Position numbers and translations under genes: made by a program
The notes under the pieces: model-generated
What the model was told of the DNA's origin: nothing
The model's database searches: none
What the model saw: the letters and a program-made list of their open reading frames with translations, nothing else
From: Candidatus Azambacteria bacterium
Lineage (GTDB): Bacteria > Patescibacteriota > Minisyncoccia > UBA10092
DNA length: 44,828 bases
Assembly: GCA_030646675.1 (NCBI GenBank)
Contig: JAUSKX010000006.1
Span: 1 to 44,828, forward strand
Reading direction: 5' to 3'
Shown here: piece after piece, positions 1 through 44,828 of the stretch
How the letters are laid out: every line of letters begins with the position of its first letter
How positions within the stretch are numbered: the first letter of the stretch is position 1

Positions 1-10
1 TCTTTTCGTA

Positions 11-90
11 CCAGGTAGTGAAACTTTGACAACACAATTGTTAAAAACAATTGTGTTAATGCTGAAAGCGGTCAAAGTTCTACTACCTGG
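11..90. repeat. Palindromic intergenic element, copy A
   Basis: 20-nt arms ccaggtagtgaaactttgac (11-30) and gtcaaagttctactacctgg (71-90) enclose an inner palindrome (aacacaattgtt...aacaattgtgtt). Related to the copies at 2874-2940 and 31664-31766. The nrnA stop codon lies inside the right arm. Confidence 0.8.
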
Positions 91-1045
91 AGTATTTTGC
101 CACGAGTTTTAGAGCGGAGTCAATTGAACCTTTGTGACGGAAACCCGCGGCGTAACGATGTCCGCCGCCGCCGATTTTTTCGGCCAATTCCGCGACATTG
201 AATTTTTTGTCGGGACGGCTTCTCAATCTTCCTCTGATTTTTCCTTGGCTTTCTTCAATCAGAAAAAGAGAAAATCGCCCGTCTTTTAAATCTTTTAGCT
301 GGCTGACAATGTCGGTTAAATCGCTTGTAGCCAAATGATGTTTGGATAAATCTTTTCTTTTAAGCCACGAGTAAATAAAATCGCTTTTATGATTGTGTTT
401 CAGGCGGCTTAATATCGCGCCATAAACTTTAAGAGCTTCAGTTTTTACTTGCCCGTTTAATTTATTGTCAATTTCAACCGGTTTGATTCCGAATTGTTTT
501 ACAAGAGAAAGAACCGTTTCAAGCGGCTTGGGATTATTGGTGTATCTGAAAAAACCCGTATCGGCCAAAATTCCAACAGTTAAAGCATAGGCGATTTGCC
601 GGTCAATTTTAAAGCTTATGGCGTTAAAATAATCGTATAATACTTCGCATGCGGATGAATATTTTGGATTTACTATGCCGAAATTGGCGCCCTGGTTGGT
701 TGATAGATGATGGTCAAAAACCAACAAAGGAATTTCCGGATATTTTTTAAAATAGTTATCCATCCCCAGCAAAATTTTTGTTCCATAATCAAGCCCTGTC
801 ATTAAATCAAATTTATGCTTGGGATGTTTTGATTTTATTGATTTTGCTCCGGGAATGAATTTTAACGATTCGGGGATAACGGAAGTGCACAAAAGATAAT
901 GCGGTTTTTTTATTTTTTTAAGATAAAAACCAAAAGCCGCAAGCGAACCGACGGCATCGGGGTCTGGCCCCTGATGGGTGATTGCCAAAATATTTTTGGC
1001 CTTCAGTATTATCTTTTCTATTTCTTTAAAACTGCTATTTTTCAT
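83..1045 (-). CDS. nrnA: DHH/DHHA1 family phosphoesterase (NrnA-like oligoribonuclease/pAp phosphatase)
   Basis: 320-aa ORF with a DHH motif (VFDHHLS) and a C-terminal DHHA1 motif (GGGGHRYAAGF). Overlaps the rbfA stop, so it is the last gene of the infB operon. Confidence 0.85.
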   Translation of the reverse strand: MKNSSFKEIEKIILKAKNILAITHQGPDPDAVGSLAAFGFYLKKIKKPHYLLCTSVIPESLKFIPGAKSIKSKHPKHKFDLMTGLDYGTKILLGMDNYFKKYPEIPLLVFDHHLSTNQGANFGIVNPKYSSACEVLYDYFNAISFKIDRQIAYALTVGILADTGFFRYTNNPKPLETVLSLVKQFGIKPVEIDNKLNGQVKTEALKVYGAILSRLKHNHKSDFIYSWLKRKDLSKHHLATSDLTDIVSQLKDLKDGRFSLFLIEESQGKIRGRLRSRPDKKFNVAELAEKIGGGGHRYAAGFRHKGSIDSALKLVAKYSR

Positions 1046-1391
1046 CTTTTATTTCTTCTCTTACTTCGTTCAATAATTTTTCCACTTCGCCGGCCTCTTC
1101 CGGATTCGTGTCGCGCTTGAAAATAATTTTCGGAACCGGACGGACTTTTAATTTTTTATTCAATAGCTGCTGGATTTGGTAAATCGTACGTTTTAGTTTG
1201 TCCATAATAGCGGTTGTTTCGCTAGTCGGGAATACGCTTATGAAAACAATAGCGGAAAATAAATTGGCGTGGGTTAAAACGCGCGTAACGGTAACCAAGA
1301 CTCCGGGTTTAACGTCCAGAAATTCAAATACAATTTTGCCCAGTTCTTTTTTGAGAAGTTCATTAAATTTTTCGGCGCGTTCCTGACCCAT
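1035..1391 (-). CDS. rbfA: Ribosome-binding factor A
   Basis: 118-aa ORF with an RbfA-like N-terminus (ERAEKFNELLKKELGKIV...). Sits directly downstream of infB, the classic order. Confidence 0.85.
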   Translation of the reverse strand: MGQERAEKFNELLKKELGKIVFEFLDVKPGVLVTVTRVLTHANLFSAIVFISVFPTSETTAIMDKLKRTIYQIQQLLNKKLKVRPVPKIIFKRDTNPEEAGEVEKLLNEVREEIKDEK

Positions 1392-2872
1392 TATATTTTT
1401 TTGAAAAACACGATAGTGTCGCCGGCTAATATTTTGGGGTCGCCGAAATCAATACCTATCCCCGTTTCGTGGCCGGCCTCAACTTTACCGATGTCTTTTT
1501 TGTCCGATTGCAAACTGGTGACTTTTCCTTTGCCGATTGCCGCGTCGTTTCTAAAAACTTCCAATTTCACGCCTTTCAGTATTTCTCCGGAAATAACTTT
1601 ACCGCCGACAATTTGTTTGTTTTTTTCCTGTCTGAAATTCGCCAAGACGCTAAGCCGTCCGATTTCTTCAATTTCAATTTTGGGCTTGAGTTTTTTTTCA
1701 ACGACGATTTTAGTCTGGTCCAAAATATCGTAAATAATATTTCCGGAAATCAAATTCTCTTTTTGTTTTTCGGTAACGATTATGTTCGGTTCGTTCTTTA
1801 CATTGAAGGAGAGAATAATGGCGCTGCCCATATCCGCCAATCTCAAATCGCTGTCGTTGATATTGCCGGCTTCGGCTTTCAACACTTTGACCCGGCCGTT
1901 CTCGAAAGAGATTTTTTCCAAACTTTCTTTAAGGGCTTCAACCGAACTTTGAACATCGGCTTTTATTATAATATTGACGGTGGCGATGGCGTCGCCAGGC
2001 GCGGCTTCAAATAATTTTTCAATAAACCCGCCTATTTTGGCGGCGGTTTTTAATGCCGGTGAAAAGGGGATTTCGGAAGTGGTAAATTTATCTCCGACAA
2101 GCGGCAATGTGGAAAAACCGATAACCAAAACTGGAGAAGAAAATGTGGCGCTTTCAATCGGTTTGCCCAAAAAATCCTCAAGCATTTTTATTTTACCGGT
2201 CGCTTCTCCGCTTAAAACATAATCGCCGGTTTTTAACGAGCCGTCCAAAATAAGAAGCGAGGCGACAATGCCGCGGCGAGGGTCCATATTGGTTTCTATA
2301 ACAATTCCTTCTCCCGGTTTTTGAGTGTCGGCTTTAAAATCATTTATTTCGGCCATGAGTTCAATCAAATCAAGAAGCTGCTCTATATTTGTTCCTTCTT
2401 TTGCCGAAATTTCAACCGATGGTATTTTACCGCCCCATGATTCGACCAGCGCGTCATTTTCGGTAAGTTCTTTTTTAACTTTTTCGGGATTGGCATCTGG
2501 CTTGTCCATTTTACTTATGGCGACTATGAAGGGCAGATTAGCCTCTTTAATATGGTTAAGCGCTTCAATGGTTTGCGGCTTTACGCCGTCGTCGGCGGCC
2601 ACGACCAAAATGGCGATGTCCGCGGCTTTAACGCCCCGGCCGCGCAATTTTGAAAACGCTTCATGGCCCGGCGTGTCCAAAAAAGTTATTTTTCGGTTTT
2701 TATAAACGATTTCATAAGCGCCGATATGCTGGGTGATGCCGCCGGCTTCGTGCTCGGCGACGGTTGTTTTCCTTATATAATCAAGAAGCTTTGTTTTGCC
2801 ATGGTCAACGTGCCCCATTATTACGACAACGGGCGGGCGATTAATTAAAGTTTTGTTTTTTTCATCTGGCAT
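1391..2872 (-). CDS. infB: Translation initiation factor IF-2 (short form)
   Basis: 493 aa with GTPase motifs GHVDHGKT, DTPGHEAF and SKMD. The long N-terminal region of enterobacterial IF-2 is absent. Confidence 0.93.
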   Translation of the reverse strand: MPDEKNKTLINRPPVVVIMGHVDHGKTKLLDYIRKTTVAEHEAGGITQHIGAYEIVYKNRKITFLDTPGHEAFSKLRGRGVKAADIAILVVAADDGVKPQTIEALNHIKEANLPFIVAISKMDKPDANPEKVKKELTENDALVESWGGKIPSVEISAKEGTNIEQLLDLIELMAEINDFKADTQKPGEGIVIETNMDPRRGIVASLLILDGSLKTGDYVLSGEATGKIKMLEDFLGKPIESATFSSPVLVIGFSTLPLVGDKFTTSEIPFSPALKTAAKIGGFIEKLFEAAPGDAIATVNIIIKADVQSSVEALKESLEKISFENGRVKVLKAEAGNINDSDLRLADMGSAIILSFNVKNEPNIIVTEKQKENLISGNIIYDILDQTKIVVEKKLKPKIEIEEIGRLSVLANFRQEKNKQIVGGKVISGEILKGVKLEVFRNDAAIGKGKVTSLQSDKKDIGKVEAGHETGIGIDFGDPKILAGDTIVFFKKI

Positions 2873-2873
2873 A

Positions 2874-2940
2874 CCAGGAAGTAGAAATTCGACAATAATA
2901 ATTATTATTGCCAGGCAAATGTCGAATTTTCACTTCCTGG
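2874..2940. repeat. Palindromic intergenic element, copy B
   Basis: Arms ccaggaagtagaaattcgaca (2874-2894) and tgtcgaattttcacttcctgg (2920-2940). Same arm consensus as copies A and C. Ends 2 nt from the infB ATG. Confidence 0.8.
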
Positions 2941-2954
2941 CATAACCCGAAAAT

Positions 2955-2990
2955 TGTACAACAAAAACCGCCTTTCTGCAAGGCGGTTTT
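2955..2990 (-). terminator. Rho-independent terminator after tRNA-Ser(UGA)
   Basis: Hairpin aaaaccgcctt/aaggcggtttt (2964-2990), followed on the minus strand by a T-run. Confidence 0.7.
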
Positions 2991-3006
2991 GAACCCGCGA
3001 ACAAAG

Positions 3007-3093
3007 CGGAGAGGGCGAGATTCGAACTCGCGAAGAGCTTGCGCCCTTAACAGTTTTCAAGACTGTCCCTTTCAACCACTCAGGCACCTCTCC
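3007..3093 (-). tRNA. tRNA-Ser(UGA)
   Basis: Hand-folded 87-nt cloverleaf with acceptor GGAGAGG/CCTCTCC, anticodon loop CTTGAAA, a long variable arm and T-arm GCGAGTTCGAATCTCGC. Confidence 0.9.
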
Positions 3094-3117
3094 GCTTTGT
3101 TAACAGTTTTCCAAAAA

Positions 3118-3378
3118 TTATTTATCGTATACAGCATGGTCGCCGATCGCAAGCAGCACAACTTCATTTTTTGAAAGATAAGAAAATACAATTCGTGTTT
3201 TATAATTTACATAAAAACTATACCGCCCGGCTAATCGCCCGTGCAGCCGATGCGCTTTGAGTTGCTCATGATTTCTCTTGTCTTTAAAAAGCTCTATTTT
3301 TTCAGTAGCTTCTTGCTGTAATCCGAGGTCAAGCCGTTTAAATTGTCGAATGAAAATCGGTTTGAAAGATACTTTCAC
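3118..3378 (-). CDS. Type II toxin, RelE/ParE superfamily
   Basis: 86-aa basic protein with a RelE/ParE-like C-terminal pattern (RLAGRYSFYVNYKTRIVFSY...LLAIGDHAVY). Lies 10 nt downstream of a ribbon-helix-helix gene. Confidence 0.65.
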   Translation of the reverse strand: MKVSFKPIFIRQFKRLDLGLQQEATEKIELFKDKRNHEQLKAHRLHGRLAGRYSFYVNYKTRIVFSYLSKNEVVLLAIGDHAVYDK

Positions 3379-3387
3379 GGTAATGAG

Positions 3388-3594
3388 TTATTTTATTTTT
3401 TTAAGCAAGTCCTTTAAATTACCGCGAAGAACTGGCTCTTGTTCGGCCTTGAGAACCGCCATTACAGCTTCTTCTTCAGCGAGAAGTTCAAGAGCGTGCC
3501 GGACAACCTCGGCCTTATTAGAACCGCGTTCTTTAGCTAATTTTTTTACCAGCTCTTCCAAATGAGAGGGAAGAGGCACAGATAGAGTAGTCAT
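3388..3594 (-). CDS. Type II antitoxin, ribbon-helix-helix (CopG-like)
   Basis: 68 aa with an N-terminal beta-strand plus two-helix pattern (TLSVPLPSHLEELVKKLAKERGSNKAEVVRHALELL). Paired with the downstream toxin gene. Confidence 0.65.
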   Translation of the reverse strand: MTTLSVPLPSHLEELVKKLAKERGSNKAEVVRHALELLAEEEAVMAVLKAEQEPVLRGNLKDLLKKIK

Positions 3595-3652
3595 ATATGT
3601 ATTATATTATAATATGATATTATAGTATATTTTTTCCGTTTCTTTGTCAATG

Positions 3653-3739
3653 CGGAGGAGGTGGGATTCGGACCCACGGACCCCTTTCGGAGTCAGCTTC
3701 TTAGCAGGAAGCTGCACTAGGCCGCTATGCGACTCCTCC
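3653..3739 (-). tRNA. tRNA-Ser(GCU)
   Basis: 87-nt cloverleaf with acceptor GGAGGAG/CTCCTCC, anticodon loop CTGCTAA and a long variable arm. T-loop is TCCGAAT (C at position 55). Confidence 0.88.
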
Positions 3740-3784
3740 AAAACTGCGATTATTCTACACTAGCTATTGAATTATGAAAAGAAT

Positions 3785-3813
3785 TTGACAAAGTTGATAA
3801 ATTGGCATATACT
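3785..3813 (+). promoter_or_regulatory. Sigma-70-type promoter
   Basis: TTGACA (3785-3790), 17-nt spacer, TATACT (3808-3813). Confidence 0.5.
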
Positions 3814-3845
3814 ATAAATATAGTAAAAAAAGGTGTTTTGGTATA

Positions 3846-3894
3846 GATTTTTGACAATTTAATACAAATTTTGCCTGAAAGGAGGGCGAAGAAG
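3846..3894 (+). promoter_or_regulatory. Conserved 5' leader, copy 1 (shared with 12698-12744)
   Basis: gatttttgacaatttaatacaaattttgcctgaaaggagggcgaagaag directly before the ATG. A 21-nt core, tgcctgaaaggagggcgaaga, is identical to the leader of the second radical SAM gene. Confidence 0.6.
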
Positions 3895-4533
3895 ATGAAA
3901 AAAATAACAATAATGATGTTGTTAGCAATTAGCTTTTGGCTAATCGCGACGGTCGCCCTCGCTGACCCTATGGTGTTTATCGTCGGGGGCTATGAATCAG
4001 AAACGAGTTATCTGGAAGATGTTCATGCGGCGTTTCCCGGGTCAAAAATCATTACTCCTCGGAAGTATGTGCCGATTAAATCGGCGGCAGTCGTCCTTCT
4101 GGAAGAAATGAAAAAAGAAGAGTGGGAAGTTAGCCAGGATGTGGTTTTTATAGCCTATTCCTGGAGCGGGTTGCTGGTTAGGCAGCTCGTAAAAGACAAC
4201 CCGGAGATAAAAGCCAGGATAATTCTTGTGGGGACTCCTTGCAGGAGCTACTGGTTCCTGCCGGAATTCCTCTTCCGCATTGAGGACGAAAGGAAAGATG
4301 TTCCTATTTTCGTTATCGCGGGGACGAAAAGCTCGGAGAAATGGTTTCTCCGAGACGGAGAGCCCAATGACGGGGTAGTGGAGGTGTCGTCAGCCTTGTC
4401 TGTTAAAGCTTCGGCCGTGGCGATTTTTCCGCTGGAACACTCGGACCTCCTCCACTCGGAGGAGACGATAGAACAAATGAAAACCTGGGCAACAATGCCG
4501 TTGCCCACGGTAATCGCAGTTTTATCACGATAA
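3895..4533 (+). CDS. Secreted alpha/beta-hydrolase (lipase/esterase-like)
   Basis: I prefer the ATG at 3895 (AGGAGG upstream) over the track's TTG at 3871. Signal peptide MKKITIMMLLAISFWLIATVALA. Putative nucleophile elbow AYSWSG, NDGVV acid motif and a late EHSDLL His. Confidence 0.55.
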   Translation: MKKITIMMLLAISFWLIATVALADPMVFIVGGYESETSYLEDVHAAFPGSKIITPRKYVPIKSAAVVLLEEMKKEEWEVSQDVVFIAYSWSGLLVRQLVKDNPEIKARIILVGTPCRSYWFLPEFLFRIEDERKDVPIFVIAGTKSSEKWFLRDGEPNDGVVEVSSALSVKASAVAIFPLEHSDLLHSEETIEQMKTWATMPLPTVIAVLSR

Positions 4534-4554
4534 TATCATCGTGATAATATATGT

Positions 4555-4587
4555 CCAGCCGGTGTGAAACCGGTTGGGCATTTTTTT
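4555..4587 (+). terminator. Rho-independent terminator
   Basis: Stem ccagccggt / accggttgg with loop gtgaa, followed by ttttttt. Confidence 0.75.
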
Positions 4588-4668
4588 ATGCAGTTATCCA
4601 CATCGCCCAAAATTTACAATTGCGTTTGTGTTATAATGAAAGCGTTGAATTTTTTAATAAAATAATTT

Positions 4669-6525
4669 ATGAACTTTTTTAAAAATAAGTTTCTTATCGG
4701 TGTTTTTGTTTTATTTATAACTATCTATTTTCTATCGGCTCCGATAGCGCGAGCCGAAGACGCTTTGTCTTTCTTAACCGGCGGGGCGTCTGATCTTATT
4801 AACGCTACGATTGATGTTTTGTCGGGAAGCATATCAGTATTTCCGATGCTTTTTGCGATAGGCGACCCAACTGCTTTTATAATTTGCTCCACAAGCACCG
4901 TGTTTTGTCCTAATGGGTCAGGCGGGTTAGCGCTAGCACCGGTAGCTACCGGGTCATCAGCAAGTGGCGCTTGTGTTTATGGAATCCCCACAACCTTCTA
5001 TGATTGGCAAATGAATACCGCGTATGGATATGCGGATTTTAATTATTATAACGGGACATACGACAGTGAAGGCACCGCTCTCTCTGTAAGCGCCGGGTCC
5101 AGTCCGCACTATAGCAATAGCGCCTGCACTAATGTCATGCCAAACCCGTATTCCCCGGCTAGCCCTATTACATACGCCCAAGTGCCAGGCGTGGGATGCG
5201 TGGCTATTTATCCGCAAGGTTATCCGCAATCTTTTCCGTATACGTATGATTCAAACCAGCAGGTGAAAATTTATCGCTACACCTTGCCGGCCCCCAGTGA
5301 CCAAGCTACATTGAACACCTGGTTTCTAAGCACTATAAGGGCGAATGGAGGTACCGGTTGGGAAACGTCAAGCGGCGACATTCCGACTTTTCTTAGTGAC
5401 CCATCCGATGCGGGGTTAGATTATTATCTTAATTCTCCTGAACCGACACCGCTAGCCACAGTGCCTTTCAGTACTTTATGCTCGGGAAATGTTTGCAAGT
5501 TTACTGACGCCACAGCGCCGGAGAATTCATATGTGGCATATACGGCTAAGGTTTCCGGGAATTACTCATTTGCTTTCAATAAGTATTATCCTTGCGGGTC
5601 TGAAGATTACAACTGCTACGATACCGTGTTTTTTACAAAAGAAAATAAATTCTTAAACACGGATAACGCGCCTAATACTGCTACATTTCCATATTCCACA
5701 TTAGGCAATGCTATTACCGGGCCGTATCAGACCGGCGCTTGTCCGCCTGCTACTGAATCACCTGCCTCTGATGTTCCGGCGACTCCTGCGACTCCTGCGA
5801 CTCCTGCGGTCCCTATTAACGGCGGATGGTCTGATTGGAGCGCATGGGGTGGATGTTCAGCTTCGTGCAATCAAACAAGAACCAGAATCTGCGCGAATCC
5901 GGCTCCGGCTAATGGAGGCGCAGATTGCTCCGGTTCCAGTACGGAGACTCGAACTTGCTCCGGCGGAGCCTGTATCCCAGCCCCCGGCAATTTTAATGTA
6001 TTTCCAGGCGGCCCTGCCTTGCCTAACTCAGTTTTCTTATCTTGGACCGCTTCCGACAATGCCACAGCCTACAGAATCTTAAGAGGTTCTCCGAGAGTAG
6101 ATATTACTCCATATCAATCATATCCGGCCCTGAATTATTCCGACACCACGGTGGACCAAAATACCAGTTACGTATATCAAATTGAAGCGTATAACAGCGC
6201 CGGAACCCAACGTTCCAATCTTATAAACATAACAACTCCGTTCCGCTCACCGACAATCAGCCTTTCCGCTTATCCAACTTCCACCTATCAGAATCAAATA
6301 GTTACTCTGACATGGACGACAACTGATGCTACTTATTGCTCCGCCTCGGATGCTTGGAGCGGGTCTAAACCGGTAAACGGAAGCGGAATTGTTCATCCAG
6401 CGTCTATACCAACAACATCTTATACCCTGTCTTGTTCCGGACCGGGCGGGACAACCGTTCAATCGGTGGCGGTTAATGTTACTCTTTTAGCTTTGCCCGA
6501 TTGGAGAGAAATAATTCCGAGGTAG
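4669..6525 (+). CDS. Secreted multidomain surface protein with a thrombospondin type 1 repeat, an FN3-like domain and an Ig-like domain
   Basis: Signal peptide, then a PATPATPATPAVP linker. TSR signature WSDWSAWGGCSASCNQTRTRICANPAPANGGADCSGSSTETRTCSGGAC. FN3-like segment follows (FLSWTASDNATAYRILRG...YVYQIEAYN). Confidence 0.7.
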   Translation: MNFFKNKFLIGVFVLFITIYFLSAPIARAEDALSFLTGGASDLINATIDVLSGSISVFPMLFAIGDPTAFIICSTSTVFCPNGSGGLALAPVATGSSASGACVYGIPTTFYDWQMNTAYGYADFNYYNGTYDSEGTALSVSAGSSPHYSNSACTNVMPNPYSPASPITYAQVPGVGCVAIYPQGYPQSFPYTYDSNQQVKIYRYTLPAPSDQATLNTWFLSTIRANGGTGWETSSGDIPTFLSDPSDAGLDYYLNSPEPTPLATVPFSTLCSGNVCKFTDATAPENSYVAYTAKVSGNYSFAFNKYYPCGSEDYNCYDTVFFTKENKFLNTDNAPNTATFPYSTLGNAITGPYQTGACPPATESPASDVPATPATPATPAVPINGGWSDWSAWGGCSASCNQTRTRICANPAPANGGADCSGSSTETRTCSGGACIPAPGNFNVFPGGPALPNSVFLSWTASDNATAYRILRGSPRVDITPYQSYPALNYSDTTVDQNTSYVYQIEAYNSAGTQRSNLINITTPFRSPTISLSAYPTSTYQNQIVTLTWTTTDATYCSASDAWSGSKPVNGSGIVHPASIPTTSYTLSCSGPGGTTVQSVAVNVTLLALPDWREIIPR

Positions 6526-6527
6526 TC

Positions 6528-7166
6528 ATGAGTTTGCCTGTCACAATCCATGGACATAATAAGACGCATAAATATTTGCTTTTGTGGGAGCAATATTTTC
6601 AAAACAACCAATCATTATTTCAGCTGGTTGTTATTGAGATGAAAAAACTAATTGGAATAGCGAATTTTACGATTTCCAAAATTCCAATTTATCTTGTTCC
6701 CGATGCCAATAGCAAAGATAAAGAAATTAGCGCCAGTTTTTCTTGGACGCCAAAAAAAAGTTTTATCAATATTGAAATTCCGCTGGGTCTTGAAGTGCCC
6801 AATGGATTTTTTCCGATAAGTATTTTAGCGCATGAGTTTTTTCATTTGATGTTGAGAAAAAACAAGAGTTTATTTTTAGAAATAGAAAAAATTACTCAAG
6901 AAAATGAGAAATTATTTGTTAGGTTATCAAAGGGCATGCCGAGTAGAATGTTTTTGGAAGAATTGCTGGTTAGTTCATTTATTCCGGAAGGATATCTTAG
7001 CGAAAAATACTTGAATACAAAGTCTCCTGTTGCTATTTCGAATCCCAAAGATTTGTTATCGTGGCGAAAACTAGTTGCGTTTAAATCGCGTGAAATGGCA
7101 AAAAATTATATCGACAATATTCAACAAATCGATAAAAAGTATTTGGAACATATAGTAGATATATGA
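6528..7166 (+). CDS. HExxH-motif protein 1 (putative zinc metallopeptidase)
   Basis: ATG at 6528 lies 2 nt after the upstream stop, with GAGG upstream. Motif ILAHEFFHLM. Its stop overlaps the start of the Cys-rich peptide gene (ATGA). Confidence 0.55.
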   Translation: MSLPVTIHGHNKTHKYLLLWEQYFQNNQSLFQLVVIEMKKLIGIANFTISKIPIYLVPDANSKDKEISASFSWTPKKSFINIEIPLGLEVPNGFFPISILAHEFFHLMLRKNKSLFLEIEKITQENEKLFVRLSKGMPSRMFLEELLVSSFIPEGYLSEKYLNTKSPVAISNPKDLLSWRKLVAFKSREMAKNYIDNIQQIDKKYLEHIVDI

Positions 7167-7306
7167 ATAAATCGGAGATTCTCATTATCCCCGATGCGGG
7201 AACACGCGCGAAGATCGCAGAAAAGATAGACCTAGATGACGCTGTTAGCGCACCGCCCTGCGACTGCACAGCGTGCGGTTCCTGCAGATGTACGCCATGC
7301 AAGTAG
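7163..7306 (+). CDS. 47-aa Cys-rich peptide, candidate RiPP precursor (absent from the ORF track)
   Basis: Hand translation gives MNKSEILIIPDAGTRAKIAEKIDLDDAVSAPPCDCTACGSCRCTPCK*. Six Cys fall in the last 15 residues. ATGA start/stop overlap with the upstream gene. A radical SAM/SPASM gene lies about 0.9 kb away. Confidence 0.6.
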   Translation: MNKSEILIIPDAGTRAKIAEKIDLDDAVSAPPCDCTACGSCRCTPCK

Positions 7307-7426
7307 CATGGCAACTCTGAGACCCGAGCATGTCTCTAATAAACTGCTTTTTCTTTTTTAAAATTTCTTAAATATCTTGTCGTCAAGCCGAAAATTTGAT
7401 AATATTTATTTGTAAACATCGAAAAT

Positions 7427-8131
7427 ATGAAGAATCTTCGCTTCTATTTCAATAAAAAACTTGATGCGTTAATGGTTGAGGAATTTCTTAAGGTAAGTGG
7501 AGGAGGAATAGACTTTGGTCAAAATATTTTTAAAATACATCCGCAGTTGAAATCGGTTAAATTATTAAACTTCCAACAGAGAAAAAAAACAATCAATGCT
7601 TACTTTAATAATTACTACCGAACCCATAAGGCAGTAATGCGATGCAGAATTAAGAACATACGAGACGCTTGGCCCAAGCACGAACGTGAATTTGTTGCCA
7701 TAACCGAGGATTTTTTCGGTAGTTTTCGGTTTCCCAGAGGAAAATATATTGCCTACGCTTCTATTCTTAATTGTAACCCGCGATTTTTGGACTTAAAAAC
7801 ATTCCAGTTTTTTTATGAAAAACCACTAGCCGATGCTATTTATACCATTGCTCACGAGCTTCTTCATTTTATTTTTTATGATTTTATTGAAAAGAAATTA
7901 AAAAAAGAGGTAAAACATTTATCAGAAGATCAATTATGGGACCTTTCAGAGATATTCAACGTTGTCGTTCTTGGGTCTCCGCGATACTGCCGTATTATCA
8001 ATCAAAAATTTGTGATTCCTTATCCCGATCATCGACGCTATATTAGTCAGTTTGAAAAAGCATATAAGAATTCCAAAAATGCCAAAGAATTTATTAGACG
8101 TGGCATAACTATCATAAGTGCAAAAAAATAG
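7427..8131 (+). CDS. HExxH-motif protein 2 (putative zinc metallopeptidase, same architecture as 6528-7166)
   Basis: 234 aa with motif TIAHELLHFIF. Has its own promoter-like sequence (ttgtcg...tgataat) upstream. Confidence 0.5.
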   Translation: MKNLRFYFNKKLDALMVEEFLKVSGGGIDFGQNIFKIHPQLKSVKLLNFQQRKKTINAYFNNYYRTHKAVMRCRIKNIRDAWPKHEREFVAITEDFFGSFRFPRGKYIAYASILNCNPRFLDLKTFQFFYEKPLADAIYTIAHELLHFIFYDFIEKKLKKEVKHLSEDQLWDLSEIFNVVVLGSPRYCRIINQKFVIPYPDHRRYISQFEKAYKNSKNAKEFIRRGITIISAKK

Positions 8132-8156
8132 CGGGAGAAGATTATTCTCCTCCCGC
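8121..8156 (-). terminator. Terminator hairpin between convergent genes
   Basis: Stem gcgggagaag / ctcctcccgc (8131-8156) with a T-run on the minus strand, downstream of the radical SAM stop. Confidence 0.6.
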
Positions 8157-8164
8157 ATGGTTCG

Positions 8165-9550
8165 CTATTTGTTTGCGGTTTGCCTTTCTTTTTGTTTTTC
8201 CCACAAGTCGCGTATTAAAAAGTGGGTTGTCGCTTTTGCGTGAACACAAAATCGCTCATCAAGAGCATAGATAGTTCCCTTTGTTCGGTAGGCGTTGTAT
8301 GGACAACCTCCGCCGCAATTACCTAGAGCGACGCAACTTCTACATACCTTGTTGGCGAGCGGCGAGCGTTTTCTCCACTGTTTCCAGAACGGATGAGATT
8401 CCGGCTCGAATGTTTCAAGTGGTTCTGTGACGAAAAACTCTTTTCTGCCGCAGAAAGCCTGACAGACGCCAATTTTGCCATCCGGACTCACCACAATCTG
8501 AAGCCCGCAACCGCCGCAGTCACTCAGCACAGGCGTTTTGTCAAGAAAATTCTTGACCCGCCGCATCATGCGATCTTCGTAGATGCCGGCCGCTCGCGCC
8601 ATTTTGAAGCTCTCAATGAGTTTTTGAGCGACAATTTCTCCATATTGAGTCTTTTCACCGCTGACGATGGGATCGACTTCATTTTCAATGAGAATGTTAA
8701 ACCCCATTCCTTTAGCTCCCAGTTCATCTGCAAGCCACCGCACGATTTCTTTCATTCGGAAAAGATTATGCCGATCGATGGTTACGCAGATGCCAGTTTT
8801 AACTCCCATCTGTTGCGCGAGCCGATATGAGCGCATTACTTCGTCGAACGTTCCTTTTCCAGAAGAGTAGACACGCATTTGGTCATGGATTTCCTTTGGT
8901 CCATCGACAGAAATCGCGACCACTACTTCAGTTGCTTTGCACTGAGTGAGAATTTCTTTATCAAGGAGAATCCCGTTCGTGTTTACTGTAATCGGGAGTT
9001 TTCCGGGAAGAAGCTTCTTTGCTTTCAATCTATCAATGTACTGGAGCACTTCAAGAAGTACTTCTTTGTTGAGAGTCGGTTCTCCACCATAAATCACGAT
9101 GTGTTGCTCGGGGTGACCTTTCGTGATGCTCCTTTTTACACAATGGGTGAAAAGGTCCAGCGCCTTAATTGCGGTTTCTTTTTTCATCAGAGAAGATTGG
9201 TAACCGTGAGGCATAGGGGCCAAGAAGTAGCAGTATCGGCAACGGATGTTGCAGGCATCGGAAAGTAGCAGATAAAGGATGTTGATTGCTGGTTCATCAA
9301 GTGCCTTCTGATATTCCCGATATAATTCATAGCCGTCGGCTCGCTCCTTAATGAGGAGTCCGAGCCCTTCCAGTTGTTCGAGTATACGCTCTGAAGTGGC
9401 GTCAGAACTGATGAACACTTGCTCCTGTTGGTATTGCTTTATAAAATCCTTTTTCAAAAACGCGACTTCCAGATTTAGGCTGTTATAGAGAGCAATATAC
9501 TCGTCATCAACGGAGATTACGTGCAAGAACGGGCTTTGTTCAAACTTCAT
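8165..9550 (-). CDS. Radical SAM/SPASM-domain peptide maturase-like enzyme 1
   Basis: CxxxCxxC cluster motif (CNIRCRYC). C-terminal SPASM-type Cys clusters (CGGCGLQIVVSPDGKIGVC...CRSCVALGNCGGGCPYN). About 100-aa N-terminal extension before the SAM motif. I prefer the ATG at 9550 (AAGGAG 9 nt upstream) over the track's TTG at 9649. Confidence 0.85.
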   Translation of the reverse strand: MKFEQSPFLHVISVDDEYIALYNSLNLEVAFLKKDFIKQYQQEQVFISSDATSERILEQLEGLGLLIKERADGYELYREYQKALDEPAINILYLLLSDACNIRCRYCYFLAPMPHGYQSSLMKKETAIKALDLFTHCVKRSITKGHPEQHIVIYGGEPTLNKEVLLEVLQYIDRLKAKKLLPGKLPITVNTNGILLDKEILTQCKATEVVVAISVDGPKEIHDQMRVYSSGKGTFDEVMRSYRLAQQMGVKTGICVTIDRHNLFRMKEIVRWLADELGAKGMGFNILIENEVDPIVSGEKTQYGEIVAQKLIESFKMARAAGIYEDRMMRRVKNFLDKTPVLSDCGGCGLQIVVSPDGKIGVCQAFCGRKEFFVTEPLETFEPESHPFWKQWRKRSPLANKVCRSCVALGNCGGGCPYNAYRTKGTIYALDERFCVHAKATTHFLIRDLWEKQKERQTANK

Positions 9551-9726
9551 GTGTCTCATCTCCTTTCGATTGTAAAAGTGCTTGATTTTGAGAAACTCGC
9601 TGGGAGTTTCTTTGGCGCCTAGGATAACATAGTTTACCAATTGGCGCAAGGATTTGGTATTGGTGTGGGCGCTGGAAGAATCGGACTTCCACTCTTCTCA
9701 AACATTTTATCCAAAGTGATTATGTT

Positions 9727-10398
9727 CTAATTAAAATTATGACTCGACTCAAAAATTCCCTTGGCCCAACCTGAGATTTTTAAAAATAATTCCGTGCTGA
9801 GAACATAAGCATCAAAAGTTCCAAATGGTAAATTATCTTTTTTATTTTTGCTAGAGGGGTTCATTTTTCTGTATGTCTTAAAAAATTTATTAAGGGGAAT
9901 CCCGGATACCCCCGACCAGTATTCTTCTGCTTTTTTATAATCCAAATGTGGATGTATATGGATATAACCTCTAAATTTTTCTTCCGGTACATTACAAATT
10001 CTTCTAAAAAAGGTCATTATGATTCTTATCATTTCCGGGTCGCTATTAGAAAATCTTACCAATCCTCTTTGTGTTTTTCCTCCTTCAGCCCAATAAAGCA
10101 TAATTCCAATTAACCATAATTCTCTTTCAGACAGGTTTTTAATTTCTTTAGTGGCTGCATCTATAATAATTTGTCTTTTTGCACTCTCATTTCTAAGACG
10201 AGTTGTTCTTCTTTGTTCTATTATGCCTTTTTGAATGCCCTTTTGAGAAAGCTCTAATTTCTGCTCTGGCGTTAGCCTAATATTCCCAACCCACAAACTA
10301 ACAGAGCTTTTAGCAACGCCCAACTTTTTGTGAATTTCATTAAAAGAATGGCCAAGAGAACGTAATCGTCTGGCCTCTAATTTTTCTTTTAATCTCAT
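9727..10398 (-). CDS. HTH-domain protein with a LAGLIDADG-like homing-endonuclease-like C-terminal region
   Basis: N-terminal HTH (LGHSFNEIHKKLGVAKSSVSLWV). Motif LIGIMLYWAEGGK resembles a LAGLIDADG-type core. Stand-alone gene among tRNA genes. Confidence 0.35.
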   Translation of the reverse strand: MRLKEKLEARRLRSLGHSFNEIHKKLGVAKSSVSLWVGNIRLTPEQKLELSQKGIQKGIIEQRRTTRLRNESAKRQIIIDAATKEIKNLSERELWLIGIMLYWAEGGKTQRGLVRFSNSDPEMIRIIMTFFRRICNVPEEKFRGYIHIHPHLDYKKAEEYWSGVSGIPLNKFFKTYRKMNPSSKNKKDNLPFGTFDAYVLSTELFLKISGWAKGIFESSHNFN

Positions 10399-10458
10399 AA
10401 TTGAACCTTTAAGTATATTACTACAATAAGCATACTCTAAAAGTTCAATTATTTCTAG

Positions 10459-10531
10459 TGGGTGGTATAGGATTCGAACCTATAACCCCTGCGATGTAAA
10501 CGCAGTGCTCTGGCCGTTGAGCTAACCACCC
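10459..10531 (-). tRNA. tRNA-Val(UAC)
   Basis: 73-nt cloverleaf with acceptor GGGTGGT/ACCACCC, anticodon loop TTTACAT and T-loop TTCGAAT. Confidence 0.9.
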
Positions 10532-10543
10532 TAAAAGATAATC

Positions 10544-10927
10544 CTAGTTTAGCATGATATTTTTGATATGCTCAACTTGAGCATTTTTTGTTTCAAAATC
10601 TAATTTGAGCGCCAAAACATCTATCCGCCAATCTTGGCTTTCAGAGATTCTATGTTCCTTTAAATATGTTGCAACTATTTTTGATAATTGCCGTTTCTTG
10701 TGGAACCCAACATTTTCTTCCGGCCGCCATTCAAAATTTATATTTTGCGCTTTGACTTCAATAAAAATTAATTCTTGTATTTGACCAGTCGTCTCTCGCG
10801 CAACAATATCAATCTCTCCCCATGGCTTGCGGTAATTTCTTTCTACAATTTCATACCCGTGTTTTTCCAGATATTTTACCGCAATATCTTCTCCCAATTT
10901 ACCGGTATCTTGTTTTTTAGTTGTCAT
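10544..10927 (-). CDS. yraN: YraN family endonuclease (UPF0102)
   Basis: 127 aa with the family pattern GKLGEDIAVKYLEKHGYEIVERNYR...GEIDIVA...LIFIEVKA. Confidence 0.8.
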   Translation of the reverse strand: MTTKKQDTGKLGEDIAVKYLEKHGYEIVERNYRKPWGEIDIVARETTGQIQELIFIEVKAQNINFEWRPEENVGFHKKRQLSKIVATYLKEHRISESQDWRIDVLALKLDFETKNAQVEHIKNIMLN

Positions 10928-10928
10928 A

Positions 10929-11000
10929 TGCCCCCGAAGGGAATCGGACCCCTATCAACGCCTTAGAAGAGCGCTGCTTTATCCATTAAGCTACGGGGGC
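10929..11000 (-). tRNA. tRNA-Arg(UCU)
   Basis: 72-nt cloverleaf with acceptor GCCCCCG/CGGGGGC and anticodon loop CTTCTAA. T-loop is TCCGATT (C55). Confidence 0.85.
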
Positions 11001-11037
11001 TTAGATAAACAACAAAATTAAAATACCATAAAATTGG

Positions 11038-11066
11038 TTGAATTTCAATTAAAATTACAATATAAT
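11038..11066 (+). promoter_or_regulatory. Sigma-70-type promoter for the tRNA-Pro/tRNA-Ala pair
   Basis: TTGAAT, 17-nt spacer, TATAAT (11061-11066). Confidence 0.6.
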
Positions 11067-11106
11067 ATGAGCGAACCCGCCTTCGCCAAGGCTTCGGCGG
11101 GCACAG

Positions 11107-11177
11107 CGGGGTGTCGTATACCGGTAGTACGCATGCTTTGGGAGCATGTAGACTGGGTTCAATTCCCAGCACCCCGA
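11107..11177 (+). tRNA. tRNA-Pro(UGG)
   Basis: 71 nt with acceptor CGGGGTG/CACCCCG, anticodon stem CATGC/GCATG, loop TTTGGGA (G37) and T-loop TTCAATT. Confidence 0.85.
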
Positions 11178-11198
11178 TAGGGTTGAAAAATTAATTAA

Positions 11199-11269
11199 GG
11201 GCCTATAGTAAAGTGGTATTACGCTACATTCGCATTGTAGAGGCGGCAGTCCGATTCTGCCTAGGTCCA
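11199..11269 (+). tRNA. tRNA-Ala(CGC)
   Basis: 71 nt with acceptor GGGCCTA/TAGGTCC carrying the G3:U70 identity pair. Anticodon loop TTCGCAT, T-loop TCCGATT (C55). Confidence 0.88.
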
Positions 11270-11276
11270 CAAAATT

Positions 11277-12191
11277 ATGCCAAAAAACATTAAAATTGCT
11301 AAAAATTACGAGACATACAGCGCGGATGGCCGAATACCTTTGGAAAAACTTTACAGGGCCTTTTTAAGCTTGCCGGAAAAGGATTGGGACAGGAAGGTTA
11401 TATATACAGAAATAGTAAAGTTGAGTAATGGTCAGAAAGTTGATGCCCCTATTCTTTCCTTTTCCACAAAAATAAAAGGACCGGCGCTTTGGCTTATTTC
11501 CGGAATACACGGGGAAGAGCCGGCAGGGCCGAATGCCCTGGCAAGGAGTTCGGCAATAAGAAATTACCGCATTCCGGTAGTTCTTTTACCGCTCTGTAAC
11601 CCAAAGGGATATCGGCAAAACTGGCGGTATTTAGATAAACGCCGTGGTGAGAGCGGTAAAAGCGTCGGCGATTCGGAACATCTACTCCTTAATTCGGTAA
11701 ATGTTACGGTAAATAAGCCCCGCAGAAAATTACCGAACTCCCTGCAGGCCGGCGCCTTAACAAAAGAAGTGTTGCGCCTTTCCAAAACCCACCCGCCATT
11801 GCTCACGATTGACTTTCACGAAGACGAATTGGTAAAAGGAGAACATTATATGTATTCTCAAGGAAAAGACGGCTTTGCGGACCCGGTAGTTAAGGAGATT
11901 GTTCGCATATTTCAGGAAAATGACCTTAAATTCATGAAAGACGGTAAAAGATGGTTTGGAAAAAATATTAAAGATGGGATTATCCACGGCGTTCATGACG
12001 GTTCGATTGACGAACTTCTTTCGGCGGAAAAAATTTTCTTAAACGGCAAAATCACCAAAAAACCGGCGGCAAAGTCCGTAATTGTCATTGAAACACCGAT
12101 AAAAAATTCGCCGATTGAAAAACGCGTTAAAACTATGGAATTGGTTATTAAATCGTTAAAAGATTTTTGGAAAATAAGGAGTTGTAATTAG
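11277..12191 (+). CDS. M14-family zinc carboxypeptidase-like protein
   Basis: 304 aa with an HxxE zinc motif in context (WLISGIHGEEPAGPNAL) and a downstream DFHEDE His. Confidence 0.6.
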   Translation: MPKNIKIAKNYETYSADGRIPLEKLYRAFLSLPEKDWDRKVIYTEIVKLSNGQKVDAPILSFSTKIKGPALWLISGIHGEEPAGPNALARSSAIRNYRIPVVLLPLCNPKGYRQNWRYLDKRRGESGKSVGDSEHLLLNSVNVTVNKPRRKLPNSLQAGALTKEVLRLSKTHPPLLTIDFHEDELVKGEHYMYSQGKDGFADPVVKEIVRIFQENDLKFMKDGKRWFGKNIKDGIIHGVHDGSIDELLSAEKIFLNGKITKKPAAKSVIVIETPIKNSPIEKRVKTMELVIKSLKDFWKIRSCN

Positions 12192-12255
12192 AAAAACTTT
12201 TGTGATATAGTACCCATATAAAGGTCATTATTAATCATTAATAAAATTTATTGCC

Positions 12256-12501
12256 ATGAAAAAAATAGGAAAAGTTACCCATTATTACGGCAATATCGGA
12301 GTTGCCATTATTGAGCTCTCCGCAAAATTGTCGGCGGGCGACAAAGTTAAATTCAGCGATGGGAAAAGCGAGTTTGAACAGACGATTGAATCGATGCAGA
12401 TTGAGCACAAAGATATCCCATCGGCGAAAAAAGGCGATATGATTGGCGTCAAGGTTGACGAAAAAGTCAGCGAAGGCGCGGAAGTTTCTTTGGTAGACTA
12501 A
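12256..12501 (+). CDS. Small EF-Tu domain 2-like beta-barrel protein (translation elongation factor-like)
   Basis: 81 aa (IGKVTHYYGNIGVAIIELSAKLSAGDKVKF...KGDMIGVKVDEKVSEGAEV). Confidence 0.5.
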   Translation: MKKIGKVTHYYGNIGVAIIELSAKLSAGDKVKFSDGKSEFEQTIESMQIEHKDIPSAKKGDMIGVKVDEKVSEGAEVSLVD

Positions 12502-12550
12502 TGAATTCGCGCAAATATTATATGGCGCGTTAAGAGCGCGGTTTTTGTGC

Positions 12551-12623
12551 GGTGCCCATAGTGTAGCGGTTAACACTAGAGTTTGTGGAACTCTCATCAC
12601 GGGTTCGAATCCCGTTGGGCACC
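12551..12623 (+). tRNA. tRNA-His(GUG)
   Basis: 73 nt including an encoded G-1 paired to C73. Acceptor GTGCCCA/TGGGCAC, anticodon loop TTGTGGA. Confidence 0.9.
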
Positions 12624-12697
12624 CATTTGACGAAATCAATTAATTTATGTATACCATGCACGTAGTCAGAGCATGGAAATTTAGGTGATTTTTGTTG

Positions 12698-12744
12698 GAT
12701 CTTTAACAATTTAGCCCAAAAATGCCTGAAAGGAGGGCGAAGAG
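12698..12744 (+). promoter_or_regulatory. Conserved 5' leader, copy 2 (shared with 3846-3894)
   Basis: gatctttaacaatttagcccaaaaatgcctgaaaggagggcgaagag directly before the ATG of the radical SAM gene. The 21-nt core is identical to copy 1. Confidence 0.6.
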
Positions 12745-14133
12745 ATGAAAATTAATCGAAAGATTCCATTAATTAAATCGCAATTTGTTCAAGTAATCAA
12801 AAATAATAGTAAAACCATAATCTGGCACTCGCTTTTTGGGAATCCCAAAATCGTTTCAAAAGATACTATAGCGTTGCTCAATATTTTTTCTAATTCGCGC
12901 TCTCTATCTTCTGTCCTGGGCGAATATAATATTGGAGAAAATGGCATAGAAGTCATTCAAGACTTAATTGCAAGCCACTATTTAATTCCCAAAAATTTTG
13001 ACGAGAGAAAATTTCTCGCTAAACGCATGCAAGAGCGCGAAGAGTCTATTACCAGTGGATCGCTCATTGATTATCTTGAGCTTATCATGTCTGAAGCATG
13101 TAATTTTCGTTGCATATATTGTATTCACTTCAACAATCTTGGAATAACTGACCGGATAAAAAATCCGAAGAAATTCATGACCTTTAAAATTGCGAAAGAA
13201 GCGGTAGATCAGTATCTAAAGATTTTACAACGACATGGGAAAAATGTGGCAAGTATAAACTTCGGCGGAGGCGAGCCCCTTCTCGTGTGGTCGGTAATAG
13301 AGCAAGTGATTAAATACTGTATTTCCCACTATAGTCATGATTTCGTATTTCGATTCTCAATCAACACGAACGCTTCTTTGATTACGGCTGATATTGCCAG
13401 AAAACTCAAAGAATATCGTGTGGAAATTGCGTCGAGTCTTGATGGTCTTCGTGATGGAAACAATCAAGTTCGGCTTACGAAATCCGGTGGCGGAACCTTT
13501 AGGGCCATAATGCGAGGATTTGATAATCTTGCGGAACAAGGTCACCCACTGAAAGGCATTGCCATTACAGTAAATGAAAAAAACTTCCCGTTTCTTGACG
13601 AGAAAATCATTAACTGGGCTTCTAATCGACAGATGCAAGAAGTTCGAATTGATATTGATGTTATTGGCATGGTTGAAATACCAGTCGATGATATTGTCGA
13701 GAAATTAATGAGAATACGGCAATACGCTAAAAGTCGCGAAATTGAGGTCGCCGGTTTTTGGTCCCGGCCGGCTGAAAATCTTAATGATTTGACACTGAAT
13801 ACGCATATAGCATTCTGCGGAGCGGTTCGCGGCAATAGTATATGTGTAAATCCTTCCGGTGATATATACGGATGCGGTTACAGCACTAAACAGCTTGGAA
13901 CGCTTCATCAAATTGAATCATTCTATGTTCCTGGGAGCCGATACCATCTTTTTGTGAAAGACCATCTGACTGGAGCAATTGAAATGTGTAAAGGATGTAT
14001 AATTGAAGGACAATGCGGCGGAGGATGTAATATTACACAAGAATTCGCTCGCGCAACCAAGACTGTAAAAATCAAACGAATGTGCGCTTTTTATCGTAAA
14101 ATGACGCGAAAACTTCTTCTCGAACAAATTTAA
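12745..14133 (+). CDS. Radical SAM/SPASM-domain peptide maturase-like enzyme 2 (paralog of 8165-9550)
   Basis: 462 aa with CNFRCIYC cluster motif, GGGEPLL, and C-terminal SPASM Cys clusters (CGAVRGNSICVNPSGDIYGC...CKGCIIEGQCGGGCNIT). About 118-aa N-terminal extension. Confidence 0.85.
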   Translation: MKINRKIPLIKSQFVQVIKNNSKTIIWHSLFGNPKIVSKDTIALLNIFSNSRSLSSVLGEYNIGENGIEVIQDLIASHYLIPKNFDERKFLAKRMQEREESITSGSLIDYLELIMSEACNFRCIYCIHFNNLGITDRIKNPKKFMTFKIAKEAVDQYLKILQRHGKNVASINFGGGEPLLVWSVIEQVIKYCISHYSHDFVFRFSINTNASLITADIARKLKEYRVEIASSLDGLRDGNNQVRLTKSGGGTFRAIMRGFDNLAEQGHPLKGIAITVNEKNFPFLDEKIINWASNRQMQEVRIDIDVIGMVEIPVDDIVEKLMRIRQYAKSREIEVAGFWSRPAENLNDLTLNTHIAFCGAVRGNSICVNPSGDIYGCGYSTKQLGTLHQIESFYVPGSRYHLFVKDHLTGAIEMCKGCIIEGQCGGGCNITQEFARATKTVKIKRMCAFYRKMTRKLLLEQI

Positions 14134-14145
14134 AGAAAGGAGGTA

Positions 14146-14253
14146 ATGGCTATGAAAAAGACGCGGTCTAGCAAGCAGCTGAATCTGGCAATAAAGCCCC
14201 TTCCCAAGCGGAAAGTGCTCAATACTTGCCAGGCGCCCAGCAACTGCCACTAA
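14146..14253 (+). CDS. 35-aa peptide, candidate RiPP precursor (absent from the ORF track)
   Basis: Hand translation gives MAMKKTRSSKQLNLAIKPLPKRKVLNTCQAPSNCH*. AGGAGG at 14138-14143. The second ATG at 14152 has better SD spacing and would give 33 aa. Starts 13 nt after the radical SAM stop. Confidence 0.55.
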   Translation: MAMKKTRSSKQLNLAIKPLPKRKVLNTCQAPSNCH

Positions 14254-14312
14254 CATGGTGGCTTTACAGGGCTAAGGGAAAATGTTATAATTCCTTTAGC
14301 CCTGTTTTATTT

Positions 14313-15029
14313 ATGAATAAATTTGTTCAAAAAATCTGCAGTAGTATAGTAGAACAATATAAACAAGACAAAAATGTCTTGGGGGTTATGTTGTTCGGGT
14401 CTGCGGCAAGAAATAAATTTGATCAATATTCCGACATAGATATTTATATTTTACTGAATAAAAAGGGCAAATTTTCAAGGATTAATTTTATAAAAAATGG
14501 AATACGCGTTGATATCATTTTGAATACAATAGCGGAGGCAAAGGAGTATCTCAAAAAAGATAAAAATGCATTGAAAAGAATAACCTCGCACATGATAGCT
14601 TGTGGCGTAATTCTTTTTCAGAGAAGAAAAGTTTTAAAGAAAATTCAATCTGTTGCAAAGAATAATTTGCAATTAAAAACTAAATATAAGAGTAGTGAAG
14701 TTTTGATGCACAAATATTCCATAGATGATTTTTGGGGGGAAGTTCAACGAGATGCACAAAATGAAGATTATTTAGCTTTTAATTTAGATAGTCATTTATT
14801 AGTGAATAATATTATAGAATTATTCCTTAAGTTGAATGGAAAATTCTTAAAACAACCAAATGAAATGTTTGGACTACTCAATAAGCTGGATAGTAATTTC
14901 TGTAGTATTCTAAAAAATTTTTATATAGCAAATAGCATTGATCAGAAAAAAGATATATTAGAAAAACTTGTAAATTATATTTACAAAAAATCGGGCGGCT
15001 CATTGCCTCAACGATGGAAAGTTCTTTAA
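14313..15029 (+). CDS. Nucleotidyltransferase (Pol-beta superfamily, KNTase-like with helical C-terminal domain)
   Basis: Motifs LFGSAARN...DIDIYILL (GS...DxD). I prefer the ATG at 14313. The track's upstream extension overlaps the peptide gene. Confidence 0.7.
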   Translation: MNKFVQKICSSIVEQYKQDKNVLGVMLFGSAARNKFDQYSDIDIYILLNKKGKFSRINFIKNGIRVDIILNTIAEAKEYLKKDKNALKRITSHMIACGVILFQRRKVLKKIQSVAKNNLQLKTKYKSSEVLMHKYSIDDFWGEVQRDAQNEDYLAFNLDSHLLVNNIIELFLKLNGKFLKQPNEMFGLLNKLDSNFCSILKNFYIANSIDQKKDILEKLVNYIYKKSGGSLPQRWKVL

Positions 15030-15057
15030 TATTCCGAACAAAAGGAGGTGAAGACCA

Positions 15058-15666
15058 ATGTTTGTATATGTGGGTGGCGTATCTGGAGTCGGTAAATCAA
15101 AAATTGTAACGGAGGCAGAAAAGTTAGCGCGAAAACGTGGAATTAAAATGGAATTAATTAATGGAGCAACTATTCTTTGCGGATTGACCGGTGCGACAAA
15201 TATAAGCGAATTACAAACATTGTCTGAAAATGCAAGATTAGATCTTCACGCGAAAATGAATCAAAGATTATATGAGATAGACCGTCAAGATCCGAAAACG
15301 ATTCGGGTGGCCGATGGATATTTCATGTATTTTGATGTCCCAAAAGTATCAGAATGTGGCATTAGAGAGCTCCAGCCATGGAATAAAAATCAAATTTTAG
15401 GGATAACGATACTGATTGCTGAACCACACATCATTTTACGGCGTCGCATTCAAGATATCGGAAAGCGTCCAGATAGAAAATGCGATTTGAGGTTATTAAT
15501 TCAAGAACAGTATACGGAAATTAAAGATATTTTATTGCAAGCCGCTAAGATTAATATGCGTCCTTATTTTATAAGAAATGAGGTAACAGAGGGCTCATTA
15601 GCTGCAGAGGCGCTTCTTTCATTTTGTACGCTCCAAGCATTTTGTGGAAAAATATCACGACATTGA
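15058..15666 (+). CDS. P-loop NTPase, nucleoside/nucleotide kinase-like
   Basis: Walker A at the extreme N-terminus (VGGVSGVGKSK). About 200 aa. Strong SD (AAAGGAGG) upstream. Confidence 0.6.
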   Translation: MFVYVGGVSGVGKSKIVTEAEKLARKRGIKMELINGATILCGLTGATNISELQTLSENARLDLHAKMNQRLYEIDRQDPKTIRVADGYFMYFDVPKVSECGIRELQPWNKNQILGITILIAEPHIILRRRIQDIGKRPDRKCDLRLLIQEQYTEIKDILLQAAKINMRPYFIRNEVTEGSLAAEALLSFCTLQAFCGKISRH

Positions 15667-15757
15667 TTTCACTTAAGTCTGCGATTTATTTAACATTGTA
15701 AATCGTGGGCTTTTTTTATATTATTAACCAGATGATTATTTATCTAGGAGGATAACA

Positions 15758-17044
15758 ATGAAATATCAAGTACCAAAAGGAACAAGGGATTTTCTCCCGG
15801 AAGAGATGGGATTAAGACGAGGCGTTATCAATACGCTGGTTTCAACGTACGGTATTTATGGTTTTCAAGAATGGGACGGCCCAGCTTTTGAATATCTCGA
15901 TACTTTGGTTGGCAAAAGCGGTGAGTCCATAGCGAATGAGATTTATACTTTTAAGGACAAAGGCGGTCGAAATTTGGGATTGCGTTTTGAATTGACGACT
16001 TCGCTGGCTCGTATAATCGCTGGCAATCCCCAAATTAAAAAACCTTTGCGTTTGTTCAATATTGGGAAAGTTTGGCGGTATGAGCAACCACAGGCTGGGC
16101 GTTTCAGAGAATTTCTGCAAGCGGATACGGATATTTTCGGTTCAGCAAGCATGCTTTGTGAAGTTGAATTGCTTACTATGGCGGCGGCGGCTTTAAAAAA
16201 GCTCAAAGTTGCCGATAGCGTTATCTTGCTTAATAATCGCAAAATACTTGAAGCCCAGCTAAAAAGTGTGGGCATTGAGGACGATTTCAAAGCCGGGGCG
16301 CTTCGGTCACTTGATAAATTGGCGAAAGTTGGGATTGAGGGAGTGAGGCGTGAATTTGAATCTCAAAATATCCCAAAAGAACAGTTCGAAGAACTGATGA
16401 AGCAGATTAATATCAATGGTGACAATCAATTCAAGCTTGATCAAGTTAGTCAATTTCTGGCCAATGATAAAGTTGGGGTTGAAGGCATCGAGGAGTTGCG
16501 TCAAATTATCAGCCTTCTTGCTGAAAACGGTTTGGATACGCCTATTCAAATTGATTTCAGCCTGGTGCGCGGCCTTGACTACTACACGGGGCCGATTTAT
16601 GAAATTAGGTCTATCGATCAAAAAGAATTAGGCAGTTTTGCGGGCGGTGGCCGATATGACCAATTAATACAGACATTAGGCGGTCAAGCGACATCGGCAG
16701 CGGGGATTTCTTTTGGGATTGAAAGGTTGATTGAGATAATCAAAAAACGAGAGGGATATTCCGATATTATATCTCCTGTGGAGGTTTTTATCGGTTATCC
16801 GAATCAAAGTGCATTGCCGATTGCGCTTAATGCCGCGAAAATGTTCAGAGAAGCTGGTATCACAACCGAAATTGATTTAACCGGACGCAATTTAGGAAAA
16901 CAGCTTGCCTATGCCAGCGCGATTAACGCCAAATATAGTTTCATTGTTTTTTCTGCCGAGGAGCAAAAACTCAAAGAAATGGCGACGCAAAAAGAAGAAA
17001 CAATGAGCGTGTCGTCAGCGATTTCCAGAATTACTTCCAAGTAA
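15758..17044 (+). CDS. hisS: Histidine--tRNA ligase
   Basis: 428 aa with KGTRDFLPEE, class II motif 2 region (WRYEQPQAGRFREF) and GGGRYD. Confidence 0.93.
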   Translation: MKYQVPKGTRDFLPEEMGLRRGVINTLVSTYGIYGFQEWDGPAFEYLDTLVGKSGESIANEIYTFKDKGGRNLGLRFELTTSLARIIAGNPQIKKPLRLFNIGKVWRYEQPQAGRFREFLQADTDIFGSASMLCEVELLTMAAAALKKLKVADSVILLNNRKILEAQLKSVGIEDDFKAGALRSLDKLAKVGIEGVRREFESQNIPKEQFEELMKQININGDNQFKLDQVSQFLANDKVGVEGIEELRQIISLLAENGLDTPIQIDFSLVRGLDYYTGPIYEIRSIDQKELGSFAGGGRYDQLIQTLGGQATSAAGISFGIERLIEIIKKREGYSDIISPVEVFIGYPNQSALPIALNAAKMFREAGITTEIDLTGRNLGKQLAYASAINAKYSFIVFSAEEQKLKEMATQKEETMSVSSAISRITSK

Positions 17045-17081
17045 CGCATAGTGCTAGCAATTGCCACTAGAGTGGCTTCAC

Positions 17082-17129
17082 GGGGTTGAGAAAAGGTTAT
17101 ATACTATTCTCAACCCCGTTTTATTTTTT
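17082..17129 (+). terminator. Rho-independent terminator after hisS
   Basis: Stem ggggttgagaa / ttctcaacccc, followed by gttttatttttt. Confidence 0.75.
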
Positions 17130-17458
17130 ATGAAAAAAATTTCATTTTTATTATAGAGCTAGATCGAAATGCGATTGGTCATGTCTCTTTAGTGAAAAGA
17201 AAAAACGGTTGGTATGAAACCCAAATTATTATAGGCGAAAAGAAATATTGGAATAAAAACTACGGGACAAAAGCCATTCAACTGCTTATTAAAAAAGCAA
17301 AAAAGCTTGGAATTTTAAAAATTTATTTAGAAGTTAGGCCGAATAATCTTAGGGCAATTGCAACTTATGAAAAATGCGGATTTAAAAAATCAAGAATTAA
17401 AAAATATCCTAAGAATAAATATCTGCCAGAAACACTAAGAATGGAACTAAAAAAATAA
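17130..17458 (+). pseudogene. GNAT N-acetyltransferase remnant (N-terminally truncated and frameshifted)
   Basis: A GNAT core (IGHVSL...GEKKYWNKNYGTKAIQLLIKKAKKLG...ATYEKCGF) is open from 17192. The ATG at 17130 is one frame off and stops after 8 codons. An A7 run (17133-17139) separates the frames. The expected N-terminal beta1-alpha1-alpha2 region is missing. Confidence 0.55.
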
Positions 17459-17487
17459 AACGGCTTCACCCTTTAACGACTCGCATG

Positions 17488-18045
17488 TTATTCAATTAGT
17501 GTTTTTTCGCCTTCTTTTATTAAAATTGCCTGAGAATTGGTTAACCTCTCAATTTTAACATTATTTTTACTTTCAAATAATTTAATTTCTTCCTCAAATT
17601 CAGAGGAATAATGAGGAAAAACAATTAAATCTATGATATTAAAACCATTAAAGTCAGTAAGGCCAACTTCATTTATATCGGGATGAATTTCATTTGCTAT
17701 TTGAATTGAGGGGCCTATTATAAGACTGCCCGCGCTGACTCCGATATATATGCCATCTCTCTTTAATAATGACTCTACTTCATTATCAAAATTCATTTCT
17801 CTGGCGAATTTCATTAGTTTGAAAGTATTACCTCCGCAAACATATATAACATCATATTGGGAAAGGTCTTTTAGTCCTTCATTTTCAAAATCATAAAAAT
17901 CAAGAATATCAAAACCAGCTGATTTTAATTGAGATAAAGCTAATTGAGAATATTGATTATTTTCTTTATCGGAAGAAGCCGTAGTGATAATTACTACTTT
18001 CTTAAAACCTTTTGAATCAGCAATTTCCTTAAACTTGTCATACAC
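17488..18045 (-). CDS. Peptidase S51 (dipeptidase E-like)
   Basis: 185 aa with the pattern YVCGGNTFKLM...IYIGVSAGSLI, typical of the S51/PepE family. Confidence 0.7.
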   Translation of the reverse strand: MYDKFKEIADSKGFKKVVIITTASSDKENNQYSQLALSQLKSAGFDILDFYDFENEGLKDLSQYDVIYVCGGNTFKLMKFAREMNFDNEVESLLKRDGIYIGVSAGSLIIGPSIQIANEIHPDINEVGLTDFNGFNIIDLIVFPHYSSEFEEEIKLFESKNNVKIERLTNSQAILIKEGEKTLIE

Positions 18046-18121
18046 ATTTTTGCTGGAAAGACCTGTTGACGTGAGAAAAATAATTCCTAATTTATTAATA
18101 GATTTGATTGATAATTATTTT

Positions 18122-19180
18122 TTATTTCATTTCTTCCAGAATAACGGTGGCAGAAACCTCTCCTTCATTGCGTCTCAAGATTTTTAGTTTAATCTCGTCG
18201 CCAACTTCGTGTTTTTGGATTAAGTCGGCAAGCGGCAAATCTTTGGTTATTTTTTGTTCGTCAACTTCAAGAATAATATCGTGTTCCAAAATTCCGGCTT
18301 TGCCGGCGGGGCTGTCGGGCAGAACACCGTAATCACCCGGCGTGGCTTCCGGAGTAACCATTGCGCCGTAATCAACTGGCAAATTGTGCCTCATTTTCAA
18401 AACGGGGTCTATCGTTATATAGCGCAGCCCAAGAAAAGGGGCGCGAATGTGTCCATATTTTTTGATATCGGCCAAGGCTTTCTTGGCGGCATTGATAGGA
18501 ATGGCAAACCCAATATTTTGAGCGCCGAAAACAACAGCTGAATTGATGCCTATAGCTTCGCCATCAGCATCAACCAACGGCCCGCCGGAATTACCTGGAT
18601 TAATCGCGGCATCGGTTTGAATCACTCCGCGGAGCTCTTGTTGCTGGCCGTTAGCACCGGCTTGAGCGGTAATGTGTCGTGAAAGGCCTGAAATAATGCC
18701 CGTTGAAACCGTATTTTGAAATTGACCCAACGCGTTGCCGATAGCGACAACCGCTTGCCCCAATTCCAAGTCCGATGATTCGCCAAGTTCTATGTGTGTT
18801 AATCCCTCTGCTTCAATTTTCAAAATGGCCACATCATTGATGGGGTCGCGCGCTACCACTTTGGCGTGAAACTTTTTATTTTCACTTGTAACGACCGTGT
18901 AATCGGCTTTCGGGTCGACGACCACATGCTTATTGGTTAATACGAATCCGTCCGGTGAAACAATAAAACCCGAACCGCCGCCGACTTTAATCCGACCGTG
19001 TTCATCAAACATTTCCGGCGGAATTTGTTTGTATAATTCTTTAGGGTCAAAACCAAACGGGAGAAAAGGAAAAAAATCGGGAAAGTTTTCTAAATTAGGC
19101 AAATTTTTGGCAATGACAATCGAAACTACGGCGGGCAGGCATTTTTTAACTATTTTGACAACCGGTGATTTTTCTGACAT
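18122..19180 (-). CDS. htrA: HtrA/DegP-family serine protease with PDZ domain
   Basis: Catalytic context TNKHVV, DVAILKI and GNSGGPLVD, plus a C-terminal PDZ-like region. Confidence 0.9.
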   Translation of the reverse strand: MSEKSPVVKIVKKCLPAVVSIVIAKNLPNLENFPDFFPFLPFGFDPKELYKQIPPEMFDEHGRIKVGGGSGFIVSPDGFVLTNKHVVVDPKADYTVVTSENKKFHAKVVARDPINDVAILKIEAEGLTHIELGESSDLELGQAVVAIGNALGQFQNTVSTGIISGLSRHITAQAGANGQQQELRGVIQTDAAINPGNSGGPLVDADGEAIGINSAVVFGAQNIGFAIPINAAKKALADIKKYGHIRAPFLGLRYITIDPVLKMRHNLPVDYGAMVTPEATPGDYGVLPDSPAGKAGILEHDIILEVDEQKITKDLPLADLIQKHEVGDEIKLKILRRNEGEVSATVILEEMK

Positions 19181-19328
19181 AAATTTTTTAATTGAAAATT
19201 AATATTATATATCTTCGCTATACTCGATATAACTGGTTCGCTCGGTCAAAGAGAATAAATTCTCTTTACCTCGCTGCCAGTTATGAGATAGTATATTGTA
19301 TAACATAAGAATTGTAAATAAAAATTTA

Positions 19329-19400
19329 GTCCCTATCGTTCAACGGACAGGACGAGGGTTTCCTAAACCCTAAATCCAGGTTCGATTCCTGGTGGGGACA
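19329..19400 (+). tRNA. tRNA-Arg(CCU)
   Basis: 72 nt with acceptor GTCCCTA/TGGGGAC, anticodon loop TTCCTAA and T-loop TTCGATT. Confidence 0.85.
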
Positions 19401-19442
19401 TAAAAATTTGCGTTCTTACAATAAGTAAATTATAGTAAAAAT

Positions 19443-19787
19443 ATGAAACAGGTTAAGAAATTAAAAACAAAAGAAAAAAAAGAAACAGGAATTCGAGATG
19501 AAATCCGAAGTCTTGGCGTGATGATTGAGCATGTAGATACTCAAGTTTCGCTTGTCGCGGAGCAATATGGAGATATCAAAAAAACTTTGGACAGCCACAC
19601 TAAGATTTTGGACAGTCATACCGAAACTTTAGACAGCCACACTGAAATGATTGGTTCCATGAAAATGGACATTGAGGTAATCAAGGCAGACTTAGCTTTC
19701 ATTAAAGGAGGTCTTAAGAGAAAAATTGATGTCGAGGAATTTTCGGTTCTTGAAAGACGGGTCGCTTTGCTTGAACGACATCGTTAA
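19443..19787 (+). CDS. Coiled-coil protein with tandem LDSHTx(I/L) heptads
   Basis: 114 aa. Three consecutive 21-bp DNA repeats encode TLDSHTKILDSHTETLDSHTEM. Confidence 0.5.
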   Translation: MKQVKKLKTKEKKETGIRDEIRSLGVMIEHVDTQVSLVAEQYGDIKKTLDSHTKILDSHTETLDSHTEMIGSMKMDIEVIKADLAFIKGGLKRKIDVEEFSVLERRVALLERHR

Positions 19788-19799
19788 AATCCATAAAAA

Positions 19800-19870
19800 G
19801 GGCCTATGGTCTAATGGCATGACACGTCCATGGCATGGACGGGACGGGAGTCCGATTCTCCCTAGGTCCA
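19800..19870 (+). tRNA. tRNA-Ala(GGC)
   Basis: 71 nt with acceptor GGGCCTA/TAGGTCC (G3:U70) and anticodon loop ATGGCAT. T-loop is TCCGATT (C55). Confidence 0.88.
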
Positions 19871-19877
19871 CAGAGAT

Positions 19878-19907
19878 TTGACAAAACGATTATTTTATGC
19901 CTATACT
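19878..19907 (+). promoter_or_regulatory. Sigma-70-type promoter
   Basis: TTGACA, 18-nt spacer, TATACT. Confidence 0.5.
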
Positions 19908-19934
19908 GGTTAAGTTCTTTTTAGGAGGATAATT

Positions 19935-20195
19935 ATGAACATTATAGTTGTGGAAAAAGATTTTTGTCCGAATTGTTTTACGGGGAAAGTGGAAAGAGAC
20001 AATTTTCATCGATTTGGCCTATGTAGTAAAAAATGCGGAATATTACTGGGGATTCCATCCATTAAAGAAATAAGGGAAAAGGTCTCCATAATTTATGTAC
20101 AAATTGGGAACGAGCCTAAGGAAAAAATGACTTGGGAACATTTTCTTAGTTTGTCCAAAGTGGATAGGGATTCTTGCTTAGGTTATGCGAGATAA
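19935..20195 (+). CDS. Small zinc-ribbon-like hypothetical protein
   Basis: 86 aa with CPNC...C..KC cysteine pairs. AGGAGG upstream and a terminator downstream. Confidence 0.5.
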   Translation: MNIIVVEKDFCPNCFTGKVERDNFHRFGLCSKKCGILLGIPSIKEIREKVSIIYVQIGNEPKEKMTWEHFLSLSKVDRDSCLGYAR

Positions 20196-20208
20196 GAAAT
20201 TTCTAATA

Positions 20209-20238
20209 GGGGGCGGCTTCGCCGCCCTTTTTTATTTT
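20209..20238 (+). terminator. Rho-independent terminator
   Basis: gggggcggc ttcg gccgccc followed by ttttttatttt. Confidence 0.8.
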
Positions 20239-20241
20239 GTG

Positions 20242-20270
20242 TTGAAAAAAATATTTTATTAGGTTAATAT
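20242..20270 (+). promoter_or_regulatory. Sigma-70-type promoter for tRNA-Phe
   Basis: TTGAAA, 17-nt spacer, TAATAT. Confidence 0.45.
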
Positions 20271-20287
20271 ACAGGTTGAAAAAGTTT

Positions 20288-20359
20288 GCCGCGGTAGCTC
20301 AGTGGCAGAGCGCAGCCCTGAAGAGGCTGGCGTCGTCAGTTCGATTCTGACCCGCGGCA
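20288..20359 (+). tRNA. tRNA-Phe(GAA)
   Basis: 72 nt with acceptor GCCGCGG/CCGCGGC, anticodon loop CTGAAGA and T-loop TTCGATT. Confidence 0.92.
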
Positions 20360-20368
20360 TATATAAAA

Positions 20369-20396
20369 ATCCCCCGCTTAGGCGGGGGGATTTTTT
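20369..20396. terminator. Bidirectional terminator
   Basis: atcccccgc ttag gcgggggat, flanked by an A-run and a T-run. Lies between tRNA-Phe (+) and the 20412-21101 gene (-). Confidence 0.8.
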
Positions 20397-20411
20397 GTGC
20401 TGTATTATATT

Positions 20412-21101
20412 TTACAATCCGAAAACTTTTAAGAAATTTTTGAATAATGTCGATGGTTTCGCGGATGGAGTTGCAGCCGATTGAGAAGCTGTTTCTTCGG
20501 CTGGTTTTTCTTGAAGAATTATAATGGGTTTGACGAGAATCGAAAGCACATTACTTATCGCACCAGTGGCTTTATCGAAGACGCCTTTTATCGTAATCTG
20601 CGAACCTTTGACAAGCGGAGTTTTCACAACAACTTCACTGCCATTCGTCAAAGTCAACGTGAATCCGTCATCGGCTATTTTTTTGATGGTACCGGAAAAT
20701 GATTGATGATAATCCTTAACACTCAAGTTTCTAATCACTGCCGCTCTTATGGTTTTTGAATCGGCCGAAAGCCAGCCGGAAACATTAATTTTTTCTCCGG
20801 CCTGAAAATCGGACAACAACGCCGGCTCCTGATTTACTCCCAAAAGAGTAGTTCTTTCTTCGATTTGGATTAAGTAATTGTTATTTTCGGTTGTTTTTTC
20901 ATTCTTTTGGATGGCCTCGATAACGGTTGGCGGCTCGTCCACGGACGGGCTTTTGAAAATCTCCAAATCATTAAATTGATGAAAACCAGCCGGAGTTGTG
21001 CTCACGTTTTCAACAGCGAGAACGCCAGGAGCATAAAACAGAAAAACCCCTAAAAATAGGCCTAAAACCGCCAAAAAACAGACATTTTTATAAGCTTTCA
21101 T
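20412..21101 (-). CDS. Secreted hypothetical protein (beta-rich, DUF5666-like repeats possible)
   Basis: 229 aa with an N-terminal signal peptide (MKAYKNVCFLAVLGLFLGVFLFYAPGVLA). No catalytic motif recognised. Confidence 0.5.
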   Translation of the reverse strand: MKAYKNVCFLAVLGLFLGVFLFYAPGVLAVENVSTTPAGFHQFNDLEIFKSPSVDEPPTVIEAIQKNEKTTENNNYLIQIEERTTLLGVNQEPALLSDFQAGEKINVSGWLSADSKTIRAAVIRNLSVKDYHQSFSGTIKKIADDGFTLTLTNGSEVVVKTPLVKGSQITIKGVFDKATGAISNVLSILVKPIIILQEKPAEETASQSAATPSAKPSTLFKNFLKVFGL

Positions 21102-21228
21102 AGGTATTTTATTATGTTTAAATATTAATTCCCGTTTAATTTTCTACGGGCACTTTTAATGCTACAACAGGGCAGCCAAACGCGCAATAGTTGCCAAATG
21201 ATGAAAATTTGTTAGAATACCAGACATC

Positions 21229-21299
21229 GCGGGTGTCGTATAATGGTATTATGCGTCCTTGCCAAGGACGAAACACGGGTCCGATTCCCGTCACCCGCT
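21229..21299 (+). tRNA. tRNA-Gly(GCC)
   Basis: 71 nt with acceptor GCGGGTG/CACCCGC and anticodon loop TTGCCAA. T-loop is TCCGATT (C55). Promoter-like ttgcca...tagaat upstream. Confidence 0.88.
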
Positions 21300-21304
21300 T
21301 AGCT

Positions 21305-21342
21305 AAAATAAAATTCTCCCTCGCGGAGAATTTTATTTTTTT
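21305..21342 (+). terminator. Rho-independent terminator after tRNA-Gly
   Basis: aaaataaaattctcc ctcgc ggagaattttatttt plus a T-run. Confidence 0.75.
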
Positions 21343-21369
21343 GACAAAAAGATTTTTATCTGCTATCAT
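21341..21369 (+). promoter_or_regulatory. Sigma-70-type promoter for rny
   Basis: TTGACA, 17-nt spacer, TATCAT. Confidence 0.6.
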
Positions 21370-21424
21370 CTAACGAGTTAATTAATCGTTTAGCTAATGT
21401 CTAAATTTTTAGGAAATTACAAAT

Positions 21425-22948
21425 ATGACTTTGAACTTAATTATCGGCGCCTTTGCTTTGGCGGCAGGGGCAGCTTTGGGTTATTTAATCCGCCAATTGC
21501 TGGCAACTCGCAATGCTAATTCAGTAGAGGCGACAATAAAACGCCAGCTTGAAGAAACGAGAACGCAAGCCAAAGAGGCCTTACTTGAAGCAAAAGACAA
21601 GGCTGTAAAAATACTTGAAGACGCAAAAAGCCAAGAGCGCGAGCAGTTGGGTCTTTTGGCGCGCCAGGAAGACCGTTTGAACATTCAGTTTAAGAAAATT
21701 GAACAAAAGGAAAACGAGCTGGAAAATGGCAAAAAAGATTTGGAACGCCAAGCGGACCAGATTAAAATCATTCATCAGGAAGCTGACGCTTTGAAAAAGA
21801 AAAGCGAGGAAATCGTGGAACAAGCTTCCGGTTTGAGCCGCGAAGAAGCGAAGGCGAAATTATTCAGCCAGATTGAAGAAGAATCGCGGACAGACCTTAT
21901 AACTTCCGTTAAAAAACTTGAGAAAAACCGTATTGAAGAACTGGAAAAAAAGGCGCGCGAAATTATGACTATAGCGGTTCAGCGCTACGCGCGTTCACAC
22001 ATAAGTGAAATAACCACTTCAACGGTAAGTCTTCCGTCGGATGAATTAAAAGGACGGATTATCGGTAAAGAAGGCCGGAATATCCGCGCTCTTGAACGTT
22101 TAACCGGCGTTGAGGTAATCGTTGACGAAACTCCGGAATCGATAACTCTTTCTTCTTTTGACCCGTTGAGGCGGGAAATCGCCAAAATTGCGCTTTTGAA
22201 ATTGATGAGCGACGGCCGCATCCAGCCGGCAAAAATTGAAGAAAAAGTTGAAGAAGCCAAAAAAGAAATTACAAAAAAAGTTCTTGAAGCCGGCGAAATG
22301 GCCACATACGAGGTTGGAATTTTGGACTTGCCGAAAGAAATCACCATGCTTTTGGGCCGCCTGGCTTATCGCACCAGTTACGGACAAAACGTTTTAATTC
22401 ACTCAATTGAAATGGCGCATATCGCCAATATGATTGCCAGGGAGCTTGGCATAAATGCCGAAGTGGCCAAAAAGGCGGCCTTACTTCACGATATCGGCAA
22501 GGCGGTTGACCATGAAATTGAAGGCACGCATTTGGAACTCGGAAGAAAAATCTTACAGAAATACGGAATTAATCCGGAAGTCATTCAGGCGATGGAATCG
22601 CATCATGAAGATTATCCTTTTGCGACACCGGAATCGTTTGTCGTGGCGGCAGCCGATATTATTTCCGGCGCCCGTCCCGGCGCCCGCCGCGATTCAGTTG
22701 AAAATTACATCAAGCGCTTGACCGAACTTGAAAATATTGCCAATTCTTTTCCCGGCGTTGAAAAATCCTACGCGATTTCCGCCGGAAGGGAAATAAGAAT
22801 TTTCGTCCAGCCGGAAAAAATTGACGATTTCAAAGCCCTGCAACTCGCCAAAGAAATGGCGAAAAGAATAGAAAGCGAATTGAAATATCCGGGCGAAATC
22901 AAGGTTAATATCATCCGTGAAACGCGGGCGGTTGAATATGCGAGGTAA
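21425..22948 (+). CDS. rny: Ribonuclease Y
   Basis: 507 aa with an N-terminal TM helix, a coiled coil, a KH domain (GRIIGKEGRNIRALE) and an HD domain (LLHDIGKA...HH). Confidence 0.93.
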   Translation: MTLNLIIGAFALAAGAALGYLIRQLLATRNANSVEATIKRQLEETRTQAKEALLEAKDKAVKILEDAKSQEREQLGLLARQEDRLNIQFKKIEQKENELENGKKDLERQADQIKIIHQEADALKKKSEEIVEQASGLSREEAKAKLFSQIEEESRTDLITSVKKLEKNRIEELEKKAREIMTIAVQRYARSHISEITTSTVSLPSDELKGRIIGKEGRNIRALERLTGVEVIVDETPESITLSSFDPLRREIAKIALLKLMSDGRIQPAKIEEKVEEAKKEITKKVLEAGEMATYEVGILDLPKEITMLLGRLAYRTSYGQNVLIHSIEMAHIANMIARELGINAEVAKKAALLHDIGKAVDHEIEGTHLELGRKILQKYGINPEVIQAMESHHEDYPFATPESFVVAAADIISGARPGARRDSVENYIKRLTELENIANSFPGVEKSYAISAGREIRIFVQPEKIDDFKALQLAKEMAKRIESELKYPGEIKVNIIRETRAVEYAR

Positions 22949-22994
22949 TTAGTTTAAAATTTAAAATTGAAAATTTAAAATTAAATATCAAAAT

Positions 22995-23267
22995 ATGAAC
23001 AAAGATAAACTTGTAGATTTGGTTTCGTTCAAACTTGGCTCAACCAAGGCTGAAGCCGAAAGGGCCATAAATGCCATTCTTGGCGAAGTTTCAAACGCTT
23101 TGTCGCGAGGCGAAGAAGTATCTTTTACCGGATTTGGAACGTTTGCCGTGTCTTCAAGACAGGCTCGCGCGGGCGTTAATCCGCGGACCGGCGAGAAAAT
23201 CCAAATCGCCGCCGTGAAAGTTCCCAAGTTCCGCGCCGGCAAAAACCTCAAAGAAGCGGTGAGATAA
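22995..23267 (+). CDS. hup: HU family DNA-binding protein
   Basis: 90 aa (MNKDKLV...GFGTFAVSSRQARAGVNPRTGEKIQI...KFRAGK). Confidence 0.93.
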   Translation: MNKDKLVDLVSFKLGSTKAEAERAINAILGEVSNALSRGEEVSFTGFGTFAVSSRQARAGVNPRTGEKIQIAAVKVPKFRAGKNLKEAVR

Positions 23268-23337
23268 GCGGGTAAGGAGAGTCGGACTCCTGTCAACAGG
23301 TTGGAAACCTGTGGTAATACCGTTATACGATACCCGC
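23267..23337 (-). tRNA. tRNA-Gly(UCC)
   Basis: 71 nt with acceptor GCGGGTA/TACCCGC and anticodon loop TTTCCAA. T-loop is TCCGACT (C55). Confidence 0.88.
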
Positions 23338-23410
23338 CTTCGCTCGCCGTAGCGAGCTTCGGCGGGCAAGCCCGCTGAAATCGCGTAGGCGAGAATAGAA
23401 TTTATTCTAC

Positions 23411-23450
23411 GCAAAAAAATACACTCTCGCAAGTTTGCGAGAGTGTATTT
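23411..23450 (-). terminator. Rho-independent terminator after the sigma/membrane-protein operon
   Basis: Stem aaatacactctcgca / tgcgagagtgtattt with a T-run on the minus strand. Confidence 0.75.
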
Positions 23451-23478
23451 TGTTTATGTGTTTGTAAGCGACCTTTCT

Positions 23479-23859
23479 CTAATTGTGTAACGACTGGCTT
23501 GCTAAGTTGGTTTCGGCATTTGATAAAGACAATTGGGTAAATGATGTTATTAAGTTCTTGAAAAGCAAAATAACCATTGCTAAAACTCCCAAAACCGATA
23601 TCTGCACGATAAATTCGGTTCCGGTAAATGTGTTCCAGGCGAAGGCGGACCATATAGCAGGGTCGATTGAACTATTGGCCAAAATCTGGCTCGCGTATTG
23701 CAAAACTTTGGAAACAAAAACATTATTGCCTATTAAATAGGCAAAAACGGCGAATAATGAAAATTCGGTTATAAAATAAGGGGCCACTTTTTTTATAAAC
23801 CAAATAAAATAAACCCGTTTCATCACCCGAATGCAAAGCGTATTGTTATTTTTTATCAT
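23479..23859 (-). CDS. Membrane protein downstream of ECF sigma (possible anti-sigma factor)
   Basis: 126 aa with several hydrophobic helices. Overlaps the sigma gene stop. The function is inferred from position only. Confidence 0.4.
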   Translation of the reverse strand: MIKNNNTLCIRVMKRVYFIWFIKKVAPYFITEFSLFAVFAYLIGNNVFVSKVLQYASQILANSSIDPAIWSAFAWNTFTGTEFIVQISVLGVLAMVILLFKNLITSFTQLSLSNAETNLASQSLHN

Positions 23860-24427
23860 CTTTTTTTTCTTGGACTATATTTTTCAAAAACTTCTTGGCT
23901 CTGAAAAGTTTCATTTTAAGAGCCGCCATTGTTATACCTTCTTGTTTGGCTATTTCTTTATATGGCTTGTCTTCAATATAGTACAACGAAACCAGGCGGG
24001 CTAAAGGTTTCGGCAGGCGGGAGAGCAGTTCGGCTGTGAGCGACTTATTTTCACTTTCCAAAATAATATTTTCGGTTGAAAGCTCGCTATTTTCAGCCGT
24101 TTCCAAATCTAGCGGGTCGTTTGATTCCGCTTGCCACTTTTTGCTTATTTTCCGGTATCGGCTGATAGCGGTATTAACCAAAATTCTGTAAGCCCAGCTT
24201 TTGAATTCTATGCCGTCCATTTTTTTGAATTTTTTGCCGTTGAAATAAATTTTGACAAATGTTTCTTGGACGATATCCTCGGCTTCTTCCTGTTGCCTGA
24301 CGATGCCGAGCGCTTTTCTTATAAACGCCCCCTGATAGCGGGCAACCAAAATTCTAAACAGCGCCGGTTGTTCCAGCGACGCGGTTAATATCTCTTCGTC
24401 TTTTAAATTGTTTTCCACTTCGTTCAT
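23846..24427 (-). CDS. RNA polymerase sigma factor, ECF (sigma-70 family group 4)
   Basis: Region 2 (EDIVQETFVKIY...WAYRILVN) and region 4 HTH (YKEIAKQEGITMAALKMKLFRAKK). I chose the ATG at 24427 because the track's extension runs into tRNA-Pro. Confidence 0.8.
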   Translation of the reverse strand: MNEVENNLKDEEILTASLEQPALFRILVARYQGAFIRKALGIVRQQEEAEDIVQETFVKIYFNGKKFKKMDGIEFKSWAYRILVNTAISRYRKISKKWQAESNDPLDLETAENSELSTENIILESENKSLTAELLSRLPKPLARLVSLYYIEDKPYKEIAKQEGITMAALKMKLFRAKKFLKNIVQEKKDDKK

Positions 24428-24498
24428 TCGGGCTGCTGGGAATTGAACCCAGATTACACGCACCCGAAGCGTGCGTAATGCCGTTATACCACAGCCCG
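24428..24498 (-). tRNA. tRNA-Pro(CGG)
   Basis: 71 nt with acceptor CGGGCTG/CAGCCCG, anticodon loop TTCGGGT (G37) and T-loop TTCAATT. Confidence 0.85.
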
Positions 24499-24501
24499 CA
24501 A

Positions 24502-25944
24502 CTAAACTTTGAACTTGCTTTTTATGCTCTTGAATTCCTCTTCCGCCACTTCCTGCGTTTTATCCTGAGCCATTTTGAACATTTTTTCAAGTTTTTCTAA
24601 TGGTTCCTTGTCCAATTCTTTGGCGCGTTTTAGCAAGTATTCTTTTTTGTTATTTTTCGGCTCATCAAGAACTTCATCCAATAATATATTGAGAAGATAG
24701 CCCATTTTAGGGCCGGGTTTCATATTTAATTCTTTCATCAAATTATCGCCATTGATTTTTAGCATTTTAACCGAAATCGGGTCGCGGGAAACTTTTTCAA
24801 TAATTGCCCGCAAGTGCCGCAACTTATACGGTTCCGCTTTGGGAACGCCGGAACCCTTGCGGTCGGCGATGCGCACTTCCAAAAGGTCATCCATATTTTC
24901 CGGGCCGACATTTCTGACAAGCCGCCGCACCGAACTCTCGCCGACTTCTTCAACATTGTAATAAAACAAATGGTAGCGTACCAAGAGAACGACCTTCTCG
25001 ATAAATTTTTTGGGAAATTTTAACCGTTCAAGAATTTTGGCGGTAATTCTGGCGCCGACAACTTCGTGATTGTAAAAAGTTGAATCCGGGCCATCGCCCT
25101 GTTTGGTTTTCGGCTTTCCAACATCATGCAAAAGCGACGCCACCCGGTTTTCAAGCTTGTAATCGTGCTTTGCCGCCCAATCCAATGCCAGCAGATTGTG
25201 TTCCCAGACGGTATATATATGGTGCTTGTTTTGTCCGACGCCGAATCCTTCTTCTACTTCCGGCAATATATGTTTCAAAAGTCCGAACTCGCGCAAGATT
25301 TCAATGCCGCGCTTGGCGTTTTCAGTCTGTATTATTTTTATCAATTCATCGCGGATTCTTTCTTTGGAAATAGCCACAATATCGTTGCTATTATTTTTGA
25401 TAGCCTCGGCGGTTTTTGGTTCTATTGAAAAATTTAATTGAACGGCGAACCGCGCGGCGCGCATCAAGCGCAAGGCGTCTTCATTAAATCGTTTGTCCGG
25501 CTCGCCGACCGCGCGGATGATTTTCTTTTTCAGGTCTTCCTGTCCGCCAAAAGGGTCGATAAATTTTTTCCCATCGTAAGCAATGGCGTTAATCGTAAAA
25601 TCGCGCCGCGCCAAATCGTCTTCAAGTTTTTTGGTGAATTTAACTTCGTCGGGATGGCGTTTGTCGGAATATTTTTCTTCAAGGCGATAGGTAGTGATTT
25701 CTATTATTTTCAAATTTTCATTTTCGCTTTCGGTATTTACTGCAACGGTGCCGAAATCATTTTCGTAAACGCTGTGCGTAAAAATTTTTTGAATTTCTTC
25801 CGGCTTGGCATTGGTGGTAACGTCCCAATCGCTCGGTTCTCGGCCCAATATAAAATCGCGGACGCAACCGCCGACCGCGTACGCCTCAAACCCCGCCCCC
25901 TCCAGCGCCTTTATAATCTCTTTTACTTCTTTGGGTAATACCAT
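24502..25944 (-). CDS. cca: CCA-adding enzyme (tRNA nucleotidyltransferase with HD domain)
   Basis: 480 aa with the head-domain motif GGCVRDFILGREPSDWDVTT and HD motif LLHDVGKP. Confidence 0.85.
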   Translation of the reverse strand: MVLPKEVKEIIKALEGAGFEAYAVGGCVRDFILGREPSDWDVTTNAKPEEIQKIFTHSVYENDFGTVAVNTESENENLKIIEITTYRLEEKYSDKRHPDEVKFTKKLEDDLARRDFTINAIAYDGKKFIDPFGGQEDLKKKIIRAVGEPDKRFNEDALRLMRAARFAVQLNFSIEPKTAEAIKNNSNDIVAISKERIRDELIKIIQTENAKRGIEILREFGLLKHILPEVEEGFGVGQNKHHIYTVWEHNLLALDWAAKHDYKLENRVASLLHDVGKPKTKQGDGPDSTFYNHEVVGARITAKILERLKFPKKFIEKVVLLVRYHLFYYNVEEVGESSVRRLVRNVGPENMDDLLEVRIADRKGSGVPKAEPYKLRHLRAIIEKVSRDPISVKMLKINGDNLMKELNMKPGPKMGYLLNILLDEVLDEPKNNKKEYLLKRAKELDKEPLEKLEKMFKMAQDKTQEVAEEEFKSIKSKFKV

Positions 25945-25996
25945 AGTTAAAAGGTTATTCTGGTTAGATTCTACGTTAAAAGTGTTAAATTAACAA

Positions 25997-26039
25997 CTGA
26001 ATTGCATGTTAATATCCGATCGGTTGATAACATGCAATT
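25997..26039. repeat. 43-nt palindromic element, copy 1 (putative operator)
   Basis: ctgaattgcatgttaatatccgatcggttgataacatgcaatt. Internal inverted repeat aattgcatgtta / taacatgcaatt around tccgatcgg. A second copy lies at 26643-26685. Confidence 0.75.
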
Positions 26040-26059
26040 TGTATAATATACTAATATTA

Positions 26060-26611
26060 ATGGAACGAATGGGCTCAATGTCTAAAAAGATTTTGCTTCT
26101 TTTAATGGGAGGCGCTTCTTTGAGTTTAACAAGAAGGCCGGACGCGTATTTTAGAGTTGTTAAAAACATTGCTAAAGAGTGGCGTAAAATAAACGAAAGA
26201 AATCTGAGAATCGCGATAAAAAATCTCTATAAATCAAAAATGGTTGATTATAAAGAAAATGGCGATGGGACGGTTGACCTTGTCTTGTCCGAAGGAGGGA
26301 AAAGCAAGATTTTAAAATATAATTTAGATAAGATAGAGATTAAAAAACCGGCTCAATGGGACAAATTATGGCGGTTGGTTATTTTTGATATTCCCGAAGA
26401 TAAAAATATGGGAAGAAAAGCATTGGGAGTCAAATTAAAAGAGCTCGGTTTTTATCCAATGCAAAAAAGCGTATTTATCCATCCTTATGAGTGCAAGGAT
26501 GAGATAGATTTCATTACCGAAATGTTTGAACTGTCGCCTTATGTGAGATTTTTAAGAGTTAGGGATGTTGATATAGAACTAGATCTTAAAGAGCGGTTTC
26601 ATCTGCTTTAA
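26060..26611 (+). CDS. PaaX-like regulator (winged-helix N-terminus plus Cas2/VapD-fold C-terminal domain)
   Basis: C-terminal signature WDKLWRLVIFDIPEDKNMGRKALGVKLKELGFYPMQKSVFIHP. Start is uncertain (ATG at 26060 or 26078). The track's start at 26006 lies inside the palindrome. Confidence 0.55.
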   Translation: MERMGSMSKKILLLLMGGASLSLTRRPDAYFRVVKNIAKEWRKINERNLRIAIKNLYKSKMVDYKENGDGTVDLVLSEGGKSKILKYNLDKIEIKKPAQWDKLWRLVIFDIPEDKNMGRKALGVKLKELGFYPMQKSVFIHPYECKDEIDFITEMFELSPYVRFLRVRDVDIELDLKERFHLL

Positions 26612-26642
26612 TTTTTTCAGTCCTGCAATATTTATGTCATTT

Positions 26643-26685
26643 CTGAATTGCATGTTTATTTCCGATCGGATCTTAACATGCAATT
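26643..26685. repeat. 43-nt palindromic element, copy 2 (putative operator)
   Basis: ctgaattgcatgtttatttccgatcggatcttaacatgcaatt. Same arms and centre as copy 1. Confidence 0.75.
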
Positions 26686-26792
26686 GGATATATTGAACTA
26701 TGACAGATGTTTGACTTTTATAATCGGTATTGAGTAGGATAGGGATTAACGAAAATGGAGAGTTTTTTGAAAATACGATATAGGAGGGATTT

Positions 26793-26993
26793 ATGCCACC
26801 ACTTGATATTTTGAAAGCGGCACACAGATTTAATCAAATTCATGGCGACAAGAAAGACTATCGGCCGCCAGAAGTTCCAAAAAAGACCGGCATAAAAGTT
26901 TGCAGAGGGTGTGTCACATCGTATATCTTAAATGAAGTCACAGAATTGTTTTTGCACTGCACGAAATGCGGAGATATTTTAGAGGAACATTAA
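26793..26993 (+). CDS. Small zinc-ribbon hypothetical protein
   Basis: 66 aa with CRGC...CTKC. TAGGAGG upstream. Confidence 0.5.
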   Translation: MPPLDILKAAHRFNQIHGDKKDYRPPEVPKKTGIKVCRGCVTSYILNEVTELFLHCTKCGDILEEH

Positions 26994-27019
26994 TATATGC
27001 GCAAAAGAAAGCGCAAAAA

Positions 27020-27046
27020 CTGCCAAGAAACTGGCAGTTTTTTTTA
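27020..27046. terminator. Bidirectional terminator
   Basis: ctgcca agaaac tggcag, flanked by an A-run and a T-run. Lies between the zinc-ribbon gene (+) and gyrA (-). Confidence 0.65.
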
Positions 27047-29497
27047 TAACAACGTGGCGGAGACGACGTGGTCGCCGGGCTCGACGCGCATAATGCGGAC
27101 GCCTTGGGTAACGCGCGAAACCGTTGAGATGGAATCAAGCGAGACCCTGATGATTGTGCCTTTTTTGGAAATGGCGATTATTTCCGTTGCGTCCGGCTGG
27201 ACGGCGAACGCGGCTACAATCGCTCCTGTTTTGGCGGTGACTTTAGCGGTTTTAACGCCGGAGCCGCCGCGATTTTGTTTTTTATAAAACTTAAGCAATG
27301 TTTTTTTGCCGAAGCCATTTTCCATAATTACCAGCATTTTGGCGTTGGTGTCTTTGGCCAGCGCTCCGCTGATAACATCCATTCCGACAATTCTGTCATC
27401 TTTATGCAAGCGGATGCCGATGACGCCGGCGGTTGCCCGGCCGAGCGGTCGAGTGTCTTTTTCGGAAAATTTTATCGCCTGGCCTTTTGAAGTCACCATT
27501 ATCACTTGGTCATCTCCGGAAGATGCCTTTACCCACATAAGCGCGTCGCCTTTCTTTATCCTTATCGCGATAAGTCCCGAACGCCGCACCGAGCTGAAAT
27601 CGGCGATAGGAGTTTTCTTTATGAGGCCGTTTTGGGTTGCCATCACGAAATATTTCTCATAACCCTTTTCCTTAAGATTTTTTTCATTGTAAGTCAAAAT
27701 GGAGGCGATTTTTTCTTCCTGCGACAGCGCCAAAAAGTTGACGGCCGCTTTGCCGCGCGACTGCCTTGACGCTTCGGGAATTTCCCAAACCTTGGTCTGG
27801 AAAACCCGCCCGGCGCTGGTGAAAAACAGCGCGTTGTCATGCGTCTGACAAGACACAAAATGGGTGACGGCGTCTTCTTCTTTAGTGCTGACACCTGTCA
27901 TTCCCTTACCGCCCCGATGTTGCGCCTTAACAACTGTTGGATTCATTCTTTTTATATATCCGGAATCGGCCAATACAATCACAGCTTCTTCAAGCGGCAC
28001 CAGGTCTTCTTCCTTAAATTCGCCCAAGGCGCCGGCAACGACTTTTGTCCGTCTTTCGTCGCCGAATTTATTTTTGAGTCCTTGAAGTTCTTCGTGGATA
28101 ATTTCCAAAATCCGTTCGCGATTCTTCAAAATCATAGTCAGTTCTTTTATGAGCTTCTTCTTTTCCGCCAATTCATCCTCAATTTTCTTTCTTTCAAGGT
28201 TGGCCAGCGTCGCCAGTTTCATGTCCAAAATAGCGTTGGCTTGAATTTCGGAAAGTTTGAATTTCGTCATCAGGTTTTTACGCGCCGCGTCTCGGTCTTC
28301 GGATTTTTTGATTGTCTTTATAACCTCGTCAATATTATCAAGAGCTATTTTCAAGCCTTCCAATACGTGCGCTCTTTCCTCGGCTTTTAACAAGTCATAT
28401 TTAACGCGGCGGACAACAACTTCTTCGCGATGTTTCAGGAAATATTCCAAAACGGCTTTGAGCGACAAAACTTGCGGCTGAATGCCGTCAACCAGTGCCA
28501 GCATGTTTAAATGAAAAGTCCGCTGAAGGTCGGTGTGCTTGTAGAGATTATTTAAAATTTTCTGCGGGACGGCGTCGTTTTTCAGTTCAATGACAACTCG
28601 CATTCCTTCTTTGTCGGATTCGTCGCGCAGGTCGCGGATGCCGTCGATTTTTTTATCGGAAACCAGCTCGGCGATTTTTTCAAGCATTGCCGATTTATTA
28701 ACCTGGTAGGGGATTTCGTTGATTATGATTTGTAACCGTCCTTTTTTGTCCTCAACAATTTCGGCCTTGCCCCGAATAACGATGGGGCCGCGGCCGGTGG
28801 CATAGGCCGCGGCGATATCTTTTTTGGAATAAATTATTCCGCCGGTCGGAAAATCTGGACCTTTGACAAATTCCAGCAAATCCTCTGTTGAAGCTTTTGG
28901 ATGTTTTACCAGATATGAAGCGGCATCAACTATTTCGGTTAAATTATGCGGCGGGATATTTGTCGCCATTCCGACGGCGATGCCCATGGTGCCGTTCAAA
29001 AGCAATTGAGGAATAGCTGACGGCAGAACTTTCGGTTCTTGGCGCGTGGCATCATAGTTATCAATAAAATCAACGGTGTCTTTTTCAATATCTCTTAGAG
29101 CTTCTTCGGCCAGAGCGGTCAAGCGGGCTTCGGTGTACCTCATCGCCGCCGGCGAATCGCCGTCAACACTGCCGAAGTTTCCTTGCCCGTTAATCATCGG
29201 GTATCGCAGTGAAAAACTTTGCGCCATGCGCGCCAAGGCGTCATAAACCGAAATATCGCCGTGGGGATGATATTTTCCTAAAACTTCACCGACAACCAGC
29301 GCTGATTTGCGGAATTTTACCGAATGACCCAGCCCCAAGTCATGCATCGCGTATAAAATGCGGCGATGAACCGGTTTCAAACCGTCGCGGACATCGGGAA
29401 GGGCGCGCGAAACAATAACGGACATCGCGTAATCCAAATACGCTTCTTCCATTTCGCGGCAGATTTCTTTTGGTTTTACGTATCCTATTTCTGCCAT
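27044..29497 (-). CDS. gyrA: DNA gyrase subunit A
   Basis: 817 aa with [20 protein letters not shown], the active-site Tyr context [10 protein letters not shown], and C-terminal beta-pinwheel repeats. Confidence 0.97.
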
Positions 29498-29727
29498 AAG
29501 TTTTGTATGGAATCGAACTGATTCTTAAATGTTTGCCACGCGCTCGGCACTTCTTTTGTCAAATTGGCCAGTCTTGCATCTTCTATAGGTTGCGAAGTTT
29601 GAAATGGGAAAGTGAACAGCCAAAAAAGAAAAATAACAAACATCATAAGAGAAATGCCTGTCCACATTATGGTTTTTTTGACCGGCTCGGGTTTATTTTG
29701 TAAATTTTTTATAAATTGAAAATTCAT
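29485..29727 (-). CDS. Small membrane protein (hypothetical)
   Basis: 80 aa with one TM helix ([21 protein letters not shown]). Overlaps the gyrA start by 13 nt. Confidence 0.45.
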
Positions 29728-29759
29728 TGAAAATTGAAAATTGGAATTTGAAAATTATT

Positions 29760-30398
29760 TTATACTTTCTCCAATATTACTATCTTTATTTCTTCTTCAT
29801 TTATATCCTTCTTCTTTATAGTAAGCTTCGGCTGGGGAGGTTCTTTGGCTTCGCTTTCTTTCAGAAAAGCCGTAATCGGCGCTCTTTTAATCCTTGGTTC
29901 TTTTCCGCCAGGGGCGGATCCGCCTTTGGCGGAAACATCATAAAGCATCGGGATGGCGATTGACGGTTCAAGCTTGTTAATTAATTTCATCGCCGCTTCG
30001 GCATCGAGAACTTCATTATTGCCAACAGGAACCAAAATAATATCCGAATCGTCGAATATAGCTATTTTTTCATCATCCAGGTCGTTTTTTAAAAAGCCAA
30101 GATGAGATATTTTAACGCCGTCTATCTCTATATTATATAAATTGTTTTCGCCGTCGGCGACGCCCAAAACTCTGACTCCGCCGACCTCATATTCGCCGGG
30201 ACTGTCGATGACAAATGTGGCATCCGACGGCTGGCTCAACGCTCCGGCAATGTCGGCACGGGGACGCGAAAATATCAAAATATCGCTTTTTAAGCGAGGC
30301 GGATTGATTCCCGATTCTTTTTGAGGCGGTTCGATTAAAATTCTGACCCCGCTATTTTCCAGAAGAAAGCACGCTTCCCCGTACCAAGAAATAGTCAT
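29760..30398 (-). CDS. MBL-fold (UPF0173-like) protein, metal-binding motif not evident
   Basis: N-terminus ISWYGEACFLLE..GVRILIEP resembles MBL-fold hydrolases, but I cannot find HxHxDH. I prefer the ATG at 30398 over the track's TTG at 30425. Confidence 0.45.
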   Translation of the reverse strand: MTISWYGEACFLLENSGVRILIEPPQKESGINPPRLKSDILIFSRPRADIAGALSQPSDATFVIDSPGEYEVGGVRVLGVADGENNLYNIEIDGVKISHLGFLKNDLDDEKIAIFDDSDIILVPVGNNEVLDAEAAMKLINKLEPSIAIPMLYDVSAKGGSAPGGKEPRIKRAPITAFLKESEAKEPPQPKLTIKKKDINEEEIKIVILEKV

Positions 30399-30540
30399 AG
30401 TGATTTTGTGAGACAATTCTAGCAAATTTCAGTTATAATTTCAATAGATTGACCAGTTCGACAAGCTCATGGTCAATCCTGAGTCCGTCGAAGGATTGAC
30501 AAAAGTTTAATTTGTGATAATCTTGCCCAATATATTACTT

Positions 30541-31671
30541 ATGGAAGCCCAGGCGGAAATTTTGGCCAGAAATATAGGAATGCAAAACTTGGCGGCAAAA
30601 ATGCCGCGAAGTTTTAATTTGCCTAAAGTCGGCGATGTCGTTGAAGGGCGAGTGCTCAAAAAAAGCGCCCGCACTTTATATTTTGATTTGGGACTCTGGG
30701 GTGTCGGCATTGTTTATGGAATAGAATTTTCCAACGCCCAATCAATAATAAAAAATTTAAAAATCGGCGACACAGCTTTTGTAAAAATTTCGGAAATTGA
30801 AAACGATGGAGGCTTCAAAGAGCTTTCATTGGCCGAAGCTCAAAGCCAGAAATCCTGGGATTTGATAAGAGAATACAAACGAACCAATAAAGTTTTTGCC
30901 ACAAAAATTTTAAGCGTCAACCGCGGCGGCATGATGATTGAAATAAGCGGCGTGGCGGGATTTTTGCCCGTTTCCCAATTATCCGGCGAACATTATCCGC
31001 GGGTTGAAGGCGGCGATAAAAACAAAATTTTGGAAGAACTTTCAAAATTTGTCGGTCAGGATTTCAATGTCAGAGTTTTGGATTTTGATTCCAGGGAAAA
31101 TAAATTGATTGTTTCGGAAAAAGCGGCCGAAGAAGAACATTTGAAAAAGGCGCTAGGCAAGCACCAAATCGGCGATGTTGTCGCCGGCACGATTTCCGGC
31201 ATTGTTGACTGGGGAGCTTTCATAAAATGGCCCTCCGACGAAGAAACGCTTGAAGGGCTTATACATATTTCCGAACTTGACTGGCAATTGATAGAAAGCC
31301 CGGCTGATTTCGTGAAAGTTGGCGATAGCGTATCCGCAAAAATCATTGACATCGCCAATGACCGGATTTCTTTGTCGTTAAAACAACTAAAGCCCGACCC
31401 ATGGAAAATTGCCTCGGCTTTTCTTGAAAAAGGAATGCTCGTTGAGGGCTTTGTCAAAAAATATAATTCCTTTGGCACGTTTGTCGAGGTAGCCTATCCG
31501 TCGCCGGAGGGGGGTAAAAACGAAACGCTTCAGGGTCTTTGCCATATTTCCGAATTTGGTTCCGATGAAAAAATGAAAAACGCTTTGGGAGTCGGAAAAA
31601 AATACCAATTTAAAATTTTGGCCTTCGTTCCGGAAGACCATCGAATGAGTTTAGGACCATTGACCGGGTAG
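30541..31671 (+). CDS. rpsA: 30S ribosomal protein S1-like (four S1 domains)
   Basis: Repeated S1 signatures (VGDVVEGRVL, IGDTAFVKI, IGDVVAGTISGIVDWGAFI, KGMLVEGFVKKYNSFGTFVEV). Start is uncertain (30541, 30580 or 30601). The stop lies inside element C. Confidence 0.8.
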   Translation: MEAQAEILARNIGMQNLAAKMPRSFNLPKVGDVVEGRVLKKSARTLYFDLGLWGVGIVYGIEFSNAQSIIKNLKIGDTAFVKISEIENDGGFKELSLAEAQSQKSWDLIREYKRTNKVFATKILSVNRGGMMIEISGVAGFLPVSQLSGEHYPRVEGGDKNKILEELSKFVGQDFNVRVLDFDSRENKLIVSEKAAEEEHLKKALGKHQIGDVVAGTISGIVDWGAFIKWPSDEETLEGLIHISELDWQLIESPADFVKVGDSVSAKIIDIANDRISLSLKQLKPDPWKIASAFLEKGMLVEGFVKKYNSFGTFVEVAYPSPEGGKNETLQGLCHISEFGSDEKMKNALGVGKKYQFKILAFVPEDHRMSLGPLTG

Positions 31672-31766
31672 TGAAAATTCGACTTTTTAATTGCCGCCCT
31701 TGGCGGCGTTGCCAGGCAGTAGAGCTTTGCTTCACTGCCTGGCGTTGTCGAATTTCTACTACCCGG
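31664..31766. repeat. Palindromic intergenic element, copy C (with nested hairpins)
   Basis: Arms ccgggtagtgaaaattcgac (31664-31683) and gtcgaatttctactacccgg (31747-31766). The interior has gccgcccttggcggc and a nested gccaggcagtagag...cttcactgcctggc hairpin of the same arm type. Confidence 0.85.
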
Positions 31767-31795
31767 TTGACAAACATCTAAACTTGTAGTATATT
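31767..31795 (+). promoter_or_regulatory. Near-consensus sigma-70 promoter
   Basis: TTGACA (31767-31772), 17-nt spacer, TATATT (31790-31795). Abuts element C. Confidence 0.65.
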
Positions 31796-31855
31796 CTAAC
31801 CCAGTTAATAAGGGGTAATTTTTAGTCGTAACTTAACATTTTAATAAGAAAGGGG

Positions 31856-32488
31856 GTGAAAAAATTGGGAGAAAGGATTTGGAACAAGTTCCACCCGATT
31901 TTCGGACCCGATTTGAAAGTTGGGTTCGAAACCACGTTTCCGAAGGGGGCGGTTTTAGACCTGGACCCGCTTTACGAAAGGAGTGGTTTAGTCCACAAGC
32001 CGCCAAATGAAAAAACGGTGAGAGTCTACGAACCGGCGAGGATTTTCTGCTCCTGCTTAGACAGCAAGGCAACGAATGTTCTGTTTGTGTCAGTGTCGCA
32101 AAAGGGGTCTCTATTCCGCCGATTGGTATTTGCGCGGAAGATAGGAGATAATGGACTACCCCGCCGGTGGATGGTTGCCGCTCGTTTTGATGAGGTGACA
32201 CATTTTGGGTTCGACTCCTGGAATTCCAGGAATCAGCGCTATCTGGCGCTGGCGTATCCCGAACAGGAGGAATTTACGCCGGTATACGTGAAAATTCAGA
32301 ATGTCGGCACCGGCGGCTTCGTTTATCTCGAGCTTTGGGCTTATGACGACGGAGTCCAAGTTCTATTCACGGCGCGCCGCGTCAACGAGGATACGGTGCC
32401 GGAGCATTTGCTCTTGGCAACCCCGTGGGAAAAGCCACAAGAAAAAAAGCCTTTGACGGCAACTCTGGCAACAGCTTCAGTTAGATAA
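31856..32488 (+). CDS. Hypothetical protein (GC-rich island, gene 1)
   Basis: 210-aa ORF with a GTG start preceded by a purine-rich aagaaaggggg. No motif I recognise. Confidence 0.55.
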   Translation: MKKLGERIWNKFHPIFGPDLKVGFETTFPKGAVLDLDPLYERSGLVHKPPNEKTVRVYEPARIFCSCLDSKATNVLFVSVSQKGSLFRRLVFARKIGDNGLPRRWMVAARFDEVTHFGFDSWNSRNQRYLALAYPEQEEFTPVYVKIQNVGTGGFVYLELWAYDDGVQVLFTARRVNEDTVPEHLLLATPWEKPQEKKPLTATLATASVR

Positions 32489-32521
32489 ACAATTTTTTTC
32501 AAAAAATTTTGGAGGTGTAAA

Positions 32522-33547
32522 ATGTCTACAATACAGGAAGCGATGGAAAATCCAGGAAAGTTGAAGACAAAGAAACCCCCGGCGGTGAAAGTGATTGACA
32601 TCGTTGTCCCGTCAATCAAAAAGGTGAAACTGACCGCAAAGAAAGAGGACATTGACCAGACTGCGGCTGATATCCGCGGGTATTTGGCGGAGATTCCCAT
32701 CCACATGGCTGACCTTGTTGGCCGGATGCGCGAGATTCAGAGCGCAACCCTGGAGGAATGGCTCATCCGAACGGATGAATTTCGGAAGTTGGAGGATGAG
32801 GTTCTTTCACATCTCAACGCCGATGGAGGACCCCTGCTCACGGCGGCGCGGCAAGCGTATGCCCTGGCGATGGTGGAAACGTTGCTCGCCGACAAAAAGG
32901 CGGTGATAGAAACCATAAAAGGTGGGGGGAAGTCCCGCCTGCCGAGTCTCATCAAGGCGGGGATTCTCGAGCCGACCAAGGAGCCGAAGTACGACATCGT
33001 CGTGAAAGTGTACGGCGATTCGTACAAGGTCATCGGGGGCAGGGATTTCGCTCTGAAAATCGCGGAAACCTTGTCCGACAAGGCCAGCAAGGCAGCCAAA
33101 GCGGCCCACGACAAATACCACGACGCCGTTGCTGGGCTGAAAGCTCAGACAACCATAACGGTTGTCGAGCTTCTCGCCAGAAAGCCGGGCAAATTCTTCC
33201 TCGAAGTGCCGGATGTGAAAGACGAAGAGAAATTTCTACCCGGCGGAACCATTCTCGCCGAAAGCGATGGGAAGGCGATTCAGGTAGTAACGGCGGTAGG
33301 GCATTTCAGCAGGATTATGGAAGAAATAAAGAAAGCCGCCACATTTATTTCCATCGAGTCCTTGAGCCAGGAGCGTCTCAATCTTGTAAAGAGGCTTCCC
33401 GAGGACGCATTCCGCAGAATTCGCATTCTGCACGCGGTGCTTCGCCGGGGACTGGCCGCCGAATTCGCCAGCCAGAAGCCCACGGTTCTCGCTGTTCCCA
33501 AAAAGATTCTCGTAGCCGCGGACGTTCAGCCCGCGACCCTCCATTAG
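32522..33547 (+). CDS. Hypothetical protein (GC-rich island, gene 2)
   Basis: 341-aa ORF with GGAGG upstream of the ATG. Largely helical-looking sequence with no recognisable catalytic motif. Confidence 0.6.
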   Translation: MSTIQEAMENPGKLKTKKPPAVKVIDIVVPSIKKVKLTAKKEDIDQTAADIRGYLAEIPIHMADLVGRMREIQSATLEEWLIRTDEFRKLEDEVLSHLNADGGPLLTAARQAYALAMVETLLADKKAVIETIKGGGKSRLPSLIKAGILEPTKEPKYDIVVKVYGDSYKVIGGRDFALKIAETLSDKASKAAKAAHDKYHDAVAGLKAQTTITVVELLARKPGKFFLEVPDVKDEEKFLPGGTILAESDGKAIQVVTAVGHFSRIMEEIKKAATFISIESLSQERLNLVKRLPEDAFRRIRILHAVLRRGLAAEFASQKPTVLAVPKKILVAADVQPATLH

Positions 33548-33573
33548 TTAACTCCCAACCAAACCCCTAACAA

Positions 33574-33605
33574 GCCCCTGTCCGAATGGACAGGGGCATT
33601 TTTTT
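33574..33605 (+). terminator. Rho-independent terminator
   Basis: gcccctgtcc gaat ggacaggggc followed by attttttt. Confidence 0.85.
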
Positions 33606-33630
33606 ATGTTAAAGTCTTAAAACAATTATT

Positions 33631-35472
33631 ATGAAAATTGCCAAATTCAACTACAAAAAATTTATAAACCAAATTTTTATTGCCTTAGGCGCTCTGCTTT
33701 TAATCGTGTTTGTTTTTACCTACCTTAATTCGGCTTTTGAGAACCCGAAAACACTGACTCTTTCCGAATTGGTTTCTAAAATAAATAGCGGGGAAGTTTC
33801 AAAAATTGTCGTTAAAAACGATGATTTGGACGTAACACTGAAAGACACAAGCGTTTACATTGCCAAAAAAGAAATCGGGAGTTCTCTTTCGGGAACTTTG
33901 AAAAATTACGGCGTAGACAGCGCGAAATTAAACGCCGTCGATATGCGGATTGAACAGAATGTGGGGGTGATATTTTGGGTTGGTACTGTTCTCCCGATAA
34001 TCTTGCCTTTTCTTTTAATCGGACTTTTGGTCTGGTACATGATGCGGCAGGCGAACAGGGCGAACAGTTCGGCCTTTGGTTTCGGCAAGTCCCAGGCCAA
34101 GCTTTTCGGGCCGTTTGACGGCAAGAAAAAAATAATGTTTTCCGATGTTGCCGGCGCTCACGAAGCCAAGGAAGAACTTATCGAGGTGGTTGATTTTTTG
34201 AAAAATCCCAAAAAATTTTTGGACATTGGCGCCCGGATTCCGCGCGGCGTTTTACTCGTCGGGGCGCCCGGAACCGGTAAAACTCTTTTGGCGCGGGCAG
34301 TGGCCGGCGAGGCCAATGTGCCCTTCTTTTATATTTCCGGTTCGGAATTCGTTGAAATGTTTGTCGGCGTTGGCGCTTCAAGAGTCCGCGATTTATTCAA
34401 TATGGCGAAAAAATTCGCGCCTTCAATTATTTTTGTTGACGAGATTGACGCGGTAGGTAGGCAGAGGGGCGCGGGACTTGGCGGCGGCCATGACGAGCGT
34501 GAGCAAACACTGAATCAGATTTTGGTTGAAATGGATGGATTTGACCGCGAAACCAATGTAATTATTATTTCGGCCACTAACAGGCCCGATATTCTGGACC
34601 CCGCGCTTTTGAGGCCGGGGCGCTTTGACCGGCGAATAGCGCTTGATATTCCCGACATCAACGACCGCGAGGCGATTTTGAAAATTCACGCTATTGGCAA
34701 GCCGTTGGCGCCGGATATTGACTTGAGAAGAATTGCCGAAAGAACGCCGGGATTTTCCGGAGCCGATTTGGCCAATGTTATAAACGAAGGAGCGATCGCG
34801 ACCGCCCGGCAGAATAAAAAAATAGTCGACCAGGAAACTTTGTATCATTCGATTGAAAAAGTGCTTATGGGGCCGGAACGGAGAAGTCATATTTTCTCTC
34901 AAAAAGAAAAAGAAATCGCCTCATATCACGAAGCGGGCCATGCGCTGGTTGCCGGCGTCTTGCCCCATTCGGACCCGGTTCATAAAATTTCGGTGGTTGC
35001 TCGCGGCAGCGCGGGAGGTTATACACTGAAACTTCCTCTTGAAGACAAACATCTTTATTCCAAGAGCGAATTTTTGGCCGACTTAGCGGTTTTGATGGGT
35101 GGTTATGCCGCCGAGAAAATTGTTTTTAAAGAACTTACAACGGGTGCCGCGAGCGATCTTAAAAAAGCGACCGGCTTGGCAAGGCGCTTAGTAACCGAAT
35201 ACGGAATGTCGGAGAAATTCGGCCCCATTGCTTTGGGCGAAAAAGAGGAAATGGTGTTTTTGGGCCGCGACTTCGGGACCGAAAAAAATTATTCCGAATC
35301 GGTTGCCGAACTTATTGACAAGGAAATAAAAGAATTTATTTTCACCGCTTTTGAAACGGCGAAAAAAGTTATTTCCCAACGGCGGAAAAAACTTAAGGAA
35401 ATCGCCGAACGCCTGATTGAAAAAGAAACAATCGAACGCGATGAGTTTGAAAAAATAATGTTGGCAGTTTAA
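33631..35472 (+). CDS. ftsH: ATP-dependent zinc metalloprotease FtsH
   Basis: 613 aa with two TM helices, Walker A GAPGTGKT, Walker B IIFVDEID and zinc motif HEAGHA. Confidence 0.97.
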
Positions 35473-35484
35473 CATTGTATTTAC

Positions 35485-35558
35485 GCGAGTGTAGCTCAAT
35501 TGGTTAGAGCATCGAGCTTATACCTCGGGGGTTCCAGGTTCGAGTCCTGGCACTCGCA
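35485..35558 (+). tRNA. tRNA with anticodon UAU (tRNA-Ile(UAU) by anticodon)
   Basis: 74-nt cloverleaf with acceptor GCGAGTG/CACTCGC, D-arm GCTC/GAGC and anticodon stem TCGAG/CTCGG. Loop is CTTATAC with U33 and A37. T-arm CCAGGTTCGAGTCCTGG. Confidence 0.75.
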
Positions 35559-35563
35559 CAGGC

Positions 35564-35635
35564 GGGCGTTTAGCTCAGTGGTAGAGCGCTTCGTTGACAT
35601 CGAAGAGGCCAGAAGTCCGATCCTTCTAACGCCCA
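35564..35635 (+). tRNA. tRNA-Val(GAC)
   Basis: 72 nt with acceptor GGGCGTT/AACGCCC and anticodon loop TTGACAT. T-loop is TCCGATC (C55). Confidence 0.88.
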
Positions 35636-35638
35636 CAT

Positions 35639-36349
35639 ATGAACATTCCGCTTGATATTGTTTATGAAGATGAAGACGTTGTTGTTTTGAACAAACAGGC
35701 GGGAATTTCTGTTCATCCCTCTATTAATGAACCGAGTGGAACTTTGGTTGACGCTTTATTGGCGCGCTATCCAGAGTTGAAAGGCGTAGGGGAAGACCCA
35801 ATCCGCCCCGGAATTGTCCATCGTTTGGATAAAGACACTTCGGGCCTTTTGGTTGTTGCCAAGAACCAGAAAGCTTTTGAATTTTTGAAGAAAGAATGGC
35901 AGAGCGGCCAAGTTATTAAAAAATATTTTGCATTGGTTTGGGGAGAACCGAAAGAAAGTGGCGAAATTATTTCCGAGCTGGCCAGGTCTCCGAAAGATTT
36001 CAGGAGAAGAATAGTTGTGAATCCGGGGAAAAATAGAGACAAAGAAATAACGGGCAAGCTGGCTATAACTGAATATAAGGTTGTGAAAAAATATAAGGAT
36101 TTTTCCCTGGTTGAAGTTAAACCGAAAACAGGCCGGATGCATCAAATAAGAGTTCACATGGCTTCAATCGGCCATCCCGTCGCCGGAGACAAAATTTATG
36201 GTGGAAAAGAAAAAAATCCGGAGGGTTTAGCCCGACAATTTCTTCACGCGTTCTATTTGAGTTTTAGTTTGCCCAATGGCAAAAAACTGGCGCTGGAGGC
36301 GGACTTACCCGAAGATTTGCGGGTATTCTTGACCAAGTTGGAGAAATAG
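35639..36349 (+). CDS. RluA-family pseudouridine synthase (no S4 domain)
   Basis: 236 aa with the catalytic motif HRLDKDTSGLLVVAK and C-terminal HQIRVH. Confidence 0.85.
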   Translation: MNIPLDIVYEDEDVVVLNKQAGISVHPSINEPSGTLVDALLARYPELKGVGEDPIRPGIVHRLDKDTSGLLVVAKNQKAFEFLKKEWQSGQVIKKYFALVWGEPKESGEIISELARSPKDFRRRIVVNPGKNRDKEITGKLAITEYKVVKKYKDFSLVEVKPKTGRMHQIRVHMASIGHPVAGDKIYGGKEKNPEGLARQFLHAFYLSFSLPNGKKLALEADLPEDLRVFLTKLEK

Positions 36350-36373
36350 TGGCATAATGGGCAAGTTAAATTT

Positions 36374-36787
36374 ATGACCGACAAAATAAAACTATTTGAT
36401 AAGAAAAATTTGAAAAGTATGCCGGAGCTGAAAGCCGGTATGAAAGCGCGCGTCTGGCAGAAAATTAAAGAAGGCGATAAAGAACGCCTGCAGGCCTTTG
36501 AGGGTCTCATTATTGCCGTAAAGCACGGCCGGGGCAAAACGGGAACCTTTACCATGAGAAAAATTTCAAGCGGTATCGGTGTTGAAAGAGTTTTTCCTTT
36601 GCACGCGCCGACAATTGATAAAATTGAAATTTTGTCGCAGGCCAAAGTGCGCCGCGCAAAACTTTATTACTTAAGAGGTCGCATCGGCAAAAAAGCCAAA
36701 ATGAAACACGTGGAGCTCGCCGAGGCCGTTGCGCCCGTTGAAACGGCCGCGCCTGTTGTTGAGCCGGTAGAAGAAGTAGTAGAATAA
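36374..36787 (+). CDS. rplS: 50S ribosomal protein L19 (with Ala/Val/Glu-rich C-terminal tail)
   Basis: 137 aa (RVWQKIKEGDKERLQAFEGLIIAVKHGRG...FTMRKISSGIGVERVFPLHAP.IDKIEI). Confidence 0.9.
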   Translation: MTDKIKLFDKKNLKSMPELKAGMKARVWQKIKEGDKERLQAFEGLIIAVKHGRGKTGTFTMRKISSGIGVERVFPLHAPTIDKIEILSQAKVRRAKLYYLRGRIGKKAKMKHVELAEAVAPVETAAPVVEPVEEVVE

Positions 36788-36796
36788 AAACAGCGC

Positions 36797-36877
36797 GCGC
36801 GGGTGGCGAAATGGCAGACGCACTACCTTGAGGTGGTAGCGCCGCAAGGCATGCAGGTTCGACTCCTGTCCCGCGCA
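36797..36877 (+). tRNA. tRNA-Leu(GAG)
   Basis: 81 nt with acceptor GCGCGGG/CCCGCGC, anticodon loop TTGAGGT and a long variable arm. Confidence 0.9.
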
Positions 36878-36886
36878 CTAAAATAT

Positions 36887-38209
36887 ATGGATTTAAAACA
36901 ATTCGCATCGGCTTTGAGCCAGATTTCCGAAGAAAAGGGCATTTCTCCCGAGAAAGTCCTGGAAACGATAGAGATGGCTTTGGCCGCGGCTTACAAAAAA
37001 GAATATGGTGAAAAAGGCCAGATTGTCAGGGCCAAATTCAACCCGAAAACCGGGGATGTTAAGTTTTCCCAAGTCAAAATTGTCGTTGACGAATCAATGC
37101 TCAAACCGGAGGACGAAGATGATGGCGACGAGCCCTCCTTCGCCAAGGCTATGGAGGGTGAAGAAGACAAAAAAATCAGATTCAATGCTGAACGCCATAT
37201 CATGCTTGATGAGGCGAAAAAAATTAAAAAAGACATCACCGTAGGCGACGAACTTGAATTCTCGCTTGATGCCAAGGAAGATTTCGGACGCATCGCCGCG
37301 CAAACTGCCAAACAGGTTATTGTTCAGCGCATCCGCGAGGCCGAAAGGGAAGCCATTTGGAACGAATTTAAAGACAAAGAAAGCGAGCTTGTCAGCGGTA
37401 TCATTCAAAGAATGGAAATGAATAATATTTTTATTGATTTAGGAAAAACCGTTGCCGTTTTCCCAAAAGAAGAGCAGGTATTCAGCGAAAAATATTATGT
37501 CGGTTCCAGAATGAAATTTTATATTTTATCGGTAAATTCCGACCCCAAAGGGCCGGGAATAGTTTTGTCGCGCTCCCATCCGAAAATGGTTTCGCGGCTT
37601 TTTGAACTTGAAGTTCCCGAAATTGGCGGCGGTACGGTTGAAATAAAATCCATTGCCCGCGAAGCCGGCAGCCGCACCAAAATCGGCGTTTATTCAAATG
37701 AAGAAGGCATTGACTCGGTTGGTTCCTGCATCGGCCAGAAAGGTTCCAGGGTTGCCGCGGTTATTTCGGAAATCGGCGGCGAAAAAATAGATATTATCGA
37801 ATGGTCGGAAGACCCCGAAATTTTTATTTCAAACGCGATGTCGCCGGCTAAAGTTACCAAAATTGAAATTATGCCCCAAAGGCACACGGCCAAAGTTTTC
37901 GTGCCGGAAGACCAACTGTCTTTGGCGATAGGCAAGGCCGGCCAGAATGTCCGCCTCGCCGCCAAATTGACCGGATGGAAAATTGACGTTATTGGAGCTA
38001 CTTTAACTGCCGAAGGTCTTAAAGAAGGCAAAAAACTGGAAGATTTGGAAGGCGTTGGAGAAAAAACCGCCGACGCCCTGCGCGCCGCCGGGTTCAACAC
38101 TCCCGAAGATATAGCAGGCGCCTCAATTGAAGATTTACTTAAAGCCGAGGGCGTCGGCGAGAAGACCGCCGAAAAAATTCTGGACGCCGCAAAAAAATTG
38201 TGTGGATAG
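36887..38209 (+). CDS. nusA: Transcription termination/antitermination factor NusA
   Basis: I chose the ATG at 36887 (MDLKQFASAL...) because the track's start overlaps tRNA-Leu. Has S1 and KH regions (IGQKGSRV, IGKAGQNVRLA) and C-terminal HhH repeats (GVGEKTA twice). Confidence 0.9.
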   Translation: MDLKQFASALSQISEEKGISPEKVLETIEMALAAAYKKEYGEKGQIVRAKFNPKTGDVKFSQVKIVVDESMLKPEDEDDGDEPSFAKAMEGEEDKKIRFNAERHIMLDEAKKIKKDITVGDELEFSLDAKEDFGRIAAQTAKQVIVQRIREAEREAIWNEFKDKESELVSGIIQRMEMNNIFIDLGKTVAVFPKEEQVFSEKYYVGSRMKFYILSVNSDPKGPGIVLSRSHPKMVSRLFELEVPEIGGGTVEIKSIAREAGSRTKIGVYSNEEGIDSVGSCIGQKGSRVAAVISEIGGEKIDIIEWSEDPEIFISNAMSPAKVTKIEIMPQRHTAKVFVPEDQLSLAIGKAGQNVRLAAKLTGWKIDVIGATLTAEGLKEGKKLEDLEGVGEKTADALRAAGFNTPEDIAGASIEDLLKAEGVGEKTAEKILDAAKKLCG

Positions 38210-38250
38210 TTTGTTTGGTTGTTTAATCGCGTTTGGTGTAAAATGTCGGT

Positions 38251-38787
38251 ATGGACGGGCAAGCTTTTCTAAATGTTGAAAAAATTATCGAACAGCTTAA
38301 TGTAGGACCGAATATGGCTGTTGCCGATTTTGGCGCCGGTCACGGTTTTTTTTCCGTTGCCTTTGCCAAAAGAGTCGGCTCATCGGGCCAGATTTTTGCC
38401 GTTGATATTTTGCAGGCGGCGCTTGAGGCAATAAGGTCCCGCGCCAGGCTCGAAGGGCTTTTTAATATAAAGTTGGTGAAAGGCGATTTGGGAAAAATTG
38501 GCGGCTCGACATTGCCGGAAGAAAGCTGTGATATGGTTTTTATTGCCAATTTATTATTTCAAGTTCCGGACAAATCGGAATTGATTGGCGAAGCATTTCG
38601 TATTTTGAAAAAAGGCGGAGAACTTGCCATTGTCGAATGGAAACCGTATATATCTCTCGGTCCTCAAAAAGAGCAGCGGCTTTCGGAAGAAGAAGTGAAG
38701 CAAATTGTCGCGCCAAAAGGGTTTGGCGAACCGAAGCAAATTGACGCCGGCAGCCATCACTACGGATTAATTTTTATTAAAAATTAA
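38251..38787 (+). CDS. Class I SAM-dependent methyltransferase
   Basis: 178 aa with motif I VADFGAGHGFFS and post-I AVDI. Confidence 0.75.
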   Translation: MDGQAFLNVEKIIEQLNVGPNMAVADFGAGHGFFSVAFAKRVGSSGQIFAVDILQAALEAIRSRARLEGLFNIKLVKGDLGKIGGSTLPEESCDMVFIANLLFQVPDKSELIGEAFRILKKGGELAIVEWKPYISLGPQKEQRLSEEEVKQIVAPKGFGEPKQIDAGSHHYGLIFIKN

Positions 38788-38793
38788 ATTGAC

Positions 38794-40125
38794 ATGAGAA
38801 TATTTAATAAAGAAATAAGCAATGCAGCGTTAGTTATGATGGGCGCGGTTGTAGTCATCATTTTGCTCATAAGTTCGATTTTTTTGGGCATTTTGCCGGG
38901 TTCAAAACCACAAAAAGCGGGGCAGGCGACGCTCGAATTTTGGGGTCTTTTTGACAGCGCTTCGGTTTGGCAGCCGCTTTTTGATGAATACAGAAAAACC
39001 CATTCCAATACTTTTTTCAAATATACCCAAATGGAACCCGCCGCGTACGAGCAGAAACTGATTGAAGCGCTCGCTTCCGGAAAATCGCCCGATATTATAA
39101 TGTTCCGCTCTTCATGGCTCCCGAAGCACGGCAATAAAATTTCGCCCCTTCCCGAAACAATGATGACGTTGAGAACTTTTCAGGAAACTTTTCCCGATGT
39201 CGCGACAATTGATTTTGTTTCAAGCGGCAAAATTTACGCGTTGCCGGTTTGGACGGATGCCTTGTCCATGTTTTACAACAAAGATTTATTCAACACCGCC
39301 GGCGTGGCGGTGCCGCCCAAAACTTGGGAAGATTTTATCAAAGTCGTTCAAAAATTAACCAGCAAAGATAAGTCCGGCAATTTGCTCAAGTCCGGAGCCG
39401 CTGTCGGCGCGGCCGATAATGTCGATAATGCCGCGGACATTTTAAGTTTGTTGATGCTTCAAACCGGAACAAGAATGATTAGCGACGATGGCGCGAAAGC
39501 GGTTTTTGACCAAGCTGTTACGGTAAACGGAACTAATTACAAACCCGGCGAATCCGCTTTGCGATTTTACACGGATTTCGCCAATCCCAAATCCGGCGCC
39601 TACGTTTGGAATAATAATTTGCCGAATTCTTTTGACGCCTTCGCCTCGGGGCAGGCGGCGATTATTTTTGATTACGCCGTTAATATCCCGCGCTTAAAAC
39701 AAAAAGCCCCGAACTTGCGTCTTGGGGTTGCACCCATTCCACAGCTCTCCGGCGAAAGTAAGACAGTTAATTATGCCGATTTTTGGGGGTATAGCGTCCC
39801 CGCGGCGTCAAAAAATTCCGTCTCCGCTTGGGAATTTATAATTTTTTTAACCGGCGTAGATACAAATAGATATTTCGCGAACGCGGTTTCAAGGCCGGCC
39901 GCGAGGCGTGATGTTCTTAATGAAGAAAAATCGTCGCCCGACCTTGGTGTTTTTGCCGAATCGGTTTTATCGGCAACCAATTGGTATCAGACCGACCCGG
40001 CGGCGGTTGAAAATATTTTTAAAGACATGCTCAACGCGGTGGTTTTGAGAAATACCACACCGGCTGACGCCATCTCCGACGCCGCCGCCAGAGTTTCATC
40101 ATTAATGAGAAAGAATGAATTTTGA
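38794..40125 (+). CDS. Extracellular solute-binding protein (ABC family 1-like), membrane-anchored
   Basis: 443 aa with an N-terminal TM anchor and sugar-type SBP-like sequence. No permease or ATPase gene is adjacent. Confidence 0.55.
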   Translation: MRIFNKEISNAALVMMGAVVVIILLISSIFLGILPGSKPQKAGQATLEFWGLFDSASVWQPLFDEYRKTHSNTFFKYTQMEPAAYEQKLIEALASGKSPDIIMFRSSWLPKHGNKISPLPETMMTLRTFQETFPDVATIDFVSSGKIYALPVWTDALSMFYNKDLFNTAGVAVPPKTWEDFIKVVQKLTSKDKSGNLLKSGAAVGAADNVDNAADILSLLMLQTGTRMISDDGAKAVFDQAVTVNGTNYKPGESALRFYTDFANPKSGAYVWNNNLPNSFDAFASGQAAIIFDYAVNIPRLKQKAPNLRLGVAPIPQLSGESKTVNYADFWGYSVPAASKNSVSAWEFIIFLTGVDTNRYFANAVSRPAARRDVLNEEKSSPDLGVFAESVLSATNWYQTDPAAVENIFKDMLNAVVLRNTTPADAISDAAARVSSLMRKNEF

Positions 40126-41203
40126 TTTTTTAAAAGCGGCCATTGTACCGTGCGGCTTAGGGCCGGCCGCCGATGCCGGTTTCAAGGCTTGCACTGTGTG
40201 TGATTTTTTTGTCTTGCTCCAGAACATAATCAACTTTTTTCTTTACCTGATGATACCGCTTGTAACCCTGGCGGCGGTTTATATCGCTTTTATTTTCATG
40301 ACTTCCGGCGGCTCGTCGTCAAAAATCACCGACGCGAAAGGCAAGGCATGGCTCGTGCTTTTAGGAATTTTCTGGGTCTTGGGTTCGTGGCTTGTTCTAA
40401 ATACCATTTTGAATATCGTTGCCAAGCCGGGTGTTTTTCCATGGCCGTGGAATCAAATTAATTGCCAAGCCAGCCAGCCGGCCGCCAACACCACCGGCTC
40501 TCCGTCGGTTGAAACGCCGGTTGATACTTCGGGCTTTATGTCGGTTGATAGAGATCCCGTTGACGCCATCGCGCGTTTGGACCAAGCCAGCCAGACCGGT
40601 GAAGTTTATGCGGATGGTGTTCAAACGAATACGCCGGGATATATGTCGGTTGATACAGAACATGACGGCCTGGAACAGGTTGAGCCCGCGACGCCGTATT
40701 CTTCAGCGCAAGTTGAGAACCCGGCAATCGACGCGATGGTAAAACAGGCCGATGTCAACGGTGTTGACCCAAATCTGGTGAAAGCTGTTATTCAGGCTGA
40801 ATCGTCCGGCAACAAGAATGCGATACATGTTGATAAAGACGGAAAAGCATCATACGGATTAATGCAAGTAAGAACTGATACAGCGAAACGGTACGATTCG
40901 ACTCTGGCTAATTTATCCGACGCTCAAATCGGTGAAAAGTTAAAAGACCCGGATTACAATATGGAAATCGGAACTGCTTATCTTCAGGATTTATCCGTAA
41001 AATATAAAGGCGATTTGGATAAAGTAATTGCCGCCTATAACGGTGGGCCGGGAGCCAACAAACCGAGCGTTGATTGTCCGGGCTCCATGAGATGGCAATG
41101 CCAATGGGACAATACGGCGCAGACAGTCCCCAACACCGGCTACGCGGTAACGAGAAATTATGTCGTCAAAGTTAATAACTATTACTCGCAATTAAGCAAA
41201 TAA
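40115..41203 (+). CDS. Fusion of a VirB2/TrbC-like pilin-type membrane module with a lytic transglycosylase (SLT) domain
   Basis: The N-terminus (IVPCG...C.VCDFF...two TM helices around TSGGSS) resembles the two downstream pilin-like proteins. C-terminal SLT motifs are IQAESSGNKNA, YGLMQV and AYNGGPG. Confidence 0.7.
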   Translation: MNFDFLKAAIVPCGLGPAADAGFKACTVCDFFVLLQNIINFFLYLMIPLVTLAAVYIAFIFMTSGGSSSKITDAKGKAWLVLLGIFWVLGSWLVLNTILNIVAKPGVFPWPWNQINCQASQPAANTTGSPSVETPVDTSGFMSVDRDPVDAIARLDQASQTGEVYADGVQTNTPGYMSVDTEHDGLEQVEPATPYSSAQVENPAIDAMVKQADVNGVDPNLVKAVIQAESSGNKNAIHVDKDGKASYGLMQVRTDTAKRYDSTLANLSDAQIGEKLKDPDYNMEIGTAYLQDLSVKYKGDLDKVIAAYNGGPGANKPSVDCPGSMRWQCQWDNTAQTVPNTGYAVTRNYVVKVNNYYSQLSK

Positions 41204-41221
41204 TGTTATATAATTAAACCA

Positions 41222-41515
41222 ATGAAAATTTTAACCGCGCTGGCGCAAACTGTTACTATTCCCAATCCGCTGACATCGGACTCAATTACCGGCCTGGTTG
41301 ATAATGTCGCTACGTGGCTTTTGGGAATCGGACTGACAATTTCCACCATAGTAATTATCTGGGCGGCGATTGTTTTCATAACCAGCGGCGGCAATACGGA
41401 AAGAGTGACTATGGCGCGAAAAACTCTGTGGTATGCTATAATCGGAATAGTTGTTTTGCTTCTGGCCAAGGGTGTTACAAGTTTAGTCGCGAATTTCTTA
41501 GGCGGTAATTTTTAA
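41222..41515 (+). CDS. VirB2/TrbC-like (T4SS-type) pilin
   Basis: 97 aa with two TM helices separated by ITSGGNTERV. Same layout as the neighbouring gene. Confidence 0.55.
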   Translation: MKILTALAQTVTIPNPLTSDSITGLVDNVATWLLGIGLTISTIVIIWAAIVFITSGGNTERVTMARKTLWYAIIGIVVLLLAKGVTSLVANFLGGNF

Positions 41516-41545
41516 AAAATATTAAAAATTAAAATTAAATAAATT

Positions 41546-41902
41546 ATGAACAAAGACATTTTTAAAAAAGTAGGTATAGGCATAGGGGTGGCAGGGCTCG
41601 CGCTTTTCCCGCTTCTTGCGTTAGCGCAAATCGGCGGGGTGCCGGGGCCGATTCTTACAAGCCCGACTGGTATTGCTGTTCTGCTTCAAAAAGTATTGAA
41701 TTTCATTGCGGCGATTGTATTAACCATTGCCTTGATAATGTTGTTGTACGCCGCCATTTTATATCTCGGAGCGGGAGCAAGCACCGCGGCTCTTGATAAG
41801 GCGAAAAGCGTTTTGATATACGCGGTTGTGGGAATTGTGGTCGCGATACTGGCTTTTTCGGTCATTCCTTTCGTCCAGACCGTTCTTCAGGGCAATTTCT
41901 AG
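41546..41902 (+). CDS. VirB2/TrbC-like (T4SS-type) pilin
   Basis: 118 aa with a signal-like N-terminus and two TM helices separated by LGAGASTAALDKAK. Confidence 0.55.
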   Translation: MNKDIFKKVGIGIGVAGLALFPLLALAQIGGVPGPILTSPTGIAVLLQKVLNFIAAIVLTIALIMLLYAAILYLGAGASTAALDKAKSVLIYAVVGIVVAILAFSVIPFVQTVLQGNF

Positions 41903-41905
41903 TAT

Positions 41906-41934
41906 TTGACACAAAAACTCATTTAGTGTATAAT
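41906..41934 (+). promoter_or_regulatory. Consensus sigma-70 promoter
   Basis: TTGACA, 17-nt spacer, TATAAT (41929-41934). Confidence 0.7.
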
Positions 41935-42006
41935 AACCCCCATATAGTGAAATATGGGGGTTATTAGTTTTAGTACCTAAACAATATAAAAAATGGAGGT
42001 GTTGAA

Positions 42007-42630
42007 ATGTCAAAAAGGAGAAAGGTTTTAATTGGTATTGTTGTCGCGTTGTTAGTGGCGCTAGCATTGTTTTTTTTCGGGTATAAATATGGTCAGAAAC
42101 AGTGCAAGCCCTGCCCCCAGCCCGTCATTCAGAAGGAGGAGGTAAAAAAGCCGGAGCAGAAAATCGCGAAAAAGCAGGTCGTCAAACGTCAGGTCGTGAG
42201 GCGGGCCCCAGTTCCGGTTTCGGCGCCGGTGCGGCAAGCGGTAGTACCAAACTACGCGGCGCCGAAACTCATTCTGCGTATCAATGTGGTTGAGTGGTCA
42301 GAGGATTTCAGGGGTAAATCCCTTTTGTCCCGCGACATTGGGCCGGTTGTCAAACAAGGGTTGGCCAATGGAACGGTAGTTAGAACCAAAAGCCAATGTG
42401 GGTTTATCGTCAACGGTGCCAGCGTGGTAGTCAATGATGGCAATGCTATTGTTGACCAGGGCCCGATTGGACCGGAAACAGTTCTGACCGTCCAGCCCTC
42501 GGCTGGACCTAAGTTTGCTTCGCCTCCAGACGCGCTTCCCCTAACAACAAACCCGGGGGAATTGGACGCGCTGGTCAAAAGGGGGTCGAGCGAAATCTGG
42601 CTGTGCTTTATCCTCGCGCCACCGGCATGA
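42007..42630 (+). CDS. Single-pass membrane protein (hypothetical)
   Basis: 207 aa with GGAGG upstream. N-terminal TM anchor, a Lys/Val/Pro-rich linker and a C-terminal globular region. GC-rich relative to its neighbours. Confidence 0.55.
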   Translation: MSKRRKVLIGIVVALLVALALFFFGYKYGQKQCKPCPQPVIQKEEVKKPEQKIAKKQVVKRQVVRRAPVPVSAPVRQAVVPNYAAPKLILRINVVEWSEDFRGKSLLSRDIGPVVKQGLANGTVVRTKSQCGFIVNGASVVVNDGNAIVDQGPIGPETVLTVQPSAGPKFASPPDALPLTTNPGELDALVKRGSSEIWLCFILAPPA

Positions 42631-42719
42631 TAGCCGATGGTACAAGTCGGGAGTCCCAAACGGGACTCCCGCCCAAAAACTTGCTTTCAAAATTTTGAAA
42701 GCAAAAATTGGGAATAAAT

Positions 42720-43760
42720 ATGAAATATTTAAAGTTGATAAAATTTAATAAAAATATCTTGGCGGCCATTTTAATAATGGCATTTTTCACTTTGTTATTT
42801 AGTAATTTTTCATTAATTGCATTTGCTCAAGATTACGCCGGCGGTTACGGCTCTATTGATTATAGTGGTGGTTACAATTCTTCTGATTACGCCGGCGGTT
42901 ACGGCTCCGTCGATTATGGTGGTGGTTACGATTCTATAAATTATGCCGGCGGTTACGGCTCTACTGATTACGCCGGCGGTTACGGCTCTACTGATTATGC
43001 CGGCGGTTACGGCTCTACTGATTACGCCGGCGGTTACGATTCTATAAATTATGCCGGCGGCTATAGTTCGACTGACTACGCTGGTGGCTATTCTTATCCT
43101 TCTACTGGATATGGCTATTACAGTTATCCATCAACATCATACGGCTATTACAGCTACCCGGCGGTTTCTTACCCTGGAACCTATGATTATCCGGGCATTT
43201 CATACGGCAGTTATAATTATCCGTCCGTAAATTATCCTACTTTTAACTATCCCGGTATAAATTATCCGACGGTAAATTACCCATCAGTGGATTATTCCAC
43301 ATTTAACTATCCCGAAATAAATTACCCGACAGTGGATTATCCCACATGGGATATTCCCACTGCCTATGCCTATCCCGGTATAAATTATCCGGCAATAACT
43401 TATCCGTCGGTTTCTGTTCCCACTGCTTATGTGTATCCGTCAGCTTCTTATCCAACAATAACTTATCCGACAATGTCCATTCCTACCGCTTATGCTTATC
43501 CGTCTACATATTATCCGGGAACTACCGCGTATGCCGCTGAAACAATCGCCAATGTTTCTACCGGCCCGGAAAATGCCTTAATTTTGATTTTATCCGGCGG
43601 GTTGGTATTATCGGTGTTCATTTATTTGATTGTATTCAAAATCAGATTCGGAAAAAAATTGACGCTAGCCGCGGCCTATCAAAGTGCGGTTCTTGAAAGA
43701 CGACTTAAGAAAATAAGAGAAAGAGAAATAAGACCCGACTTCAATGTTATTCAATCCTAA
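42720..43760 (+). CDS. Tyr/Gly-rich tandem-repeat surface protein with C-terminal TM anchor
   Basis: Signal or anchor N-terminus, then about nine DYAGGYGS(T/I/V) repeats, then many (N/D)YP(S/T/G)(V/I) repeats. A C-terminal hydrophobic helix is followed by a basic tail. The gene end overlaps the sortase start. Confidence 0.65.
   Translation: MKYLKLIKFNKNILAAILIMAFFTLLFSNFSLIAFAQDYAGGYGSIDYSGGYNSSDYAGGYGSVDYGGGYDSINYAGGYGSTDYAGGYGSTDYAGGYGSTDYAGGYDSINYAGGYSSTDYAGGYSYPSTGYGYYSYPSTSYGYYSYPAVSYPGTYDYPGISYGSYNYPSVNYPTFNYPGINYPTVNYPSVDYSTFNYPEINYPTVDYPTWDIPTAYAYPGINYPAITYPSVSVPTAYVYPSASYPTITYPTMSIPTAYAYPSTYYPGTTAYAAETIANVSTGPENALILILSGGLVLSVFIYLIVFKIRFGKKLTLAAAYQSAVLERRLKKIREREIRPDFNVIQS
42831..43095 (+). 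repeat. 30-bp coding tandem repeats
   Basis: Units of the form gattacgccggcggttacggctctactgat repeat with minor variation inside the 42720-43760 CDS. Confidence 0.85.
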
Positions 43761-44373
43761 AAAAGAACTTATAATATTTTCAATCATATTCTTGGCGTCA
43801 AGCGCTTTGGTGTATTTTGCCTTGAATGGTGGAGCTTATTCAAAGATTTTGAAATACGAATTATTTTCTTCATACGCGGAAGCCAGCGCCGACGATAAAC
43901 TGATTTCCGGATTGGACGAAAAAAATTATTATTTATACATTCCCAAGATAGAAGTTTTAGCGCCCGCCATTCGTTTTAAAGATAATTCCGAAAAAAATGT
44001 TTTGGCGATTCTTGAAAAAGGAGTCGGATTATATGTCAATAATTCGCAATTGCCGGGGAAGGCCGGAAGGGCGGTGATTTTGGGCCATAGTTCAAAAGAA
44101 ACTTGGTATCATCGTGATGGCCAATATTCATATAACTTCGCTCTTTTGGACAAGCTTCAAAAAGGCGATGAAATTTATGTGGTTTTTGAAGGCAAAAAAT
44201 TAATATATAAAGTTTTTTCAAACGATATTTTGACTCCTGAAAAAACCAACGAAATTCTTTCTCAAAAACCGAAAGGCGATTCGGAAATCGCGCTAATCAC
44301 TTGCTGGCCAATAGGGTTTTCTCTAAAAAGAGTTCTTATTCAAGCGGAGCTTATTGGCATCGAAAAAATCTAA
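43744..44373 (+). CDS. Sortase family transpeptidase
   Basis: 209 aa with an N-terminal TM anchor, His context AVILGHSS, catalytic Cys context IALITCWP and a downstream Arg (LKRVLI). Confidence 0.75.
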   Translation: MLFNPKKELIIFSIIFLASSALVYFALNGGAYSKILKYELFSSYAEASADDKLISGLDEKNYYLYIPKIEVLAPAIRFKDNSEKNVLAILEKGVGLYVNNSQLPGKAGRAVILGHSSKETWYHRDGQYSYNFALLDKLQKGDEIYVVFEGKKLIYKVFSNDILTPEKTNEILSQKPKGDSEIALITCWPIGFSLKRVLIQAELIGIEKI

Positions 44374-44402
44374 AAGAGTGCTATAATCTTTCAGAAAGAC
44401 GC

Positions 44403-44487
44403 GCGCCCGTGGCGAAATTGGCAGACGCACCAGCTTTAGGAGCTGGCGCCGTAAGGCATAGAGGTTCAAGTCCTCTCGGGCGCACCA
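44403..44487 (+). tRNA. tRNA-Leu(UAG), CCA encoded
   Basis: 85 nt including the 3' CCA. Acceptor GCGCCCG/CGGGCGC, anticodon loop TTTAGGA and a long variable arm. Confidence 0.9.
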
Positions 44488-44591
44488 GAATGGAACTTAG
44501 CGGTTGAGAACCAACCAAGGAGTGGGCGTGCCGAAGGCCCGCCCCCGCGGGGTCGCCCGTTTTCGCCCATGAATTCTGGGTTCGGAATCCT

Positions 44592-44622
44592 GTCCCGCCT
44601 TCGGCGGGACGAACTCTTTTTT
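44592..44622 (+). terminator. Rho-independent terminator (UUCG tetraloop hairpin)
   Basis: gtcccgcc ttcg ggcgggac, then gaactctttttt. Confidence 0.75.
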
Positions 44623-44674
44623 CGCCAAGAAGCAGGTGCGAAATCAGAAGCAATTTTGACTCATAGTATTTGCT

Positions 44675-44702
44675 TTGATACAAAAATAATTTTTGCTATA
44701 CT
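44675..44702 (+). promoter_or_regulatory. Sigma-70-type promoter with extended -10
   Basis: TTGATA, 16-nt spacer, TGcTATACT (-10 at 44697-44702). The predicted start falls at the first base of the structured element below. Confidence 0.55.
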
Positions 44703-44708
44703 GAATTT

Positions 44709-44792
44709 GCCCCCACCGAAGATTGCTTATTTTAATGACCATCTTTGGTTCCACTTTGAGCAATCTTAGTGGGGGCACCAAGGGTGGTCATT
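44709..44792 (+). ncRNA. Candidate structured RNA or 5' leader with pseudoknot topology
   Basis: Helix 1 pairs 44709-44727 with 44759-44776 (8 bp plus 9 bp around a small internal loop). Loop segment aatgaccatctttggt (44733-44748) pairs over 16 positions, 2 of them G-U, with accaagggtggtcatt (44777-44792). Confidence 0.35.
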
Positions 44793-44828
44793 TAAGTTTT
44801 TAATTTTCAATATAAACATTATGCAAAA

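Follow-up and report, generated by a model that had tools for sequence, protein, structure and literature searches.

Genes at the locus

The locus lies on a contig of a Candidatus Azambacteria bacterium (GenBank JAUSKX010000006.1), and the whole stretch analysed, 44,828 nucleotides, is referred to here as the window. A gene for a Cys-rich peptide is followed on the same strand by the gene of a zincin-like protein (HExxH2) and faced by a convergent gene for a radical SAM/SPASM protein (rSAM1); a further HExxH protein (HExxH1) is encoded upstream (Table 1).

Table 1. Positions (within the window) of the genes, domains and expression signals at the locus.
Feature	Position	Strand	Description
HExxH1	6528..7166	+	Boundary gene outside the conserved cassette
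Whole cassette in source genome	7163..9717		Bounded by loss and resumption of homology with syntenic contig L021
Precursor peptide gene (putative precursor)	7163..7306	+	47 aa; stop codon 7304-7306; ORF reads MNKSEILIIPDAGTRAKIAEKIDLDDAVSAPPCDCTACGSCRCTPCK
Peptide leader	7163-7258	+	Residues 1-32; conserved hhhhP motif (ILIIP) and NA[RK]P-type junction
Peptide core	7259-7303	+	Residues 33-47; CDCTACGSCRCTPCK
HExxH2	7427..8131	+	234-aa cytoplasmic zincin-like protein; HELLH at residues 143-147
Bidirectional intrinsic terminator hairpin	8131..8156		From terminator scan; common to both convergent transcription units
rSAM1	8165..9550	-	461 aa; putative radical SAM/SPASM peptide maturase, convergent to the peptide
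rSAM1 SPASM Cys C345-C435	8246-8518	-	Complete set
rSAM1 CxxxCxxC motif	9230-9253	-	C100-x3-C104-x2-C107
rSAM1 N-terminal peptide-recognition-like domain	~9287-9550	-	Residues 1 to ~88
rSAM1 promoter and 5'UTR	9551..9649	-	Surviving arm of the inverted repeat flanking intact cassettes
rSAM1 Shine-Dalgarno AAGGAG	~9558-9563	-	
Conserved TCAAAATCAAGCACTTTTACAA box in 5'UTR	9570-9591	-	
5'UTR hairpin GAAACTC-N5-GAGTTTC	~9591-9611	-	
rSAM1 extended -10 TGTTATCCT	~9621-9629	-	
rSAM1 -35 TTGCGC	9644-9649	-	

The 47-aa peptide ORF, which had been proposed from the sequence although absent from the ORF track, is a real and strongly constrained gene. No other ORF in the 44.8-kb window has six Cys within its last 25 residues, and homologues of the peptide were found at 67 loci in 45 lineages. 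The family alignment contains a gap-free block of 42 codons with synonymous sites near saturation, over which pN/pS stands at 0.30 for the whole block and drops to 0.075 within the core. The 77-aa antisense ORF opposite it (7081-7314, minus strand), already described as a shadow, is indeed present and is read as non-coding, since the three antisense frames give pN/pS values of 0.42-1.33 and the sense frame has the lowest. No positions of the peptide vary less than its six Cys; the core consensus is PC[DN]C[TS][AS]C[SGN]SCRCTPCK, with D/N, T/S, S and T as conserved non-Cys residues. In the leader, an invariant hydrophobic-x4-Pro motif is held at a fixed spacing, exactly 22 residues ahead of the first Cys, and the leader-core junction (N/D)A(R/K)P-C is conserved.

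The convergent enzyme, for which 697 homologues were found, carries the CxxxCxxC motif and the SPASM-type Cys clusters claimed for it earlier. It matches PF04055 (E 8e-18); PF13186 (SPASM) was not reported in the Pfam search. C100, C104 and C107 are invariant among 20 homologues, and within the SPASM arrangement C345xxC348-x9-G358-x4-C363-x3-C367 ... C403xxC406x5C412x3C416 ... C435 the elements C348-x9-G358-x4-C363, C403xxC406x5C412x3C416 and C435, which fit the pattern for two auxiliary clusters (Cx9-15Gx4C ... Cx2Cx5Cx3C ... C), are all invariant. The true start is the ATG at 9550, giving 461 aa as in all homologues, and not the TTG at 9649; therefore the N-terminal domain spans about 90 aa rather than 100-125. 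By sequence (E 2e-29) as well as by fold (Foldseek with the rSAM1 model; TM 0.71/0.74 over a full-length alignment of 477 columns), the best PDB match is CteB. Residues 1-85 are modelled as a beta-strand/helix domain at pLDDT >90, and the N-terminal domain of CteB lies inside the full-length Foldseek alignment; Pfam gave no PqqD/RRE match in rSAM1. The structural model thus supports correspondence with the peptide-recognition domain of CteB, so that the extension of about 100 aa postulated in the preliminary description, of the size of a RiPP recognition element, stays a candidate for such an element and loses some of its length.

In searches against NCBIfam, rSAM1 reached the curated cutoff for none of the named maturase families, scoring 289.5 bits for FibroRumin (TIGR04136, cutoff 400), 140.7 for PapB (NF047865, cutoff 340), 135.4 for SCIFF (TIGR03974, cutoff 425) and 119.6 for anaerobic sulfatase maturases (anSME; TIGR03942, cutoff 349). 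Cyclophane and DynA models also score it at more than 100 bits. This ranking, in which anSME falls far under FibroRumin, supports the grouping of rSAM1 with peptide maturases and not with sulfatase maturases, the latter having been named beforehand as an outcome that would speak against a RiPP locus.

HExxH2, noted earlier as a second HExxH protein following the peptide, proves to be a conserved partner with 244 close homologues and about 716 representatives (about 700 clusters). All of 37 sequences, down to 24% identity, retain R119, H143, E144, H147 and E175, with the spacing HExxH-x27-E; C116-N-P-R-F120 (CNPRF) is also invariant in the window's own subfamily. An invariant HExxH together with a distal Glu and an Arg is a catalytic zincin signature. 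Only DUF3267 and DUF5700, both putative zincin peptidases, match in Pfam, below cutoff, and NCBIfam holds no match. The AlphaFold2 model is confident (pLDDT 94), and its Foldseek search against the PDB returned nothing significant (best E 0.69, TM ~0.3, M1 aminopeptidases); the top-ranked, non-significant matches are mostly M1 gluzincin peptidases, the lanthipeptide peptidase EryP included. From its conserved residues and position, HExxH2 is probably the leader peptidase of the cassette.

Linkage across lineages

The peptide, rSAM1 and HExxH2 form a conserved three-gene cassette that is widespread in Patescibacteria (CPR). A member of the rSAM1 or HExxH2 family lies immediately 3' of the peptide in all 40 lineages whose flank extends for 400 nt or more, and the complete trio is present in 23 of the 30 fully informative lineages. 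The HExxH2 gene immediately follows the peptide, and is read as co-transcribed with it, in 30 lineages, while in 11 the peptide directly precedes rSAM1 on a shared strand, in the textbook order for a precursor and its maturase. Because the peptide recurs in 67 loci beside the same genes, its association with them is far beyond chance. Versions of the trio whose rSAM is about 36% identical carry other Cys-rich peptides (L009, L020, L084, L087 and L092). Conservation of the peptide and its co-localisation with the rSAM gene in related genomes had been suggested as a check; the two are tightly linked over 45 lineages, in two gene orders and among unrelated flanks, which supports the pattern expected of a RiPP precursor and its maturase. 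Neither an exporter nor an immunity gene was found in the cassette. Decay is frequent: rSAM1 is disrupted or missing in 6 of 30 lineages, and in five lineages the peptide and HExxH2 are kept where rSAM1 is lost or truncated.

Cassette boundaries and expression

HExxH1 is not part of the cassette. The preliminary description had paired two HExxH proteins with the peptide; HExxH2 holds that place, but an HExxH1-like gene stands 5' of the peptide in only 2 of 27 lineages, and no HExxH1 homologue was found among 20 rSAM1-anchored loci. The two proteins are unrelated apart from the zinc-binding helix, and elsewhere the partners of the HExxH1 family are a Trp/His-rich peptide and a different rSAM. 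The most likely start of HExxH1 is the ATG at 6528, preceded by a GAGGT Shine-Dalgarno, which leaves its N-terminus about 75 aa shorter than in most homologues (286-290 aa). In a blastn comparison with L021, whose corresponding site is occupied by another rSAM-peptide cassette, the window is homologous at 6527-7162 and 9718-10767 and not in between, so that homology stops exactly at the peptide ATG (7162/7163) and restarts at 9718.

Intact cassettes in relatives bear inverted copies of one promoter/5'UTR at both ends, as inverted repeats. The copy in front of rSAM1 survives in the source genome; its 5'UTR hairpin has 9 pairs, 4 of them with compensatory changes, and the promoter/5'UTR region has no match in Rfam. 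The peptide-side copy is lost, and neither a promoter nor a Shine-Dalgarno of the peptide's own was found in the window, where its ATG abuts the HExxH1 coding sequence and overlaps the TGA of that gene (ATATGA). For this reason, expression of the peptide in the source genome is uncertain. The overlap had been taken as a sign of translational coupling. It is present, but it falls exactly on the recombination junction, and coupling to HExxH1 is a lineage-specific consequence of that junction rather than a design, because the peptide gene elsewhere comes with a promoter, a 5'UTR and a strong Shine-Dalgarno of its own. In the source genome the peptide probably depends on HExxH1 for its expression, through read-through transcription and stop/start coupling at the ATGA; the genes from 4669 to 8131 are all on the plus strand with short gaps and are compatible with one operon. 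Between the convergent units, the terminator hairpin has a fold energy of -17.3 kcal/mol (z = -3.1).

Proposed pathway and alternative readings

It is reasonably probable that positions 7163-9717 constitute a self-contained three-gene RiPP cassette of Patescibacteria working as follows. The 47-aa precursor would be translated, in the source genome probably via read-through and stop/start coupling from HExxH1 and in relatives mostly from its own promoter and Shine-Dalgarno. Its leader would dock on the N-terminal recognition domain of rSAM1, which would then cross-link the six-Cys core by means of the radical SAM cluster and two SPASM auxiliary clusters. The most likely products would be thioethers from Cys sulfur to carbon, placed onto D/N, T/S, S and T in rings of the ranthipeptide or sactipeptide type, and zinc-dependent HExxH2 may subsequently cut off the leader at (N/D)A(R/K)P|C. 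One promoter/5'UTR, present in inverted copies, would normally drive the two convergent units, the peptide with HExxH2 and rSAM1, and both would end at the bidirectional terminator. The data establish the gene itself, its genetic linkage, the family relationships, the domain architecture and the limits of the cassette; the kind of cross-link (thioether), a protease role for HExxH2 and any biological function are inferred. A core that hardly varies, with neither an exporter nor an immunity gene beside it, suggests a signalling or intracellular role rather than a diversifying antibiotic.

With a smaller though real likelihood, HExxH2 may do something other than remove the leader: confer immunity or self-protection, act on the Cys-rich core as a further modifying or metal-handling enzyme, or serve as a scaffold. 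The leader would then be removed by a housekeeping protease or would stay on. Such roles would accord with the lack of a significant protease fold match, with the genuine FibroRumin locus and SCIFF loci, which do without such a protein, with one lineage (L007) that has the peptide and rSAM1 without HExxH2, with some remote relatives away from any rSAM (L089 and L090) and with a peptide-HExxH2 pair that outlasts rSAM1 in L032, L034, L036 and L044. Nevertheless, these rSAM-less loci are decaying otherwise, the peptide stop codon being lost in L044 and L049, and the invariant HExxH, distal Glu and Arg, the zincin character of the weak Pfam matches, the conserved leader-core junction and the co-transcribed position right after the peptide in 30 lineages all argue for the peptidase.

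Regarding the chemistry, the fold of rSAM1 alone leaves its reaction unfixed, because its second-best structural neighbour is TigE (8VPO), which is not known to be a thioether synthase. TigE and ChlB (9GM3) are almost as close as CteB, rSAM1 falls under the cutoff of all thioether-maturase models, and the scores of the cyclophane and DynA models point the same way. A RiPP cassette with non-thioether chemistry, such as C-C cross-links, cyclopropanation-type reactions, epimerisation or Cys/Ser oxidation, with the Cys serving as metal or cluster ligands or as disulfides, would therefore be conceivable. In vitro, moreover, just one of the six Cys of SCIFF peptides was observed in a cross-link (PMC8326336). 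This reading is nonetheless rather unlikely, given that the Cys are the most invariant positions, that each of the three best-scoring named families either makes thioethers or has Cys-rich substrates, and that CteB, the closest protein by structure and sequence, is a thioether synthase.

About equally unlikely is that the copy in the window is a recently crippled or silent cassette making little or no precursor, after recombination deleted the promoter, 5'UTR and Shine-Dalgarno on the peptide side. The missing arm of the inverted repeat, the common decay of rSAM1 in other lineages and the shortened N-terminus of HExxH1 itself would fit; against this, all three ORFs are intact with every family-invariant residue kept, the ATGA overlap is a standard coupling arrangement and a single operon may run through to 8131. 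An unmodified metallothionein-like metal binder with an rSAM nearby by accident, to which the CxC and CxxC spacing and the lack of an exporter might point, is very improbable in view of the linkage to rSAM1 over 45 lineages with unrelated flanks and in either of two gene orders, its recurrence across distant clades with different Cys-rich peptides, the fixed spacing of the leader recognition motif and the homology of the peptide to an rSAM-modified precursor family.

A broader reading is possible, though tentative. The trio would be an exchangeable, self-contained and Patescibacteria-specific RiPP cassette bounded by inverted repeats of 100-250 bp, each bearing the promoter and 5'UTR; it would often be lost and, at a hot spot beside HExxH1, be exchanged for other rSAM-peptide cassettes. 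HExxH2 would then be the founding member of a new family of zinc enzymes that process RiPPs, and the near-invariant six-Cys product would have a conserved role in signalling or host interaction, not as an antibiotic, in these episymbiotic, genome-reduced bacteria.

Comparison with known systems

The anSME enzymes share the SPASM architecture and are detectable neighbours of rSAM1 in sequence and structure. They rank fifth among the profiles and lack the N-terminal recognition domain, their matches covering only residues 87-421. No sulfatase was noticed among the scanned neighbouring genes, and the partner of rSAM1 is the 47-aa peptide; this partner and the score of 119.6 bits rule against a sulfatase maturase. 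Compared with gluzincin RiPP leader peptidases such as M1-family EryP, HExxH2 likewise has HExxH and a downstream Glu, likely the third zinc ligand, and its gene directly follows that of the precursor. It differs as a 234-aa single domain without a significant match to any solved or curated peptidase, in its HExxH-x27-E spacing, in the extra invariant Arg and in the CNPRF motif of the window's subfamily.

With SCIFF peptides and other ranthipeptides (CteA-CteB, Tte1186a, freyrasin/PapB, NxxcA) the cassette shares six Cys in about 45 residues and an rSAM/SPASM maturase with a putative N-terminal recognition domain, CteB being the closest solved structure; with SCIFF it shares a minimal, exporter-free cassette and a highly conserved core. 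As a chemical class, ranthipeptides are marked by Cys sulfur bonded to a non-alpha (beta or gamma) carbon of the acceptor. Ranthipeptide acceptor types include D/N, T and S (PMC8326336), and suitable residues (D/N, T/S, S, T) are present in the core. The caution that the peptide is not a clostridial SCIFF was justified: the SCIFF precursor model (TIGR03973) gave no match at E values up to 10, and the maturase lies far under the SCIFF cutoff. In addition, the leader motif and Cys spacing differ, the zincin partner is conserved in the cassette, and the hosts are Patescibacteria, not Clostridia. The idea of a ranthipeptide-like RiPP locus thus holds for a maturase-type rSAM linked to the peptide, but the nearest curated family is FibroRumin, and a thioether product is what we infer.

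FibroRumin is the best-scoring curated NCBIfam system both for the enzyme (TIGR04136) and for the peptide family (TIGR04135); it had not been considered in the preliminary description. A literature search found no experimental paper on this computationally defined system. The alignment of rSAM1 to TIGR04136 is full-length, and its relatives score 166-379 bits on that model. TIGR04135 matches 17 of 30 family peptides weakly (best E 8.9e-6; L005 reaches 20.8 bits against a cutoff of 45) and does not match the window peptide. Both systems have a short leader and a Cys-rich core, and in relatives the precursor is directly 5' of the maturase. Against a PGAP-annotated precursor on the Campylobacter plasmid NZ_CP012551.1, the first five Cys are spaced alike (C-x-C-xx-C-xx-C-x-C) with A-R before them, and rSAM1 is 34% identical to the annotated FibroRumin maturase. 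In the genuine FibroRumin locus the precursors, 55 aa long and in tandem, have a C-terminal follower and at least seven Cys; a 698-aa UvrA/ABC-ATPase-like protein is encoded next to them, and an HExxH protein is absent. The cassette, by contrast, has a single 47-aa precursor ending at CK, a dedicated HExxH2 partner, inverted promoter repeats and Patescibacterial hosts. Judged by these similarities, the cassette peptide is a divergent relative of the known but unstudied FibroRumin family.

Conservation of the six-cysteine peptide gene

The six-cysteine small ORF noticed in the preliminary description is present, as are the overlap of its start codon with the upstream TGA (ATATGA) and the 77-aa antisense ORF facing it (table below). 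A six-frame scan of the 44.8-kb window revealed no second ORF having six Cys among its 25 C-terminal residues. The check in related genomes suggested there found the peptide at 67 loci from 45 distinct lineages, tightly co-localised with the radical SAM enzyme. The search anchored on the radical SAM/SPASM enzyme of the locus (rSAM1) yielded 20 loci from reference genomes, and that anchored on the peptide alone yielded 63 metagenomic loci. Seven of the eight close rSAM1-anchored loci encode the peptide, and the eighth contig stops just upstream of the rSAM gene, where the peptide would be expected in the same-strand arrangement. The window itself looks Patescibacterial, with Patescibacteria/Parcubacteria MAGs as its closest contigs and 17 scattered tRNA genes.

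A 42-codon block, from hhhhP in the leader (residues 1-32) through the terminal CK, aligns gap-free in 61 loci. Across 43 distinct nucleotide versions, pN/pS (Nei-Gojobori) was 0.30 overall, 0.44 in the leader and 0.075 in the core (residues 33-47), with synonymous differences near saturation (pS 0.70-0.79), and the other five frames of the block gave 0.42-1.40. This codon-level selection test in all six frames ruled out both a chance ORF and an antisense gene. The core consensus is P-C-[DN]-C-[TS]-[AS]-C-[SGN]-S-C-R-C-T-P-C-K, in which the six Cys and S, R and P are invariant; the residues before the first Cys are (N/D)ARP in most relatives, and the Pro of the leader motif ILIIP is invariant and lies a constant 22 residues ahead of the first Cys. 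Such a core, almost invariant despite saturated synonymous sites, argues for an important, conserved function of the peptide. Across the lineages sharing it, rSAM1 proteins have diverged to 58-85% identity.

Coordinates of features in the window and in comparison loci from other genomes or metagenomes (L numbers)
Feature	Position	Strand	Description
TSP1-domain protein	4669-6525	+	618 aa
HExxH1	6528-7166	+	boundary gene
Antisense ORF	7081-7314		77 aa
Cassette	7163-9717		
Peptide ORF	7163-7306	+	MNKSEILIIPDAGTRAKIAEKIDLDDAVSAPPCDCTACGSCRCTPCK
HExxH2	7427-8131	+	234 aa, zincin-like
Bidirectional terminator	8131-8156		-17.3 kcal/mol, z = -3.1
rSAM1	8165-9550	-	461 aa
rSAM1-side repeat copy	9551-9649		
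rSAM2 locus	12745-15029		
rSAM2	12745-14133		radical SAM/SPASM enzyme
35-aa peptide	14146-14253	+	MAMKKTRSSKQLNLAIKPLPKRKVLNTCQAPSNCH; Shine-Dalgarno AAAGGAGGT
Conserved element before peptide, many window-type loci			sigma-70-like promoter TTGCAT, 17 nt, TGCTATTTT
Conserved element before peptide, many window-type loci			hairpin GAAACTC-N5-GAGTTTC
Conserved element before peptide, many window-type loci			box TCAAAATCAAGCACTTTTACAA
Inverted-repeat arms, L002	517-657/3037-3177		
Inverted-repeat arms, L030	1-123/2493-2615		
Inverted-repeat arms, L031	1-220/2597-2821		
Trp/His-peptide cassette, L021	3265-5258		syntenic with window 6528-9717
Trp/His-peptide cassette, L022	5001-7112		syntenic with window 6528-9717
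Cys-peptide locus, L022	8326-10673		50-aa peptide (…GRPCCGGSCIGGNCKAVPKIAAAFK), 305-aa rSAM, 253-aa HECCH protein; adjoins IS1595 transposase
Two-rSAM set, L092	650-4711		first rSAM 294 aa
FibroRumin locus, L094	4682-8484		Campylobacter sp. RM16187 plasmid NZ_CP012551.1
Archaeal rSAM1 relative, L017	2589-4698		Micrarchaeota/archaeal MAG
Archaeal rSAM1 relative, L018	890-2950		Micrarchaeota/archaeal MAG
Archaeal rSAM1 relative, L019	6-2112		Micrarchaeota/archaeal MAG

The radical SAM/SPASM enzyme

The real start of rSAM1 is the Met equivalent to 9550 in all homologues, which rules out the TTG-initiated long ORF (8165-9649) as its gene. The CxxxCxxC motif and SPASM-type Cys clusters ascribed to it were located at C100-x3-C104-x2-C107, at C348-x9-G-x4-C363, C403xxC406x5C412x3C416 and at C435, and all of these Cys are conserved without exception among 20 aligned homologues of 51-81% identity. 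The best NCBIfam model is TIGR04136 "FibroRumin system radical SAM peptide maturase", which matches full-length with 289.5 bits (cutoff 400), followed by PapB (141), SCIFF maturase (135), CefB (131) and anaerobic sulfatase maturase (anSME, 120 bits). Membership of the SCIFF, PapB, CefB and anSME families was ruled out by scores far under the cutoffs, and the earlier caution that the system is not clostridial SCIFF was well placed. By sequence, the closest solved structure is the SCIFF thioether synthase CteB (5WGG, E 2e-29), with anSME at 2e-16. The AlphaFold model of rSAM1 (pLDDT 80 overall, >90 for residues 1-85) superposes on CteB over 477 columns (TM 0.71/0.74), including the N-terminal peptide-recognition domain of CteB; the next structural neighbours are TigE (8VPO), ChlB and anSME. 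The NCBIfam ranking and the match to CteB by both sequence and model thus mark rSAM1 not as a sulfatase maturase but as a SPASM enzyme that modifies peptides and has a probable recognition domain; its reaction is inferred. Radical chemistry other than thioether formation is a rival reading, against which stands the CteB match and for which TigE and ChlB are neighbours nearly as close.

The unannotated zincin-like partner

HExxH2 has 244 close homologues, all annotated as hypothetical and without Pfam domains, and when 1.8 billion cluster representatives were searched with a profile, 716 members were gathered at E <=1e-3. Only R119, H143, E144, H147 and E175 are invariant among 37 members reaching down to 24% identity, a set that makes up a zincin-type HExxH with distal Glu, plus an Arg; C116-N-P-R-F120 is also invariant within the window's own subfamily. 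Pfam gave only sub-threshold matches to "putative zincin peptidase" families, NCBIfam gave nothing relevant, and no match was found in annotated plasmids. Its AlphaFold model is confident (pLDDT 94, pTM 0.90); Foldseek found no significant match in the PDB (best E 0.69, TM ~0.3), and the top of that non-significant list consists mostly of M1 gluzincin aminopeptidases together with the lanthipeptide peptidase EryP.

Outside the window clade as well, HExxH2-like genes occur together with rSAM1-like genes and Cys-rich peptides of other kinds, namely in L009, L020, L084, L087, L092 and L093. In L009 and L020 the order is HExxH2-like, peptide(s) and rSAM on one strand, and in L092 and L093 it is rSAM, a 69-aa Cys-rich peptide, an rSAM1-like gene (379 bits with TIGR04136), a methyltransferase and HExxH2-like. 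In L022-L024, an HExxH2-like gene lies beside another Cys-peptide/rSAM pair. No rSAM was present near the remote members in L089 and L090, and an exclusive RiPP association of the wider superfamily was not supported since the contexts are mixed. A non-protease role of HExxH2 is a rival to be weighed with these mixed contexts and the fold search on one side and the zincin-type residues on the other; the most economical role would be removal of the leader by cleavage at the conserved (N/D)A(R/K)P|C junction.

Linkage and limits of the cassette

Wherever at least 400 nt are available downstream of the peptide, the next gene is rSAM1 or HExxH2 (40/40 lineages), and the complete trio occurs in 23 of the 30 lineages with at least 2.3 kb. 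Two gene orders were found: peptide, HExxH2 and convergent rSAM1, as in the window (30 lineages), and peptide, rSAM1 and convergent HExxH2 (11 lineages). Other flanking genes are unrelated between loci, indicating that the three genes travel as a module. The loci represent many Patescibacterial lineages, sampled in groundwater, sludge, digesters and sediments; Hainich groundwater, activated-sludge and digester samples gave L033, L036, L041 and L052-L055. In some loci the module is incomplete: HExxH2 is missing from L007, a truncated rSAM1 borders directly on a same-strand 351-aa ORF in L027, an inserted 528-aa ORF splits rSAM1 in L071, and only rSAM1 remnants are left in L032 and L036. L034, L044, L049 and L070 retain the peptide and HExxH2 without rSAM1, and L044 and L049 have also lost the normal stop codon of the peptide. 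Apart from those lost stop codons, peptide and HExxH2 are intact at the loci with damaged or absent rSAM1. These loci are read here as decaying cassettes, decay being frequent; the peptide-HExxH2 pair may also have a function of its own.

The preliminary description had placed two HExxH proteins with the peptide. HExxH2 is the conserved partner, but HExxH1 lies outside the cassette: of the 27 lineages in which 1 kb or more is available upstream, it precedes the peptide only in the window and in L076 (a 30%-identical relative), it is absent from rSAM1-anchored loci, and it falls outside the synteny breakpoints. Nor is it a paralogue of HExxH2, as BLASTP found nothing and hhalign aligned the zinc helix only (39% probability). 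HExxH1 matches no Pfam family; its 150 homologues are mostly 286-290 aa, and the window copy and its four closest relatives are ~75 N-terminal residues shorter. Directly upstream of it, the TSP1-domain protein combines a signal-like hydrophobic stretch at its N-terminus with a thrombospondin type 1 repeat (PF00090, E 2e-6), a eukaryote-like adhesion domain unusual in a Patescibacterium.

The limits follow from L021 (GCA_018826255.1), which keeps the gene order of the TSP1-domain protein, HExxH1, and then a 223-aa protein and UPF0102. DNA homology between the window and L021 ends at 7162, one base before the peptide ATG, and resumes at 9718, which delimits the cassette and leaves HExxH1 outside. 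The ATGA overlap accordingly sits on a recombination junction. The translational coupling suggested for it would be a lineage-specific consequence of that junction; in most loci, AAGGAGGT stands before the peptide ATG. Outer inverted-repeat ends were not supported as the window's cassette boundary, as past ~9660 its sequence does not align with the outer, GC-rich repeat seen in L002 and L031.

In L021, the space from HExxH1 to the 223-aa gene is taken by a different cassette, with a 55-aa peptide ending GPWDDGHWANRK and a 365-aa SPASM enzyme; in L021 and L022 such peptides end GPWDxGHWANRK and the enzymes have 338-365 aa, with anSME (273 bits) and the dynobactin maturase DynA (256 bits) as best models. 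From sequence, this pair is a candidate RiPP of Trp/His cross-link type in the genomic slot of the window cassette. The HExxH1 family adjoins this Trp/His-peptide/rSAM pair in L022-L024 too, and HExxH1 may be part of that system or a marker of a cassette hot spot.

Inverted promoter repeats and expression

An inverted copy of the conserved promoter, hairpin and box element (see table) precedes rSAM1, and intact cassettes are thus flanked by inverted repeats, 101-141 nt long with 84-98% complementarity in window-type cassettes. They reach ~220-250 nt in L002 and L031, the latter contig starting and stopping inside the repeat. Each repeat holds a promoter, 5'UTR hairpin and Shine-Dalgarno, which places peptide and rSAM under nearly the same control sequence. 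The two arms of a locus resemble each other more than they resemble the arms of other loci, a pattern suggestive of concerted evolution. Four of nine predicted pairs of the 5'UTR hairpin show compensatory changes; the 5'UTR matched no Rfam family. Both convergent units share the strong bidirectional terminator. An attenuator hairpin between peptide and HExxH2 was not supported, as the spacer has no significant structure (z = -0.24).

The window keeps the rSAM1-side repeat copy only. On the peptide side, the repeat is replaced by the 3' end of HExxH1, without a Shine-Dalgarno, and the window peptide must therefore be made by way of read-through and stop/start coupling or else be weakly expressed. 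Silencing of this copy in the present genome is a further rival, consistent with that loss and set against a window in which all three ORFs are intact.

Proposed pathway

Upon the observed gene, linkage, domain architectures, family relationships and cassette limits, the following pathway may be proposed. The leader would bind the N-terminal domain of rSAM1, which would cross-link the six-Cys core, most likely by thioethers to D/N, T/S, S or T, and HExxH2 would remove the leader. The cassette contains no exporter or immunity gene.

A second peptide locus in the window

Directly after rSAM2 and before a nucleotidyltransferase lies a 35-aa peptide gene with a strong Shine-Dalgarno, absent from the ORF track. 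The best model of rSAM2 is PapB (138 bits, under cutoff). The same three genes occur in the same order in L005, where the peptide matches in 16 of its 19 C-terminal residues (…LPKRKKLNTCQNPSNCH), and probably form a two-Cys RiPP locus in their own right. A role of rSAM2 as an additional enzyme for the six-Cys peptide was rejected, since it is linked in one other locus only (L005) and has its own candidate substrate.

Significance and comparison with known systems

The genomes of Patescibacteria (CPR) are tiny and are generally credited with hardly any biosynthetic gene clusters (BGCs); one survey found none in Patescibacteria MAGs (PMC11613949). Literature searches for ranthipeptides in Patescibacteria/CPR returned generic BGC surveys only, and no description of this peptide family was found. 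At its length the precursor escapes routine gene calling and, with the peptide and both partners under every curated family threshold, the system is probably invisible to standard annotation. A zincin-like unannotated family of ~700 sequence clusters gains its first genomic context and with it a testable function, and one genomic site is seen to be occupied by interchangeable rSAM-peptide cassettes. If the chemistry is confirmed, FibroRumin and ranthipeptide-like RiPPs would extend into the CPR, and a compact enzyme-substrate-protease set would be at hand for study; this is useful for RiPP and CPR biology, albeit conceptually unsurprising.

No curated model matched the window peptide; 17 of 30 family members weakly match TIGR04135 "FibroRumin family radical SAM-modified Cys-rich RiPP" (best E 9e-6, under cutoff). 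The PGAP-annotated FibroRumin locus L094 encodes a tandem pair of 55-aa precursors, together with a 698-aa UvrA/ABC-ATPase-like protein and a maturase sharing 34% identity with rSAM1, and lacks any HExxH protein. The first five Cys are identically spaced in one of its precursors (...AARCACVSCNSCTCACSCRK...) and the window peptide (...APPCDCTACGSCRCTPCK). Enzyme and substrate point independently to FibroRumin as the nearest known system, though neither qualifies as a member. Searches for FibroRumin, TIGR04135, TIGR04136 and the core motif CRCTPCK found no paper, and to the extent that this literature shows, the nearest relative is itself uncharacterised. In L094, the UvrA-like double ABC-ATPase directly follows the maturase, overlapping its stop, and may be an immunity or export-related partner.

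The more distant precursors of L084-L087, L009, L010 and L020 carry an SC[TS]AC[GS]SCRCTPCK block or other Cys-rich cores plus a C-terminal follower, which window-type peptides do not have. The follower ends in a shared motif (…VTRV, …MVR, …VNQVR) in L084, L085, L086, L009, L010 and L020 and in …NVITR in L087, suggesting a second recognition/cleavage site or an ancestral longer form of the precursor. The archaeal rSAM1 relatives (31-34% identity, 633-642 aa) have an additional C-terminal region, and upstream of each lies a 48-58-aa peptide with 9-10 Cys, e.g. …SPCSCGTCDYCYCTCSDCGACGSSCAFCD.

In known ranthipeptides, the Cys sulfur is bonded to the beta or gamma carbon of a Thr, Asp or Asn residue (PMC8326336); by analogy, the conserved non-Cys core residues D/N, T/S, S and T are plausible acceptor candidates, with D34, T36, S40 and T44 predicted in the window peptide. 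With its nearly invariant core and no exporter or immunity gene, the system bears a closer likeness to SCIFF-type conserved peptides than to diversifying bacteriocins. Failing all curated membership thresholds, it appears to be of a known general kind, an rSAM/SPASM-modified Cys-rich RiPP nearest to FibroRumin and the ranthipeptides, and is distinguished from these by a dedicated partner from an unannotated family, an inverted-promoter cassette architecture and a Patescibacterial distribution.

Follow-up and report, generated by a model that had tools for sequence, protein, structure and literature searches.

The stretch analysed here, 44,828 nt of a Candidatus Azambacteria bacterium genome (GCA_030646675.1 JAUSKX010000006.1:1-44828; below, the window), carries a radical SAM (rSAM)/SPASM enzyme gene, a short peptide gene immediately behind it and, past a terminator-like hairpin, a gene for a group transferase (Table 1). 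We suggest, with a confidence that falls somewhat short of probable, that this is one copy of an undescribed three-part RiPP-like module of CPR/Patescibacteria and that the enzyme encoded in the third position, called here the slot, protects the producer. Judged by sequence comparison, the module looks like a widely shared modified-peptide system and not a local oddity; the rSAM-peptide pair was found in about 90 different CPR genomes. The preliminary description had defined the system by an rSAM enzyme with its peptide, a nucleotidyltransferase (NTase) and a kinase. The set found is instead an rSAM enzyme, a peptide and one interchangeable transferase, either an NTase, a GNAT acetyltransferase or a methyltransferase (MTase). 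That no described RiPP class fits, as had also been proposed, holds for the families tested, none of which matched, and no description of this rSAM-peptide-transferase system was found in the searchable literature.

Table 1. Features of the module and its surroundings in the window
Feature	Position	Strand	Basis
tRNA-His(GUG)	12552-12624		
Putative radical SAM/SPASM peptide maturase (462 aa)	12745..14133	+	PF04055 and homology
Shine-Dalgarno AAGGAGG of peptide gene	14137..14143	+	read from sequence
Candidate precursor peptide MKKTRSSKQLNLAIKPLPKRKVLNTCQAPSNCH, 33 aa (35 aa from ATG 14146)	14152..14253	+	conservation
Terminator hairpin with near-consensus predicted promoter	14263..14312	+	free energy, promoter match, covariation
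Slot gene: two-domain Pol-beta nucleotidyltransferase, ANT(4')/KNTase type, 238 aa	14313..15029	+	
Accessory P-loop NMP kinase, archaeal adenylate-kinase type, 202 aa	15058..15666	+	fold, weak profile match
Terminator-like hairpin and T-run, 3' of kinase gene	15675..15720	+	-24.5 kcal/mol for 15667-15757, z -5.3
hisS, 428 aa, outside the system but within the bracketed segment	15758..17044	+	
Scar: second peptide 3' end AGCAATTGCCACTAG (SNCH-stop, 17056-17070), second terminator/promoter hairpin (17080-17119) and T-run	17056..17129	+	
Decayed slot gene: GNAT acetyltransferase pseudogene	17130..17458	+	alignment to intact 173-aa gene of locus L002

The small open reading frame (ORF) noticed earlier behind the rSAM gene is present in the window at 14146-14253, and 86 of 89 non-redundant loci have a homologous peptide gene directly 3' of their rSAM gene; only exact duplicates were removed for these counts, which include close relatives. 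These loci span Parcubacteria-type lineages, Peregrinibacteria and Saccharibacteria. The second ATG of the ORF, already proposed as the better-spaced start, lies at the proper 8-nt distance from the Shine-Dalgarno (SD) sequence and coincides with the start of the homologs; a GGAGG-type motif precedes the peptide ATG by 6-9 nt in nearly all of 33 loci examined. The encoded peptide consists of a basic leader with LPKRKVL followed by the core TCQAPSNCH. Homologous leaders end in ..LPK(R/L)KVL.., and homologous cores read T-C-x-x-P-S-N-C plus 1-3 residues. The core T, C, P, S, N and C are invariant and their codons vary synonymously (four codons for Pro, two each for Ser, Asn and Cys). The chance expectation of the peptide DNA motif in the window is 0.01 occurrences. 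Loss of the small ORF from loci in which the enzymes persist, which would have spoken against a gene, is not the pattern observed: the precursor gene is adjacent to and co-conserved with the maturase gene, leader and core alike. The ORF is thus confirmed as a gene and is a candidate cognate substrate of the rSAM/SPASM enzyme.

The rSAM/SPASM protein matches PF04055 in a domain profile search and many SPASM peptide-maturase families of NCBIfam, every one of them below its cut-off. The top match is the ranthipeptide maturase PapB (NF047865, 138.4 bits versus a cut-off of 340); the SCIFF maturase family is also rejected (TIGR03974, 81.3 bits versus 425; two core Cys here versus a six-Cys precursor), and the mycofactocin family TIGR03962 is a weak match far under its cut-off. 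The rSAM motif CX3CX2C corresponds to C119/C123/C126, invariant in 23 aligned sequences, in which the SPASM part also has eight invariant Cys (C358, C367, C377, C415, C418, C424, C428 and C447). Homologs form 423 clusters, and the best 120 of the 423, at 62-85% identity, are all from CPR. A few metagenome-assembled genomes labelled Gammaproteobacteria, Anaerolineales or Oscillospiraceae run against a restriction to CPR; the contigs are short or binned, and the labels are probably the result of mis-binning. The preliminary description had called the gene a second rSAM/SPASM paralog. An rSAM/SPASM gene it is, but it has only ~27% identity to the other rSAM gene of the window, which is of another family.

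The nearest enzymes with a solved structure are the cyclopropylglycine synthases TigE/TvgB (PDB 8VPO). The alignment to TigE extends over the full length (E 5e-35 with a single sequence, 9e-49 with a profile) and takes in the rSAM core, the SPASM domain and the N-terminal region that forms an RRE in TigE. Residues 8 to ~90 are matched to residues 6 to ~88 of TigE (whose RRE is given as 3-85), which suggests that the N-terminal region is RRE-like. As here, a short precursor is encoded beside TigE/TvgB (PMC10878394). A second solved relative is the SCIFF maturase CteB (5WGG), like PapB a thioether-forming enzyme. The GYW sequence of TigE is strictly conserved in cyclopropyl synthases; its Tyr ligates Aux I and is essential, and TigE loses its activity when this Tyr is changed (Y339F; PMC10878394). 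At this position our family has a GFW signature (G337 and W339 invariant, F338 nearly so), and it differs from TigE also in the extra invariant C367, which brings the Cys of the SPASM region to eight. The precursor differs as well: no Val or Ile is invariant, and in place of a repeated Val/Ile motif there is a single, non-repeated C-terminal TCxxPSNC core. Membership of the cyclopropyl synthases (TvgB/TigE, RadicalSAM.org cluster 1-1-201:AS65) was rejected on both grounds. The core also lacks the CxxxD/E or six-Cys pattern of PapB/CteB substrates; since it contains Cys, a thioether is nevertheless a plausible product, as in those systems.

The peptide gene is followed by a hairpin (stem 14266-14305) and a T-run (14305-14312) with a predicted free energy of -23.8 kcal/mol (z -5.4). 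Embedded in it is a predicted promoter (TTTACA, 17 nt, TGTTATAAT; 14263-14291) that ranks first among the promoter-like sites of 12200-17600, with 11 of 12 positions matched and an extended -10. A hairpin with T-run lies 3' of the peptide gene in nearly every locus; it begins 12-30 nt past the stop codon, compensatory changes occur at 7 of 10 pairs, and the loop TA..T is invariant. Against a general promoter function, the excess of promoter scores across all loci is modest (8.4 versus 7.7 of 12 in shuffles). Since a predicted strong terminator with embedded promoter parts the peptide from the NTase gene, the single transcript from the leader through 15666 that had been envisaged is unlikely to be the main product.

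The NTase gene begins directly past the T-run, at its true start ATG 14313, and has no SD. Its product matches PF18765/PF01909, and G29, S30, D41 and D43 (GS...DxD) are invariant; the AF2 model (pLDDT 93.9) has a Pol-beta domain and a helical C-domain, as read earlier from the sequence. Foldseek places the model next to ANT(4') (TM 0.62-0.67; 1KNY, 6P06, 4EBJ; E about 1e-8), followed by 3c18, HalB and LinB, with a TM of only 0.35-0.45 for HalB. By sequence, none of three described families was matched: ANT(4') resistance enzymes (NF033061) score 21 bits versus a cut-off of 350, MntA of the MNT-HEPN (MntA/HepT) system 28 versus 60 and Hailong HalB 18.6 versus 190. The possibility that the NTase belongs to a toxin-antitoxin unit also found no backing, with neither a HEPN partner toxin nor a HalA effector gene in the window or the loci. 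The family comprises 210 homolog clusters; those named by source (~20 of 120 listed) are all from CPR, and many homologs share contigs with rSAM matches. Its linkage to the rSAM-peptide pair extends from Saccharibacteria, where the NTase is ~30% identical yet in the same position, to Parcubacteria.

Of 75 loci, 36 have an NTase in the post-hairpin slot, 28 a GNAT acetyltransferase and 5 a SAM methyltransferase of 211 aa; the remaining 6 have none of these. In the other 69, the transferase gene is no more than a few hundred nt away from the hairpin. Among the six exceptions, L094 and L120 carry an MTase of a second type and a convergent MFS pump, and L167 the second-type MTase only. Intact GNAT homologs are about 160 aa long (PF13302/PF00583) and have streptothricin acetyltransferase, AAC(6') and RimI as nearest relatives, as the NTase has ANT(4') and LinB. 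Slot type is mixed among near relatives of the rSAM gene: L001 (84% identical) has an NTase-kinase pair and L002 (85%) a GNAT. Moreover, the same leader end and core, LPKLKVLCTCQRPSNCH, has an NTase, a GNAT or an MT-GNAT combination as its partner, depending on the locus, and we conclude that chemically different enzymes serve one peptide.

Slot genes also differ in composition from the genes beside them. The preliminary description regarded the whole block as AT-rich. This is true of the NTase gene (28% G+C) and of the GNAT remnant (27.6%), the only strongly AT-rich genes here, but not of the rSAM (38.9%), peptide (51.9%) and kinase (37.6%) genes; hisS has 42.8%, and the mean for genes of the window is 42.4% (sd 6.3). 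In 59 of 62 loci the slot gene lies 10-12 points in G+C under the adjacent rSAM gene. Decayed earlier slot genes are found 3' of the present occupant in the window and in L014, L005, L006, L017, L098, L100 and L116. In the window, a 154-nt internal deletion has frameshifted the GNAT gene and left an 88-codon C-terminal ORF (17192-17458). It is preceded by the scar, which can be aligned base for base with the sequence behind the L002 peptide gene; the window has exactly two copies of the scar 15-mer and the shuffles none, and the scar hairpin has a free energy of -32.4 kcal/mol (z -7.0). The NTase is most like an Azambacteria copy in L014, at 87% identity versus 62% for the rSAM gene. In L171 and L172, an intact NTase stands behind a truncated 'MLCTCQRPSNCH' remnant and the rSAM gene is lost. 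This is an orphan-immunity pattern; the two are assemblies of one locus, and the orphan NTase is thus one case.

The kinase is an accessory and not a required core partner. Its gene has its own SD and is probably co-transcribed with that of the NTase. A Walker A motif had been noticed and is present (GGVSGVGKS, with GxxGxGK invariant in homologs), but the fold is that of an archaeal adenylate (NMP) kinase and not of a peptide kinase: the AF2 model (pLDDT 78.9) retrieves archaeal adenylate kinases such as 1NKS and 6LN3, with a TM of up to 0.78 (1NKS). The sequence match to these enzymes is weak (PRK04040, 24 bits versus a cut-off of 155). Only 13 homolog clusters were found. A kinase occurs in 3 of the 75 loci, a small clade, and homologs at 50-54% identity are in unrelated contexts, not beside rSAM or NTase genes; the proposed co-occurrence of four genes does not extend beyond this.

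Overall, we favour producer protection in the following form. The leader would be bound by the N-terminal RRE of the rSAM/SPASM enzyme, as homology to TigE suggests, and the enzyme would modify the invariant core, most likely by an intramolecular crosslink or oxidation at the two Cys. The two-gene operon would end at the intrinsic terminator, whose hairpin loop and flank may double as a promoter for the exchangeable AT-rich slot gene, encoding a small-substrate group transferase. The latter would most likely inactivate, by covalent modification within the producer cell, either the mature peptide or a form derived from it by processing. ANT, AAC and MccE-type enzymes neutralise antibiotics by covalent modification, and self-protection by the slot enzymes would be analogous to that by MccE/RimL-type GNAT, ANT and AAC enzymes. 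The analogy has its limits: identity to resistance enzymes is only 10-15% (ANT(4')-like TM about 0.66), there is no MccB-type adenylating enzyme as in microcin C, the substrate would be a peptide, and ANT-type enzymes are to our knowledge known for small molecules, not peptides. The NTase-kinase cassette may have been placed promoter-proximally by recombination at the peptide-3'-end/hairpin, with the resident GNAT displaced and left to decay; the kinase would have arrived with the cassette and not be required. An immunity role was one of the earlier suggestions and is the one we prefer, but phosphorylation of the peptide by the kinase fits poorly with an adenylate (NMP) kinase fold. An antagonistic peptide would not usually keep its core unchanged from phylum to phylum; peptide-derived cofactors, e.g. 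PQQ and mycofactocin, more typically do. A bolder version, which we regard as unlikely, is that the module makes the first broadly conserved CPR natural product, an invariant crosslinked peptide directed against the host cell or rival episymbionts, with a swappable self-resistance cassette and novel rSAM chemistry. If so, the peptide would be common to lineages from Saccharibacteria to Parcubacteria, each with its own self-resistance cassette under a promoter inside the operon terminator, and a TigE relative with its Tyr ligand replaced would catalyse undescribed chemistry.

Alternatively, the slot enzymes could decorate the peptide after the rSAM step, with a nucleotide monophosphate on a Thr/Ser hydroxyl, an acetyl group on an amine or a methyl group, in a manner that differs between lineages and with the kinase supplying or recycling nucleotides here. 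We consider this somewhat unlikely. RiPP tailoring by acetyl-, methyl- and phosphotransferases is known; the slot enzymes persistently adjoin the pair, the invariant core Thr and Ser could take a nucleotide or phosphate, the MT-GNAT combinations in L101 and L111 look stepwise, and the MTase has weak matches to daptide and mycofactocin MTase families. Tailoring is less easily reconciled with identical peptides paired with chemically unrelated transferases, with a compositionally foreign gene that lies behind a strong terminator and has its own predicted promoter and no SD, and with displaced slot genes that decay and do not accumulate. An intact orphan NTase that persists without the rSAM gene, and six loci without the three main transferase families (three of them with the second MTase type), also count against it.

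That the slot genes are unrelated cargo is quite unlikely. On this account the hairpin is a recombination or expression hot spot at which NTase, GNAT, MTase and MFS genes lodge as resistance cassettes against external, e.g. aminoglycoside-like, compounds. Their anomalously low G+C, the remnants and duplicated junctions, the exchange of cassettes between lineages seen with L014, folds of classical antibiotic-modifying enzymes and the NTase without rSAM gene in L171 would all be expected. A neutral hot spot, on the other hand, should gather more diverse cargo; what we found is the same few families at one position in >70 loci of very distant lineages, Saccharibacteria included, and an NTase family whose named members, many on contigs with rSAM matches, are all CPR. 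The L171 orphan itself keeps a peptide remnant and hence derives from a complete module.

There is a slim chance that the modified peptide is instead a conserved cofactor or intracellular factor, either PQQ/mycofactocin-like or basic and crosslinked, with affinity through Cys/His for nucleic acid or metal, and with slot enzymes that regulate it or act elsewhere. In mycofactocin (MftA/B/C) and PQQ (PqqA/D/E) systems, an RRE-dependent rSAM/SPASM enzyme acts on a short precursor whose C-terminal core is invariant, with strong conservation across taxa, and invariance across phyla is the pattern of cofactor precursors. The invariant core and conserved leader, the 62-85% identity of the rSAM enzyme between lineages and the retention of the module in strongly reduced genomes agree with this, as does the finding that no conserved protease, transporter or exporter, or immunity-type membrane protein adjoins the module in the loci examined. 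However, neither MftD/E/F- or PqqB/C-type partners nor a peptidase, dependent oxidoreductases or other conserved enzymes able to use a cofactor were found near the module; the distribution of the family in CPR is patchy, with hundreds of loci but not one in every genome, loss events occur, and MFS pumps adjoin the module in two loci. The swapping of chemically different transferases also fits poorly with one cofactor structure. Finally, a regulatory leader ORF, whose translation would control the hairpin and hence a resistance-type gene and which would not be an rSAM substrate, is highly improbable: the order of short ORF, hairpin and SD-less resistance-like gene resembles translational attenuation units, but selection acts on the amino acids of the C-terminal motif, the ORF goes strictly together with an rSAM/SPASM enzyme that has a putative RRE and is present where no slot gene follows, and the hairpin comes after the ORF without overlapping it.

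With regard to genomic location, no orthologs were found on viral contigs. Insertion of the block as a unit between tRNA-His and hisS, as initially supposed, is not supported, since the scar brackets the NTase-kinase-hisS segment (14254 to ~17055) instead. The tRNA-His/hisS flank is also specific to a lineage. None of the 36 genome loci (L001-L036) has hisS near the module; apart from the window, only its closest relative has tRNA-His 5' of the module, and among all fetched loci it is again only this relative, L087, that has hisS after the kinase gene.

We re-read the region in the window and found the coordinates and translations of the preliminary description to be correct. Homologs of its second rSAM/SPASM gene form 423 clusters, of which the best 120 (62–85% identical) all belong to Patescibacteria/CPR lineages (Parcubacteria groups, Uhrbacteria, Magasanikbacteria, Brennerbacteria and Peregrinibacteria). 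Orthologous loci, designated by L numbers, were taken from species-representative genomes (36) and metagenomes (80), as the best 80 per collection out of >300 and >430 confirmed hits. Exact duplicates only were removed as redundant; a few loci carry non-CPR contig labels, and those contigs are short or binned. A small ORF lies directly 3' of the rSAM gene in 86 of the 89 non-redundant loci with enough downstream sequence. The homologous ORFs are preceded by a GGAGG-type Shine-Dalgarno (SD) sequence and end in C-x-x-(P)-(S/T)-N-C plus 1–3 residues, most often H (66), followed by G (7), K (3), RH (3) and SKS (2), with T, R, S, HKS and HKN also found. The leader reads ..(V/I)K(P/A/S)LPK(R/L)KVL(N/C)TC.. 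in Parcubacteria-type loci and ..K(M)P(V/A)x(S/A)MTC.. in Saccharibacteria. Codon-by-codon analysis of 33 loci revealed that the C, P, S, N and C of the peptide are invariant (T(-9) is present in 32 of the 33) and that their codons vary (four for Pro, two each for Cys, Ser and Asn); it is the protein that is under selection and not the DNA. Of the two starts considered for the window's peptide, the one giving 33 aa agrees with the homologs, which open with MKK or MQK; this shared start and the spacing from GGAGG make 33 aa the most likely length. Overall, we have little doubt that the rSAM-peptide pair is conserved and real. The peptide is lost or changed in L106, L128 and L025. Of these, L025 (48% identity) diverges most among the orthologs. 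The small ORF behind its rSAM gene is a different one that lacks the SNC motif and ends in ..VCDQYGSSCNGC, and two genes without a Pfam match come next in place of a transferase.

Positions of the features discussed, in the window and in homologous loci
Locus	Feature	Position	Strand	Remark
Window	orf7427	7427-8131	+	234 aa
Window	First rSAM/SPASM gene	8165-9649	-	Start probably ATG near 9547
Window	tRNA-His(GUG)	12552-12624		
Window	Second rSAM/SPASM gene (maturase)	12745-14133		
Window	SD sequence AAGGAGG	14137-14143		
Window	Peptide ORF	14152-14253		ATG 14152 is 8 nt after GGAGG
Window	GC-rich hairpin and T-run	14266-14312		
Window	Nucleotidyltransferase (NTase) gene	14313-15029		Real start ATG 14313; 238 aa
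Window	Walker-A protein (kinase) gene	15058-15666		Own SD
Window	Second terminator-like hairpin	15675-15720		
Window	hisS	15758-17044		
Window	Second SNCH-stop fragment, second terminator/promoter hairpin, frameshifted GNAT pseudogene	17056-17458		
Window	tRNA-Ile, anticodon UAU	35485-35559		ARAGORN
L014	rSAM cluster	591-10585		Azambacteria contig
L025	Different small ORF	7418-7552		
L086	C39/C70-like peptidase	3493-4419		
L171	Orphan NTase locus	3880-4720		
L094	MFS / second-type methyltransferase	1762-2946	-	
L120	MFS / second-type methyltransferase	5573-6757	-	
L120	MFS / second-type methyltransferase	6865-7671	+	
L167	Second-type methyltransferase	793-1599	-	
L013	MFS / second-type methyltransferase	8333-9079	-	

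Eight Cys are invariant in the SPASM region of the maturase, which also carries a CX3CX2C motif. No curated family fits it, the best NCBIfam match being PapB (138 bits versus a cut-off of 340). The nearest solved structure is the methyl-cyclopropylglycine synthase TigE (8VPO), which aligns with the maturase over its full length, including TigE's segment forming the RiPP recognition element (RRE). Cyclopropyl synthases share the signature GYW; its Tyr is a ligand of the Aux I cluster, and Phe cannot stand in for it in TigE (PMC10878394). The maturase reads GFW at this position and has an extra invariant Cys, C367. Judged by these two differences in sequence, it is a relative of the cyclopropyl synthase family and not a member, and its reaction cannot be read from the sequence. 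It can reasonably be supposed that the invariant TCxxPSNC core receives some modification, the simplest being a crosslink or an oxidation involving Cys. The Tyr-to-Phe change could be taken to leave Aux I open, as it is in CteB, and so to imply thioether chemistry; this reading was withdrawn, since C367 could complete the ligation of the cluster, as in 8-Cys enzymes.

A stable hairpin with a T-run is found 10–30 nt 3' of the peptide stop codon in nearly all loci. The window copy has a free energy of –23.8 kcal/mol (z –5.4), and compensatory changes affect 7 of the 10 stem pairs among 21 Parcubacteria-type copies. The loop is conserved in sequence, which is unusual for a terminator; together with the 5' flank it follows the consensus TT(C/T)AC(G/A), 17 nt, TG-n-TA-n-A-n-T. 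The window's own site (TTTACA, 17 nt, TGTTATAAT) matches 11 of 12 promoter positions and is the best promoter-like site within the 5.4-kb region. Saccharibacteria differ in register, with TTTACG in the hairpin loop and TATAAT past the T-run, 6–10 nt before the next ATG. The gene after the hairpin begins right at the end of the T-run, without an SD, and we read the hairpin as a terminator that would double as the promoter of this gene. Promoter scores over all loci are only modestly above those of shuffles. Comparison of the hairpin with known RNA families gave no match beyond tRNA.

The gene after the hairpin is exchangeable, and we call its position the slot. The first gene was scored in the 75 non-redundant loci whose downstream sequence reaches 900 nt or more: it is an NTase in 36 (3 of them continuing with the kinase), a GNAT of about 160 aa (PF13302/PF00583) in 28, a class-I SAM methyltransferase of about 211 aa, usually with a GNAT next, in 5, and none of these in 6. 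As exceptions, L094 and L120 have a convergent MFS transporter and a second-type methyltransferase, and L167 has the latter alone. This second-type SAM methyltransferase (268 aa) recurs in loci without NTase or GNAT, and the convergent transporter stands directly past the peptide terminator where these are missing. One identical leader end and core, LPKLKVLCTCQRPSNCH, occurs with NTase, with GNAT and with methyltransferase-GNAT. Close rSAM relatives can likewise differ in the slot (NTase-kinase in L001 versus GNAT in L002). Decayed predecessors sit 3' of the present occupant: C-terminal fragments of the NTase follow the GNAT in L006, L017, L098, L100 and L116, GNAT fragments follow NTase-kinase in L014 and in the window, and a truncated methyltransferase start is found downstream of the occupant in L005. 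The slot gene is 10–12 points lower in G+C than the adjacent rSAM gene in 59 of 62 loci. The AT-richness ascribed to the entire block thus applies to the slot gene (28% G+C here) but not to the block as a whole.

The preliminary description had suggested an insertion between tRNA-His and hisS; the scar, however, lies elsewhere. In a synteny check of the fetched loci, tRNA-His stood before the module in no locus other than the window and its nearest relative, which is also the only relative with hisS after the kinase; none of the 36 genome loci has hisS near the module. The scar starts 11 nt past the hisS stop with AGCAATTGCCACTAG (SNCH-stop); a second hairpin and the beginning of a GNAT gene come next, and the whole matches the sequence behind the peptide in L002 (rSAM 85% identical) base for base. 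The SNCH-stop 15-mer has exactly two copies in the window, and hisS lies within the segment that these duplicated junctions bracket. The GNAT has lost 154 nt internally and is frameshifted. In L014, the hairpin behind the intact peptide and the NTase have nearly identical counterparts (NTase 87% identical, rSAM only 62%). An NTase-kinase cassette typical of a different lineage was thus set next to the peptide, and the resident GNAT was displaced and has decayed.

The NTase model (pLDDT 93.9) superposes best on ANT(4')/kanamycin nucleotidyltransferases (TM 0.62–0.67), then on 3c18, HalB and LinB, and the GS...DxD residues are invariant. The family comprises ~210 homolog clusters; among the 120 listed, a source is named for about 20, all CPR. 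NTases checked on long contigs stand behind the rSAM-peptide pair with one exception (L171/L172), which has lost the rSAM gene together with the peptide's leader half and keeps the remnant 'MLCTCQRPSNCH-stop', the hairpin and an intact NTase. Upstream of the orphan NTase in L171 lie a tRNA-like gene and a CCA-adding enzyme. The kinase had been viewed as a core partner, which its rarity behind the NTase and the distant homologs unlinked to the module contradict. It has 13 homolog clusters and accompanies the NTase in a single small clade made up of the window, L001/L086-88 and L014. Homologs with 50–54% identity (L081, L083-L085) adjoin CYTH, QueC or thymidylate-synthase-like genes and not NTase/rSAM genes, which suggests a role in nucleotide metabolism. 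The kinase model (pLDDT 78.9) has the fold of archaeal adenylate kinases (TM up to 0.78); on account of this fold a peptide kinase was rejected, and nothing points to phosphorylation of the peptide. The protein is a nucleotide-kinase homolog and no defining part of the system.

We propose that the rSAM/SPASM enzyme, with its putative RRE, would modify the invariant C-terminal core of the peptide, that the two-gene operon would end at the hairpin, and that the slot gene would be expressed separately, its enzyme acting on the product, most likely by protective inactivation. The slot enzyme is probably tied to the peptide in function; protection as its specific role is a more tentative proposal. 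Protection is favoured over its main rival, tailoring of the product by the slot enzyme, because the slot enzymes appear chemically interchangeable on an identical peptide, would be expressed separately and resemble antibiotic-modifying enzymes, because efflux pumps occur in the same neighbourhood, and because L171 retains the NTase as an orphan. An invariant core, on the other hand, is commoner in cofactor precursors than in antagonistic peptides and counts against the protective reading. A microcin-C-like tie of the C-terminal His to tRNA-His/hisS was rejected, since what follows the invariant Cys varies and, outside the window's own clade, the module is not flanked by tRNA-His/hisS. An anti-phage system was dismissed as well: PADLOC matches are generic only (viperin-core, NTase-domain) and no defence-system model fits. 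Nor is the module phage-borne, IMG/VR viral contigs being without orthologs. A conserved protease was rejected, the C39/C70-like peptidase occurring in one contig only (L086, the window's closest relative, two genes upstream of the module; absent from the window and the other loci) and orf11277 (M14/AstE-like) showing no conservation beside the module.

In kind, an rSAM/SPASM maturase with its precursor is already known. We found no description of this family, its motif, its CPR restriction or the terminator/promoter slot with its alternating transferases in the literature searchable outside subscription papers, which bears out the earlier view that no described class matches. To our knowledge, CPR/Patescibacteria are usually reported as almost without biosynthetic gene clusters (BGCs), and the dealings of these minute episymbionts with hosts and competitors are largely unknown. 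One survey found zero BGCs among its Patescibacteria MAGs. Here, a pair with a cross-phylum invariant core is kept in strongly reduced genomes, human- and animal-associated Saccharibacteria included, and three small clonable genes provide a concrete handle on what CPR cells make. For RiPP enzymology, the maturase is a TigE-related SPASM enzyme whose cluster-ligand signature is changed and whose substrate is unusual. As regards genome evolution, the design is compact, with a terminator that would also serve as promoter for a promoter-proximal slot, where nucleotidyl-, acetyl- and methyltransferases swap and leave decaying predecessors behind.

The first rSAM/SPASM gene of the window is FibroRumin-like (TIGR04136, 289 bits versus a cut-off of 400). 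The two rSAM genes had been described as paralogs but are only ~27% identical and belong to different families. The probable start of the first gene is preceded by AAAGGAG. It is paired with orf7427 (HELLH zincin-like motif, weak PF11667) in the window and also in L014, L022 and L024. A conserved peptide for this gene was rejected, as the upstream small ORFs differ among loci. L014 contains four rSAM genes in 10 kb; both rSAM genes of the window, as well as orf7427, have homologs in this cluster. The window holds 17 tRNA genes within 44.8 kb, and its tRNA-Ile(UAU) represents an uncommon bacterial route to reading AUA.

Follow-up and report, generated by a model that had tools for sequence, protein, structure and literature searches.

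Palindromic elements at gene boundaries of a Candidatus Azambacteria genome as probable non-autonomous members of a mobile family with a GIY-YIG nuclease-bearing form

Why do the same palindromic arms stand at the ends of two genes and next to the start codon of a third in a genome fragment of Candidatus Azambacteria? The stretch of DNA analyzed here (44,828 nucleotides; hereafter the window) is contig C22 of a 448-kb assembly composed of 30 contigs, with an estimated completeness of 92%. A first-pass annotation, made from the letters of the window alone, had described three palindromes whose arms of about 20 nt differ at one dinucleotide, and had read them as a REP/MITE-like element that may combine translation stop, hairpin formation and possibly transcription termination. 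A pattern search allowing up to three mismatches recovered six arms within the window, all of them without any mismatch to the consensus, while 0.09 matches are expected in shuffled sequence. These arms pair at the positions given by the annotation and thereby define three elements, referred to as copies A, B, and C (Table 1). In each of them, one arm contains GTGAAA (the GA arm; ...GTAGTGAAA...) and its partner contains GTAGAA on the opposite strand (the AG arm; ...GTAGTAGAA...), in agreement with the dinucleotide difference originally noticed. Copy B is oriented opposite to copies A and C.

Table 1. Positions of the palindromic elements, their target duplications and the adjoining host features (window coordinates unless another contig is named)
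Feature	Position	Strand	Remarks
Copy A, left target duplication	7..10		CGTA; right copy at 91-94 is AGTA, one base changed
Copy A	11..90	+	80 bp; GA arm 11-30, AG arm 71-90; two interior hairpins forming a three-way junction
TAG-TAG of AG arm	80..85	-	TAG 83-85 is the stop of the nrnA-like gene
DHH/DHHA1 (nrnA-like) gene	83-1045	-	stop TAG 83-85, second TAG 80-82
infB (IF-2)	1391-2872	-	IF-2 domains confirmed; start codon adjoins copy B
Copy B, target duplication	2870..2873	-	CATA (TATG on the gene strand), contains the infB start codon; second duplication at 2941-2944 opens a 12-codon ORF running into the element
Copy B	2874..2940	-	67 bp; arms of the GGAAG variant; minus-strand order GA arm 2921-2940, then AG arm 2874-2893, which adjoins the IF-2 start codon
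S1-domain (rpsA-like) gene	30514-31671		stop TAG 31669-31671, then TGA
Copy C, left target duplication	31660..31663	+	TTGA; right copy (31767-31770) constitutes bases 1-4 of the -35 hexamer
Copy C	31664..31766	+	103 bp; GA arm 31664-31683, AG arm 31747-31766; interior with GC hairpin 31693-31707 plus nested mini-hairpin
TAG-TGA of GA arm	31669..31674	+	TAG now terminates the S1-domain gene
Nested mini-hairpin	31712..31742	-	31 nt; CCAGGCAGTAGA gctttgc TTCACTGCCTGG
Promoter TTGACA-17-TATATT	31767..31795	+	directly 3' of copy C; not part of the element
Extra copy	C7:12395-12464
Extra copy	C11:469-548
Extra copy	C12:23261-23339
Extra copy	C13:3100-3163
Extra copy	C24:24827-24906

Extension of the search to the whole 448-kb assembly, added five copies, giving a total of eight on six contigs. 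Each is 64-103 bp long, and all eight are gene-less and have no coding capacity. The GA/AG difference between the arms is kept in the five extra copies, one of which (on contig C7) reads GG/AG, its GA arm having drifted to GG. The concern that there might be only three copies, or that the asymmetry might not be kept elsewhere, is answered by the eight copies of this genome and by 105 of 107 family members that keep the asymmetry. The nested hairpin that had been noticed in copy C is present as well; its 12-nt arm heads keep the GA/AG difference and are inverted relative to the outer arms of copy C, and direct CGTTG repeats (31707-31711 and 31743-31747) bracket it. Similar free-standing hairpins of 31-32 nt occur in other CPR genomes, and one of these (L212) has a 5-bp repeat too.

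Direct repeats of 4 bp flank all eight copies in the genome, one pair differing by a single base change. Read with the GA arm first, the repeated sequence is TATG at two copies, TTGA at two, CTTA at two, CTTG at one and CGTA/AGTA at one. The comparison of orthologous regions suggested by the first-pass annotation revealed the corresponding empty sites. Canonical arms are absent from five congeneric genomes (G001-G005), and each of the seven sites with two comparable flanks lacks the element in one or more congeners, with a single 4-mer in its place. At the site of copy C, all five congeners are empty and possess a single TTGA within ...TTGACA...; the G005 sequence, for example, is ...gagtttaggactaTTGAcaaatatctaaacttatagtatatt..., with one TTGA as opposed to TTGA-element-TTGA here. 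The copy B site is represented by a single CATA in G003 and a single CATT in G005, the C13 site by a single CATA at the start codon in congeners, the C24 site by a single CTTG in G003, G004, and G005, and the C11 and C12 sites by a single TAAG in congeners. A single TCAA occupies the C7 site in G001, and G005 has an element at the same place; since it is shared with G005, the C7 copy is older. Copy A begins 10 nt from the contig start, where only the target 4-mer and the right flank are comparable, and its native site carries a single CGTA in G002 and G003. By this comparison, the three palindromes of the window and the five other copies are evidently insertions. One relic of an element is found in G002. 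A scan of 401 genomes for excision footprints (CCNGGTAG..CTACCNGG) gave two hits without duplications, which are probably due to chance, and the empty allele of copy C had no exact match in metagenomes.

Two host genes carry the marks of these events at their ends. The rpsA-like and nrnA-like genes terminate, as had been claimed, at TAG-TGA and TAG-TAG of an arm, and congeners without the element at these sites use ordinary stop codons. The S1-domain protein ends in ...LGPLTG* here versus ...LGLLTNI* in G005, and the DHH protein in ...KYSR* here versus ...KYARK* in G002. The TTGACA-17-TATATT promoter next to copy C is kept at the empty sites of G002 and G005; it is therefore ancestral host sequence. 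Its position next to copy C was correctly described, but the promoter does not belong to the element. It lies within the terminal codons of the S1 gene, and copy C inserted at the TTGA with which its -35 hexamer begins.

The family reaches well beyond this genome. An exact search of one genome per species, together with loci from relatives, yielded 88 paired elements in addition to the eight, nearly all of them from assemblies of Parcubacteria, Saccharibacteria, Moranbacteria, Nealsonbacteria and similar organisms. Its spread is patchy, with 10 of 61 relatives carrying an element. An exact 4-bp duplication flanks 66 of the 88 (chance 1/256; p~1e-139), and the GA/AG arm pair is found in 87. The duplicated sequence is TATG in 36 cases, another NATG in 6 and CATA, which is TATG on the other strand, in 6. 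Three exact arm matches were present in viral contigs, none of them with a partner arm.

Among 107 distinct elements, arm positions 1-9 and 12-20 form Watson-Crick pairs in 93-100%, with compensatory double changes at positions 3, 4, 6, 14, 17, and 20. At position 10, G faces T in 106 of these elements, and at position 11, A faces C in 105, so that the folded stem is perfect except for two adjacent mismatches, G·T and A·C. The left arm served as the search seed and only the partner arm counts as free evidence; it is this partner arm that is invariant at the mismatch. The arm head CCNNGTAGT(GA/AG)AA of 12-13 nt (positions 1-13) is conserved in all subfamilies, while the tail (positions 14-20) varies between them. 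Folded as DNA, either strand of the window copies adopts a long stem, interrupted at GA/AG by a 2x2 internal loop, and a branched interior (z-scores of -8 to -10). Five copies of 80 bp share the three-way junction. Since 13 of its 33 pairs have changed in a compensating fashion, including nearly every pair of the first inner hairpin, the interior is kept as a shape and not as a sequence. This points to a folded single strand, either DNA or RNA, as a functional form. At the Rfam gathering score only tRNAs were detected in the window, and a sensitive Rfam scan of the eight copies returned just sub-threshold, microRNA-like hairpin noise.

A longer form of the element carries a gene. The locus L014 contains a 314-bp element with the same arms and a TACG duplication, which encodes a 93-residue GIY-YIG protein (Pfam E=1e-16). 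The solved structures nearest to this element-borne nuclease are the UPF0213 proteins 1ZG2 and 1YWL, and the nuclease is of the UPF0213/YhbQ type. Homologues are encoded in 319 of 401 genomes of the class, often in multiple copies. Of the 30 best homologue loci, 19 have a gene for about 90 residues within an element 295-350 bp long, whose arm head and GA/AG mismatch are those of the short copies and whose 4-bp duplication is mostly TATG. In these elements the interior is taken up entirely by the nuclease ORF, which is read without exception in the TATG direction and terminates at the inner boundary of the far arm. Its start lies nearer to the GA arm in 16 elements and nearer to the AG arm in 3; because either arrangement occurs, the GA/AG polarity does not set the direction of the ORF. 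One full-length element (in G250) has arms identical to those of copy C over the 16 inner bases searched (arm positions 5-20). Another locus (L057; 125 bp) retains just the first and last parts of the nuclease ORF, its 5' and 3' ends, and is an internal deletion of such an element, the intermediate expected between the long and the short forms.

Within the 448-kb assembly itself, no full-length element was found. Its only GIY-YIG gene (C14:4369-4602) encodes a protein of 78 amino acids (Pfam E=8e-14) that is 35% identical to the element-borne protein, and it has no arms. In metagenomes, no full-length partner with ACTTTGAC arms was recovered at the gaps searched (230-260), a weak negative given that most full-length interiors are longer (255-310). 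The congener G002 possesses three GIY-YIG genes, yet merely an element relic; within the genus, presence of the gene does not track the arms. Among the eight copies of this genome, the 88 relatives and the 30 nuclease loci, there was no conventional transposase between arm pairs, and no pair of arms was more than about 350 bp apart or enclosed any gene besides that for the GIY-YIG protein. A full-text literature search found no bacterial inverted-repeat element that carries only a GIY-YIG gene.

The insertions show a strong preference for TATG at start codons. As many as 45 of the 52 TATG/CATA insertions coincide precisely with the beginning of an ORF that spans 60 codons or more, whereas about 30% would be expected if every non-coding TATG tolerated insertion (p=4e-17); this null is derived from 363 non-coding TATG versus 156 TATG start codons of this genome alone, and the ORF calls for the frame and start-codon statistics are crude, by length only. 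The host ATG is adjoined by the AG arm in 39 cases and by the GA arm in 6 (p=5e-7), with the same ratio in the gene-bearing forms. Shine-Dalgarno-like motifs precede only 10-13% of the predicted starts in this genome, and their scarcity may be the reason why shifting the upstream region by about 70-150 bp from the ATG is tolerated. Tight translational coupling between the short ORF opened by the duplicated ATG and the host gene was considered and rejected as a general feature, the gaps from the end of the short ORF to the host ATG being spread over 21-111 nt (median 68). Targeting of leaderless genes was likewise not convincing, with a -10 box 4-9 nt upstream in 11 of 48 targets compared to 15-17% of predicted starts. 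As for the -35 region, 2 of 30 non-ATG insertions qualify versus 3 of 210 control windows, which is only suggestive.

Stop codons are a regular feature of the arm head, which provides TAG-TGA in the GA arm or TAG-TAG in the AG arm, in one frame of three. Tabulation of the arms relative to stop codons, as the annotation had recommended, showed that among the 19 ORFs of 100 codons or more that run into an arm, 12 end at its stop, at offset 5 or 8 (p=0.007 versus one third); addition of copy A raises this to 13 of 20. The GGAAG and GGCAG arm variants lack the first TAG, and ORFs stop there at offset 8, with the second stop as a back-up. Tandem in-frame stops had been limited to the copies with a GGT head (A and C), where they indeed occur, but copy B too offers a single TGA or TAG at offset 8. 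A stop follows the TAG in the GA and the AG version alike, so that the asymmetry of the arms is not explained by the stops. With this asymmetry left unaccounted for, only one frame protected and most copies located at gene starts, design as a stop device is argued against, and the proposed role in translation stop holds as repeated use, with no evidence that it is the purpose of the element. Most simply, the arm stops come along with the conserved GTAG core, as a tolerated by-product on which selection acts as a filter. The suggested role in transcription termination was not borne out: the arms are followed by TTGACA, AGTATT or CATAAC, with no T-run that would make an intrinsic terminator, and no terminator-like site was detected in 31400-32000.

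We consider it likely that the copies are non-autonomous miniature elements (MITEs) of a mobile family of the Patescibacteria, whose full form is the GIY-YIG gene-bearing element of about 310 bp. Of the composite REP/MITE-like label, the second half is retained, with its inverted ends, 4-bp duplications, empty sites, absence of coding capacity and gene-bearing relatives, and the first half is dropped. A REP-type origin, in which a RAYT tyrosine transposase disperses palindromes that bear GTAG on their 5' side, would fit the invariant GTAG of the arms, and a RAYT/IS200-like protein is indeed encoded in this genome (C11:6428-7108). The palindrome on both sides of that gene is another one, however (CGATAGGTTTCSGAAACCTATCG, present in four copies). 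Our elements, moreover, duplicate 4 bp of their target, and their arms flank GIY-YIG genes in other genomes, making this origin extremely improbable. The palindromes could also be cis elements selected by the host, that is, stop cassettes combined with a terminator or an RNA-processing hairpin at gene boundaries; this would account for stops in one frame on each strand, for the proportion of ORFs that end in the arm they enter, for the very stable fold and for an interior conserved with covariation. We regard it as very unlikely given that 45 of the 88 copies are situated at start codons and not at gene ends, that congeners do without the element at the same sites and use ordinary stop codons, that neither a T-run nor a terminator-like site is found, that stops are present in one frame of three only, and that the distribution is patchy (10 of 61 relatives, and none of the five congeners with canonical arms).

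A classical MITE moved by an unseen conventional transposase, of the DDE type or another, with the GIY-YIG protein as cargo or as a selfish nuclease of the homing type, is the least improbable of the alternatives, even if we judge it unlikely. Duplications of 4 bp and inverted ends of 20 bp are typical of transposase-driven insertion sequences, a lone nuclease of 90 amino acids has no known strand-transfer activity, and this genome has MITEs but no arm-flanked nuclease gene. Against it stand the three sets of loci described above, in which no arm pair exceeds about 350 bp or encloses another gene, the nuclease ORF that fills the entire long element, and the multi-copy occurrence of the nuclease family in most genomes of the class.

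If the copies are MITEs of the GIY-YIG family, the short forms would have arisen by internal deletion of 295-350-bp elements, with retention of the ends and the fold-conserved core. The nuclease, supplied in trans, would cut the element ends and/or the target and may recognize the mismatched foldback form; judged from the association of gene and arms, we rate such a role of the nuclease as evenly balanced. Insertion prefers TATG at start codons, with the ATG restored by the duplication, and also makes use of sites such as the TTGA of a -35 hexamer. When the last codons of a gene are hit in the frame that holds the arm stops, only two or three residues are lost, and such insertions survive, as at rpsA and nrnA. 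The GTAG would be kept for reasons of the element itself, and those insertions that truncate least would persist. More tentatively, the form of about 310 bp might be a complete autonomous transposon with the GIY-YIG nuclease of about 90 residues as its sole protein. The G·T/A·C mismatch would then mark an extruded or single-stranded foldback as the substrate, much as Ssn enzymes (see below) restrict their cutting to folded single strands, and insertion would be actively aimed at start codons and promoter hexamers instead of simply being tolerated there. To the best of our knowledge, no prokaryotic DNA transposon is driven by an enzyme of the GIY-YIG class. Joining of DNA is beyond a nuclease on its own, which speaks against the explanation that we favor, and the link between arms and nuclease is one of association only.

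The closest published system, and a precedent for the recognition of a foldback structure, is that of the Ssn nucleases with their NTS/SRM hairpin repeats. Ssn proteins are single-domain GIY-YIG nucleases of about 90 residues, placed in the CDD family cd10448, which cut only single-stranded, folded DNA beside their hairpin; copies of the hairpin-forming NTS repeat (hairpins of about 30 bp) bracket their gene and also occur dispersed over the genome (Chenal et al., 2025, Nat Commun, PMC11893778). A GIY-YIG gene of about 90 codons flanked on both sides by the repeat is what the two systems share, the ORF filling the space between the arms in our case. In our family, by contrast, the repeats form a pair of 20-bp inverted ends that delimit a single discrete unit, which has a 4-bp target duplication; the accessible part of the Ssn report is silent on duplication or mobility (PMC11893778). 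The SRM motif HGTCWYN(0-2)YYVSBRHN(0-5)WNVSBRGN(0-2)RNCYNB (PMC11893778) matched none of the 88 elements on either strand, while a control NTS did match. The two nucleases may also differ in their affiliation, with UPF0213 structures (1ZG2, 1YWL) nearest to the element-borne protein and cd10448 as the family of Ssn.

Other dispersed hairpins invite comparison as well. The Correia elements of Neisseria (CREE/NEMIS) are gene-less units of 60-155 bp whose inverted ends, with 26-bp inverted repeats, form a long hairpin; they generate TA target duplications, are dispersed at gene boundaries and can alter gene ends and promoters. Our elements resemble them as gene-less hairpin units with target duplications at gene boundaries. 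The ends, however, appear unrelated to those of the Correia elements (CCNNGTAGT... here), and the duplications are of 4 bp, mostly TATG, instead of TA; furthermore, the ends of our elements differ from each other at one dinucleotide, and their relatives carry a GIY-YIG nuclease and not a known transposase. Rickettsia palindromic elements (RPEs) are mostly in-frame inserts within genes, and we know of no autonomous partner for them. Like our family, they are hairpin repeats whose presence at essential genes, or within them, is tolerated by a reduced genome, and one of the relatives of our elements (L130) indeed passes in frame through an ORF of 445 codons. In contrast to RPEs, the elements described here are mostly found at start codons and have a gene-bearing form. 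IS200/IS605 and REP/RAYT elements, which depend on Y1 transposases, are not known to make target duplications. With the REP/RAYT systems our elements have palindromic repeats with a conserved GTAG in common, but they differ from these by their target duplications, by their longer composite units and by the absence of any association with the RAYT-like gene of this genome.

Whatever enzyme is responsible, essential genes such as those for IF-2, ribosomal protein S1 and NrnA have their precise beginnings, ends and promoters rewritten by this element family, in genomes with hardly any DNA to spare. In genome annotation, it is easy to miscall the start and stop codons of CPR genes that lie beside such hairpins. 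If the GIY-YIG nuclease moves the elements, they would be the smallest self-contained transposons known to us and would follow a new enzymatic route. The family also illustrates how a selfish element may survive in a reduced genome: it rebuilds the ATG that it hits and carries stop codons that limit the damage inflicted on gene ends.

Besides the mobile palindrome, whose 20-nt inverted arms differ at one dinucleotide (GA arm and AG arm), the Azambacteria genome carries, outside the window, a RAYT/IS200-like ORF of 226 amino acids that matches the Pfam family Y1_Tnp (29 bits) and has the palindrome CGATAGGTTTCSGAAACCTATCG on both sides. The genome has four copies of this palindrome, which together with the ORF appear to form a separate, small REP/RAYT-like system within a CPR genome. 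Two of the three Y1_Tnp matches in the assembly lie on nine short contigs (C2, C6, C9, C16-C18, C20, C27, and C29) with a G+C content of 59-69%, compared to 39-44% in the other contigs; these nine probably represent binning contamination.

The native motif TGTGGATAAG/TAAGTTT was the target of two independent insertions of the element, on contigs C11 and C12. It is intact in the congeners and contains, on the opposite strand, the perfect DnaA-box-like sequence TTATCCACA. Upstream of the element copy at 2874-2940 (copy B), a duplicated ATG opens the 12-codon ORF MPGSENSTFAWQ*, which precedes infB, an essential gene whose true ATG directly adjoins the arm of this copy and lacks a Shine-Dalgarno-like motif. 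Such motifs precede only about 10-13% of the predicted start codons of the whole genome (CPR contigs), as judged from crude ORF calls. The 78-amino-acid, stand-alone GIY-YIG nuclease gene has directly upstream of it a clamped hairpin (CCTTCGC...GCGAAGG), which comes after a tRNA gene; within this hairpin, CCAGTAGATTGCGAAGG bears a loose likeness to an AG arm.

Coordinates of the features described in the text (C, contig of the Azambacteria genome unless a comparison genome, G, is named; L, locus, mostly from other CPR genomes)
Feature	Location	Strand
Region containing the RAYT/IS200-like ORF	C11:6394-7135	
CGATAGGTTTCSGAAACCTATCG palindromes	C10:10261; C11:3068; C11:6397; C11:7110	
Shared insertion target	C11:459-472; C12:23251-23264	
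12-codon ORF	window 2941-2979	minus
tRNA gene and clamped hairpin	C14:4603-4690	
17-bp relic	L177:1488-1504 (G002:C14)	
Element at the orthologous site	C24:24827-24906	
Facing GA-type arms	L101:2392-2453 (PEYL01000069)	
Free-standing mini-hairpins	L212:1413; L140:4500; L092:557; L217:713-726	

In G002, the closest congener, the site orthologous to the C24 copy holds the 17-bp relic CCCAGTAGGCTACCGGG, which consists of the eight outer nucleotides of each arm plus one base and is flanked by two copies of the CTTG duplication. The upstream gene still ends at a TAG supplied by this relic, which could be a footprint of either excision or deletion. No other such relic with duplications was found among the 401 genomes scanned.

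At L062 (157 bp), one element lies within another. The 83-bp element at L130 is crossed in frame by a 445-codon ORF (83 + 4 bp = 29 codons). A Portnoybacteria contig carries two facing GA-type arms without mismatch, surrounded by further arm fragments, in what looks like a head-to-head or rearranged element cluster; GA arms oppose each other in few places, among them this locus and the composites L018 and L023 of genome G006. Free-standing mini-hairpins of 29-42 nt consist only of the 12-nt arm heads and a short loop and retain the GA/AG difference. The one at L212 is flanked by the 5-bp direct repeat CTTTG, and a 5-bp direct repeat likewise flanks the mini-hairpin nested within copy C (31664-31766). 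The arm heads alone may constitute the minimal mobile unit.
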